Source of the DNA: a virus
Taxonomy: Duplodnaviria > Caudoviricetes
Strand: one strand, 5' to 3'
DNA length: 56,382 nucleotides
IMG/VR virus record: IMGVR_UViG_3300049454_000030
Location: 1-56,382 of that record
Below are positions 1 through 56,382 of this stretch, in pieces. Every line of letters begins with the position of its first letter. Position 1 is the first letter of the stretch. The translations under genes and the position numbers were made by a program. Under the pieces are notes generated by a model. That model did no database searches. It was not told the DNA's origin and was given only the letters and a program-made list of their open reading frames with translations.

Positions 1-26
1 TGGCCATTCGCGTCAGCCGTTCATCG

Positions 27-704
27 GTGGTCAGCGAGACGACCTTCGTCGTAGGCGAACGGGAGCTTGGCGGCATTAACGTCTCCTTCAACACTGCCAT
101 TGCCTGCGGTGGAGGTGCTGTGCAGATAGCTGCGAAACTGGCCGGTTGGGACTGGTGCCTGATTGAAGGCGAAGATCGCGCCTGGATGGCCGATATCATC
201 GACCATGGCGTGCGTCACGGACCCTTTCGGGGTTCCATGCAACCAATGGATGAGCATCGTGGCATAGAAGACATGGGCTGGGGCAAAGTTGCTGAGTTCC
301 TACGCTCCAACGACAATGAAGCTGTCGTCACGCACCATTCCTCTGGAAGCTCGTTTCCGGACAGTGACATTGCTGGCTGGAGTCCAGGTGAGATGCCGAA
401 GGACTGGCACCCTGACTACTTTGTGGGTCCCGAGGACCATGAGTGGGTTACGTATACCGACGAAGATAAGGCAGGTTGCTGGAGCGATCATTCCTATGAC
501 CTATGGGCCGAAAATTCAACAGAGCAGCAGTGGGCCATGGCTCTAGATGGTCTTCGCGTCAAGCGTCCGTGGGCTCAACTGTCGCCCGACCTTCTAGGCT
601 CTGTCTACTTTGGTCCCCCGGTGACCGTCTACGATCTCCTGGCCCCAGATCGGGATGCCCGGGTCGAACGAGCCTTCACTAAGATGATGCCAGGCGCTGC
701 GTGA
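27..704 (+). CDS. hypothetical phage protein
   Basis: 225-aa ORF with natural composition; stop overlaps next start (GTGA). Confidence 0.6.
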   Translation: MVSETTFVVGERELGGINVSFNTAIACGGGAVQIAAKLAGWDWCLIEGEDRAWMADIIDHGVRHGPFRGSMQPMDEHRGIEDMGWGKVAEFLRSNDNEAVVTHHSSGSSFPDSDIAGWSPGEMPKDWHPDYFVGPEDHEWVTYTDEDKAGCWSDHSYDLWAENSTEQQWAMALDGLRVKRPWAQLSPDLLGSVYFGPPVTVYDLLAPDRDARVERAFTKMMPGAA

Positions 705-883
705 ACATCCATCTGACATGGGCCGGTATCTTCCAGTTCATTGGTCAACTGTTCTGTGCTGTACTATGTCTCTGGATAGTTGTCTACACTGTGATTGTCG
801 TCTGGACGTTTGGTGGCGTCGGAGACTGGTGGAACGGCAAGCTACGGCGACAAGAAGAAAGGAGGAAAAAGGGCGATGGGTAG
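701..883 (+). CDS. small membrane protein
   Basis: one hydrophobic helix followed by a basic tail; coupled to both neighbours. Confidence 0.55.
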   Translation: MNIHLTWAGIFQFIGQLFCAVLCLWIVVYTVIVVWTFGGVGDWWNGKLRRQEERRKKGDG

Positions 884-1475
884 GACCTTCTATACGTCAG
901 ACTTGCACTTTGGTCATGAACGGATCATTGAACTGTGTAACCGGCCATTCGACTCCGTCCAGGAGATGAATGAAGAGTTGATCCGTCGCTGGAACGAGAC
1001 CGTAGGCACGGCTGACACCGTCTACATGCTGGGTGACATTGTTATGGGCAAGCTCGACGATAACCTGCCTTTGGTGAGCCGGCTCAATGGCCTCAAGATG
1101 CTGATTCCAGGCAACCATGATCGCGTGTGGCCGGGATACAACCGCAAGGGAGTCCGGGAACAGGACCTGGAGCGGTACTGGGACGCCGGCTTCTTCATGA
1201 TCCTTGATTCACCGTGGAAGCACCGGAATGGCTGGACTCTGTGTCATTTTCCGGATGTTGGTGACAGTCACGAGGAGGATCGTTTTGCGTCCTGGCGGCC
1301 GTCCACACCCCAAGAGAACGAGATCCTGGTTCATGGTCATGTCCACGAGGAGTGGAAGTTTGACGGGAACCGGGTCAATGTCGGCGTGGACGTGTGGGAC
1401 TTTCGACCAGTTCCCGAGAGGGTTATAGAAGACTGGGCCCGGACGAGGGGGTGGAGTCCATGCACTACTCCATAA
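876..1475 (+). CDS. calcineurin-like metallophosphoesterase
   Basis: SDLHFGH, LGD, GNHD, HGHVH and NVGVD motifs; GGAGG RBS upstream of ATG 876. Confidence 0.9.
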   Translation: MGRTFYTSDLHFGHERIIELCNRPFDSVQEMNEELIRRWNETVGTADTVYMLGDIVMGKLDDNLPLVSRLNGLKMLIPGNHDRVWPGYNRKGVREQDLERYWDAGFFMILDSPWKHRNGWTLCHFPDVGDSHEEDRFASWRPSTPQENEILVHGHVHEEWKFDGNRVNVGVDVWDFRPVPERVIEDWARTRGWSPCTTP

Positions 1476-1731
1476 CGCTGCCGTGGTGGGCCTACGGCCT
1501 GCTCCTGTTCATCTTCTGGTTCTCTGGTGCCACCTGGGGCCATGAAGTGCTCGACGAGTTCTTGGACTGGCTCAAGAAGGACAAAGACAACGAGGACGAT
1601 CTGCAGTAATGGACATGATCTAACTGCTCCGTTAGCCTATGTGCGAGGAACCTTTAGCTGTTACAAGTGCCGAAAGATCCGGTATACTGCAGCTGGCCGT
1701 CGATACCGGGCGCGAAAGAAGGTCGAACGGA

Positions 1732-1962
1732 ATGGTTGACCCGAATCCTGCTCGTGGGATGCCGAAGCAGTTACAGGTTTACTGGATCTCAGGACCTGGA
1801 GGACAGCGAATTGTTTGGCGTACCAAGGGTTCCATGCGCAGGTGCATCACCCTTATGACCGAGCACTTCCCCAAGAACCCGGGCGGAATGTGCGCGATCT
1901 TGCACCACAAAGCTACAGGCGAATGGCCTACGGAGCATGGTAAGGCCGGCATCCCGAGCTGA
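1732..1962 (+). CDS. small protein resembling a Cys/His domain of actinophage head proteins
   Basis: YW..G.GG..I.W...G...RC......GMCA.LHH.ATGEWP pattern. Confidence 0.6.
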   Translation: MVDPNPARGMPKQLQVYWISGPGGQRIVWRTKGSMRRCITLMTEHFPKNPGGMCAILHHKATGEWPTEHGKAGIPS

Positions 1963-2091
1963 GAAAATCATACCAAGCTGAGTCTTGACGCAAGTGGCGA
2001 GGGGCACATGGAGAGGCCTCCTTTCTCCAGTCATCCGGTAGACTGGAGACCAGTCTCATCTACCTCTATCGTTAGCTAAGAGATCATCAAC

Positions 2092-2370
2092 TTGACACAC
2101 TCGCACTCGCGGCTTGGCGAGAAGAACGGAGCCGCTACCATGGACCCCTGGAAGGTTTGCGTCATCCGGTCCATGAGCACCATCCTTGGCCTATCCAACC
2201 AGGAGATCGCCAATCGGTTCCTGATGCCGCGCACGACCATCAGGGACGTAGTTCGGCGTAGGTCCTGGAAGCACATCCCGCCGGCTGGAGGCTTCAGTGA
2301 AGGTGACCTGGAAGCTAGCGTCGTCGGATCCCGTTGTGACGCCAGAATGGGTTCTTCAGCAGGAACGTGA
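2092..2370 (+). CDS. HTH protein resembling the C-terminal DNA-binding domain of phage HNH endonucleases
   Basis: GEKNGAA...QEIANRFLMPRTTIRDVVRRRSW resembles the C-terminus of the 17867 HNH protein. Confidence 0.5.
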   Translation: MTHSHSRLGEKNGAATMDPWKVCVIRSMSTILGLSNQEIANRFLMPRTTIRDVVRRRSWKHIPPAGGFSEGDLEASVVGSRCDARMGSSAGT

Positions 2371-2683
2371 CATAGCAGCCTGTTCCGAGCACGCGTGGGT
2401 GTTGAAGCTATATCATCCCGAAGACGACTGCTACGCTGAACTCACCTGCGAGAAGTGTCCAGCCGGCATGGACGATCTGTACCCCGACGGACACTATCTG
2501 ATGTACCTGGAGCTGGGCGATGTCACCATCGAAGAAGGAAGACACAACTCTCCAGTTCCCCTGACAGTTCCAGTCACCGCTCGCGTAGAGAGCTGGTACA
2601 CCTCAACACCTATCAATGGCGAAGAGTGGCACGTCGAACTTGTCATTGAACCAAGAGGCGAAATCACGTACGGAGAGGCCTAG
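2297..2683 (+). CDS. hypothetical protein
   Basis: 128-aa acidic ORF with Cys/His; RBS-like GGAGG upstream. Confidence 0.55.
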   Translation: MKVTWKLASSDPVVTPEWVLQQERDIAACSEHAWVLKLYHPEDDCYAELTCEKCPAGMDDLYPDGHYLMYLELGDVTIEEGRHNSPVPLTVPVTARVESWYTSTPINGEEWHVELVIEPRGEITYGEA

Positions 2684-2688
2684 ACTGC

Positions 2689-3021
2689 ATGGCTCTGGAT
2701 CCCGATTACAAAGACTTCATCTTGACCATTGCCAAGGTGGCTGAAGCCCGGGGCAGTACAGTCAAGGATCAGCTTCTTGGTCTCATGAAAGAACTGGGAG
2801 AGGCCATTGAGGCCTACGAGCTTTGTACCGGAACACATTACCGGAAGCCACAGGCTGGTACCGTAAAAGATGTTGGAGCTGAACTGGGGGACGTTGTCTC
2901 TTCGGCCCTGGTTTGCATGGCCTACCTGGGCCTGGACCTAGACGAGACGCTCCAGCGAGAAGTAAGCAAAGTGAAGAGTAGATTCCCCGACGTATGGGAG
3001 ATGCGCAATGGAACGGCGTAG
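2689..3021 (+). CDS. MazG-like nucleotide pyrophosphohydrolase
   Basis: LMKELGEAIEA...AELGDV all-helical dNTPase motifs. Confidence 0.8.
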   Translation: MALDPDYKDFILTIAKVAEARGSTVKDQLLGLMKELGEAIEAYELCTGTHYRKPQAGTVKDVGAELGDVVSSALVCMAYLGLDLDETLQREVSKVKSRFPDVWEMRNGTA

Positions 3022-3364
3022 AGTCTTGTCCGTGACATCGGCTGACTGTCAGTTGCAGACGTTCACTTCAGGTGGTCCGGGAGGGCAGCACCAAAACCGG
3101 TCGCAAACTGGAGTCCGTTGAATACATCCGCTCTCCGGCGCCCGGGGGGAAGCGCGAGATGAACGCAGCCAGTTGACTAATAAGAAACTTGCCTGGCGCC
3201 GCATGTACGAGTCCAAGGAGTTTCAGCTGTGGTTGCGACGGACTCTAGGTCAGAACGCTGCAGCAGAAGCTGAGTTGAGTCGCTACCCGATTCCTGACCA
3301 TGAGATCCTGATCGAGGTGCGGAGCCAGGGACGTTGGATCAGGGCCGACAGTTTCACAGCGTAA
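3008..3364 (+). CDS. RF-1 domain (GGQ) peptidyl-tRNA hydrolase / release-factor homolog with in-frame TGA at codon 38
   Basis: TFTSGGPGGQHQNRSQTGVR*IHPLSGARGEARDERSQLTNKKLAWRRM; TGA at 3119-3121; frame otherwise intact. Confidence 0.8.
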
Positions 3365-3530
3365 ACTGGCCAGCCTCCACTCCCTTGAGAAAGGCATCCC
3401 ACTCGTCCATTGTGCATAGGACGGTGACGTCAGGTTGCGTAGAGTTGCGGATGCTCATTCCACGATTGGTCATTTGAACTTCAACGCAGGCGCCACTATC
3501 GCAGTACCAGCTCTTGACCCATGTCGACAT
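3354..3530 (-). CDS. DUF397 (BldB/AbaA-like) protein
   Basis: WVKSWYCDSGACVEV...IRNST.P...EWDAFLKGVEAGQF. Confidence 0.85.
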   Translation of the reverse strand: MSTWVKSWYCDSGACVEVQMTNRGMSIRNSTQPDVTVLCTMDEWDAFLKGVEAGQFTL

Positions 3531-3546
3531 CTCCATGGGGGACAGT

Positions 3547-3726
3547 CTACGCTGCATGGTAGTAGCTCTGGTCCATAGGGCCGAGGAAGGTGTTCCACTC
3601 GTCCGTCGTGAACGAGACAATGGTATTGGGCTGTGTGGAATTGCGAATGTTTACGACTCCGTTAATCCTTTGAACTTCCAGACAGGCGTTACTCTCACAG
3701 TAGTTGCTCTTGGTCCATGTCGACAT
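3547..3726 (-). CDS. DUF397 (BldB/AbaA-like) protein
   Basis: WTKSNYCESNACLEV...IRNST.P...FTTDEWNTFL. Confidence 0.85.
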   Translation of the reverse strand: MSTWTKSNYCESNACLEVQRINGVVNIRNSTQPNTIVSFTTDEWNTFLGPMDQSYYHAA

Positions 3727-3741
3727 CTCCATGTTGACAGT

Positions 3742-4014
3742 CTACGCTGCACTGCGCGCCCGAGCCCGGTTAGCTTCCACACAAACTTTGCATCGACATG
3801 AGTAATTGGTGTAGCCGCTAATTCCGTGAGATATGTTGGTGACTTCGTGCTCGAAGCCAGTAGCACGGATCTGGTCACGGGAGGCACGCCAGTATTCACG
3901 GGACTCATATTGTCGGTCCGTGTTGGCCTGTCGACAGATGTTACAGCGACAACGGTAGTTAGTGTATCCACTGTAGCCATGGGTAAAGCTGCTGGACTTG
4001 GTCTTAGGTGGCAC
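3742..4014 (-). CDS. small Zn-binding protein with two HG..GY.NY.CRC..C repeats
   Basis: duplicated HGxSGYTNYxCRCxxC motif. Confidence 0.65.
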   Translation of the reverse strand: MPPKTKSSSFTHGYSGYTNYRCRCNICRQANTDRQYESREYWRASRDQIRATGFEHEVTNISHGISGYTNYSCRCKVCVEANRARARSAA

Positions 4015-4285
4015 TGATATTGGCTCCGGTCCGTAAGGCTCTGATGCGGTCGATTACCCGAGGGTAACGTATGACGAATGCTTTCTTCAACTCGTAGCCA
4101 TATTGTCCTGGAAGCATCTCAAAGTCCGATGCCATACAGATGCCACATCGAACGTCACGTACCTGTATTTCAAAAGTGCAAGCGGCTGGTGCGTCGCACG
4201 TGTAGCACACCGTCCAGACGTTGGGGCCGTGGTCAGTTTCAATGTACTTTCGGCCAGTGCTGTATGTGTACTCGTCGCCAACGGC
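4004..4285 (-). CDS. hypothetical Zn-ribbon protein
   Basis: two CxxC pairs; start position uncertain. Confidence 0.45.
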   Translation of the reverse strand, partial: AVGDEYTYSTGRKYIETDHGPNVWTVCYTCDAPAACTFEIQVRDVRCGICMASDFEMLPGQYGYELKKAFVIRYPRVIDRIRALRTGANISAT

Positions 4286-4307
4286 CATCAATCGTCGCCA
4301 ACGGCCA

Positions 4308-6809
4308 TCAGTCGCGGACCATTCCAAGAACGCCGTACGCAAGATCCTGGCGTACGCCCTGCCACATTGCTATGCCGCCCTTTTTGATAGGCACAAGCCC
4401 CTGCGTGCGAAGCCGATTTGCCCAACGACGTTGTCCCAGCGGCTGTGATTGATTGTTCGCACAGTACTGTTGGAATGCGCCATAGAGAGTTCGAGACTGA
4501 ACTTCACCTTCACTGTCGCGGATGAGTGACCCTTCATCGCCTTGGTCACGGAGCCACCGTGCCACGATGTCTGATTCTGTCCGAAAGGCCATAATGTCCT
4601 GAGTGACGACGTCAGGTTCATTAAGTCCAAGCACGTTGTAGGACATCAAGCCGTCAAGGAGCCAGTTCAGGATACCGTTGGCCTCTTTGGCCAAGATGTT
4701 GGCGTAGCCGGCGATCTCTTCGCGGCCATCTCCGGTGAACATAGTGTTCATGGGAATGGATTTCATCCGGTTCCAGATAGCGTTGTCGTCGCTGGAAACC
4801 TTCGGTAGGTAGTTGGTCGCCAGCCATACCACAGCGGTTGGCTTCCACTCACGGTAATCCTGGTAGTGTCCGCGAGACATGACCAGGTCACCACCCGTGA
4901 ATCGCTTCACGAGATCTTCGTCAAGCTGCTGACCCTCCGGTAGCTCGGAGGTGCTCACGAACCTGGCCCCACGCAACCGGTTCAGGTCCAAGGTTTCAGT
5001 CTGGTTCTTGAGGCGGAACGTGGAGGCCGGTGCCGTGACACCGTAGCCGCCGAACACCTTACTCATCACCGATGTCAACACGGACTTGCCAGTGCCGCTG
5101 GGGCCATGGAACATGAAGATGGCCCGTTGGTCCGCCCGTCCCAGCAATGAGTAACCCAGGCCGCGTTGCACGTAGTCTCGTAGTGACTGATCCGGGAAAG
5201 CGTCTTCCATGAACTGTAGGAACTTGGGGCACTCCGCGTCCTTGTCGTGCTCAGCGCCCATGGTGAGGGTGAGCAGATCCGAGGACCGGTGCTCATACAG
5301 TTCCAGGGTCTCCAGGTCCAAGGTGCCATTGGGCAGGTTCAGTAGGTTCAGGTCTGCGTTGAAGTTGTCCGAGGTGATGGAGATGCCCTCCTCTGCGGCG
5401 AAGCAGCTGATGGCGGCTGTGATCCGACCAATGTTCAAGGCTGAGGTAGCAGTGGCCACTGCCTTCTCACGTAACGTAACCTGCTTCTTGTCGGTACCGT
5501 CGACTTGGGCCAGCCACGCGTGCATTTCCAGCAGCGTACGTTCGGCGCAGGCGACTGCCGCCCGATGGATGGCTTTTCGCTCATCCTTGCGCCATGTGCC
5601 CTCTGTCCACTCATACCAACACTGTTCGTGAGTGTTGTAGCGGAACGTGTCGCCATAGTACTGCTTCATGCGTCGGCCATTACCCGTGTCAGTGAGACCT
5701 AGACCCCCAGGTGAGGGTAAGGAGCCATCCGACTGTACCCGGACATCCGGGTTCCATTCACCCAGGGTCGCGATCGTAGTCGACGGAGCACCGTAGCCCT
5801 GGGCACGTAAGGCAACGGCAGCAGCATGCATGTCATTGTTGTAGTGATAAAACGAGTACACGAAGAATTTGCTCAGTGGACGTTCGGATGGGAGACCGGT
5901 AGACGTGGACCAGACGTAGAGCCGGTCCTTGTCGCCGTGGTACCCGGTGCTGGCCGAGTGTCCATCCCGCGTGTCTTTGCCCGGACGACACCAGAACGTT
6001 TCGCTTCCCAGTCGGTGGCTGAACGTCCACCCTTGACCAGTGAACCACTCCTCGTCCCAATCGTGCTTGGACTCCCACACGTCGCCGGGCCGCATGTCCT
6101 CGCCGGTACGGACGATGATCTCCTGCCGGGGTGTCACGGGAGCTGGCGGTGGGGACTCGTCGAGAGCATCGGCAATGGCGGCATGGATGGCCTGCCGTTG
6201 GGCCCAGGTGATCGTAGGGAAGACACCAGGTCGACCAGCCACCGTGACCCAGGACTCACGGGTCGGGTGGCACTTGCCGCCGGAGGGCGCCACGATCACG
6301 TAGCCGCCTTCACCCCGGGTCTCAGCGAGCGTTTTACCGTCCGCCGTGGAAGCGATCTTGGTGTTGGTCGGTACCTCATGATCGGAGATCCGGTACATGA
6401 GGTGGATTCCGCCGGCCGGAGTCCACTCTGCGTAGCCTTCGTGTTGCAGCGAGTCCCATAACTCGTCGACGCCGCGACTACGGCATGCTTCTTTGATCTT
6501 GTCTAGGGAGTCTGTTGTATAGGCGGCGGCCTCAAGCTCCGTCATCTCCAGATTGCCTGAAACTTTGCCACAGATGGCAGCGACTCCGACCTCCTGTCCT
6601 GGTCGCCACGACCAGGTCACCTCGGCCTGAGGCATGGGGACGTGCTGGAGTCTTGCCCATTCTCGCGTGGGGCGCTTGGTGCCATTGGCCAGGATTGGGA
6701 CAACAGAGACACCACCCTGGTACCAAGGTTCTGCTATGTTACTGTGGTTACCACTATCCCTAGTGGGTAGGGGAGGAGGGGGTAGCACTAGGTCCCCCGG
6801 TAACGTCAT
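4308..6809 (-). CDS. bifunctional primase-polymerase / D5-P4 family SF3 helicase
   Basis: N-terminal prim-pol (TPAGGIHL, ETRGEGGYV); D5_N region (TDTGNGRR, LNLPNGTLDL); Walker A GPSGTGKS; RBS before ATG 6809. Confidence 0.9.
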   Translation of the reverse strand: MTLPGDLVLPPPPLPTRDSGNHSNIAEPWYQGGVSVVPILANGTKRPTREWARLQHVPMPQAEVTWSWRPGQEVGVAAICGKVSGNLEMTELEAAAYTTDSLDKIKEACRSRGVDELWDSLQHEGYAEWTPAGGIHLMYRISDHEVPTNTKIASTADGKTLAETRGEGGYVIVAPSGGKCHPTRESWVTVAGRPGVFPTITWAQRQAIHAAIADALDESPPPAPVTPRQEIIVRTGEDMRPGDVWESKHDWDEEWFTGQGWTFSHRLGSETFWCRPGKDTRDGHSASTGYHGDKDRLYVWSTSTGLPSERPLSKFFVYSFYHYNNDMHAAAVALRAQGYGAPSTTIATLGEWNPDVRVQSDGSLPSPGGLGLTDTGNGRRMKQYYGDTFRYNTHEQCWYEWTEGTWRKDERKAIHRAAVACAERTLLEMHAWLAQVDGTDKKQVTLREKAVATATSALNIGRITAAISCFAAEEGISITSDNFNADLNLLNLPNGTLDLETLELYEHRSSDLLTLTMGAEHDKDAECPKFLQFMEDAFPDQSLRDYVQRGLGYSLLGRADQRAIFMFHGPSGTGKSVLTSVMSKVFGGYGVTAPASTFRLKNQTETLDLNRLRGARFVSTSELPEGQQLDEDLVKRFTGGDLVMSRGHYQDYREWKPTAVVWLATNYLPKVSSDDNAIWNRMKSIPMNTMFTGDGREEIAGYANILAKEANGILNWLLDGLMSYNVLGLNEPDVVTQDIMAFRTESDIVARWLRDQGDEGSLIRDSEGEVQSRTLYGAFQQYCANNQSQPLGQRRWANRLRTQGLVPIKKGGIAMWQGVRQDLAYGVLGMVRD

Positions 6810-7026
6810 GTCGTGTCCCTCTTGACTAAACGGCATGACGTCTGTCATCATCGCTCCCGTTGGGTGTGGGGTTGTGCCTGCACGGGGGGTGCCTTTCCAG
6901 AAGGAGGCACCCCCCACTCTGCAGCAGCCCTGGGTGGTGAAGAGAACTGTAGACCCCCCAGCGATCAACGCGCCAGAGGCAGGACCTGTCAACTTTGGGT
7001 GTTGAGACCTTATTCGATATTTCAGT

Positions 7027-7073
7027 GAGTAATGCCCCCGTCACCTGGCGCTCAGGCGATGGGGGCATTACTC
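7027..7073. terminator. GC-rich hairpin (terminator-like)
   Basis: GAGTAATGCCCCC...GGGGGCATTACTC inverted repeat downstream of the 7087 gene. Confidence 0.55.
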
Positions 7074-7086
7074 GATGAACATGAAT

Positions 7087-7428
7087 CTAGACACTATCGA
7101 GGAGGTCGGCCTCGGTTTCCGGCACGATTATCTTGGTATTCGCCTTGACCCTGACCTTCTTGGTTGGACCTTCCTCAGGTATGTCACATGGCCAATGCCA
7201 TGTGCCAAGGCCCTGAGCGTCTTGATCCTCGGCGGTTCCTCTCTGGAAGAAGAAACCGTCCGGATTGAGAACTGCCAAATCGACAGAGCCCTTTGCGGCC
7301 TTGGCGCCACGTCCCTTGACGATTGGCACCTCTGTAATGGTGGCGGCTCGACATGTAGATGGAAACACTCCGTCGGCACTACCTCTTGAGACATAGTGAA
7401 CTGTCTCTCCAATAAGGGACTTGGCCAT
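7087..7428 (-). CDS. conserved actinophage hypothetical protein
   Basis: IGETVHYVSRGSADG...CRAA.ITEV...VLNP.G.FF...GTWHWP. Confidence 0.7.
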   Translation of the reverse strand: MAKSLIGETVHYVSRGSADGVFPSTCRAATITEVPIVKGRGAKAAKGSVDLAVLNPDGFFFQRGTAEDQDAQGLGTWHWPCDIPEEGPTKKVRVKANTKIIVPETEADLLDSV

Positions 7429-7454
7429 TCTTTTACTTCTCCTGTCGGCTAGTT

Positions 7455-8210
7455 TCAGAAAGGCGGGTCTTGGTTCTGTGGCCATGCGCCACGCTGCTGC
7501 TCCTGAGCAACACGGTTGTCCTGCTGCCGGCGCATGCGCTGCAACACATTGATCTCATCATCGGTCAGTTGAGCTGAACCTTGGACGGCAGCGTAGCCCT
7601 GTCCCTGATTACCCTGAGGCTGCTGCTCCTGGTGCCGTTGATTCTGGTAGCCCTGATCCTGTTGTCCGTAGCCCTGGCCCTGGTTGGAGCCTTGGTTCGA
7701 GTAACCCTGGGCATTTTGATTGTTGCCTTGTTGCTGGTTACCTTGTTGCTGGTTGACTGGCATCTGTTGCTGGTCATCACGAACATTGAACGGGCTCGGC
7801 CGGAAAGTCGGGTTGGCCTGTCCCCAGGCGGTTGCCCGATCCTTCGCTCCCTGATTTTCAAGAAGGTCGATCACGTTCCACGGGGCGTTCATGCCTGGCT
7901 TGCCTACGCCCTTGCCGATGGTGCCTAACACCTTGCGCCCGATCATGGGACGTAAGTTGCCGATAATGGCGCCCATCCAGTTGCAGGTACGGTACACCTT
8001 GCCAGGTGCACCCGACTCGTCCTTGTCATCCAGGTCGACAACATCAACCTGGATAGCATCCGAGAGTTTTCCAGGGACCGTGAACTTGGTCTGGACGAAC
8101 GGGATGTGCCCGAGCACGTAGATTACGAGAAGGTGTCCCTCCAGCTGGCGAGGCTGGACATATTCGCCACCCATCGGGGCAGCTTGGCCCCAGTCATCTT
8201 CAAAGCTCAT
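7455..8210 (-). CDS. probable ssDNA-binding protein
   Basis: beta-rich N-terminal domain, Q/N/G-rich linker, SSB-like DPPF C-terminus; next to exonuclease and primase. Confidence 0.6.
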   Translation of the reverse strand: MSFEDDWGQAAPMGGEYVQPRQLEGHLLVIYVLGHIPFVQTKFTVPGKLSDAIQVDVVDLDDKDESGAPGKVYRTCNWMGAIIGNLRPMIGRKVLGTIGKGVGKPGMNAPWNVIDLLENQGAKDRATAWGQANPTFRPSPFNVRDDQQQMPVNQQQGNQQQGNNQNAQGYSNQGSNQGQGYGQQDQGYQNQRHQEQQPQGNQGQGYAAVQGSAQLTDDEINVLQRMRRQQDNRVAQEQQRGAWPQNQDPPF

Positions 8211-8213
8211 TGC

Positions 8214-8426
8214 TTACTCCCCTTGCTGGAACTGTGACACTGCGACTGGCGCCGGCTCCTTCGCGACCGGCTCATCCTGAGTGACCTGAGTCAATGCGTA
8301 CTGTCGCGCGGATAGTGAAGCCATCTCCGCCTCGGCCTCGTTGACCTGCTCCTGCCACCGGGCGATGGCAGCTAAGCCCTTGGTGCGCTTCTTGATGGCT
8401 GCTTCCATCTGGTCATGCCAGTTCAT
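8214..8426 (-). CDS. small coiled-coil protein
   Basis: helical ORF coupled in operon. Confidence 0.6.
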   Translation of the reverse strand: MNWHDQMEAAIKKRTKGLAAIARWQEQVNEAEAEMASLSARQYALTQVTQDEPVAKEPAPVAVSQFQQGE

Positions 8427-8680
8427 GCGTTCTCCTCCATTGGCTGGGATTCTGGTGTCTTGGTGAAATTCATCGCCTGCCAGGCTCGGACGGTGTCGGC
8501 CGTCTGGTGAATAAGATCCAGGTGCCGGTCCGGTGAACCTGCCGCTTTGCAGAGAATCCGGTACATCTTGAGCAAGTCAGGTAGGAGCCTGTCCTGCGCC
8601 CGGAAAACTACGACTGGCTCATCTTCGCCAATCGTCGAATGCTCCAGGGTTACGCGGCCATACTTTCTGTCAATAGCCAT
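8423..8680 (-). CDS. conserved phage hypothetical protein
   Basis: DEPVVVFRAQD motif; operon coupling. Confidence 0.65.
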   Translation of the reverse strand: MAIDRKYGRVTLEHSTIGEDEPVVVFRAQDRLLPDLLKMYRILCKAAGSPDRHLDLIHQTADTVRAWQAMNFTKTPESQPMEENA

Positions 8681-8683
8681 TAC

Positions 8684-9001
8684 TCAACTCCCTTGCGCCT
8701 GCGCCATTTTGGCAATTGTTTCTGGGTCATCGGTCCGGTGCCGTGGGGCATCCGGGTCACCTTCACCGTGTTGCCCACGCCAGATTCCGAAGTCGCTGGC
8801 CAGTTGCTTGAGGTCGGCAACATACTCTGGATCCATGCACAGCTTCTCGCACCGTTGGGCGTAGGCGAAGAGAGCGGCCGGAGCCGCTGGATCGGAGGCG
8901 GCAATCACGAAGTAGGGCCATTGGGGGATAGTGCCATCGCGACGAGTAACTAGATATTTTCCTTCGCGGGTATTCTCAGTATTGCGCCAGAGGCGGGCCA
9001 T
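8684..9001 (-). CDS. conserved phage hypothetical protein
   Basis: GKYLVTRRDG...YFVI...DPAAPAAL.AYA; AGGAG RBS. Confidence 0.65.
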   Translation of the reverse strand: MARLWRNTENTREGKYLVTRRDGTIPQWPYFVIAASDPAAPAALFAYAQRCEKLCMDPEYVADLKQLASDFGIWRGQHGEGDPDAPRHRTDDPETIAKMAQAQGS

Positions 9002-9025
9002 GTTGCTCCTTTTTTGAGGGCTACT

Positions 9026-18724: not shown

Positions 18725-19030
18725 GTGCCCAGAGAACGTATCCAGCAGGCCTTGGACCCGAAGACGTTTGACGTCGTGGTGGCCTGGAGTAAGGAACTGA
18801 ACGATTACGTTGAGGTTGCGACCACAGCTGCTGATGCCAGTGACCGGCTACAGGCTTGGACTGAGTTGATTCATGATGAGGCTGGCGTCGTGGAGCCGTT
18901 CGAGTCCCGACCAGGCACAAGTTTCAAGTTCTTTGACGGTTGGCACGTGTTCCTGAACCGGAACCAGGTCAACGACCTGATCCGCGTCTTACGCCGGGCG
19001 CGCAACTCCGCCTTTGGTGTAGACGAGTAG
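18725..19030 (+). CDS. conserved actinophage hypothetical protein
   Basis: LNRNQVNDLIRVLRRARNSAFGVDE tail; GAGGAG RBS. Confidence 0.7.
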   Translation: MPRERIQQALDPKTFDVVVAWSKELNDYVEVATTAADASDRLQAWTELIHDEAGVVEPFESRPGTSFKFFDGWHVFLNRNQVNDLIRVLRRARNSAFGVDE

Positions 19031-19038
19031 TTAATAGG

Positions 19039-19072
19039 AAAGGGCCGGGTCTCATATCCGAAGACCCGGCCC
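19039..19072. terminator. terminator hairpin between convergent units
   Basis: GGGCCGGGTCT...AGACCCGGCCC. Confidence 0.65.
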
Positions 19073-19074
19073 CA

Positions 19075-19450
19075 TCTGACATGGTTAAACAGTCTTATGC
19101 AGACTGTTAGCGATTTCAAGTCGCTAGCATATTGTCAGGTACCGTCATATGGGTCGTTGTCGCAGTTTAAAGGCACGTCTGAGATCTACTGCCCAACGCT
19201 CTGCCACTGAGCTACAGCCTCATGATTGGAGAGGCTGACGGGGGTTGAACCCGTGACCTTTGGGAATTTGATCGCACCTGGTCTATACAACGACGGACGG
19301 CAATATTGAGTTTGAGGCAAGAAGTTGATGTCGGGCGCGGTTTTTAGGGTTCCTGCGCGAAACCTCAATGATGTCTCAAGTCAAGCTGATGAGAGCCGAA
19401 GCTCACTTGACCGGACTGAAATTCAGTTTGTGCCTTACCCGGCATACGCC
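19075..19450 (-). ncRNA. large structured RNA containing a YrlA-like permuted tRNA module (about 19179-19281)
   Basis: T arm, loop-closed acceptor stem and D arm in permuted order, inside GGTGCG...GATCTCAG and nested long-range stems; ends approximate. Confidence 0.7.
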
Positions 19451-19567
19451 GGGGGTCTTTGAAGGAGAAGGCGACCAGGGCCAGCTTGACATCCAGTGGG
19501 CCCAACCAGCCGACCCACTAACCCTGATTCTTAATCCTCGCTGCCTGGACCTTTCCCCTGGATCAGG

Positions 19568-20302
19568 TTACCAGCCGAGGAACTCGAAGACCCGGTCTCC
19601 GATCTTCACATCCTCGACGGTGACGCTGTTGGCTTCTTCGCGGGCCTTCTTGACGGCCTCCGCGAGCTGGGCGACTTTCTCCAGCAGCTCTGCCTTGCGG
19701 GCCGAGGAGAAGGCGCCGGACAACTTGGTGGTGGTCCACGTCCCGACGTTGACGTCTTCGTAGTACACCTCGACCTGCGCTGGGTGCTTGTCGGTGGCCG
19801 CAGCCTTGACGTGGTTGCGTGGGATCTTCTTGGTCCTGATAGTCCCGACCGGCACCGAGCGGTACACCTGCTCGTTGTCGTCGAACTCCCAGGTGTCAGC
19901 CGAGTCCAGGGTTGGAATCTTGGACAGGACCGTGGTGCGCAGGATGTCGAGCTTCTTCTCCAGCGCCAGCAGTGTGGTCACCGACACCTGGGTCAGGATC
20001 ATGACGCCATCGACCACCACGTCCGCCCTAGCTACGGTGTTGCCCATGTCCTTGGTGGCAGTGACGTCGAGCAGACGGGCCAGCTCCCTGGCCGCTGTCT
20101 TCAAGGCCGGTGCGCCCTTGATCTGGACCAGAGTGGACTCCGGTGGCAACTTGTCGCCATCATCATCCTTCGGAACGTAGGTGCGGATGAGTCCGCCCCA
20201 CTGCGCCTGGCGCTGGAAGTTGTGATACAGCCTGGTGAGGGCGCCTTCGCCGGTGGCCTTGGCGCCCTTTTCGATGGCAACGATCTGATTTAGTCTGGTC
20301 AT
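19568..20302 (-). CDS. conserved coiled-coil hypothetical protein (MTRLNQIVAIEKG family)
   Basis: 244-aa strongly codon-biased ORF; RTY.P.DD.G..LPPE, ATDKHPAQV, AVKKAREEAN motifs. Confidence 0.8.
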   Translation of the reverse strand: MTRLNQIVAIEKGAKATGEGALTRLYHNFQRQAQWGGLIRTYVPKDDDGDKLPPESTLVQIKGAPALKTAARELARLLDVTATKDMGNTVARADVVVDGVMILTQVSVTTLLALEKKLDILRTTVLSKIPTLDSADTWEFDDNEQVYRSVPVGTIRTKKIPRNHVKAAATDKHPAQVEVYYEDVNVGTWTTTKLSGAFSSARKAELLEKVAQLAEAVKKAREEANSVTVEDVKIGDRVFEFLGW

Positions 20303-20374
20303 GATGTTCCCACATTCTCCACGAGGGTAGGGACTTTCAGGAAGTTGATGAGGCATACGGCCTCGATGGGAAGA

Positions 20375-20403
20375 ACCTTACCCGTAGGAGGGGGTGTTGT
20401 CAA
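20375..20403 (-). promoter_or_regulatory. strong sigma70/HrdB-type promoter
   Basis: TTGACA-17-TAAGGT. Confidence 0.7.
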
Positions 20404-20478
20404 GTTCCACTAGAGATTTGGGGCACATCAGCCGGTGCCGGTGCCTGCTTCCTCGTCAACTTCGTTGATCCTGGGAAG

Positions 20479-21039
20479 TTAGGGTTGATCAAAACGCCCA
20501 TCGTCGGATGGCCGCGTAGTGGCCAAGACGTCCAGGATAATGGACTTCAGTAGTTGACACACCTTGGTCCTGGAAAGTCGAGCCGGATTCACGATGAGTC
20601 CATTGCGTTGGCCCTGTACCGATTTACGCATCAAGTGGCTGAGATTCTGGTTGCCCTGGATAGCCATTTCCAGGCTGTCCTTGGAGACGCGCCCGCCCAG
20701 TCTGGCCTCCAGGCGTTTCCTTATAGTGGCCATTGGAATGTCGACAAGCGCAAAGTGAACTGGAATGTCATCTGGAAATGAACCAGATTCAATCGCCTCG
20801 TGTGGCTTGGTCAATCCGCAGATGACAGTTGGCGTGCCCTCTTCCTTGAAGCGAGTCACCGCTTCATGAAGGAGCAGTTCTACTCTGAAATGTCGCCATG
20901 GGCCACTGCCAGCCGCAGGTATTCCATCCTCGTCGATGTCGTGGAATTCAATGCCGGCAAGGTCAGGATCCCTGCGTAGAGTCTTATATGCTGTCGTCTT
21001 GCCCGCAGTGCTGACGCCGGTAATGAAGATGATGCTCAT
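20479..21039 (-). CDS. P-loop nucleotide kinase-like protein
   Basis: IIFITGVSTAGKTT Walker A; lid-like RKRLEAR. Confidence 0.75.
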   Translation of the reverse strand: MSIIFITGVSTAGKTTAYKTLRRDPDLAGIEFHDIDEDGIPAAGSGPWRHFRVELLLHEAVTRFKEEGTPTVICGLTKPHEAIESGSFPDDIPVHFALVDIPMATIRKRLEARLGGRVSKDSLEMAIQGNQNLSHLMRKSVQGQRNGLIVNPARLSRTKVCQLLKSIILDVLATTRPSDDGRFDQP

Positions 21040-21040
21040 G

Positions 21041-21111
21041 TAGCGAATTCCGGTGACGATCCGGACACAGCCGGGATATGAATCCGACCTGAGACCCAAC
21101 GCTCATCCGCC
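21041..21111 (-). tRNA. atypical tRNA-like gene, anticodon probably CAT
   Basis: acceptor GGCGGAT/ATTCGCT; T arm TCCGG-ATCGTCA-CCGGA; degenerate D arm; loop TTCATAT. Confidence 0.5.
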
Positions 21112-21157
21112 AAGCTCACAGTGAAACAGCACGTTGCGCCAAGGTATTGAATCGTTG

Positions 21158-21231
21158 AGACACTGGCGGGAGTTGAACCCGCGAAATTACGCTTTGCAGG
21201 CGTACGCTTTAGACCACTCAGCCACAGTGTC
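21158..21231 (-). tRNA. tRNA-Cys(GCA)
   Basis: cloverleaf; loop CTGCAAA; U73. Confidence 0.9.
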
Positions 21232-21519
21232 ACAGAATTTATTCTGGCCTTCCATACAGACCATGATAGTTGGGATACAGGTGGATGTAGTCGTTCCTCA
21301 GGTGTCCGTGCTCATTCCACCTGAAGTACTCGCCGGGACGTAGCTTATAGAGCTTGATGAGCTGACCCAACCCTATATAGTGCTCATCGCCATCTGTTTT
21401 GGACGTTACCCAGCCAGGGTGCAGTGCATACCTAGGCATAGACCTCGGTCCTACTGCGACGACAGCGGGGAGAATCATGCTTGAAGGAGATTCGGCAGGT
21501 AAGGCAGACATGTTGTCCG

Positions 21520-21852
21520 TTACTCATCGGTACCCTCGGCTATAGCGACAACACACACTTCACATAGAGTCACGTACCAATGAGAACGTATTGGGTGACT
21601 GCGTACAGATCCAGGTGACCCACATTCTTCACAGGTCCGTGACGCTACTGTCTCCGCCTGCCGGATCACGGCCTCGATGTTCCCTTTAGCTTGGTCACTG
21701 TACGTTAGGTAGACCCGGAGGCCGGCGAACTTCTGCTTGACCTGGGACACCTCGTAGCCAGGATCCATAGCGACTACATCTGTGTGCAGTTGATCCAGGA
21801 TGGACTTCCACCCAGGACCTACGTGATTTGTGTGTTCTGGAATCTGACTCAC
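21520..21852 (-). CDS. conserved phage protein with C-terminal Zn ribbon
   Basis: VGPGW...QVKQKFAGLRVY...CEECGSPG...TLCEVC. Confidence 0.7.
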   Translation of the reverse strand: MSQIPEHTNHVGPGWKSILDQLHTDVVAMDPGYEVSQVKQKFAGLRVYLTYSDQAKGNIEAVIRQAETVASRTCEECGSPGSVRSHPIRSHWYVTLCEVCVVAIAEGTDE

Positions 21853-21853
21853 G

Positions 21854-21926
21854 TGCCCCTGACTGGAATTGAACCAGCTGCCTGTCGCTTCGGAGACGAC
21901 CGCTCTATCCGGTGAGCTACAAGGGC
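21854..21926 (-). tRNA. tRNA-Arg(CCG)
   Basis: cloverleaf; loop CTCCGAA. Confidence 0.9.
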
Positions 21927-21968
21927 ATGGTGCCGGTGGATGTTCTCCCATCCACCGGCACAGTGATG

Positions 21969-23072
21969 CTAGTTGGTTTTCAACCAGTCACTGATGACAG
22001 TGTACGACTCGTTGGCCGATGGGTGAAGGGTGAGGTCGTGCCCAGACTCTGGAATCGTCACAACCTGGAAGGAGGCAGCTGCCGTGTAGTACGGGGCCTC
22101 GTTCGCCATCACCGCTGCCGCGTCGACACAGTTGAACAGGCTCGGATCGTAGCAGAAGATGGCGTCCTGTTGGCCGTTGACGACGAGCACCGGCACCTTG
22201 ATCAGGTTGGAGATGTTGATGGCGGCTGGTACTGCGCGTTGGCCCAGGAAGCCCAGGAGGCCGGTCAGAGACACCAGGTCCTTGTGCGCATCGTCAAAGG
22301 CCACCACGGCTGGATCTGAAGACGGGGAATGGAAGGAGGTTCCACGCACGCCGGGACGGCTGGTCAGGTACCCGTTGTCCAGGCCGAGACCTGCGAATCT
22401 TGGGTCTTGGTTGGCCGGATAGTTGCCGGCAGTGACGGCCGGGTTGCTGGGTCGGTGCAGGTAGCCGGTCAAGACCACCGCGTTCACGTCTGTATAAGTG
22501 GATGCCTCAACCAGAACTACGCCAGCCCCGTATGAGTGGGAGATCGAGTTGATGTGCCGGAACCCGAGCAACTTCAGCCCCTGCACCAATTGGTGCAGGA
22601 CGTAGGCGTCCGTGGCCATGGTGATTTCCGTGCTCAACGGCCGGGTACTGGCGCCGTTGGGTCCAGGGTTATAGCCCACGGCGGCTCCACCGTCGCCAAT
22701 GCGGTCATAATCCAGGGTGGCTCGGCCATCGGCCAGGGTCTTGCCCACGTAGGAGTAGAGGCTGGGGTTCTGCGTCCAGTCCCAGTAGGCGCCAGTGTAG
22801 GTGGCGCCATGGGTCAGGACGTCGACCTCATGGGAGCCATGGGCCCACTTGAACGGCTGGCAGTATGTTGCCAGAACCTTCCAGCTGCGAGGTTGGTCAG
22901 GGGCCGGAGCCACAGGAACAGTGGATGTCAGGCACCAACCCCTGTGGGAGCTGTGGACCTTGATGCTCAGGTCCTCGCCGGGTGAGTATCGTGCCTGGGC
23001 GGGTGTCGCTACGAACAGGCTCATCAGCAACGTCATGCTGATGGCTATCAGGGTTGTGGCTCGTTTCGTCAT
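21969..23072 (-). CDS. secreted alpha/beta hydrolase
   Basis: signal peptide (AQA), HGATY, SHSYG nucleophile elbow, G..D, GHDL. Confidence 0.85.
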   Translation of the reverse strand: MTKRATTLIAISMTLLMSLFVATPAQARYSPGEDLSIKVHSSHRGWCLTSTVPVAPAPDQPRSWKVLATYCQPFKWAHGSHEVDVLTHGATYTGAYWDWTQNPSLYSYVGKTLADGRATLDYDRIGDGGAAVGYNPGPNGASTRPLSTEITMATDAYVLHQLVQGLKLLGFRHINSISHSYGAGVVLVEASTYTDVNAVVLTGYLHRPSNPAVTAGNYPANQDPRFAGLGLDNGYLTSRPGVRGTSFHSPSSDPAVVAFDDAHKDLVSLTGLLGFLGQRAVPAAINISNLIKVPVLVVNGQQDAIFCYDPSLFNCVDAAAVMANEAPYYTAAASFQVVTIPESGHDLTLHPSANESYTVISDWLKTN

Positions 23073-23427
23073 GGCCACATAGTACATCTGCGATAGTGAA
23101 CGTCAAGGGTCCCTGGAGCCATGCCGGCAAAAGTGCCTCCAGGCGCGGGTGACGCTCCTTGGTCAGATGCCACAACTTGCAGCCGTCATTGCAGGGATAT
23201 GGGTACATGGGTCGATTGTGCAGTTTGGATATGGCGACGGCCGCCTGAACTGCGGCCTGTTGGTCCATGTACACCCGTTTCGTGGGCGTAGGACACGGCC
23301 TCGGTCGGTTCCGCTTGCGGGCACGTTTGCAGGTCTTGGAGCACGTTTGCACACCATCCCGGCCACCAGAGTCCAGCACAGTGTACGGCGCCTGGCACCG
23401 TGCGCAGAAGCCCATGATGAAGCCCAT
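22897..23427 (-). CDS. Zn-finger protein
   Basis: CARC...CSKTC and CPTPTK...YPC..GC.LWH motifs; 3' end overlaps the hydrolase gene. Confidence 0.55.
   Translation of the reverse strand: MGFIMGFCARCQAPYTVLDSGGRDGVQTCSKTCKRARKRNRPRPCPTPTKRVYMDQQAAVQAAVAISKLHNRPMYPYPCNDGCKLWHLTKERHPRLEALLPAWLQGPLTFTIADVLCGHDETSHNPDSHQHDVADEPVRSDTRPGTILTRRGPEHQGPQLPQGLVPDIHCSCGSGP
23079..23106 (-). promoter_or_regulatory. promoter for leaderless mRNA
   Basis: TTGACG-16-TACTAT-6-ATG. Confidence 0.65.
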
Positions 23428-23470
23428 GGGCACATAGTACATCCAGGGGACCTTGATGTCACTGGGACGT

Positions 23471-23546
23471 TGGTGCCAGCAGAGGGAGTCGAACCCCCAG
23501 GGGCTATTGCTTTACAGGCAACGCTGGGCAGCCGGCCCGTGCTGGC
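23471..23546 (-). tRNA. tRNA-Tyr(GTA), short D loop and short variable arm
   Basis: GCCAGCA/TGCTGGC acceptor with encoded CCA; loop CTGTAAA. Confidence 0.75.
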
Positions 23547-23549
23547 ATG

Positions 23550-24038
23550 TTACATGGGATCCGGACCCGGTGGATTGTTCCGAATCATTTCCCAACCTTC
23601 TTCGTCAAAGGGTTCATCCCACACCTTGTCGAGACATTGCCTGAAGGCATCATCCAACTCTTTCTGGGAGCTGAACCAGCCATCGTCAGCATCAGTAACA
23701 ATGATGCCACCAACGGCCCCCAACCACAGGTTCGGAAGGACGCCACCCGACTCGTACGCTTCCTCCCATTCCTTGTGACTGGTGCGAGGATCAGGGGCTG
23801 GCAACAGTCCTGGCTCATACCACGACGGCCCTAGCGTCACTCTGGCACTGCCATGTCGGTATCGGAAGTAGAACACCCGGCCGTCGATGAGCACGCCCCA
23901 ATGCTGCACGGGACAGGCGCCACCTCCATGAGATGTAGCAACCCGTGGATCCTGAAGACTTGCAGGCTCACCTGGCTCTGGACGGTACAGCTCCTCAATG
24001 TCCTTCGGGAACCAATCCGGAATCTCTGCCATTGTCAT
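23550..24038 (-). CDS. hypothetical protein
   Basis: GACPVQHWG...GRVFYFRYRHG motif; GGGGAGG RBS. Confidence 0.65.
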   Translation of the reverse strand: MTMAEIPDWFPKDIEELYRPEPGEPASLQDPRVATSHGGGACPVQHWGVLIDGRVFYFRYRHGSARVTLGPSWYEPGLLPAPDPRTSHKEWEEAYESGGVLPNLWLGAVGGIIVTDADDGWFSSQKELDDAFRQCLDKVWDEPFDEEGWEMIRNNPPGPDPM

Positions 24039-24496
24039 CCTCCCCTTGCGGCATGAACGCGGCATCTAGTTGTTCCTGGGTCCAGCCGATAATAGCCAGG
24101 ATATCGGCGGTTACATCGATTGGTTCACTGGACGTATCGCAATCCGGCCAGGGCTCTGGACTCACGTCCGGTCCACGTCAACCAGTTCCAGCTGATTGAA
24201 GATCAGGGAACGGATGGTTTTTCTGTTTTCATCAGAAATATCCACGGACCCGCTGCCATTCGGTTGGAGCTGAACGGAAATGTTGGGACCTTTGACGACC
24301 ATCGTTTTCGTGGTGGAGTCTACCCGGAAGATAATCGTTGCAGTCATGACAGTTGTTGCTCCTTGAAGTTTGGGCGCCCATCGCGACGACAATGGTTGCT
24401 CCGTCCATGGGCATTCGGTTTGACTCAGGCACTATTTCAACCCGCACCTCACGAGTGTCCACGTGAGGACTCCACCACCGAAAGGGTCTAGAAACG

Positions 24497-24571
24497 GGTG
24501 ACTGAGGGGCCACGATCCCCCCGCCTCCGGATCCACAGTCCGGCGCTCTACCAAGATGAGCTACAGCCACC
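24497..24571 (-). tRNA. tRNA-His(GTG)
   Basis: G-1:C73; loop CTGTGGA. Confidence 0.85.
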
Positions 24572-24700
24572 ATGTACGACCTGTTGTGGTTTCCTACGCC
24601 TTTGCCTCCGGTCGCCCGAGACATGCGCATGCAGCTGGAAACACGGAATACAGGCTGGCCAATTAACTAGTGCCCTTCTCCACCGCCAACTGCTACCACG

Positions 24701-24773
24701 TACAGGCGAGAGGACTCGAACCTCCGATTACCTCCGTGTGAAAGAGGAGCCTTCGCCGCTTGGCCACGCCTGC
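24701..24773 (-). tRNA. tRNA-Val(CAC)
   Basis: cloverleaf; loop TTCACAC. Confidence 0.85.
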
Positions 24774-24784
24774 ATTACCTTGCG

Positions 24785-24858
24785 TACCCCATACGGGAGT
24801 TGAACCCGTCACTTCCTGGATATAAGCCAGTTCCCCCCGACCGGGGGGGCCATGGGGC
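24785..24858 (-). tRNA. tRNA-Ile(TAT), unusual C/G D arm
   Basis: CTGG-CTTATAT-CCAG; T arm ACGGG-TTCAACT-CCCGT. Confidence 0.7.
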
Positions 24859-24872
24859 ATTGATAGATGTCG

Positions 24873-24947
24873 CTCTCCGGCCTGGGGTCGAACCAGGGAC
24901 CTCTCGCTTAACAGGCGAGCGCTTACTACCAGCTGAGCTACCGGAGA
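24873..24947 (-). tRNA. tRNA-Asn(GTT)
   Basis: cloverleaf; loop CTGTTAA. Confidence 0.9.
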
Positions 24948-25218
24948 ATGCGGCGCGGTTTTCCCATGCGCGGGATCCAGCCGTCTGGCGCAATAACAAT
25001 CTCATTGTATCTGATGAGATGTTTTCTGTGCAGCGATCTGGCATATCGACAGTCCACGCACCGACATTTGCTTTGTATGTACATATGCGCTGTTCCGTGA
25101 TGGACGTCAAGAATTTTGTTGTGACCGCTTGAGGCGGCGCTGCTTCATGTAGGTCCGCATGTGCTCATTGCTGTCGCCCATGGGCCCAGATTAACACAAT
25201 GACATGCTCCGTTGGACG

Positions 25219-25291
25219 TAGTCCCAACGGGATTCGAACCCGTGCTACTGGCGTGAAAGGCCAGCGTCCTGGGCCGCTAGACGATGGGACC
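25219..25291 (-). tRNA. tRNA-Glu(TTC)
   Basis: cloverleaf; loop CTTTCAC. Confidence 0.9.
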
Positions 25292-25297
25292 ATGAAG

Positions 25298-25684
25298 CTA
25301 CTTCAACTGTGGATCCACCTCGTCGGCGAATTTCCGCATGTACTGGATGACTTCTTCTTTGGTGCGCCCGGGGGCATCATTCCACACGGGGACCACGCTG
25401 ATGATAAGCGGTGGCTGGAACCCTGTCGACGTAAGAGTGGTCATGGCGCCCACATCCAGGAGCCATTTAGAAAGATGTTCTTCCGCCTGAAAGGCAACAC
25501 CACTACGGTGGGTATACATACGGCCCTGTGCGGCAAATTCGATAGCACCCCGGACACACATTCCCCGGACCGTATCACCCACCGTCCCTTGGACCCAGTT
25601 ACGATCTTCCAGCACCTGTGCTGCTCGCCGAACCAACCGGCCAGCGTTCTGTGCAGGGGTGGGTTTCGGATGCCTGGTTGCCAT
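25298..25684 (-). CDS. DUF6197-like actinophage protein
   Basis: AA.VLE.R.W.QG...MCVRGAI...WNDAPGRTKEEV. Confidence 0.7.
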   Translation of the reverse strand: MATRHPKPTPAQNAGRLVRRAAQVLEDRNWVQGTVGDTVRGMCVRGAIEFAAQGRMYTHRSGVAFQAEEHLSKWLLDVGAMTTLTSTGFQPPLIISVVPVWNDAPGRTKEEVIQYMRKFADEVDPQLK

Positions 25685-25894
25685 GTCACTCCTCCAGAGA
25701 GAGCTTCTTTGAAGTTCCGACTGCGGCGATGCTCACATAGTGTGGCGCAGACCGCCGCCAAGCCCGTGATCTTGAGCGCTGCCTTTCCTTCCGCAGCCGG
25801 AACATAATCATCGCGTAGGGACTGGTGCATACAGGGTTCCTTCAGCGTAGGCCTCCGTGAAGGTCTACATGCCCCGTCAGGGCGCCTAGCGACG

Positions 25895-25971
25895 TAGCGC
25901 GGACGGGCCTCGAACCCGCAAAATGTCCTGATTGAAAGTCAGGCGACTCTACCCACTTCGTCCACCGCGCC
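25895..25971 (-). tRNA. tRNA-Glu(TTC), second copy
   Basis: cloverleaf; loop CTTTCAA. Confidence 0.85.
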
Positions 25972-26065
25972 ATTGTGGATCTCACCCTCACCACGGGGAA
26001 GGTTGTGGTCAGTCGTCTGGCAGGACGCTGACGTTACCCATGCTGCCATCCAAGGGACGACCCTG

Positions 26066-26137
26066 TACCCGCACCAGGTAACGATCCTGGCACCTCTGCC
26101 GTGTCGGGACAGCGCTCTTCCTCTGAGCTATACGGGC
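26066..26137 (-). tRNA. tRNA-Val(GAC)
   Basis: cloverleaf; loop CCGACAC (C33). Confidence 0.8.
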
Positions 26138-26349
26138 TTGACGTACAGGTTCAATGTTTCCTGAAGCCAGGTAACAAATTCTGCGCGGTCCATGGAGATT
26201 GAGGCCAGAGGCGTGGCCTCTATGAGGTCCTTGATGCCTGGTTCAGGGTATTCGCCATCAAGGATCCACAGGCGAACCCGGTCATCTCCATCCGTGGACA
26301 GTAGAGTTTTACGTTCTCCGATGCGAATGGGTTTAATGGGAAAAGTCAC
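26128..26349 (-). CDS. hypothetical protein
   Basis: 73-aa ORF filling the gap between two tRNAs. Confidence 0.5.
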   Translation of the reverse strand: MTFPIKPIRIGERKTLLSTDGDDRVRLWILDGEYPEPGIKDLIEATPLASISMDRAEFVTWLQETLNLYVKPV

Positions 26350-26350
26350 G

Positions 26351-26425
26351 TGGCGGGAGTGGGATTTGAACCCACGACTTCCGACTTATGAGGACGGCGG
26401 CCTGTCCGAGCTGGCCTATCCCGCT
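26351..26425 (-). tRNA. tRNA-Met(CAT), initiator-like
   Basis: 1:72 mismatch (A:C); loop CTCATAA. Confidence 0.85.
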
Positions 26426-26454
26426 AATGAGCCAGCTTACGCTGGCCGTGGTAC

Positions 26455-26841
26455 TTAGTAGAACTGTATCGCAGAAATCCGGTCGTTGAAGAAGTATGGC
26501 CACCCGCCAAGGTCGTTGACGTACTGACCCTGGGCCAATGTCACGGTTTGGCCGGTACAGTCGAAGTTGTCACGGAACTTGATGGTGATGTAGTCCTCGT
26601 TGCGGATCGAGCTGATGATGTCGTTGAACCCGACGTTACCCACATAGTAGCAGGTGCCGTGTAGGTTGGGACCATACAGCCAGACCGAGGAACCACCGCC
26701 ACCTGCATCCTGGTAGATGCACACGTAGGGATACGAGCAGGATGGTGAGGCGCTTGCAGGTGTGGCGACCAGGGCCGTGACACCTACAACAGCCAGCACC
26801 ATGGTGCCTAAGTAGACGAGGACTTTCTTGAACTTGCTCAA
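26455..26841 (-). CDS. secreted peptidase inhibitor I36 / beta-gamma crystallin fold protein
   Basis: signal peptide (ASA); C...VCIYQD...FNDIISSIRN...FNDRISAI. Confidence 0.8.
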   Translation of the reverse strand: MSKFKKVLVYLGTMVLAVVGVTALVATPASASPSCSYPYVCIYQDAGGGGSSVWLYGPNLHGTCYYVGNVGFNDIISSIRNEDYITIKFRDNFDCTGQTVTLAQGQYVNDLGGWPYFFNDRISAIQFY

Positions 26842-26985
26842 ATCTCCTCCAAAGTCGAGTTGGAGGTTTGAGCCTAGCTGATCTTTCCTATTTCAGGCAG
26901 CACCATGGACGGTGATTGTCGCTGGGGTGTCCATTTAGTGATACTCCTTTGTGCTGGAGTATTCCGAAGTGACCATGTTGCCGTG

Positions 26986-27061
26986 TGCTCCAGGATGGAT
27001 TCGAACCATCGATACACATCGATTAAAAGTCGAGGCTAATTGACCGCTCTAGCACTGGAGC
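26986..27061 (-). tRNA. tRNA-Lys(TTT)
   Basis: cloverleaf; loop CTTTTAA. Confidence 0.85.
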
Positions 27062-27228
27062 AATTGCTCGTCGCTTGCGACGAAGCTCGTTGTATTTCTT
27101 CATGTGCTTCGCTTTACGCTCTCTGCACGGCTTACAGCCACAATTTCGCTTGCCCGACACATCTTCCCCGTGGCCAACGCTTTGTTGCTGTCGGACATAA
27201 CTTCATGGTAGAACACGTTACCATAAAG

Positions 27229-27301
27229 CCCCCCCGGCGCGAGTCGAACGCGCACTATCCGAGTTAGAAGCTCGGGACTCTATCCATTGAGCTACGAGGG
27301 G
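27229..27301 (-). tRNA. tRNA-Arg(TCT)
   Basis: cloverleaf; loop CTTCTAA. Confidence 0.9.
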
Positions 27302-27305
27302 AAAG

Positions 27306-27378
27306 TACTCCGGGTCGGGATCGAACCGACGACCTTCGCATTAAGAGTGCGCCGCTGCTTCCTCTGAGCTACCGGAGT
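27306..27378 (-). tRNA. tRNA-Lys(CTT)
   Basis: cloverleaf; loop CTCTTAA. Confidence 0.9.
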
Positions 27379-27487
27379 TTGTATGTGTGGCCGGGCTGAC
27401 CTAACTCCCCCACGGCCTGGGAACGTCACGAGGATTATTGAACCCCAAGCATTACAGCCTGTACGAGCCATTCGTAGCGGCCACACG

Positions 27488-27572
27488 CGGAGAGCTGACG
27501 GATCGAACGCCCAAGTTTTACCTTGCCATGCCGGTTTTCAAGACCGGTCGACCACCATGGTCGGAACTCTCC
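27488..27572 (-). tRNA. tRNA-Ser(TGA) with 8/4 acceptor/T-stem fold
   Basis: GGAGAGTT/AGCTCTCC 8 bp; GGCG/CGTC 4 bp; long V arm; G73. Confidence 0.8.
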
Positions 27573-27588
27573 AGGTATATAACTAAAA

Positions 27589-27819
27589 CTATTCGACCGT
27601 CCAGGCTGTGGTCACTGACCTTGGAACAATGACCTCGAACTTGATCAGAACCGCAACCCCCATGGGCCAGTAGTTTGGATCCGGGTTGGTTTCCAGGAAC
27701 GCGGCATCTTCGAACCGCTCAATGCCGTATTCCTCTAGGACATTACTCAGATCCAGTTCACCTTTGATGAGTGAGGCCGGGTTCCCGTCCTCGTCACCTT
27801 TGATCAAGGCGTACATTAT
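27589..27819 (-). CDS. hypothetical protein
   Basis: acidic ORF MYALIKGDEDGNP..., coupled to the upstream gene. Confidence 0.55.
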   Translation of the reverse strand: MMYALIKGDEDGNPASLIKGELDLSNVLEEYGIERFEDAAFLETNPDPNYWPMGVAVLIKFEVIVPRSVTTAWTVE

Positions 27820-28112
27820 ATGTGCCCATTCTCTTCGAGCCACTGGTGTATTGCCTCCACGCTGGCGTTCTGTGCTGCACGTTGCCCCGGAGTGAAGTCG
27901 ACGTCTGAATGGTTGGCCAGTTCCTCAGCTGTCGGCTCCCGCTTCTTTCTGCAGAACAGGCACCAGACGCTTGTAGAGCCGTCGGTGATGTACCAGACCT
28001 TGTCCTGATGCCAGCCAATGGGGCATCGAATCCAGCCGGACCAGAATCGGATCCAGCGAAATGGAGACCGGATGCGGTACCACAATAGCCAGCACCGTGG
28101 ATATTTTGTCAC
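27816..28112 (-). CDS. hypothetical protein
   Basis: Trp-rich ORF with C..GWH...CLFC. Confidence 0.5.
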   Translation of the reverse strand: MTKYPRCWLLWYRIRSPFRWIRFWSGWIRCPIGWHQDKVWYITDGSTSVWCLFCRKKREPTAEELANHSDVDFTPGQRAAQNASVEAIHQWLEENGHI

Positions 28113-28113
28113 G

Positions 28114-28202
28114 CAGAGGATGCGAGACTCGAACTCGCGCGCCGTTTGTAAGCGACGTACACGTTCTCCAAACGTGCCCCTCGACCAAGCCGGTCATCCT
28201 CT
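28114..28202 (-). tRNA. tRNA-Ser(GGA)
   Basis: long V arm; loop TTGGAGA; G73. Confidence 0.8.
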
Positions 28203-28217
28203 ATATATATAGTACTG

Positions 28218-28290
28218 TGCCCCCGGAGAGATTCGAACTCCCGGCCTCCTGATCCGTAATCAGGCGTTCTCTCCGCTGAACTACGGGGGC
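28218..28290 (-). tRNA. tRNA-Arg(ACG)
   Basis: cloverleaf; loop TTACGGA. Confidence 0.9.
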
Positions 28291-28300
28291 ATGTATTGCG

Positions 28301-28374
28301 TAGGACGTGGAGGAATCGAACCTACCTATCTCCTCGTCATCAGCGAGGCGCCTTAACCAGTTGGCCAACGTCCC
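28301..28374 (-). tRNA. tRNA-Ile(GAT)
   Basis: cloverleaf; loop CTGATGA (G37). Confidence 0.8.
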
Positions 28375-28389
28375 ATGTACATAGTACTG

Positions 28390-28480
28390 CGGTGAGGACA
28401 GGATTTGAACCTGCGGGACCCCTTGCGGGGTCCTCCGTCTTAGCAGGACGGCGCCTTAAACCTGACTCGGCCACCTCACC
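28390..28480 (-). tRNA. tRNA-Ser(GCT)
   Basis: long V arm; loop CTGCTAA. Confidence 0.92.
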
Positions 28481-28482
28481 AT

Positions 28483-28806
28483 TTACCAATCTTCTGGAAT
28501 CTCGGCCACCTTGTACTTGGAGCTGAGAACGTAGGCATAGATCGTGGTGCCGTCGCAGTCTTCCTGCGGATACCACGCCTCAGTCCAGGCGTAGATCCCA
28601 GCTTCATGAACCCTACTGCTGATAGGATCCACGAACTCTTCATAGGCGGCTTCGTTGTACCGCATGTGGATCCGGCCTCCAGTCAACCGTTCCACATCAG
28701 ATATCACGGTGCTAATCCACGGACGCTGGTAGCCATCGTATGGTCTCTGGAGCCCTTTAGGTGTCCCGAGAGACGTCTCCCCCGGGACTTCATCGGCCAT
28801 CAACAT
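28483..28806 (-). CDS. hypothetical protein
   Basis: ORF between tRNAs with GGGAG RBS. Confidence 0.55.
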   Translation of the reverse strand: MLMADEVPGETSLGTPKGLQRPYDGYQRPWISTVISDVERLTGGRIHMRYNEAAYEEFVDPISSRVHEAGIYAWTEAWYPQEDCDGTTIYAYVLSSKYKVAEIPEDW

Positions 28807-28894
28807 GAGAACTAATCTCCCACACAAGCCGCCGATCGCCAACCGCCTGCACGGATAACAGTCCGTGTGCAAATTGACTTCAGTTGCAACTGCG

Positions 28895-28970
28895 CGGTTC
28901 GTACCAGATTTGAACTGGCGATCTTCGCCTTGACAGGGCGACGCGTTAGACCTGACTACGCTAACGAACC
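28895..28970 (-). tRNA. tRNA-Asp(GTC)
   Basis: cloverleaf; loop CTGTCAA. Confidence 0.92.
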
Positions 28971-28979
28971 ATGAGTACG

Positions 28980-29052
28980 TGCCCCGCCCGGGAGTCGAAC
29001 CCGAACTGAACTCTTTTTAAGAAAGTTTCCTCTACCGTTGGGATACCGGGAC
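28980..29052 (-). tRNA. tRNA-Leu(TAA), short V arm
   Basis: loop CTTAAAA; A73. Confidence 0.8.
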
Positions 29053-29099
29053 CCGTACAGCCCCTTGATCCTAGGCATGTTAAGAAGATCTTTGTCAAG

Positions 29100-29174
29100 T
29101 GCTCACGGAGAGATTCGAACTCATCACTGTCCGGTTCCTAAAACCGGTGTCTCCTGCCGTTGGACTACGTGAGC
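29100..29174 (-). tRNA. tRNA-Leu(TAG), short V arm
   Basis: loop TTTAGGA; A73. Confidence 0.85.
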
Positions 29175-29312
29175 GTTGGCGCGGTTCTCCAGGTCCCTGA
29201 CCCGTCGCCTAGCGAGCCTGGTCAGTTTCCTTGGTTCCCTACTCCGATGGACTCACTGGACGAGCGAACGTCCAGTGCCTCTGCTACCGGGACCCTGGTC
29301 CTGGTAGCATTG

Positions 29313-29385
29313 TGGACCTTGTCGGAGTTGAACCGACTGCCTCCGCTGTGCAAGAACGGCGCTCTACCAGATGAGCTAAAGGCCC
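29313..29385 (-). tRNA. tRNA-Ala(TGC)
   Basis: G3:U70; loop CTTGCAC. Confidence 0.9.
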
Positions 29386-29395
29386 GAACCATTGC

Positions 29396-29914
29396 TCACC
29401 AGTTCACGATTCGCCATCGCGTGTAGCACGGGAACTGGATCACATCAGTGCCATTGGCGGCAGGAAGAAAATAAGAGATGCATTTTCCTGAATGTACAGC
29501 TCGAAGATAACTGTTACCACTCCCGGCATCCACGTCATCGAAGAGTTGGTTTGTCTGAGACAGACCAAGGCAGGTGTATTGCTGGATGTGTGCACCATCG
29601 GCCTGTGAAACACTCTCCACATCAAGGCACTTTCCGCTATGGGCGGCCACAATCTGATACCGCCAGGCCTGACCTGCCTCGTACAGATAAAACTGCTGGT
29701 TGTACTGGTACGGGAGGCACTGGTACACCTGGAGGTAGGCTCCGTTGTCCTGTGAAACACCCCGCACATCCAGGCATTGATTGGTGCCTGAAACGGTGAT
29801 CCGATATGGACCGGATACCGCCGCTGATGCCAGGCCCGGGAAGGCTAGAACTAGCCCGGCGCTGAGCACAATTGCGGCCGCGATGCCTGCGACTTTTCGC
29901 TTGATGATGTTCAC
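29396..29914 (-). CDS. secreted ricin-B (beta-trefoil) lectin domain protein
   Basis: signal peptide; repeated SGKCLDV...S.ADGA..QQY.C...NQ.F. Confidence 0.9.
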   Translation of the reverse strand: MNIIKRKVAGIAAAIVLSAGLVLAFPGLASAAVSGPYRITVSGTNQCLDVRGVSQDNGAYLQVYQCLPYQYNQQFYLYEAGQAWRYQIVAAHSGKCLDVESVSQADGAHIQQYTCLGLSQTNQLFDDVDAGSGNSYLRAVHSGKCISYFLPAANGTDVIQFPCYTRWRIVNW

Positions 29915-30037
29915 CTATTTCTCAAAGGAGAATCAACTTTCGAATTGTGTGGGTAGGTAGACAGGAGGCGCCCCTGCGCGCCGGGTCAGTAGCACAACTT
30001 TACCTTTCAGCAGGGGGTCGTGAGCCTCCTGCCGCCG

Positions 30038-30110
30038 AGCTGATGACGTGGATCGAACACGCTGCCTCGTCCGTACGAAGGACGCGTCCTACCTTCAGGA
30101 CTTCACCAGC
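30038..30110 (-). tRNA. tRNA-Thr(CGT)
   Basis: cloverleaf; loop TTCGTAC. Confidence 0.85.
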
Positions 30111-30132
30111 ATACGTATCGCATACTTGATCT

Positions 30133-30333
30133 ATGAGTGAAACTGTTCAGATCATTGGCGCCGTCGCCACCGGCGTGGTTGCCATAATTGCCGCCTATGG
30201 CGCTGTTCAAACCAAACGCGTCCATACCCTTGTCAATTCCAAAAATGATGCGATGACTGCACGAATTGACCAGCTCACCGAGGAGCTGCATGTCCGAGGA
30301 GACGGGTCAGTTCCTGAAGTTCCCAAAGAGTAG
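30133..30333 (+). CDS. small membrane protein (TM plus coiled coil)
   Basis: TM helix followed by VHTLVNS; CATACT-6-ATG leaderless start. Confidence 0.65.
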   Translation: MSETVQIIGAVATGVVAIIAAYGAVQTKRVHTLVNSKNDAMTARIDQLTEELHVRGDGSVPEVPKE

Positions 30334-30338
30334 GTACG

Positions 30339-30375
30339 AATCGCCCAGGGCCTAGATCATTGACCCTGGGCGATT
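30339..30375. terminator. bidirectional terminator hairpin
   Basis: AATCGCCCAGGG...CCCTGGGCGATT between convergent genes. Confidence 0.7.
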
Positions 30376-30390
30376 GCGTATCCATCTGCT

Positions 30391-31341
30391 TTACGCGTGA
30401 GCGCGGCGACGAGACACAAACAGACCCACGATCAACAAGATGCCGGTCAGGACGAGTCCCGCGCCAACTCCGATGACGCTGGTGACAGATGCTCCGGTCA
30501 CAGGCAACTGTCCCTGGTTGATGACTACAGGAGGTGTCGTTGGAGCTGGGGTCGTTGGGCAGGGAAGCCCGGTGATATCGCCGGCTTCTTCACTCTGGCC
30601 GTCGTTGCTGTCCTCGTCGGCTGCATCCCACCACTTCTCGATGCACGTTCGGTATGTCCAGGCCCAGTCATCATTGATGGCTTTACGCTCGGATCCGAAC
30701 AGTGAAGGCACCCACGTGGGTGTGGACGGTGCATCGGAGCCATCAACCGTCTCCCCATCCAGATCACTGGCGTCGAAGGTGCACCAGTGTGCAGGGGCCA
30801 GGAGGTCGGCAGTGAAGCCACCCTCCATGGTTCCCGGCATACCACCCAGTAGCGCGGCGCCGTTGTTCGGTGACAACGTCGCACCGGCCTTGGTGACGAA
30901 CGTACCGTCATCCTCCACGACCGCATGATAGGCCCAGATGAGGTGCAGATGTTTCACCAGATCACACAATGTGAACTGCGGGTATTCCTTCTTCGTCTCG
31001 GCGATCTGCGAGTCGATGGTGGGAGCATCTGCGGTCTCTGCCGCTGCTGCAGTAGGTAGCACGTAGCCAGGACCACCGGTCAGGGTGACGGTGCGGTCGA
31101 ATGTGTCCAGGGCCCACACAGCCGGTGGCGGGGAGCCGTGTCCATGGTCCTCGCGATTGACGACATGCGTGGTGACGGTCCTTGTCTCCGGTTCTGCTGG
31201 TTCAGCTGCTTGAGCCGAACCGGCAAAGGCTAGCGAAAGACCGAGGCCAGCCACAATAGCACTGCAGCCGGCGAGCCAGGGGGCATGTTTGCCCACGGTA
31301 GGAATCCTCTCGGGTTCGGGGGTATTGCTCTGTTCTGGCAA
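30391..31341 (-). CDS. LPXTG sortase-anchored surface protein
   Basis: signal peptide; P/T linker; LPVTG plus TM plus RRR tail. Confidence 0.85.
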   Translation of the reverse strand: MPEQSNTPEPERIPTVGKHAPWLAGCSAIVAGLGLSLAFAGSAQAAEPAEPETRTVTTHVVNREDHGHGSPPPAVWALDTFDRTVTLTGGPGYVLPTAAAAETADAPTIDSQIAETKKEYPQFTLCDLVKHLHLIWAYHAVVEDDGTFVTKAGATLSPNNGAALLGGMPGTMEGGFTADLLAPAHWCTFDASDLDGETVDGSDAPSTPTWVPSLFGSERKAINDDWAWTYRTCIEKWWDAADEDSNDGQSEEAGDITGLPCPTTPAPTTPPVVINQGQLPVTGASVTSVIGVGAGLVLTGILLIVGLFVSRRRAHA

Positions 31342-31345
31342 TACG

Positions 31346-31418
31346 AGCCGACACGGCGACTTGAACGCCGAACCTATCGCTTACAAGGCGATTGCACCAC
31401 CAGTTGTGCTATGCCGGC
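31346..31418 (-). tRNA. tRNA-Thr(TGT)
   Basis: cloverleaf; loop CTTGTAA. Confidence 0.9.
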
Positions 31419-31424
31419 AACGAG

Positions 31425-31766
31425 CTACTTCTTCTTCCGTTTGCAGATCTTGTTGTACGTCTCCTGGTCGATGTCCACATGGACCAGGACCGTACGCTCC
31501 TTGAGGCTGAGGTGGTAGTCGCGTAGATTCTGGCGGACACCCCAAGGAAGTACATCCAGTGGGTGGCCCTTGTGGGTTCGATAGATCCACCAATCTACGA
31601 CGTGTTCAAGACGCTTGAACCCAGGTACTTTGAACACTCGCATGCTGTACCAGGAGTACATCTCAGAAGCTATCCACCATCGCCATGGCTGTTCCCACAA
31701 CTCCACATGCCAGGAACAGAGATTGCGCGCACGGTAAGCGACGAAGGGTGTGTATCCACGTTTCAC
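31425..31766 (-). CDS. hypothetical protein
   Basis: 113-aa ORF filling the gap between two tRNAs. Confidence 0.55.
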   Translation of the reverse strand: MKRGYTPFVAYRARNLCSWHVELWEQPWRWWIASEMYSWYSMRVFKVPGFKRLEHVVDWWIYRTHKGHPLDVLPWGVRQNLRDYHLSLKERTVLVHVDIDQETYNKICKRKKK

Positions 31767-31767
31767 G

Positions 31768-31841
31768 TACCCGCGACAGGAATCGAACCTGCAAGCACTA
31801 GGACCTCATCCTAGCGGCTTTTCCACTTTGCCTACACGGGC
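31768..31841 (-). tRNA. tRNA-Leu(GAG), short V arm
   Basis: CTAGG-ATGAGGT-CCTAG. Confidence 0.85.
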
Positions 31842-31929
31842 CCCACGTTCCACGTGATCCACGATCATGGAACGGTCGTACTCCATAACAGATCTCAACG
31901 GGTCTCCAGTCCGTTGCTGGATCACTGCG

Positions 31930-32002
31930 CTTGGGGCCCAGGACTCGAACCTAGACCGACGGTTTCAGAGACCGCCATGCTCACCAATTACACCAGCCCC
32001 AA
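31930..32002 (-). tRNA. tRNA-Gln(CTG)
   Basis: loop CTCTGAA; U1:A72; G73. Confidence 0.9.
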
Positions 32003-32170
32003 TTAGCAAGGTACCGTGCAAACACCATTTGCACGGCTGCTCGGTCATCATCCAGCCACCTTGGTGACCAGATAGCCTGGGACCCGCGTGGAGACCGATA
32101 CACCCTTTCGGGACCTTGTTTTAGTCCAGATCCCAGCACTTGCATCTAAGACGATGCGGGACCTGGATAC

Positions 32171-32614
32171 TTACCGCCGTAGTGTAGCCCAGCTAGGCGC
32201 TACCGGCTTGACTCGTAGGACCATGCCAGCTTCAACTGGGGTCCGGTCACCTTTGCGCTGGTTGCAGGGATCGCAGCAGGCAACGGTATTGGCCCACGAG
32301 TTCTTGCCCCCACGCGAGGTGGGAATGACATGGTCGACCGTGTTGCCGTGCGACGATCCACAGTAGCCGCAGATCCTACCGTCCCGGCCAAGGACTCCCG
32401 GCCTGGACCAGGCGGGTCCTGCCGTATAGCGCCACTTGGTGACAACGTACCTGACTAGTCTCACGGCCCTGGGCATTGGCCAAGGGCCGTAACGTATTTC
32501 CGGGTCTGACTCATGGACCTCGGCCACTTGACGGCAGAGCATTCGAATTGCGTGCCTGAGGCTGACCCGGTGCAAAGGCCCTAGGTCAGCGTTGAGAACG
32601 AGAACTGCCTGCAC
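32171..32614 (-). CDS. HNH endonuclease (McrA-like actinobacterial family)
   Basis: VLVLNAD..PL; RDG..CGYCG...TVDHVIP.SRGG.NSW.N.VACC..CNQRKGDRTP.EAGM. Confidence 0.9.
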   Translation of the reverse strand: MQAVLVLNADLGPLHRVSLRHAIRMLCRQVAEVHESDPEIRYGPWPMPRAVRLVRYVVTKWRYTAGPAWSRPGVLGRDGRICGYCGSSHGNTVDHVIPTSRGGKNSWANTVACCDPCNQRKGDRTPVEAGMVLRVKPVAPSWATLRR

Positions 32615-32661
32615 CGGAATCACCTTCCTTCTTGGGGTGCAGCGAACCTCTGTGCGAGACG

Positions 32662-32734
32662 AGCAGATGACGCGATTCGAACGCGCGACAACGACGTTGG
32701 CAACGTCGGACTCTACCAACTGAGTTACATCTGC
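32662..32734 (-). tRNA. tRNA-Gly(GCC)
   Basis: loop TTGCCAA; U73. Confidence 0.9.
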
Positions 32735-33069
32735 ATGTAGATCCTTGGCGTCAGACTTCTCCCTCGTAGGGGGGCTGCTTCCAAAGTTTCACCTGAGTCT
32801 TACTTTTTCGCCGAAGTGCTACTTTTCAGCCCCAAGCTACCGACAATGCCGGGTCATACTCCCGGACCAAGGTTCGCTGGGATCACCCACTACCCAAGCA
32901 TTCCGTTGCCTTCACCCAGACGTTCAACAAGAAAAGCAACCATCATCCATCACAGCCTCCCACCTATCTGTCTACTGGTGGTTTCTCATCGTCGGCTCCG
33001 GCCTCCGGTTCTTGCTGTTCGACTACCAACGGTCCCATTCTTTATTTTAGGGGCGCCACTTGGGCGCAG

Positions 33070-33144
33070 AGCCGAAGTCCTGATTTGAACAGGAGACCCT
33101 CTCCTTACCATGGAGATGCTCTGACCTGACTGAGCTACATCGGC
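33070..33144 (-). tRNA. tRNA-Thr(GGT)
   Basis: loop ATGGTAA. Confidence 0.88.
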
Positions 33145-33521
33145 AATATGATTCTTTGCAGTCCGGGCCATCCAGGATCCCGCATCAAGGTGACGCCTAT
33201 GATCTCCAAGGACGTGAACCAGGGGAAAGGTTCAGCATCCATGGTGAACTCGCGACTCGCATCGAAGCAGGGATACAGGTCACCGCGACCCCTGATGGTA
33301 TCTTTTTCCAGTTGAAGCTGGGCCCAGATCTCGTCCTGGTTCTTGTCCCAGATCCTTCCGACCTTACCTACCATGACCCGCTCATGTGTACCCGTGAGGG
33401 GAATGACAGCAGGAGCACCTCCTTGTCGAAGTGTGACCACGGCGCTTCTTGTGATACCACGTCCATCAACTGTTGGTAGGTTGCGAAAGGCGATGGGGCC
33501 AGCCCACCAGAAACTGTTCAC
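33135..33521 (-). CDS. hypothetical protein, weakly reminiscent of prohead-protease folds
   Basis: PTVDGR, VGKV.RIW, GVTL...PGW resemble the N-terminus of the 47043 protein. Confidence 0.5.
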   Translation of the reverse strand: MNSFWWAGPIAFRNLPTVDGRGITRSAVVTLRQGGAPAVIPLTGTHERVMVGKVGRIWDKNQDEIWAQLQLEKDTIRGRGDLYPCFDASREFTMDAEPFPWFTSLEIIGVTLMRDPGWPGLQRIILPM

Positions 33522-33522
33522 G

Positions 33523-33597
33523 TGCCACTCCCGGGATTCGAACCCGGACTAGAACCGCTTTTGAAACGGAATCCTCTACCATTTGGGATAGAGCGGC
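33523..33597 (-). tRNA. tRNA-Leu(CAA), short V arm
   Basis: loop TTCAAAA; A73. Confidence 0.85.
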
Positions 33598-33720
33598 GTA
33601 ACGCTCCCCGAGCAATTGAGACGGCGACAGGGTCAGTGTCGATCCGCTCAGTCGTGACCCCCCGGGGAACGATAATCGGATTCCTGGATTGCTTCTCCAG
33701 GTCCGACGTTGTAGGGATCT

Positions 33721-33990
33721 TCAGTCAGGATCGGTGAAGTCCGGGTTCCAGGGTTCGTAGACCTGTCTGGGTTCTGGACGTTCGACCCGACGCATGAGCA
33801 CCATCGTTTGGTGCTTGAGCATGCAGTCATCACAGATGAAGATGACGAGCCCGGGCGCGTTGCCCACTGGGTCATAGACCGTACTGCCGTAGCTGCCGTA
33901 CGAGGCGAACACAAGCCCAGAATCTGGTGGCCCTGGATCTTCACCCGCGAAGGCCGGCTCCAGCGTCTTGTCGCATTTGAAGCAGTACAA
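33721..33990 (-). CDS. small Zn-ribbon protein
   Basis: CFKC...GSYGSTVYDP...ICDDC; AGGAGG RBS. Confidence 0.65.
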   Translation of the reverse strand: MYCFKCDKTLEPAFAGEDPGPPDSGLVFASYGSYGSTVYDPVGNAPGLVIFICDDCMLKHQTMVLMRRVERPEPRQVYEPWNPDFTDPD

Positions 33991-34188
33991 TGTCCCTCCT
34001 TGGGGAAAGTGTTAGGAGATAGGCGTAGACCTCACTTGCCTGTTGATTCAGGCGGAATTTACCAGGTGTCATTACCGGTCTTCACGGCCGCTATCCCGGA
34101 GTTCCCCAGTCCGTTATCGGTGTACCTGGTGCCCATCGCTGAATCCCGGATTGACGTAGCTAGCGCCACCACCGGCTGACCTATCTCC

Positions 34189-34268
34189 TGGCTCCGGGTA
34201 CAGGAATCGAACCTGTGTCTGTACCGAGCACCAAAGGCTCGTCACGGCTGCCAACACCGTACCCCGGA
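34189..34268 (-). tRNA. tRNA-Gln(TTG)
   Basis: CGAGC-CTTTGGT-GCTCG; encoded CCA. Confidence 0.8.
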
Positions 34269-34310
34269 ATGATAGCATGACTGACCATTCTGCCTGATGT
34301 AATATGTCCG

Positions 34311-34384
34311 TGCGGATGCCGGGACTCGAACCCGATACCTTCAGTTTGGAAGACTGACGTGCAAACCTGTTACACCTCATCCAC
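34311..34384 (-). tRNA. tRNA-Gly(TCC)
   Basis: loop CTTCCAA. Confidence 0.85.
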
Positions 34385-34524
34385 TTCATGCCGGCGAGGG
34401 GGCCAGGACGCTATCCCAGCTCATATTCCCTTCACCGCGCACGACACCCCTGCCGCCGGTACCAGCGACTTCTATGTCCCGAACAGGGGGACGGGCCATG
34501 GAGTGACGGCCACATTCAGTGAGC

Positions 34525-35541
34525 CTAGATCAGATACAAGTACTTCGTGCCAGCCGGTAGTTTCCGGTTGATGGACGTGGACTGGACGAAGATGGTGAAG
34601 TCTGCGTTGTAGTCCGGCTTTACCCGGACATCCATGTCCGGTAGCCCGATCATCTGCCGCGCATCCCGGCCACTGTATACCTTCGAATCCCGCTTGCTGA
34701 CCACCACCACGTCTTTGGTGGATTGGATCGTCTCCGTTTTCATCAGCTGATAGAAGCCACGACCCACCTGGTACTTGTGGCCACACTCTTCGGTGAACGC
34801 CTTGATGACGGAATCGATGGGAACTGGCACCAGGACATAGGTGCCTTTCGCCATGGGCACGAGCCCGGCCTGGCTGATGGTCTGCGTGTTCACGGCCGCC
34901 GCATCGGTAGAGAACAGGTTCCTGGTGGACCGTACACCTGTGGCCCGTCCGGCCATGTAGGCATCGGTGGCGGTACGGACTCGGGCACCCACTTCGGCGA
35001 CGCCGGTTCCTGAGCTGGTATCCCAGATTTCTACGTTGCCGGCTGGAAATCCGAACCGTTTCGCCTCGTACTTGGCATTCGTGTTCGGTACCAACGCGGC
35101 CAGGGTCCAGTGATCCGGGAGGCTGTTCAGGCGGGCATGGAGCGTAGCTGCTGTGTTCCGGCTACGGTTCTCCTCGCCATCGGTCAGGACGTACACCAAG
35201 AAGGAGTGGTCGCCGTAACGTTCCGGCGTCTCACTCAAGTCATCAATGCTCTTGAGGGTGGCATCAATGAAAGCTGTGTTGCCCAGGGGACTGTAGTATG
35301 TCGCCAGACTCGGTAACCGGAGCACATCCTTGTCCCAGACAACGCACTGGATATTGGTCGGATCCGCGAACGTCCAGACCGATATCCGGGTCTCCTGATC
35401 AAGTTCCTGGGAACGTTGGGCAAGGTATTTGGTCTGGTTGTCAGCAACCTGAACTAAACTTCTTGCATGACTAGTCATTGAACTGGAAGCGTCTAAGACT
35501 AAGCCAATGTGATTGATGATATTCGCGGCAGCTTTGCCCAT
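34525..35541 (-). CDS. von Willebrand factor A domain protein
   Basis: MIDAS DASSSM, GNTA..DA, LTDGEEN.S; C-terminal G.GFYQL.K.E...FVQSTS.NRKL domain. Confidence 0.85.
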   Translation of the reverse strand: MGKAAANIINHIGLVLDASSSMTSHARSLVQVADNQTKYLAQRSQELDQETRISVWTFADPTNIQCVVWDKDVLRLPSLATYYSPLGNTAFIDATLKSIDDLSETPERYGDHSFLVYVLTDGEENRSRNTAATLHARLNSLPDHWTLAALVPNTNAKYEAKRFGFPAGNVEIWDTSSGTGVAEVGARVRTATDAYMAGRATGVRSTRNLFSTDAAAVNTQTISQAGLVPMAKGTYVLVPVPIDSVIKAFTEECGHKYQVGRGFYQLMKTETIQSTKDVVVVSKRDSKVYSGRDARQMIGLPDMDVRVKPDYNADFTIFVQSTSINRKLPAGTKYLYLI

Positions 35542-35648
35542 GCGAGTCCTCTCTGGCGGCCAGAATGATTGCGGATGGCGCCTTGACCCAGGCTTACGCC
35601 ACCCTGGCTGCCTCCATATCCCCACAGGGGGATACCTGGGTGGCGCCG

Positions 35649-35724
35649 TGAACCATGCCGGATTTGAACCGGCGTTCTCCAGATTGAGAATCTGGCGTGT
35701 TTGACCTGACTACACCAATGGTCC
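35649..35724 (-). tRNA. tRNA-Glu(CTC)
   Basis: loop TTCTCAA. Confidence 0.88.
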
Positions 35725-35732
35725 AAGGTGTG

Positions 35733-35805
35733 TGTTCTCCACCGGAGTCGAACCGGTACCCAGGATTTTTCAGATCCTTGTGCCAACCTCCTACACCAGG
35801 AGAAC
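35733..35805 (-). tRNA. tRNA-Phe(GAA)
   Basis: AGGAT-CTGAAAA-ATCCT. Confidence 0.88.
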
Positions 35806-35806
35806 A

Positions 35807-35877
35807 TATAGCTACGGAGATTGAACTCCGGTTTCCGCGTCGCGAACACGGCGCTCTACCAATTGAGTTATAGCCCC
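35807..35877 (-). tRNA. tRNA-Ala(CGC), degenerate acceptor end
   Basis: loop TTCGCGA; 6-nt T loop; mismatched terminal pairs. Confidence 0.6.
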
Positions 35878-36107
35878 ATGAACTGTTCACATTCTTCAGG
35901 AGTCATCTCTCGCCCAATATGCCAGTCATCGCACCAGAAGCAGGGATAACCCTCCATTGAGCGGTTAAACTTTATGGTCATGTTTGCTGCTACGAAGATA
36001 GCCGTTTCTTCGCTACCGTACTTTACCTTTGTGCCGCACGTTGCTTCGCGACCATACTCACGACCGGCGGCAAGATGCATGGCAACAATTACTGCATCCA
36101 TCACCAC
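35868..36107 (-). CDS. small Zn-finger protein
   Basis: CGTKVKY...YPCFWCDDWH; same pattern as the 23427 protein. Confidence 0.6.
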   Translation of the reverse strand: MVMDAVIVAMHLAAGREYGREATCGTKVKYGSEETAIFVAANMTIKFNRSMEGYPCFWCDDWHIGREMTPEECEQFMGL

Positions 36108-36123
36108 TCCTCATGGAGGCTTT

Positions 36124-36217
36124 TGGGGTGTGTGGCGGGACTTGGACGACCCGCATCTTCCGGCACTTATTCGACAACGTCTAAAACCCGGTGCTCTTTC
36201 CTTGAGCTACACACACC
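36124..36217 (-). tRNA. tRNA-like gene with His-type G-1:C73 acceptor, elongated anticodon arm and 10-nt T loop
   Basis: G-GTGTGTG/CACACAC-C-CCA; normal D arm; CCGG-N24-CCGG. Confidence 0.65.
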
Positions 36218-36218
36218 G

Positions 36219-36291
36219 TGGACCCTATCGGTTTTGAACCGATTGCCTCCGCCCTGCCGAGACGGCGCTCTACCAAATGAGCTAAGAGCCC
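36219..36291 (-). tRNA. tRNA-Ala(GGC)
   Basis: G3:U70; loop TCGGCAG (C33). Confidence 0.85.
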
Positions 36292-36456
36292 TTGAAATGC
36301 CGGCCTAAACCATCTACCGGCTTGCGTGCGCATCCATGAAGTCATGTCGGACATGTGGTGCCACCGAGAGACCTGCCTCGACATCCGACCCTGAAGCAAA
36401 GGACCTTCCTCTTGATCGGAGAGGGAATTCCCAATGCAACCGCACGCTTCCATCCG

Positions 36457-36529
36457 TCGGGCGCCCCAGAGTCGAACTGGGTGTTTTCTGCTCCCAAAGC
36501 AGACGGGTTAACCGTCTCCCTCGCGCCCG
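36457..36529 (-). tRNA. tRNA-Pro(TGG)
   Basis: C1:G72, A73; loop TTTGGGA. Confidence 0.88.
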
Positions 36530-36641
36530 AGGTACGCAGATCCTGGCCCAGGCCCCGAAGAACCTGAGCCAGGTCTGCTACACATGCTGTTCACTGTGAA
36601 GTTGACAAGAAACACTTCCCCGGTTCCCCGGTTATATCACG

Positions 36642-36714
36642 CAGGAATGACAGGACTCGAACCTGCAATGACCGACTTTGGAGATCGGGGCCCTACCAAT
36701 TGGGCTACATTCCT
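36642..36714 (-). tRNA. tRNA-Trp(CCA)
   Basis: loop CTCCAAA. Confidence 0.9.
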
Positions 36715-37052
36715 ATATGAACTTGTACCTACAGAAAAGCCGCCTTGTCCGGGTTCCGGGGGCGGCTTCAAGATCCTCAGATCCCTAGCCAACCATGGAA
36801 TTTTCCTGCTCATCGGCGTAGCCCAGTTGTCCGAAGATGGGCGTGGTCACAACAGCCGCCAACAGCACTGTGTGCCACCGCTTGCTGGTGTATTGCGACA
36901 TGTCCATCTCCTTGGGTGCTGCTTCTGGACCTTGAGCCTAGTAGGTTGGGAGACCCGGAGCAAGCCTCTCGTGAAAACTTGCTCCGGGTACCACCGCCGT
37001 CGAACAAGAAGAACGGTACCCCTACGTCCGGGTACGGGTCAAGAGGATATTT

Positions 37053-37454
37053 TCAAGATCTTTTACCCTGGCCCAACCGCATCCGGGCCCACTCCTGAAT
37101 CTCGGGCACGCGTCCCGGCAACCAGTATGGATGCCGGCCGACGTGCCCATCGGGCACTGGGAATGGGTGATCCACGTACCTGCCGCCAGCCATAGTCGAC
37201 TGGAGTAGATACGTGGACACCGTCCGAGCTTGAAGGGGGCTCTTGTCGGAGCCATAGCGGTAGGGACCGAGGATGTCTCCCACCGCCGCACAGTCCAAGA
37301 TGTGCGGTACTGGCCACACTGGAGATGAGGAACATGCGTTGCAGTGACCTTGCGTCATTTCTTGTTCCAGAACTTTTCGTTGTTCCCCTGAAGCGTTTGA
37401 CCATTCGCCCTCGATCCATCGGCGACAGATCCGGCAGCTATGCGCACTTTTCAC
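37053..37454 (-). CDS. putative DNA-binding protein (AlpA/excisionase-like HTH)
   Basis: RTVSTY...PFPVPDGHVGRHPYW...EIQEWA..R.GQG. Confidence 0.6.
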   Translation of the reverse strand: MKSAHSCRICRRWIEGEWSNASGEQRKVLEQEMTQGHCNACSSSPVWPVPHILDCAAVGDILGPYRYGSDKSPLQARTVSTYLLQSTMAGGRYVDHPFPVPDGHVGRHPYWLPGRVPEIQEWARMRLGQGKRS

Positions 37455-37639
37455 GACGTCCGTCGCAGTTGTTCAAGTTCCATTAGAGCCCAACGCGCAG
37501 TCCCCACGGTCATTGCTAGATGAGTCTCGGCGAGTTCTGCCATGCGACTCTTACGTTTGCGCGGCGACAACTCTATAGCGGCCAGGACTTCGGCTGCCAC
37601 GTGAGCGAGTTCCTTGAACCGTTCTTCAGTGTCACTCAT
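37451..37639 (-). CDS. hypothetical protein
   Basis: overlapping start/stop coupling at both ends. Confidence 0.55.
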   Translation of the reverse strand: MSDTEERFKELAHVAAEVLAAIELSPRKRKSRMAELAETHLAMTVGTARWALMELEQLRRTS

Positions 37640-38793
37640 GCCGCTAGCGCCTTCGCTCGCGTGATCACAGTCTGCTTGACGCCTTTGTATTCATCCAGTT
37701 CCTTGATGGTGGCTTTCAAGGTCACCGTGATACCGACCTGGTCCCCGAGTGCCTCCCGGCTGGCAAACCATTTGATCACGTTGCCTGCCGCATCCTGCAG
37801 CGAGTACAGAACCGTGGTGCCATACTCATGGTCGATGAACCGGATGGCGTTGATGGTGGCCGTGAGCGTGATCCGCTCGCCAGCCGCTCCGATCCAGGCC
37901 GACTCAGAAACGTTCACGTTGCGAACCAGGGTCCGTTCCTGCCACCGGGCCCAAGCCTGAGGCGCACTGGCCAGGATTCCTACGTTGCGGAGACTGACCA
38001 GGTCGGCGGCGGCAATGTTTTTGAGGTTGGTGACATAGTCACCAGTCCCCGTAAAATTGTCGCTGCGGACCCAGGCCAGGCACTCCGACGCCCGTGACAT
38101 AGCCTCTTCAGCCAGCTCGCGGATCCGAGCCAATTCGGCATGCCTCTGTGTATCCATGGTCCGGGGCGGGCACAGGACATCCATGACGTCACCCTTGGTG
38201 GAGTTGCCCCAGGAGCTGGCCGGCTTGTACCCATCCAGCTTGATCAAGGCCCAAGCAACCGCCAGGACGTACAGTGTTCCAAATGAGTCAGCGCCCGGGG
38301 ACCCGAAGCCGAAGCCCAGATCACTGGCAACGGAGTCCATGTCCATGAAGACAAGCGAACCGTTCCAGCCGAGAAAGTCTTTGATGCAGGTAGAACCAAC
38401 CTGGACCTGTTGCCTGGTCTCCTGGTTGTAGACGATGTAGGTCTGGTTACGGCGCCGGCTGGTGTTGCAGTGGCTGCAGAAATTGCCGTGGATGTTGCTG
38501 CGATCCACTTGCTGCGTGCCAGGGGCGGCACGAACGATGAGACCAGCATGATCATCCCAGTCCAGAACGGCCAAGAAGGTCCATCCCGCGTAGCAGGGAG
38601 GCGCGCCGGCCAGCTCCACGTCGTACCAGATCTCAGTACGCTGGAAGCCGAAGTCATCGATCTTGGTGACTTCGGCCCGGTTGGTGGTCAGATTAAAAGA
38701 GCCGGTGAACCCACGCTTGACGGCACGCTCGTTGATCTTGATAATTTTCGCCCGTGAGGCTTCAAGCTCAGCCTCGTTGATTCGATAGATCAT
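37636..38793 (-). CDS. conserved large-phage protein with Zn finger and C-terminal OB fold
   Basis: CSHC...R.RN...QVGSTCIKDF; LKATIK..DEY.GVKQT.ITR. Confidence 0.75.
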   Translation of the reverse strand: MIYRINEAELEASRAKIIKINERAVKRGFTGSFNLTTNRAEVTKIDDFGFQRTEIWYDVELAGAPPCYAGWTFLAVLDWDDHAGLIVRAAPGTQQVDRSNIHGNFCSHCNTSRRRNQTYIVYNQETRQQVQVGSTCIKDFLGWNGSLVFMDMDSVASDLGFGFGSPGADSFGTLYVLAVAWALIKLDGYKPASSWGNSTKGDVMDVLCPPRTMDTQRHAELARIRELAEEAMSRASECLAWVRSDNFTGTGDYVTNLKNIAAADLVSLRNVGILASAPQAWARWQERTLVRNVNVSESAWIGAAGERITLTATINAIRFIDHEYGTTVLYSLQDAAGNVIKWFASREALGDQVGITVTLKATIKELDEYKGVKQTVITRAKALAA

Positions 38794-38832
38794 GACGTGA
38801 TCCCTTCCAGCCTCGTAGCCCCTATGACTACG

Positions 38833-38862
38833 AGGTTAGGCTTAGGATACCGAGGTTGTCAA
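38833..38862 (-). promoter_or_regulatory. sigma70/HrdB-type promoter
   Basis: TTGACA-18-TAACCT. Confidence 0.6.
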
Positions 38863-39221
38863 GAGGTACTTGACGGAATCTTGTGTTCTCGGAAGATGTC
38901 GCTGTGCTCCCGTAGCCAGCACTGGAGCCGCATGTACTCTTGAACCTCGAACTCACGGGATGTTTGCCTGGCCGATTTCACGTAGGTGCGACGCTTGTGG
39001 GGTCTGACCATCCTGGCCTCATACCTGCGTTCCGGGTGCGGAGCCAGGGTCGGCGTGCCTACTCGCCCAAGTGTTCGCCGACTACTGGAGCTACGGATGT
39101 ACTCGGGACGGATGACCTGGTTCACGTAGACACAGAGTTCGCCTGGCGCCTGCAGGCACTTGGGGCAGGCGACCGCTAGGGCCTCTTCCAGGCTGACGGG
39201 TTGTAGGCGACGTGAGTACAT
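38859..39221 (-). CDS. Zn-binding hypothetical protein
   Basis: AVACPKC.QAPGELC...HPER; leaderless TACTAT-6-ATG. Confidence 0.6.
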   Translation of the reverse strand: MYSRRLQPVSLEEALAVACPKCLQAPGELCVYVNQVIRPEYIRSSSSRRTLGRVGTPTLAPHPERRYEARMVRPHKRRTYVKSARQTSREFEVQEYMRLQCWLREHSDIFREHKIPSSTS

Positions 39222-39261
39222 GGAGGCATAGTACATCCGCTAGGCCGATATGATGTTGCCC

Positions 39262-39450
39262 ATGACTGCAGAGGACACACGCATGGTGCCAATGGCACCT
39301 ATGTTCGACGTTACCAATATGTCGTTTGATGAGCTGATTGCCTCCGGGGATCTGAATCTTGCCGCCACTATCAAGCGCCTAACGGAGTCCCTATCCGATC
39401 CCGACGGGATCATCTCAGCGTTCCAGTCCCTTGTTTCCGATAAGGATTAG
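39262..39450 (+). CDS. FxSxx-COOH (FxsA-like) RiPP precursor homolog
   Basis: DVTNMSFDELIASGD..LA.TIKRL..SL.DPDGIISAFQSLV; TATGAT -10 just upstream. Confidence 0.75.
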   Translation: MTAEDTRMVPMAPMFDVTNMSFDELIASGDLNLAATIKRLTESLSDPDGIISAFQSLVSDKD

Positions 39451-39457
39451 ATCAGCA

Positions 39458-39488
39458 AAGGGCCCCAGAGGTTTCCCCCTGGGGCCTT
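39458..39488. terminator. terminator hairpin between convergent genes
   Basis: GGCCCCAG...CTGGGGCC. Confidence 0.65.
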
Positions 39489-39516
39489 CCGGTAACTTGG
39501 CGGCTCCCTGATGCCG

Positions 39517-41082
39517 TCAGTTTACCTGCTCCCATGGCCAAGAGCCGCTGCCGCCAACTCCCCGCTCCAGGAGCGGGATGAGCTGGAAGCTGGCATCCGT
39601 CAGCCCACCGAATGTGTACCGGTTGGCTACGCCTGGCGTGTGACCATACTTGTACCCAGCGAGATCCCAAACATATAGCGGAATGTTAGCCGGGATAACG
39701 GCACCCGGGTCTCCGTCGTAGGACTGTTCGTCAGTCACCAGGACCACGCGATCGTGTCCCTTGTAGAAGGCCCGAGTTGCGGCAGCTGTGTACGTGCCAC
39801 CCATGTTCCGGAACTTTTCGACCAGCTTGAGTAGCGACTCGTTGCGACCGACAGGAACTTCAGCTGAGCCGGTGCCGAACTGGACCAAGGTGGCACGACC
39901 ATAGTTCCGTAGAGCCAGTGCCCCGCCGAACACAGCTGCCGCATCCGCCCGGGTCAGTTCCGTAGAACCAGCAATCGCGTCGAACATGGAGCCGGACCGG
40001 TCCACCAGGATCAAGGTGCGACCTGACAGTTCCGGAACATTACTGACGGACAGGTTCAGCGCCTGCTCCAGTGGATAGGCCCACTGCAGCGACTGAGCCG
40101 TGGCCCGGTGCGCCGATAGGAATCGGAACGGGAACTGACGAGACCTGGCCACCTGCTCCGGATCCGTCAACTTGTCAACGACGAACTGACGGGTGGCGTT
40201 GTCAATTCCGACCTCGGTGAAGTTACGCAGGTTCCGGAGGCATGCCATATATCCCATGTTCGGGATCATGGCCTCCCACAACTTTGCCTTGTTCACCTTG
40301 TTGCCAGCCAGGGACAGTGCGTCTTCCCAGGTGAACCCAGCCTCCTTGACGTTGTGCCAGTTCAGTAGAGCCTCAGGACGTTCCGCCGCTGCCTTACGGA
40401 GCCGAGCGTTGTTGCGGATCATAGTGAGTAGTTCGCCTGGTTCCTCATCGCGACCATGCCGACGGGCCAGGGCGAATCGGAACAAGTCCGACTGCCACGG
40501 AGCCTTAGCGTCCGGGTGCGTCAGGTCGAGCACGTCGGCGAAGCGGACACCGTGGGATCCGGTGTCGTACTTGAGCAAGGTGAACTCGGTGTATAGGCGC
40601 TGGGCCGCGTCGGCAATGCCCCGCTTGACCGGCTTCGGAATCGTGCGGCCATACGTTGACATCCAGTAAGCCAGTGCCTCACCAGGCTCATCGGCCCGCT
40701 GCAGGACGCTGTCCACAATCGCCCGGCCCCCCGGGACACCCGCTTCGACCATGGCCTTGGCTGCTTCGAGGCCACCCACGACGGATGCTGTGCGCATGTT
40801 GGCCGTGCTACGCAGCCAGCCGAGCAGCCTCGCCGTCCACACCGAATCCTGGACAGCGGCTTCACGGATCAGCGCCCGGTACCGCGCATCCCGGCTCAGA
40901 CCATCCTCGTGGAACGTCTTTTCACCAACCATGTTGGTGACCGCGAGAAGGAACAGTTCGCCCTTGACGTCACGGGCAAAGCCGGGTGCGCCCAGGGCGG
41001 TGCGTCCACTGGCCCGGGTGTCGGTGACGATGAAAGCTTTAGCTGGCGCCGCCTTTGCGGCCCGCGTGTTGAAACGAGACAC
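39517..41082 (-). CDS. rsr: Ro60/Rsr TROVE-vWA RNA-binding protein
   Basis: ELFLLAV...TFHE, QRADEPGE, MGYMACLRNLRNF, SRQFPFRFLSA, LVDRSGSM MIDAS, GGT, VTDEQ. Confidence 0.92.
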   Translation of the reverse strand: MSRFNTRAAKAAPAKAFIVTDTRASGRTALGAPGFARDVKGELFLLAVTNMVGEKTFHEDGLSRDARYRALIREAAVQDSVWTARLLGWLRSTANMRTASVVGGLEAAKAMVEAGVPGGRAIVDSVLQRADEPGEALAYWMSTYGRTIPKPVKRGIADAAQRLYTEFTLLKYDTGSHGVRFADVLDLTHPDAKAPWQSDLFRFALARRHGRDEEPGELLTMIRNNARLRKAAAERPEALLNWHNVKEAGFTWEDALSLAGNKVNKAKLWEAMIPNMGYMACLRNLRNFTEVGIDNATRQFVVDKLTDPEQVARSRQFPFRFLSAHRATAQSLQWAYPLEQALNLSVSNVPELSGRTLILVDRSGSMFDAIAGSTELTRADAAAVFGGALALRNYGRATLVQFGTGSAEVPVGRNESLLKLVEKFRNMGGTYTAAATRAFYKGHDRVVLVTDEQSYDGDPGAVIPANIPLYVWDLAGYKYGHTPGVANRYTFGGLTDASFQLIPLLERGVGGSGSWPWEQVN

Positions 41083-41097
41083 TGTAGTTGTTCCTTT

Positions 41098-41349
41098 CTA
41101 AAAGTCGTCGGGGTCTAGGCCGCAGGTATGCGCATTCCCGGCTTGAGTCGGGTCCCGAGCCTGTTCAAGTTCTTGGATAACGTTGCTCCCGGTACCTGCG
41201 CAGGCGACGCCACCCATGGTCCGGATGATTGCCCAGTCAGAGCCGATTGCCTCCACTCGGGCGCAGTCGTAATGGTCCCGGCCGAAGTAACCGAAGAGGT
41301 GTCCGTGGACCAGGTCACCAATACGCAAGGGACCAGTCATGATGGCCAA
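41098..41349 (-). CDS. hypothetical protein
   Basis: GYFGRDHY...RVEAIG.DW motif; in operon with the Ro60 gene. Confidence 0.65.
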   Translation of the reverse strand: MAIMTGPLRIGDLVHGHLFGYFGRDHYDCARVEAIGSDWAIIRTMGGVACAGTGSNVIQELEQARDPTQAGNAHTCGLDPDDF

Positions 41350-41699
41350 AGAACAAAGGCTGGGACGCCGCGTGCGTATTCGCAGTCAACGTGCGCACAG
41401 TCAACTGGTTCCTCTTCGTCGCTATCTGGTTCCTCTTCGTCGCTATACTGCCAGCACCCTTCCGGATCTCGGAGAACACCAAACCGGTTTGACTCTGGGA
41501 GGTAGTGGTATGCCTCGTTCCAACCGGATGCTGGCGAATAGGAGTTGCCTTCACCGTCCCTGGACAGTACGACCACCATGTTGTCCGGTAGGTCGGCTAT
41601 ACGTTTACGGAGCTGGCCGACGGTAACTACGATCTCGGGGTTGATCAGGTTGTTTTCGGACACAAAAAACTCCCTCCAATTAGGCGGGAGGGAGTTCAC
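41337..41699 (-). CDS. hypothetical protein
   Basis: TV.QL...LPD.M.VVLSRDGEGNSYSP...VLWP. Confidence 0.65.
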   Translation of the reverse strand: MNSLPPNWREFFVSENNLINPEIVVTVGQLRKRIADLPDNMVVVLSRDGEGNSYSPASGWNEAYHYLPESNRFGVLRDPEGCWQYSDEEEPDSDEEEPVDCAHVDCEYARGVPAFVLWPS

Positions 41700-41700
41700 G

Positions 41701-41857
41701 AACTTGTATAGATGTCCGAGGTCAAATCGGCAGAGCTGACATGATGTGCTGCTATTACACTAGACCCCCATGAGTGGGGGTCCCAGGATTTGCACCTGGA
41801 CTACCCTTTTATCAGAAGGAAGTAAGCCATACCTGCGCACCGGACATCTATGAAGTT
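41701..41857 (-). ncRNA. Y RNA-like gene 5 (permuted tRNA module plus Ile GAT anticodon loop)
   Basis: terminal stem with GGTGCG/TTGACCTCGG; CCTT-CTGATAA-AAGG; T arm; closed acceptor stem; D-arm remnant. Confidence 0.8.
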
Positions 41858-41861
41858 GTGA

Positions 41862-41949
41862 ACCCTCCCGAGATCAAATTGCTAACTGGGTTTTATCTAC
41901 ATTGATTAAGAGTCAATTGATGAACCAGTTAACGTCGCACCGGGAAGGT
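41862..41949 (-). ncRNA. Y RNA-like gene 4 (Lys CTT anticodon loop)
   Basis: terminal stem with GGTGCG/TTGATCTCGG; ATTGA-CTCTTAA-TCAAT. Confidence 0.75.
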
Positions 41950-41964
41950 GCAAGTATTGGGTTG

Positions 41965-42045
41965 TCTTCCCGAGTTCAAGAAATGTCCTGTTCCGCTAGC
42001 ACCTTTGGAAGAAGTAAGCGTGGTCGGACGATCGCACCGGGAAGG
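41965..42045 (-). ncRNA. Y RNA-like gene 3 (Gly TCC anticodon loop)
   Basis: terminal stem with GGTGCG/TTGAACTCGG; ACTT-CTTCCAA-AGGT. Confidence 0.75.
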
Positions 42046-42062
42046 TGCATATCTAGTTGTGT

Positions 42063-42208
42063 GTTCCCCGAGTTCAAGGCGGTCTTTCAATCTTTTAGGC
42101 GCTCTATCTACTGAGCTACGAGGACCATGTTTGGGGTCCTCGGCAGGATTTGCACCTGCGACCTCCCGCTCCATATGCGATGAACGAAAAACCTACGCAC
42201 CAGGGAAC
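42063..42208 (-). ncRNA. Y RNA-like gene 2 (permuted tRNA module)
   Basis: GGTGCG/TTGAACTCGG; CGC-ATATGGA-GCG; T arm; CGAGGACC-CCAAACAT-GGTCCTCG; D arm TAGCTCAGTAGATAGAGC. Confidence 0.8.
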
Positions 42209-42227
42209 GAAGCTTTGTAGTTGTCAA

Positions 42228-42297
42228 TCAGCTGAGATCATATTGCTATGCCGAGTTTTCACCAAGAGAAGTATCGGCGGCGCCTCGCACCAGCTGA
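42228..42297 (-). ncRNA. Y RNA-like gene 1 (short)
   Basis: TCAGCTGGTGCG/ATGATCTCAGCTGA; TTC-TCTTGGT-GAA. Confidence 0.7.
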
Positions 42298-42458
42298 AGT
42301 TCTACGTGAGCGGTGATCACTGCCGTACCACCCTGGGTAAGTGTCCCAGGGACGTCCCCTGGGCTCTACGCCCGCTCACAGGGAGAACACTACCTGTACC
42401 CGGATGTGGGGGTCAAGGGATTAATTCAAGATCCTTTGAGTGGAACTTTTCGAGAAGG

Positions 42459-42493
42459 GACAGCCCCTTGGTACGAGAACCCAAGGGGCTGTC
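42459..42493 (-). terminator. terminator hairpin
   Basis: GACAGCCCCTTGG...CCAAGGGGCTGTC downstream of the 42520 gene. Confidence 0.7.
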
Positions 42494-42519
42494 GTCTTCT
42501 TATAGATCAACCGTCTAGA

Positions 42520-43671
42520 TCACTGGGGCGAGAGCACGGCCCCGGTCGCATCCCGAACGTTGTTCGCCCAGGTGGTGATGTGCGATCCGGTGCATGAGTT
42601 AGCGTAGCTGAACCGCGACGGTCCGAACCGGTTCCCGGTGATGGCCACGTTGACGGACGTCCCGACACGACCACAGTACAAGGTGTATCCGCCACCAGCG
42701 AGAAGATTGTTGGTGATAGCGACGTTGTTGTTCTGGGCGCCACCCTCGTTCCACATGATGATGGCCGCAGTCTGGCCGTTAGGGTTGTGGATCACGTTGT
42801 GGTAGATGGTCAAGTTCGACGCACCCTCACCAATCTGTATCCCATCGGCGTGGGCATCGTCATTCGCATCAACCCACAGATCATGAATGTAGGAGTCTCG
42901 AATGAGGACGTTGCCCGGAGCACCCACATTGAACCCGTTTTCACAGTTGTGGACGTTCACGCGGAGTGCGGTGAAGTTATCAGAGCCAATGGCTGAACCA
43001 AAGTCGTTGAGGCAGTTGATCTCGACATCGGCGAGTAGCAGACCAGTAGAACTGGTATTCACCCGCGTGTAGTTGCGACCACCCCCACTGTTGCATGTGA
43101 CTTTGACATTCTTGATGGTCACATTCGGAGCCGTTACGCGGATGCACCCACGAACATCACGACCCTGATAGGTCATTCCTGCCGTCGACAGGCTCACGTC
43201 ACCATTGACCACAGTCAGTCCGGTCCCGGCAGGGACTCCCGTATTAGCGGCGTTCGGGAATCCACACGCCGCTAGTTGGCCAAGGCAACCACCTGGCGTC
43301 GGCGTGGGTGTGGGTGTAGCTGTTGGACTCGGTGTCGATGTAGGCGTAGGCGTAGGGCTAGGCGTTGGGCTTGGCGTTGGACTAGGCGTTGGACTCGGTG
43401 TGGGAGTAGGCGTAGGACTCGGTGAAACTGTCGGACTGGGCGTGGAGGTAGGTGCCGCAGGGTTGCAGTCGAGGGTGAAGCCACCATTGGCCTTGTCCAT
43501 CTTGGTGCAAGACAACGAGGCGTCAAGCGCAACTACCGCTGCTGCTTGACGCTGTTCGGCGGTGACTGCACCCGCTGACTGGGGGGCAGCTGCGACGAAC
43601 AGCAGGGCCAGAGCCGCTAGGCCAGTACCACCGGCCACCAGTCTGGCTTTGATCTTGTGAGAGATCGTCAT
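42520..43671 (-). CDS. secreted right-handed beta-helix (pectin lyase-like) protein with PT/PS linker
   Basis: signal peptide; (PT/PS)n; [12 protein letters not shown]; I.DSYIHDL...HADGIQ; [13 protein letters not shown]. Confidence 0.85.
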
Positions 43672-44005
43672 GGCTCCGACGGTACGCAGACGCTTGTCGA
43701 CACGTCAACCGGATCGCCGGGACAAACGACAATATCACCTTAACGTACCACCGTTGACCAGGGCAAACGTCCTTCAGGTCGCCGGTAAGGTCCTCATAAC
43801 CATGGATCTATCCGTTCTGTCTGGACCCGGGGGGAGTAGGGGGTAGCACCCGATCTTCTTCATGAATGTGTCTGCGTGGATGGCATCACTGGATGGACCA
43901 GTTCACTACTTCATGAAACTCAGATTCTTTACCCGGAGGAAAGGGTAAGGAAGACATTTGACGCGCCCATAGGATTATTCCTCATCTTCCCTTTATGATC
44001 GAGGC

Positions 44006-44305
44006 ATGATAGTGGGCACGTTTGTCTTAGTCGCGCTCGCCGTAGCCCGCGCGACGCTTCTGGTGACGAGTGACCGCATCATGCTGTCTTTTCGTCGGTG
44101 GACTGTCAACAAGTACGGCGACGAGTCCCTATGGGCGTACCTGGTGCATTGCGAGCGCTGCGTCTCGATCTGGATTGCACTTCCGGCAGCCATCTTCTGG
44201 GGAACGTTATCCCTACCCTGGCACTTGTGGTGGGTGATAGCTCCTGCCTGGTTCGCGCTGAGCTACCTCACGGTCCTTCTTTCACGACTGGAGGAGAGTG
44301 AGTGA
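44006..44305 (+). CDS. DUF1360-like membrane protein
   Basis: ALAVAR.T.LVT.D.I...LVHCERCVSIW. Confidence 0.75.
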   Translation: MIVGTFVLVALAVARATLLVTSDRIMLSFRRWTVNKYGDESLWAYLVHCERCVSIWIALPAAIFWGTLSLPWHLWWVIAPAWFALSYLTVLLSRLEESE

Positions 44306-44366
44306 CTCACACCATCCAGACTGATGCCACCAGATTCTTTGCCCACGAGGCGGAAGGCGATAGCTG

Positions 44367-46319
44367 ATGGCCTTCGGTAAGAACAAGGCACTGACAGCAG
44401 CCGTCATGGCGCCACAGGCTCGAAATTCACTTGTTGCTTCGGCTCTACGATTCCGTTTCGATGACTCAAGTTACAATTCATTTCGCTTTAGAGATGAATC
44501 ATGGCAAAGAGAGCTTTGGAGATTATTCCGCATTACTCCAGAGCTTCGATTCGCCGCCAGTTGGGTAGGACAGTGCTGTTCTCGGGTTCGAATCTATGTT
44601 GCTGATGTAGATAAGCTTGGCCGCGTTCAAGGCGAAGCCAAAGATCCCAAAATTCAGGCCTTGAGTGACACTCTACTTGGCGGACCGGCATCCAAGGCTG
44701 AACATCTTCGGATGATGGGCATTGACCTGACTGTCTCTGGCGAGTGTTACATTATCGGACAGCCTGGCAATGTGGAGTCGTACACCAAAGATCGCTGGTG
44801 GATTGTCACACCCACCGAATTCCGTCGCATCCGTGGCAGCAATGGGGACTGGGACTGGGCCTGGGGGCCTAAAGGAAATCCCATGCGTCTTGACCTTACT
44901 TCGAACATTGTCACCAGGATCTGGACACCTGATCCAGAGCGCGTGTGGTACGCCGATTCCCCAGCTCGATCTTGTCAGATGGTGCTTCGGGAATTGGAGC
45001 AGCTCACAAAGTATGTTGCTTCTCAGATCGATTCTCGTCTCGTTGGTGCCGGAATCCTGATCATTCCCAATGACCTGGATCTTCCTCAAGAAGAGAATGT
45101 CACCAATAACGCTGATTCACTGATGTATCGACTGGCCACTGCCGGTGCAGCCAGCCTTCGAGGTGAAGGTACTGCTTTAGCAGTCCTGCCACATATCATT
45201 GAGGCAGCCAATGCTGAAGGTTTCAAGCTCCTAGATTTCAGCAGTGAGCTGTCAAAACAGGCCATGGATTTGCGCAAAGAAGCCGTTGAACGCTTAGGCG
45301 TTGGCATGGATATGCCGCCAGAGATTCTCAATGGAACTGGCGATTCTAATCATTGGTCTGGGTATCTTATTGAAGGTCAAGGAATAAAGACCCACATCGA
45401 ACCGATTATGAATCGGATCTGCGACGCGCTCACTCAAGCATACCTAACTCCAGCCTTACAGGTTCTAGACAAAGATCCGAATCGCTACACCTACGCCTTT
45501 GACACTAACCCCCTGATCGTTCGCCCCCAACGCACTCAAGATGCCCTCAACCTTTGGGAAAAGGGCGCCATCAGCACTGAAGCATTGCGGGAAACCGCCT
45601 TCTTCCGAGATGTCGATAAGCCGTCCCCAGAAGAAGATGCCCGACGCCTGCTCATTGACATTGTCCTGCGTGATCCACAACTGATCCAGAACCAGGCTGT
45701 CCGCAAAGCTATCGGCATCACTGAGGAGATCCTTCCCCAGTTGTCCATGATCGCGCCAACCGCACAGAGCATCGGCCTGGGTCCTGGCGGCGGTAGTGGA
45801 CCACCACCACCACCGGTGCCTCCGACCGGCATCCAGTCGGAGCTGCCGCCGCCCATCCCAGACACTTTGGGCAATGTTGGCGCTCCCCCGACGCAACCCG
45901 GTGGACCCATCGGCCGTCCACCCAACCAGGGACCGCCGCCCACTGGGCTCACGGCGTCGGCGGCCAGCCTCCAGGAGATGGGCATTGTCGTCCTGGCCGA
46001 AGCCACCGTGCGCCGGGGTCTGGAACTGGCCGGCAAGCGACTTCTCGACGCCGGAAACAGGCATCGTTGGCCCGACGTCCCGGCCCATGAGTTGCATACC
46101 CGGATCAAGGTGGAGGACCAGGCCCGGGTGAATCGCCTGTTGGCTGGGGCCTGGACGCAACTGCCCGCCATGACCAAGTTTGTGGCTGATGATTTCGACA
46201 CGGACAAGTTGCAACGGTCCCTAGAAAAATACTGCTCGGTTATTCTTCTACGCGGCACGGCCCATGAACCTTCAAGTTTATTCAATGCCTTGAAGGCGGA
46301 TGGCGTCATCCATGCCTAG
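44367..46319 (+). CDS. portal protein
   Basis: WQRELW...ELRFA..W....SRVRIY, L.V.GE, RIWTPDP...ADSP, SRLVGAGIL, GMDMPPEIL.G...NHW; first large gene of the head module. Confidence 0.85.
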   Translation: MAFGKNKALTAAVMAPQARNSLVASALRFRFDDSSYNSFRFRDESWQRELWRLFRITPELRFAASWVGQCCSRVRIYVADVDKLGRVQGEAKDPKIQALSDTLLGGPASKAEHLRMMGIDLTVSGECYIIGQPGNVESYTKDRWWIVTPTEFRRIRGSNGDWDWAWGPKGNPMRLDLTSNIVTRIWTPDPERVWYADSPARSCQMVLRELEQLTKYVASQIDSRLVGAGILIIPNDLDLPQEENVTNNADSLMYRLATAGAASLRGEGTALAVLPHIIEAANAEGFKLLDFSSELSKQAMDLRKEAVERLGVGMDMPPEILNGTGDSNHWSGYLIEGQGIKTHIEPIMNRICDALTQAYLTPALQVLDKDPNRYTYAFDTNPLIVRPQRTQDALNLWEKGAISTEALRETAFFRDVDKPSPEEDARRLLIDIVLRDPQLIQNQAVRKAIGITEEILPQLSMIAPTAQSIGLGPGGGSGPPPPPVPPTGIQSELPPPIPDTLGNVGAPPTQPGGPIGRPPNQGPPPTGLTASAASLQEMGIVVLAEATVRRGLELAGKRLLDAGNRHRWPDVPAHELHTRIKVEDQARVNRLLAGAWTQLPAMTKFVADDFDTDKLQRSLEKYCSVILLRGTAHEPSSLFNALKADGVIHA

Positions 46320-47043
46320 CAACGAAGCCGAAGATTCCATCTACCGGGCAGCCAAAGAGGGTCTGCGGCGATGGCTGGGACGGGCGCGCGACGTGGTCAT
46401 GACGCCCTGGAAACAGTTCAAAGCCCAACCGAATCCGGGGGCAATCGCTTCCACGGTTCCACTGTGGCAGGCCCAGGTCGACCGGATTTTGGCCGCGTTG
46501 ACGCCGGCCCTGAAGGAGGGGTGGGCAGCCGCCCATCTTCCCGGTGACTATGACCCGACTGACCCCTACATCCAGGCAAATCTGGCCTTGACCTATAACC
46601 TTCTAGTCCGGGTTCCAGACGACGTGCACGCCAAAGTGGTCAAGGAGATCCTCGAAGGCACCAATGCCGGCGAGAGCACTGGTCAGATTGCCCAGCGAAT
46701 CGATAATGTTCTGACGTATACCGGGTCAGAAAACTGGGATGGACGGGCGCGTCTGATTAGCCGTACCGAGGGGGCTCGCCACTTCAACAGCTCTCAATTG
46801 GCTCATGCACTTCTCCAGGAGAAGAATGGTGCAGTCGGCATGACAAAACAGTGGGACACAGTCATGGATGGCAAGGAGCGGCTCGCGCATCAAGTTGCGA
46901 ACAATCAGGTCCAACCGATCAACCAACCATTTATAGTAGATGGCGAGCAGTTAATGTTCCCCCTGGACCCGGTTGGCTCCCCGGAGAATGTAATTTCTTG
47001 TCGTTGTTCGATGAACTTCGATAGAGTGCGGGAGGCGCTGTAA
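46312..47043 (+). CDS. MuF-like head morphogenesis protein
   Basis: RARLISRTE, KQW.T..DG.ER.AH...Q...PF.V.GE.L.FP.DP...ENVI.CRC. Confidence 0.9.
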   Translation: MPSNEAEDSIYRAAKEGLRRWLGRARDVVMTPWKQFKAQPNPGAIASTVPLWQAQVDRILAALTPALKEGWAAAHLPGDYDPTDPYIQANLALTYNLLVRVPDDVHAKVVKEILEGTNAGESTGQIAQRIDNVLTYTGSENWDGRARLISRTEGARHFNSSQLAHALLQEKNGAVGMTKQWDTVMDGKERLAHQVANNQVQPINQPFIVDGEQLMFPLDPVGSPENVISCRCSMNFDRVREAL

Positions 47044-49943
47044 TGGCCGTAAGGTTCAAGGGCCTTCTGGCCCCTACGGAGGTTCCTACCGGCGACGGTA
47101 GGATGTTCGCGGATGGCAAGTTAACCAGCCGGCCGATGCCCCTGCCTCTGATGGTCCGGTTCGGCTCCGGCGGCCACGACGGTGCCACAGTCGTGGGCAA
47201 GGTGAACCGGATCTTCCCCGGCCCAGGCGGTTACTGGGGTGAAGGTGAGTTCCTGGACCCGGCCATGGTGCCCGAGGTCCCGAAGGCCATCTACATGCTC
47301 AACGAGCACGTCATGGGACCCTCGGTCGACCTGGACCGGGACTTCACGGTAGAGGCCATCAAGCATCCATTACGCCCCGACAAGAAGGCTGGACTCTTCA
47401 AAGAGTACAACGTCATCGGCGTGACCTTGGTCCCGATGCCCGCCTTCCATCAGGTGCACATGAGCGTGGACTCCGACGAAGACAAGGCCCTGGTGGCTTC
47501 AGTCATGCCAGATCTGGACATGTCCAGTTGGGTCATGTTCGACGTCAACGGGGACTCGTGGAAGTCCTGGCCGATTGCCCCACGCGACTACCGCTTTGAC
47601 GCAGATGATGCGGTCAAGCGGATCGCCCTTTGGTCCGGTATCGGATCCGAGAAGCCAAACCTCGGTGCCTATGCTTCTGCGTTCCTATGGCGCAATGGGA
47701 ACCAGACTGGTGACTCTCTGGCCCAGGACTCGTTCCGTCTGCCGCTGGCGGACGTCATCAACGGCCAACTCTACTTGATCTATCACGCGGCCTATGCGGC
47801 AGCTGCCCTCTTATCCGGCGCCCATGGCGGTTTGCCGAACATCCCGGATCAGGACAAGTCAGCCATGATCCCAGTCCTGTCCGAAATCTACGCTGCCCTG
47901 GGTCAGGCCTTCAATGATCCGAATCTGGTGTCACCTTTTGAACAGGATGTTCGTCGACAGCAGGCAGCTATCGATAATGCGGAAGACTGCGGCTGTGATG
48001 GGCAGTTCAATGCCTACGGTGGCGAACACAACGGGGCAATGATCGCGCTGAAGCCTAGGAAGGCGGATGCGGTCCGACTAGCCGCCATTGGCGATGAAGA
48101 TGTGGACGAACTTCATTGCACGCTGTATTACCTTGGCGACGCCGACGAGTTCGACGAATCGAAGCGTGAGTCTGTCATCAGGGCTGTTAGGCATGCCTTC
48201 ACGGACATCTCCCCCGTTCGGGCGGACGGGTTCTCGGTCAACGTTTTCAATCCTCTTGGCGCGCAGCAGTCTGATGGCAAGGATCGGGATACCTGCATCG
48301 TCCTGGGTATCTCCGGACCAGCCATTGCCGAGGCGAAGAGAGCGGCAGATCTGGCCGTTGGGCTCACTGATGCTGACCATGAGGACCAGCATGAACCCTA
48401 CGTTGCCCATGTGACGCTGGCTTATACCAACGACTTGTCAAAGATCCCAGATCTTACTAGAGCCGCTGGTCCGATCACCTTTGACCGGGTGTGCGTGGCG
48501 TTCGGCGGTGAAGTCATTGAGATTCCACTCAAGGGCGCTCCTGAGTCCGAATACGCCGCTGTCCCCATGCCACCAGCTGACGTGGTCAAGAGTATGGACG
48601 AGGAGGATGAAGCCTATGGTCCCGACGGCGAACATGTCCTTGTCAATGGCATCTGTCAGATGTGTGGTTACTCAATGCAGGAAGGTGCAGAACCCGTGTC
48701 CAACGTGAATATCTATGTGGGGGATGGGGTGCCCATCTCCACAATCAACAGCTCCAACGCGACTGATTACGCTGCAGCGAAAAAGCAGCCATACGGCGAC
48801 GTCAAGTACGCAGATTCCGGAATGCAGGCGGATGGCGTCAAGCGTTATCCACTTGATTCGGAGGAGCATTGCCGCGCGGCTTGGGCATACATCAATATGC
48901 CTAAGAACGCAGCTAAGTACACCCCGGAACAATTGAAAATCGTCAAGGACAACATCAGGGAAGCCCTCAAGAAGTATGGGGTGCAGGTTGCGAAAGACTC
49001 CGGTCAAATGGGCGTTGATAATCTTTCGCCATCAGACGATGCCGCATCGCTGCTTGCCTCGGTTGCGCCCTTGGCACCACCGGCCATTTGGTTCTCGAAC
49101 CCTGCATTGCCGGGGCCGACGCCCCTGACCATTGACGATAGTGGCCACGTTTTTGGCCACCTGGCTCAATGGAAGGTGTGCCACGTTGGTATCGGCAGGT
49201 CCTGCGTCATGGCCCCGAAGACCCGAACCAATTACCAGCTGTTCCGGGTGGGGACCGTTCAGGCCGATGACGGATCCTCGGTTCCCATTGGCAAGATCAC
49301 ATTGGGCACCGGCCATGCCGACGCTCATTGGGGCATTGTTCCTAGCCGCGAACACTACGACAATACCGGTTGGGCGGCAGCTGTCGTCAATGTCGGTGAG
49401 GATAAGTTTGGCATCTGGGTCAATGGGTCTTTGACCACGACCATGACCCCGGAACGCATCGCCGAGCTTCGTGCCGCCTCATTGTCCGGCGACTGGCGCG
49501 AGGTCAACGGAAACCTGGAACTGATCGCGGCACTGGCCGTCAACAGTCCCGGCTTCCCCATCTATCGAGAACAGAATGGCCGCTCCTTCAGCCTCCAGGC
49601 AGTTGGCGTCATCGGCCAGGAGGAGGAGTACGTGGACGAGGAACACCGGCACAGCACCGAGTTCGCCAACCAGGAAGAAGTCGACGGCGAAGTTGTCGGA
49701 GACGAGGAGATCGCCGACGAGGACCTGGTCCTGTCCGCTGCCGCCGAGCGCCTTGCCTCTATTGACGAGGAGTGGGACGAGTTCAACCAGGACCGTCGCG
49801 CTTCTCAACTGGCCGTAATCGACGAGGAACGTGCTGCGTTGGCCGAGTCTAAGATTCCGGCTGGCGCGCATGCGGCCACGAACCTGGACGATGAGATCTT
49901 CGTTCAGTACAACGCACGCTTCCAGGCGCTACAGCAGGAGTAA
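47043..49943 (+). CDS. capsid maturation protease / multidomain head protein with inserted 2H phosphoesterase
   Basis: N-terminal TGDGR, GGHDGA.VVG, GVTLVPMPAF; HCTL/HVTL pair; PYGDVKYAD...RYPLD domain; C-terminal GHLA.W.CH...SGDWR...LAVNSPGFP. Confidence 0.85.
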   Translation: MAVRFKGLLAPTEVPTGDGRMFADGKLTSRPMPLPLMVRFGSGGHDGATVVGKVNRIFPGPGGYWGEGEFLDPAMVPEVPKAIYMLNEHVMGPSVDLDRDFTVEAIKHPLRPDKKAGLFKEYNVIGVTLVPMPAFHQVHMSVDSDEDKALVASVMPDLDMSSWVMFDVNGDSWKSWPIAPRDYRFDADDAVKRIALWSGIGSEKPNLGAYASAFLWRNGNQTGDSLAQDSFRLPLADVINGQLYLIYHAAYAAAALLSGAHGGLPNIPDQDKSAMIPVLSEIYAALGQAFNDPNLVSPFEQDVRRQQAAIDNAEDCGCDGQFNAYGGEHNGAMIALKPRKADAVRLAAIGDEDVDELHCTLYYLGDADEFDESKRESVIRAVRHAFTDISPVRADGFSVNVFNPLGAQQSDGKDRDTCIVLGISGPAIAEAKRAADLAVGLTDADHEDQHEPYVAHVTLAYTNDLSKIPDLTRAAGPITFDRVCVAFGGEVIEIPLKGAPESEYAAVPMPPADVVKSMDEEDEAYGPDGEHVLVNGICQMCGYSMQEGAEPVSNVNIYVGDGVPISTINSSNATDYAAAKKQPYGDVKYADSGMQADGVKRYPLDSEEHCRAAWAYINMPKNAAKYTPEQLKIVKDNIREALKKYGVQVAKDSGQMGVDNLSPSDDAASLLASVAPLAPPAIWFSNPALPGPTPLTIDDSGHVFGHLAQWKVCHVGIGRSCVMAPKTRTNYQLFRVGTVQADDGSSVPIGKITLGTGHADAHWGIVPSREHYDNTGWAAAVVNVGEDKFGIWVNGSLTTTMTPERIAELRAASLSGDWREVNGNLELIAALAVNSPGFPIYREQNGRSFSLQAVGVIGQEEEYVDEEHRHSTEFANQEEVDGEVVGDEEIADEDLVLSAAAERLASIDEEWDEFNQDRRASQLAVIDEERAALAESKIPAGAHAATNLDDEIFVQYNARFQALQQE

Positions 49944-49952
49944 GGGACTTTG

Positions 49953-52900
49953 GTGGCGATCGACCTTAGTGCGTGGAAGCCGGACCTGCACCCTCGTGAC
50001 TCAAAGGGACGGTTCCGTGATAAATGGTCCCTGGGACCTAAGGCTAGGGCCTTTGTAGACAAGGTCCTAGCCAGCTTCAGCCCGCGTACCTTCAAGGACG
50101 ATGCCGCAGTCTCCACGCATCTGGACTCTATCAAGAAGCCTCGTAGCAAAAAGCAGCAAGACGCAATTGACCTTTTCTACACCCGTGACGGTAACGAAAA
50201 TATCCAGTCGACACTGCGTGCGAATGATGATGACACTCCCGTTATTCGTGAACTACGTAGCTCATTTCAGCCCGCTCCGGACGACATGATCATAAGTCGG
50301 GTCTTTGGACCCGACGCCTTTGGTCTACCGCCAGAACGTATCGGTGAAGTTGAAGAGTGGACTCAGCAAAAGGTCCTGGACGGAGGATTTTTCCCTGGCA
50401 ATGTCGGTACACCGCATGCCGTTGCTGGCCCACATATCGAAGCCAGGATTCTCATACCCAAGGGCACACCGATCCTGGTTCGAGGTGGCGGCACCCGTGA
50501 TGTGGCCCTGGACCCCGACCAGCCAGTCCAGTTAGGCAAGTTCACTAGCGACGGTCGGGGCGGTTTCTATACCACAGGGGTAGTGACTCCCAAAAGTGGC
50601 ACAGGTACGCCGCCACGGGCACTGGGTCGTGAGCTTCGACCACAGGACAAGTCGCCAGCTATTGAGCCAACGCCCGATGAACTTGCCCGTCGTGGCCTGA
50701 ACGCGGAGGGTAATCCGCTACCTGAAGGCGGGCAGGCCCCAGGCGCCGCACCGGAGACCCAAGCTCCAGCGGCACCACCCATTGCACCTGAGGTGGGTGC
50801 TCCTGCAGCACCTGCAGGTCCAGTCAAGACTGCCGGTCAACAGCTCCAAGAGGCCGGCGCCGAAGTTCCTGTCGGTGCCGGCAAGGTGGTTGGCCCCGAC
50901 GTTGAGGTAGCACCTCGGGGCAAGATCGAACCTCGCAAGTCGATTCAGGTCATGCCCGAAGAAAAGGCTCGCCAGGCAGAAGTTGACCGTCGCGAGAAGC
51001 GTATCGCCGAGGCTGAAAAGCAGCTTGAGGCTCGTCAACAGCGGCTGGAAACACTACGAGCTGAAACTGACAAGCGTCAAGCGGACGTCAGCGTTCAACA
51101 GTCCCGGCAGATTGAGCAACAACAACAGCTCATTGACCGGCTGATGCGAATGACCCCGGCGCAGCGACGGGAAGAGATTGGTCGCCAGCAAGAGGAAGCT
51201 ATCCGCCGGGACACTCGGGCTGTTGGTGGTCGCAGGCCCCGTGAAGGGCGACTGCTTCAGAATCCGGAGCCGCCAGCCACGACGCCAGAAGAAGAAGTCG
51301 CTGCCGCCAGAGCCCAGGAGGCCGCACTTAAGGAGAGGACTCCAGAAGCCGCCAAGAAAGCGGCCAAGGCGGCTCGTGAGCGTGTCATTGCTCAAGAGAG
51401 CCAACCAGCTGGGTCCATGGAACGAGCCCGTGTCGAACGGGAACGTGTCGCCGGTGAACGGCAAGCTGCCACGCGCCGTGAAGATGTCGCCAACTTCCGT
51501 GACCAAAACCAGGACCAGTTGCTTCCACGGCAACGGCGCCAGGTCGGCAACCTCAATGAGGCAGACTCCGACACATACTGGACCCGTCGATCAGAGGGCC
51601 AGCCCCATGCTCGTGCCATCAAGGGCCTTGACTACCTGACCACGGGACGCACGGGCCCCTTGGCGGGTGACCGTGGCGCTGGACGCGTCACGCCAGAACA
51701 GCGCCGGGATGTCGACAATCTGGATGCAAACGCGCTGGAGATTTACCGGGCTCGCCGGGCCGAGGGTGCCGATCACCGGATCGCGCTCCGGGAAGCTCAC
51801 CAGTCCCAGCTTCCCAGCACCCGAACCACGGCAAAGAGGGCCCCACGTAAGGTCGCCGTAGGTCCCAACGGCGAAGAGCTTGTGGGTGGTATCGCCATTC
51901 CACGGGCTACGGAACGTCGCCACAAGCAGCCACGCGAAGACGTCATGGCGCACATCGCCAGTCTTGACAAGGAGCAGAAGTCCAGGCTCAAGAAGAATCT
52001 GGACAAGATGCGGGGCGCGAAGAGCGAAGAGGACCTGGTCCGTTCGCTGAAGAAGATCGATGAGGACGACCTCTTTGACTTGACCAACTCAGCTGGTGTC
52101 GCGAACAGTGAGCCGGGCGTGGATGCCCAGGACAAGAACGATTACATTGGTCGCCTGGTCCGGATCTGGCAGGACAAGATCAAGGGCAAGTCTCCTGCGA
52201 CCCGTGGCCAGGAACAGTCACGCCTCACTCGGCCGGCGCGAACAGGCCCGAGCATCCCCGAGCGGGGAGGCTCAACCGGGGCCAGAGCCTTTATGCGACG
52301 AGAGGAGGGCAACCTCAGTCCTGAGCAATCAGCTGAACTGAATGCCCTGTCGTCAACGGAGCGGGTGGATTACTGGGCACGTAGGGCCGACGGCGCCAGT
52401 CACGCGGAGGCAATGCCTTCTGCCACGAAGGCCAAGACGTTCATCGGGAACGTGCCATCGACGCATGGCAACGCTAACCCACAGCCGGAACCAGCCAAGG
52501 CGGCCAAGAAAGTTACGCCAACGGTCCCGGTCAAGAAAACGGCACCTGTTCGCGAACGCCCACCAACACTAACGTCTCTACGGACGCAAGCCAGGGAGCA
52601 GAAGGTCCCTGGCTACTCACGTATGGACAGGGGTCAGCTACAGAGCGCCTTGGATGCTAGGAAGCGGCGCGAAGGCGAAACGACTGAGGCGCATGTAGCC
52701 CGGGTTGCGGAACTGAATGCACCTCGCAAGGTCACCAAGAAGGCTGCGCCTGCCGCCAAAGCCGTATCAACCGAAAAACTGGCGCCGACGAAAGCGGTTA
52801 CAACCGCCCAGAAGGTGGCTGGGTCCAGAAAGTCTCGTGTTGAGGCGCCTGAGAATTATGACCGGTTCCCAGTGCCGGACAGCAAGGCATCCTGGGGCAC

Positions 52901-55900
52901 AAAGTTCCCTGGCTACAAGGCAAACAAGTTCACGGCCGACGTCGTTAAGGAGAACGACGAAACATTACGTCCTCCAGGCAATACGGACCCGACCAGGTAT
53001 TGGGCTGATCCACCAAACGTCAAAGACGTCAAGCGACCATTCCGCAGCTATGAAGGCCCAGTTAAGCTAGACGGCCAGGGGCGTCCACAGAACCCGTACA
53101 CCCGTACTGGCGTTCAGGATCGCGGTGAGCTGGGCAAGTGGGGAGCCAACTTCGCTGGCGATTCGATCGTTACACGAGTAGACCCTGACACTGGCCGCCT
53201 GCAAATGCTGACCATCCGTCGCAAAGATGGTCAGCCCGCAATTCCTGGCGGGATGGTCGACTTCAATGAAGATATCTGGAAGACGCGTCGCCGGGAGCTG
53301 AAAGAAGAAACCGGCGTCGATCTCGACATGGCCGACTCAAGGGAAGTTTACAAAGGTTATGTCGATGATCCACGCAACACTGACAACGCATGGATGGAAA
53401 CATCCGTTGGCCATAAGCACCTGACCCCTGAGCAGGCCGCTGCCACTGGCAAATTTAAGCCAGAAAGCAACGAGGAGATCAAGGGCGTCTACTGGGCTGA
53501 CGTTGACCCAGAAATGATAGATGGCCTGTTCGCCAGCCACGGTGACTTCGTCGCGATGATGGCCGAACAGATGCTTTCCGACAAAAGTTTGTCACCTGCC
53601 GAGCGTCGACGTCTTCGAGGAACACTGGAAACTCGGGCGACCAAGAAGGCTGTTGCCCCAAAGAAGAAGGTCCTACCAAAAGCTGCCGTTAAGGCACTGC
53701 CGGACCAACCGGAACGGCCGCTGGCGCCGAAGAAGGTCGGCAAGGCCGCCGTCCCAGCCAAGAAGGTGTCCGAGCGTGGGCAACGGATCCGGGACCTACG
53801 CGAGCGGGCACGGGCTGACCTCCGGGAGCAAGGATTCGACAATCCCTCCCAGGAGATGCTCGACGAGCACATGGCGGCATTGGCTCGCAATGACCATCAG
53901 ACAAGGGATCGACTACGGACAGGTGGCGTCGACCGCCATACAGTAAAGAAGACAGCTCCCGTCGCCAAGAAAGCTGCCCCGGCCGTAGGCCATGACATCT
54001 TGGACGAAAAGGATGTCGGTTCCACGATCGCCAGGAACAACGTCAAGGATGCTCGCCGGGACCTAGCTCGTGGTGATTCTCTCGCCGATGTTGCTGACAC
54101 TCTGCGCGGACAGGCAGACAGCCTCCGCGACGGTGATCCGCTTACTGAGTCAGACATGCCGGATCGAATTCACCACAGCGACGAGGACCTTCGTGACATT
54201 GCCCTAGCTGACGCCCGCAACCTGCACAGGATGGCCGACGAGCTGGAGAAGGTTGCAGCCAAGAAGGCTGCGCCAGCCAAGAAGGTCACCAAGAAAGCCA
54301 CGCCGACCAAGGCTCAGCTAGAACGGTCCGCGATTCCAGACGCTGACGCGCAGGAAATGCTCCGTAAGGCGAAGACGGTCGCCGACCTCAATGAGATTGC
54401 CAAGCACTACGGTGTCCGGATCCCATCGACTGCTGGCCGGCGCGAAGAGCGTCGGAACTTCCTGATTAGTCAGCTGCTACGGCGCCGAGGCGAAAGTCCT
54501 GCCGAGTACCGGGACCGAATCGAAGGTCTCAAGGAAACGCGACCGGCCAGGGTGTCGCCGGCCAAGCGGATAGTGCGCGGAGCCAAGGCTCCCGAGGCCC
54601 GGCCAATGCGAGCAGAGGCTTTGACGACGGGACCGGAGCCAGATGCCCGAGTCAGACCCAACGGCAAGATTCCGTTGAGCAAGCTCCGCAAGGGTGACAA
54701 GGTTCTGGTTGAGAAGGACCGCAATGGTCGATGGGTGCCAGCGACCCGTAAAACAGGAGCCACCACAGTCACGGTTGACCGGGTGTACGGTATCCAGGAG
54801 AACGGTGGATTCCGGCGCACTACAACCCGTAAAGCGCTTAGCGGTCACGATAACAATGGCAACGAGATCAACGTTGGCACTGAGGCAATCGTCGGTGGCC
54901 AAATTAAGGGCTATCCAGGTCACCAGACATTCATATTTGTGCCAGAAGGAAAGGCTCCAGCGAAGAAGACAGCGGCTGCCGCAAAGAAGGCGACGCCTGC
55001 AGTCAAGAAGGCCGCCGTCGCAAAGAAGACAGCCCCATTCGCAGTGGGTGAGCCGGTCAACGCACAGGACCGTGGTCGCCTTGATGCCGTTGACGCTGCC
55101 ACCGCTCGCAAGAAGGTGGAAGCTAGGGCACAGGAGCTGTTTGGTCCGGAGCGTACCCGAGGTCAGGCCTGGAAGCAGGCTCTGGACGAACACGAGACCA
55201 GTCAGGTTGCACAACGACTACGAGCAGTGAAGACAGAGGAAGAAGCAATCACGCTTCTTGCCGGCGATAAGACACTAACTGCGTACAAGCTGAAGAAGAT
55301 TGCCGACGAACTGGGCATCGATGTTCCGGAAAGTGTCAAGGCTAAGACCTCGCTCCAGCTGCATATCGCTGAGAAGGTAGCACCAGCCAAGAAGACGGCT
55401 CCTAGCCTCTCCTCGCTAAGGAAAGAGGCAAAGGATCTAAGGGTTCCGGATCACACAGTCAAGACCCGCGCGGAGCTTGAAAGAGATATTCCACAGCGGC
55501 GCATCTGGAACGAGCTGAGTGGTGAACCGAACAAGCAACATGAAATCTTAAGACTTGAGGGTGACCAAAGAGAACGCTACTACGACCAGAGACTGGCCGG
55601 AGAATCTCACGAGGCGGCTGTCTCCAGCGCAAAGGAAATTCCAACAGGTCTAGCTCCCACTAAAACAGGCCGAAGAACGGACCAGATAGCTGCACGTAAG
55701 CGTCTTAGCGAAGAACGAGCGGCCGAGAAGCTAGCCACCAAGAAGGCTACCCCCAATACCCGTAGGCTTCGGGATCAATTTGACAAAACGTTAGTTGAAG
55801 GCGTCAAGGAAGAAGTCGTCAAGCAGGTCGAAGAAGATCACGCTGGCGAAACACCGACACAGCGCGCTGCCCGTGTTAAAAAGCGTCTAGCTGAAATCGA

Positions 55901-56382
55901 CGCCGCATCTGCCGCCAAGGCCACGCCGGCCAAGCCAAAGATCACGAGAGCCGCGAAGCAATCCTGGCAAGATGTCAACGGTGGCCTTGGCGAGAAGGGC
56001 CTGTCCGCTGACCAAATTGAACAACGGATTCTCGACGGACGTTTGACTGGTACAGACATTGATGCCATCACCCAGGAACGTGGACTTGCGCTTCCGAAGC
56101 GTGGCACCGTCGCCCAGCGCCGTCGGGCCTTAGCTGAAGGCATTGTCAGTGTTGGCGGTCCCAAAGTTGCGCCAGTCAAGAAGGTCGCCGCCGTTAAAAC
56201 GGCGTCTGTGCCGAAGAAGGCGTTGCCTGGCTACCGTGACACTGGTGAAGTTGTGCCAGAAGCTGACCGAGCTGGTCTACACGTCACCACTCAACGTTGG
56301 GGCGACTACGGCGTTTATGACAGCAAGCAGCATCGAGTGGAAGCTGATCACAAGACTGAGGCTGCCGCACAACGCCGCGTTC
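49953..56382 (+). CDS. giant multidomain virion-associated protein (truncated by window edge): degenerate VIP2/ART-like, HeH-like and NUDT9-like ADP-ribose pyrophosphatase domains
   Basis: starts W.PDLHPRDSKGRF; spot checks at 52830 and 56340 are in the same frame; the ORF track lists no stop-terminated ORF in this frame. Confidence 0.8.
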   Translation, partial: MAIDLSAWKPDLHPRDSKGRFRDKWSLGPKARAFVDKVLASFSPRTFKDDAAVSTHLDSIKKPRSKKQQDAIDLFYTRDGNENIQSTLRANDDDTPVIRELRSSFQPAPDDMIISRVFGPDAFGLPPERIGEVEEWTQQKVLDGGFFPGNVGTPHAVAGPHIEARILIPKGTPILVRGGGTRDVALDPDQPVQLGKFTSDGRGGFYTTGVVTPKSGTGTPPRALGRELRPQDKSPAIEPTPDELARRGLNAEGNPLPEGGQAPGAAPETQAPAAPPIAPEVGAPAAPAGPVKTAGQQLQEAGAEVPVGAGKVVGPDVEVAPRGKIEPRKSIQVMPEEKARQAEVDRREKRIAEAEKQLEARQQRLETLRAETDKRQADVSVQQSRQIEQQQQLIDRLMRMTPAQRREEIGRQQEEAIRRDTRAVGGRRPREGRLLQNPEPPATTPEEEVAAARAQEAALKERTPEAAKKAAKAARERVIAQESQPAGSMERARVERERVAGERQAATRREDVANFRDQNQDQLLPRQRRQVGNLNEADSDTYWTRRSEGQPHARAIKGLDYLTTGRTGPLAGDRGAGRVTPEQRRDVDNLDANALEIYRARRAEGADHRIALREAHQSQLPSTRTTAKRAPRKVAVGPNGEELVGGIAIPRATERRHKQPREDVMAHIASLDKEQKSRLKKNLDKMRGAKSEEDLVRSLKKIDEDDLFDLTNSAGVANSEPGVDAQDKNDYIGRLVRIWQDKIKGKSPATRGQEQSRLTRPARTGPSIPERGGSTGARAFMRREEGNLSPEQSAELNALSSTERVDYWARRADGASHAEAMPSATKAKTFIGNVPSTHGNANPQPEPAKAAKKVTPTVPVKKTAPVRERPPTLTSLRTQAREQKVPGYSRMDRGQLQSALDARKRREGETTEAHVARVAELNAPRKVTKKAAPAAKAVSTEKLAPTKAVTTAQKVAGSRKSRVEAPENYDRFPVPDSKASWGTKFPGYKANKFTADVVKENDETLRPPGNTDPTRYWADPPNVKDVKRPFRSYEGPVKLDGQGRPQNPYTRTGVQDRGELGKWGANFAGDSIVTRVDPDTGRLQMLTIRRKDGQPAIPGGMVDFNEDIWKTRRRELKEETGVDLDMADSREVYKGYVDDPRNTDNAWMETSVGHKHLTPEQAAATGKFKPESNEEIKGVYWADVDPEMIDGLFASHGDFVAMMAEQMLSDKSLSPAERRRLRGTLETRATKKAVAPKKKVLPKAAVKALPDQPERPLAPKKVGKAAVPAKKVSERGQRIRDLRERARADLREQGFDNPSQEMLDEHMAALARNDHQTRDRLRTGGVDRHTVKKTAPVAKKAAPAVGHDILDEKDVGSTIARNNVKDARRDLARGDSLADVADTLRGQADSLRDGDPLTESDMPDRIHHSDEDLRDIALADARNLHRMADELEKVAAKKAAPAKKVTKKATPTKAQLERSAIPDADAQEMLRKAKTVADLNEIAKHYGVRIPSTAGRREERRNFLISQLLRRRGESPAEYRDRIEGLKETRPARVSPAKRIVRGAKAPEARPMRAEALTTGPEPDARVRPNGKIPLSKLRKGDKVLVEKDRNGRWVPATRKTGATTVTVDRVYGIQENGGFRRTTTRKALSGHDNNGNEINVGTEAIVGGQIKGYPGHQTFIFVPEGKAPAKKTAAAAKKATPAVKKAAVAKKTAPFAVGEPVNAQDRGRLDAVDAATARKKVEARAQELFGPERTRGQAWKQALDEHETSQVAQRLRAVKTEEEAITLLAGDKTLTAYKLKKIADELGIDVPESVKAKTSLQLHIAEKVAPAKKTAPSLSSLRKEAKDLRVPDHTVKTRAELERDIPQRRIWNELSGEPNKQHEILRLEGDQRERYYDQRLAGESHEAAVSSAKEIPTGLAPTKTGRRTDQIAARKRLSEERAAEKLATKKATPNTRRLRDQFDKTLVEGVKEEVVKQVEEDHAGETPTQRAARVKKRLAEIDAASAAKATPAKPKITRAAKQSWQDVNGGLGEKGLSADQIEQRILDGRLTGTDIDAITQERGLALPKRGTVAQRRRALAEGIVSVGGPKVAPVKKVAAVKTASVPKKALPGYRDTGEVVPEADRAGLHVTTQRWGDYGVYDSKQHRVEADHKTEAAAQRRV

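Follow-up and report, generated by a model that had tools for sequence, protein, structure and literature searches.

A short plus-strand gene at positions 39250..39450 of a phage genome raises the question of why a virus would keep a homologue of fxsA, which encodes the small ribosomal precursor of a cross-linked peptide, apart from the maturase gene that accompanies fxsA in bacteria. The window analysed here is the whole IMG/VR record IMGVR_UViG_3300049454_000030, a linear sequence of 56,382 bp that CheckV rates as ~95% complete, with ~5% possibly missing. A first-pass annotation, made from the letters of the window, had described the peptide as an orphan FxsA-type precursor with a blocked C-terminus and had suggested that it serves as a decoy or mimic.

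An actinophage genome rich in tRNA genes

Phage genes found in the window, which has a GC content of 57.5%, encode a portal, head-morphogenesis proteins, a large terminase, a primase, an exonuclease and two ParB-like proteins. The top matches of the portal among GenBank phages come from phages of Actinoplanes, Arthrobacter and Gordonia at ~30% identity, indicating an actinophage without close cultured relatives. Neither megablast of positions 38800-39600 nor tblastn of three peptides (those of the window, L023 and L033) gave a credible match in 50,697 GenBank phage records. The sole sequencing run that contains the window DNA is a soil metagenome (DNA), possibly its source, and no RNA runs are listed for it.

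ARAGORN found 39 tRNA genes, 33 of them above the Rfam gathering score. They lie between 13333 and 36714, on the minus strand throughout, and every one of the 20 amino acids is represented; for a 56-kb phage at 57.5% GC the set is unusual in both density and completeness. No tyrosine or serine integrase was found in the window, and because an integrase is absent the phage is probably virulent. The missing integrase and the 39 tRNA genes together make a role in lysogenic conversion less likely. As for the host, the sequence points weakly to the Micromonosporaceae, given the Actinoplanes-phage portal match and the distribution of the peptide's subfamily described below, which is biased by the search pattern.

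A lone plus-strand gene with two candidate starts

The peptide gene is the sole plus-strand gene inside a minus-strand block, 2.5 kb beyond the 39-tRNA region, and its neighbours encode a zinc-finger protein, a phrog_2319 protein and a TROVE protein. Its frame holds in-frame ATG codons at 39250, 39253, 39262 and 39283 and closes with a TAG stop at 39448-39450, so that the peptide measures 66 aa if started at the first ATG, 62 aa at 39262 and 55 aa at 39283. The gene call draws on the open frame itself, on codon-position GC (0.52/0.39/0.66, as in the long genes of the window), and on the homologues and profile match described in the next section.

Two signals recognised by eye bear on where translation begins. 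The hexamer TATGAT at 39249..39254 (+), a -10-like element of the TANNNT type, lies 7 nt ahead of the ATG at 39262 and would imply a leaderless mRNA starting from that codon. The Shine-Dalgarno-like GAGGA at 39271..39275 (+) lies 7 nt ahead of the ATG at 39283, the alternative start of the 55-aa form. Judged from these elements, either 39262 (leaderless) or 39283 (with a Shine-Dalgarno sequence) could be the real start; the block shared with the family begins only at residue 15 of the 66-aa form.

Upstream, the divergent neighbour at 38859..39236 (-) encodes a phage zinc-finger DNA-binding protein (PF24623, 36.3 bits), and only 13-25 bp separate the start of that gene from the possible starts of the peptide. 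Downstream, the convergent neighbour at 39517..41082 (-) encodes a TROVE/Ro60-like RNA-binding protein with a vWA domain (PF05731, 82 bits; phrog_850), on which the Rsr model scored 42 bits, far under its cut-off. Rfam found tRNAs only in the window, and a Y-RNA-like match beside the TROVE gene was absent.

Between the two convergent genes lies a GC-rich hairpin of 10 + 2 pairs at 39459..39488, in a 76-nt fold of -34.4 kcal/mol with a z of -2.72; it is possibly a bidirectional terminator. The gene had been credited with a promoter and terminator of its own, a description that was not confirmed. The consensus scan detected no sigma-70-like promoter for the peptide ORF, and it called no terminator there because a T run is missing from the hairpin.

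The peptide is a homologue of FxsA

Taken as a statement about identity alone, we consider it very probable that the window peptide is an orphan FxsA homologue. An acidic leader is followed by ...DPDGIISAFQS..., and residues 15-63, APMFDVTNMSFDELIASGDLNLAATIKRLTESLSDPDGIISAFQSLVS (39292..39438, +), align with the FxsA family across a leader-like part and the DPDG-IISAF-x-S core. The F-x-S motif itself, F58-Q59-S60, is encoded at 39421..39429 (+).

Pfam and PHROGs had no match for the peptide, and a word-indexed protein homologue search recovered the window's own protein alone. Exhaustive phmmer against 1.84 billion representatives returned 31 non-self matches at E<=1e-3, with a best E of 1.5e-7. 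Most of these (26/31) are peptides of 51-105 aa that align with query residues ~13-64 through to their own C-termini. The remaining five matches are long proteins of 919-2291 aa; the four that were checked are Ig-, TPR-, PKD- and HAMP-repeat proteins and were judged spurious, P0011 being the fifth. The relatives share P-L-x-D-V, a helical-looking L...R-L stretch and ...DPDG(V/I)ISAF(Q/G/S)S(F/Y)... with the window peptide.

In an alignment of 27 sequences that includes the motif, G53 and F58 are invariant and D20, P51, S56, A57 and S60 near-invariant, with S60 kept in at least 90% of the sequences; the window peptide keeps every one of these residues. Two of the aligned relatives are labelled 'FXSXX-COOH protein' by their source, and the NCBIfam model TIGR04268 matches 20 of the 27 at E<=1, the best at 1.1e-8. 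The window peptide is unusual in carrying Ser at the first Asp of DDPDG.

A match to TIGR04268 had been named as a way of checking the assignment, and its absence as grounds for refuting it; the window peptide gave no match at E<=10, either in an hmmscan of the peptide or in a six-frame search of the window. The check turned out to be unsound. The cut-off of this model, 28 bits, was passed in only three of five bacterial genomes that bear fxs loci: the FxsB-adjacent peptide of locus L035 reached 23.4 bits and the genome of locus L038 had no match. Viral relatives scored 17.6-22.7 bits. Since genomes with fxs loci are themselves partly missed, the missing match reflects a problem of sensitivity. 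A profile built from 15 distinct FxsB-adjacent bacterial peptides, with viral sequences excluded, gave the window ORF 64.5 bits and an E of 6e-19 among 2285 six-frame ORFs, and the next best window ORF had an E of 3.7. With 26 small homologues, the TIGR04268 matches among them and this profile score, the reading of the gene as an FxsA-type precursor is borne out, and by alignment the peptide belongs to the Micromonosporaceae-type DPDGxISAF subfamily of FxsA.

These results also bear on whether the frame is open merely by chance, the real coding sequence, if there is one, being the minus-strand ORF at 39240..39413. The minus-strand orientation of all neighbours and the lack of matches to curated families would suit such a reading. 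It is nevertheless almost certainly wrong, given the gulf between the first and second profile matches, the phmmer E-values found in so large a set of proteins, and a codon-position GC that fits the plus frame and not the minus frame. As far as sequence evidence reaches, the match to the FxsB-adjacent profile refutes it. The minus-strand ORF was rejected on its off-pattern codon-position GC (0.40/0.53/0.67) and on the homology of the plus frame.

The closest bacterial relatives sit beside FxsB in fxs loci

To place the peptide among bacterial genes, one genome per species was scanned with the pattern DPDG[IV]ISAF and a 10-sequence alignment. The scan yielded 18 loci, all from Micromonosporaceae-type actinomycetes or MAGs, a bias that is partly built into the search. 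They come from Dactylosporangium, Hamadaea, Catellatospora, Actinoplanes, Asanoa, Phytohabitans, Allorhizocola, one unclassified actinomycete and two MAGs, and the tblastn identity of the window peptide to them is 39-57%. An FxsB match follows the peptide directly in 18 of 18 loci and starts within ~100 bp of it; 17 of these matches are 325-430 aa long, and that of L039 is 88 aa. An Fxs TPR protein match is present in 17 of the 18, which upholds the earlier statement that FxsA normally lies beside FxsB and TPR/NTPase genes. All four loci examined with NCBIfam gave 451-456 bits for FxsB (cut-off 370) and 731-885 bits for FxSxx_TPR.

The loci that hold the closest relatives encode STAND proteins with NB-ARC and TPR parts, whose N-termini carry EAD2 and VMAP-M0 or else a ParA/KGGVGR-type ATPase. 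An immune-type nature of Fxs loci, which the first-pass annotation had seen as implied by its decoy idea, is now also predicted in a 2026 preprint (10.64898/2026.10.19.760177). In the parts of that preprint dealing with these loci, FxsC (an active TIR protein) and FxsT (a ParA protein with an inactive TIR) are combined into predicted 'TIR-ParA apoptosis systems' of the cell-suicide type, and FxsAB is proposed to add a modified peptide that would be antiviral or a diffusible alert. The same parts term TIR-ParA systems functionally uncharacterised and leave phage-borne FxsA unmentioned. Phage defence by Fxs loci is a prediction made in one preprint (10.64898/2026.10.19.760177).

Three of the bacterial loci have features of their own. 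The FxsB-adjacent peptide of Allorhizocola (L038, ~8001-8156, +) ends in a duplicated motif, ...AFQNYAFQNLAS, and is missed by TIGR04268. 'Actinomycetes bacterium KLBMP 9797' has a second FxsA copy in L039, the locus with the 88-aa FxsB match, which has no TPR match and is possibly decayed. A Dactylosporangium fxs locus (L033) is adjoined by a gene for a 1067-aa fusion of UvrD helicase and PD-(D/E)XK nuclease (902-4105, -), which fits a defence-island-like setting.

Set against the precursors of triceptide FxsA loci (TIGR04268, with the MscB-type radical SAM/SPASM cyclophane synthase FxsB as TIGR04269 and FxSxx_TPR as NF040586), the window peptide shares the length class, recognition by the FxsB-adjacent profile, the acidic N-terminus, the P-L-x-D-V...L...R-L block, DPDG-(V/I)-I-S-A-F-x-S and a short tail. 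It differs in being viral, in lying below detection by the curated model and in standing without an FxsB, TPR/STAND, TIR or ParA gene. Two residues also set it apart, a Leu in place of the aromatic residue after F-x-S and the Ser in DDPDG noted above.

The SDKD end is ordinary for the family

The first-pass annotation took FxsA to end at FxSxx and the SDKD end of the window peptide to be an extra, blocking tail. The tail LVSDKD (39430..39447, +) is indeed present and places six residues after F-x-S. Among the 15 distinct FxsB-adjacent bacterial peptides, the number of residues in this position is 3-9, most commonly three and in no case exactly two. The rule that FxsA ends at FxSxx therefore fails for the closest relatives, and since all 15 lack the two-residue F-x-S-x-x-COOH spacing, as the window peptide does, this spacing does not discriminate within the subfamily. 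Nor is the SDKD end exceptional, as a metagenomic relative (P0028) ends in ...FGSFISDKD and three other family members (P0015, P0019 and P0030) have longer ends still. Comparison with these relatives indicates that the SDKD tail is ordinary family variation, and that there is no C-terminal block.

The chemistry described for this enzyme class points in the same direction. In a review's treatment of MscB, an enzyme of the FxsB family (IPR026335), the cross-link joins Phe C4 to the Ser C-beta within the three-residue motif (PMC11002830); such a cyclisation would show as a change of -2 Da. Because this cross-link sits within F-x-S, the carboxyl end lies outside the chemistry described there, and on this literature F58-Q59-S60 is the predicted FxsB cyclisation site of the window peptide.

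One feature of the tail is less usual. Residue 61 of the window peptide is Leu; Phe or Tyr occupies this position in 13 of the 15 distinct FxsB-adjacent relatives, so that the window peptide lacks a possible second aromatic-x-Ser motif. Together with the Ser at the first Asp of DDPDG, this substitution might make the peptide a poor FxsB substrate. The idea that the tail blocks the C-terminus and turns the peptide into a dead-end, dominant-negative inhibitor of FxsB could draw on this loss and on a six-residue tail that exceeds those of most FxsB-adjacent relatives. We regard it as very unlikely, given the range of tail lengths among FxsB-adjacent peptides, the identical end of P0028, the longer ends of the three other members, and a Phe-ring-to-Ser cross-link that, in the part of the source on this chemistry, spares the carboxyl end (PMC11002830).

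Orphan copies recur in unrelated viral lineages

The peptide had been called an orphan within its phage, and a search for a radical SAM gene or other cognate maturase had been named as the way to overturn that description. None was found, and the description stands for this ~95% complete record. No radical SAM domain (PF04055) was detected in the window at E<=1, and tblastn of the FxsB of L033 against the window gave no match at E<=1e-5; the TPR protein of L033 likewise had no match. No TPR/STAND, TIR or ParA gene of the Fxs type was found near the peptide or elsewhere in the record.

A motif scan of IMG/VR found relatives of the peptide in six further viral records. A scan with the single window peptide had given no match, and it was the alignment-based scan that recovered them. 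They comprise G001 (61.7 kb, 100% complete), G003 (58.7 kb, 94% complete) and its near-twin L025, G004 (132.7 kb with terminal repeats, 100% complete) and two small fragments. A radical SAM gene was found in none of the five records searched, a set that left out the record of L025 and in which three records are 94-100% complete. Comparison of portal proteins makes G003 (47% identical) and the fragment G002 (39%) distantly related to the window phage and G001 and G004 unrelated to it; the fragment G005 had no match. Orphan copies therefore occur in at least three viral lineages with unrelated portals.

G003 carries two tandem, divergent FxsA-like copies (L026, 1184-1363 and 1367-1555, both +), and the same arrangement is found in L025. 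In this 58.7-kb phage the tandem genes stand one stop codon's width apart, with a tRNA-Met gene ~750 bp downstream.

Identity of the window peptide to the other viral peptides (32-44%) does not exceed that to bacterial ones (35-49%), and no bacterial peptide is more than 57% identical to it. The gene has a GC of 0.52; the phage as a whole has 0.575, and bacterial fxsA genes span 0.55-0.70. A phage-like GC and low identity to bacterial peptides suggest long residence in the phage, and the pattern across the viral records speaks for old, probably repeated captures that are probably kept by selection.

This pattern is also an argument against a functionless passenger, a host fxsA captured by chance and now drifting in the phage. 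Such a passenger would be small and isolated, as this gene is on the strand opposite its neighbours, and no close relative of the window phage was found in which conservation of the gene could be seen. A drifting gene would hardly be expected, however, to keep all the family-invariant residues at only 35-57% identity to any relative, to have gene-like codon-position GC and a composition adapted to the phage, or to recur as an orphan across viral lineages. We consider the passenger reading quite improbable.

The adjoining TROVE gene raises another possibility, namely that the peptide acts unmodified and independently of Fxs, for example by binding a phage or host protein such as the TROVE/Ro60-like neighbour, its likeness to FxsA reflecting shared ancestry. 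The two genes are adjacent in the window, and a viral fragment (L028) has a TROVE C-terminus (2-250, +, 44% identical) ~1.1 kb upstream of an FxsA-like gene (~1354-1548, +) on the same strand. The association does not extend further: a relative of the peptide was found in 0 of 21 other viral TROVE loci compared, and the peptide-bearing records G001, G003 and G004 are absent from the list of TROVE loci. The strongest conservation also falls in the DPDG-ISAF-x-S block, the part relevant to the enzyme. A role independent of Fxs is accordingly a highly improbable account of the gene.

A possible surrogate or competitor for host FxsA

The explanation we favour, to which we give about an even chance of being correct, is that the window carries a functional FxsA precursor gene of the Micromonosporaceae subtype in a probably virulent, tRNA-rich actinophage without a maturase, that the peptide acts as a surrogate for or competitor of FxsA on the host Fxs system, and that its SDKD end is ordinary. 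The decoy or mimic idea of the first-pass annotation is thereby kept as plausible from the sequence, without its blocked C-terminus. Several findings count against this explanation: the lack of a match to TIGR04268, Pfam or PHROGs, the lack of a promoter in the consensus scan, the two substitutions that might make the peptide a poor substrate, and the ~5% of the genome that may be missing. In addition, the FxsB cut-off was passed in only 9 of 401 sampled Actinomycetota genomes, and the 57.5% GC of the window is far under the 65-74% of the genomes with the closest FxsA genes. The nine FxsB-positive genomes all measure 6.3-11.5 Mb, which fits large mycelial actinomycetes.

In the proposed mechanism, the peptide would be made from phage DNA after infection. 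It would matter only through host proteins that recognise FxsA and, on the simplest reading, would enter the presumed Fxs pathway of the host. Host FxsB would then cyclise the phage peptide, a component that reads FxsA (such as the TPR sensors) would bind it, or both. As a surrogate or competitor for host FxsA, the phage peptide would keep the predicted abortive-infection or alarm module of the STAND/TIR-ParA type silent. A predicted complex of a Hamadaea-type FxsB with the phage peptide scored 0.29, against a mark of 0.32, a value that speaks neither for nor against the mechanism.

Why a phage might replace the host peptide at all can be approached through host shut-off. If the phage is virulent, its 39 tRNAs and a GC far lower than in its likely hosts would lead one to expect shut-off of host expression, and a phage-made replacement for a labile peptide is then an attractive, if speculative, notion. 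A more specific version holds that the cyclophane made by FxsB, as an endogenous ligand, tells the NB-ARC/TPR and TIR-ParA suicide modules of mycelial actinomycetes that 'all is well', that shut-off depletes this ligand and so sets the modules off, and that several phage lineages encode surrogate FxsA peptides matured by host FxsB. We regard this version as doubtful. If it were true, a ribosomal natural product would be an immune checkpoint, and viral surrogate ligands would be the counter-move.

Comparable logic is known from other phages. Pseudo-ToxI antitoxin RNA and T4 Dmd are phage-encoded mimics of a labile component of a host suicide module, and the logic proposed here is the same in that the phage supplies a copy of a small controlling component encoded by the host. 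Those cases concern toxin-antitoxin RNAs and proteins, whereas the window encodes a ribosomal peptide that would need a host radical SAM enzyme, and control of this kind in Fxs loci is hypothetical. The arbitrium peptide AimP is likewise small, phage-encoded and a point of comparison for a possible signalling role. AimP differs from the window peptide on three counts: it carries a signal sequence, it has a phage-encoded receptor, and host immune loci hold no homologue of it.

A signalling role enters the main competing account, in which the phage uses host FxsB to make a cyclophane peptide of its own with a positive function. That function could be to manipulate adjacent hyphal compartments through a diffusible signal, to give a false all-clear or a false alarm, or to keep rival phages out. 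The leader-like block and F-x-S are fully conserved, as would be expected of a competent substrate, and the tandem divergent copies in L026 suit production as well as inhibition. It also fits that the preprint, in its part on FxsAB, proposes a diffusible alert or an antiviral molecule as the possible product (10.64898/2026.10.19.760177). On the other side, none of the genes beside the peptide was recognised as encoding an exporter, protease or receptor. Both this account and counter-defence need host FxsB, and the present evidence separates neither from the other; we judge the production of a phage's own peptide unlikely.

The interest of the surrogate or competitor reading lies in what it would say about the host. 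The chemistry of FxsA and FxsB is known, and the immune role of the Fxs locus has so far been a prediction of comparative genomics. A virus that keeps the substrate gene alone, repeatedly and in unrelated lineages, provides independent evolutionary evidence that the pathway matters in infection. A single peptide of 55-66 aa also offers a simple experimental handle on it. If the peptide is a mimic, RiPP precursors reliant on a host maturase would form a new class among anti-defence genes, and what a widespread actinomycete gene cluster does could be tested directly. No description of a phage-borne FxsA without a maturase was found in a full-text literature search that left most subscription journals outside its scope. 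As far as that literature goes, the peptide family and its chemistry are already known and the phage-borne copy without a maturase is the new part.

Other features of the window

Two further features of the window concern genes far from the peptide. A giant ORF of at least 2144 aa at 49950-56382 (+) is still open at the 3' end of the record, and an ORF open at its 5' end lies at 3-704 (+); the record may be permuted or slightly truncated, with the two ORFs belonging to one gene. Immediately upstream of the giant ORF, a 966-aa protein encoded at 47043-49943 (+) has PHROG matches of the portal/MuF-like and head-protease-like kinds and, at residues 319-498, a segment resembling an RNA ligase.
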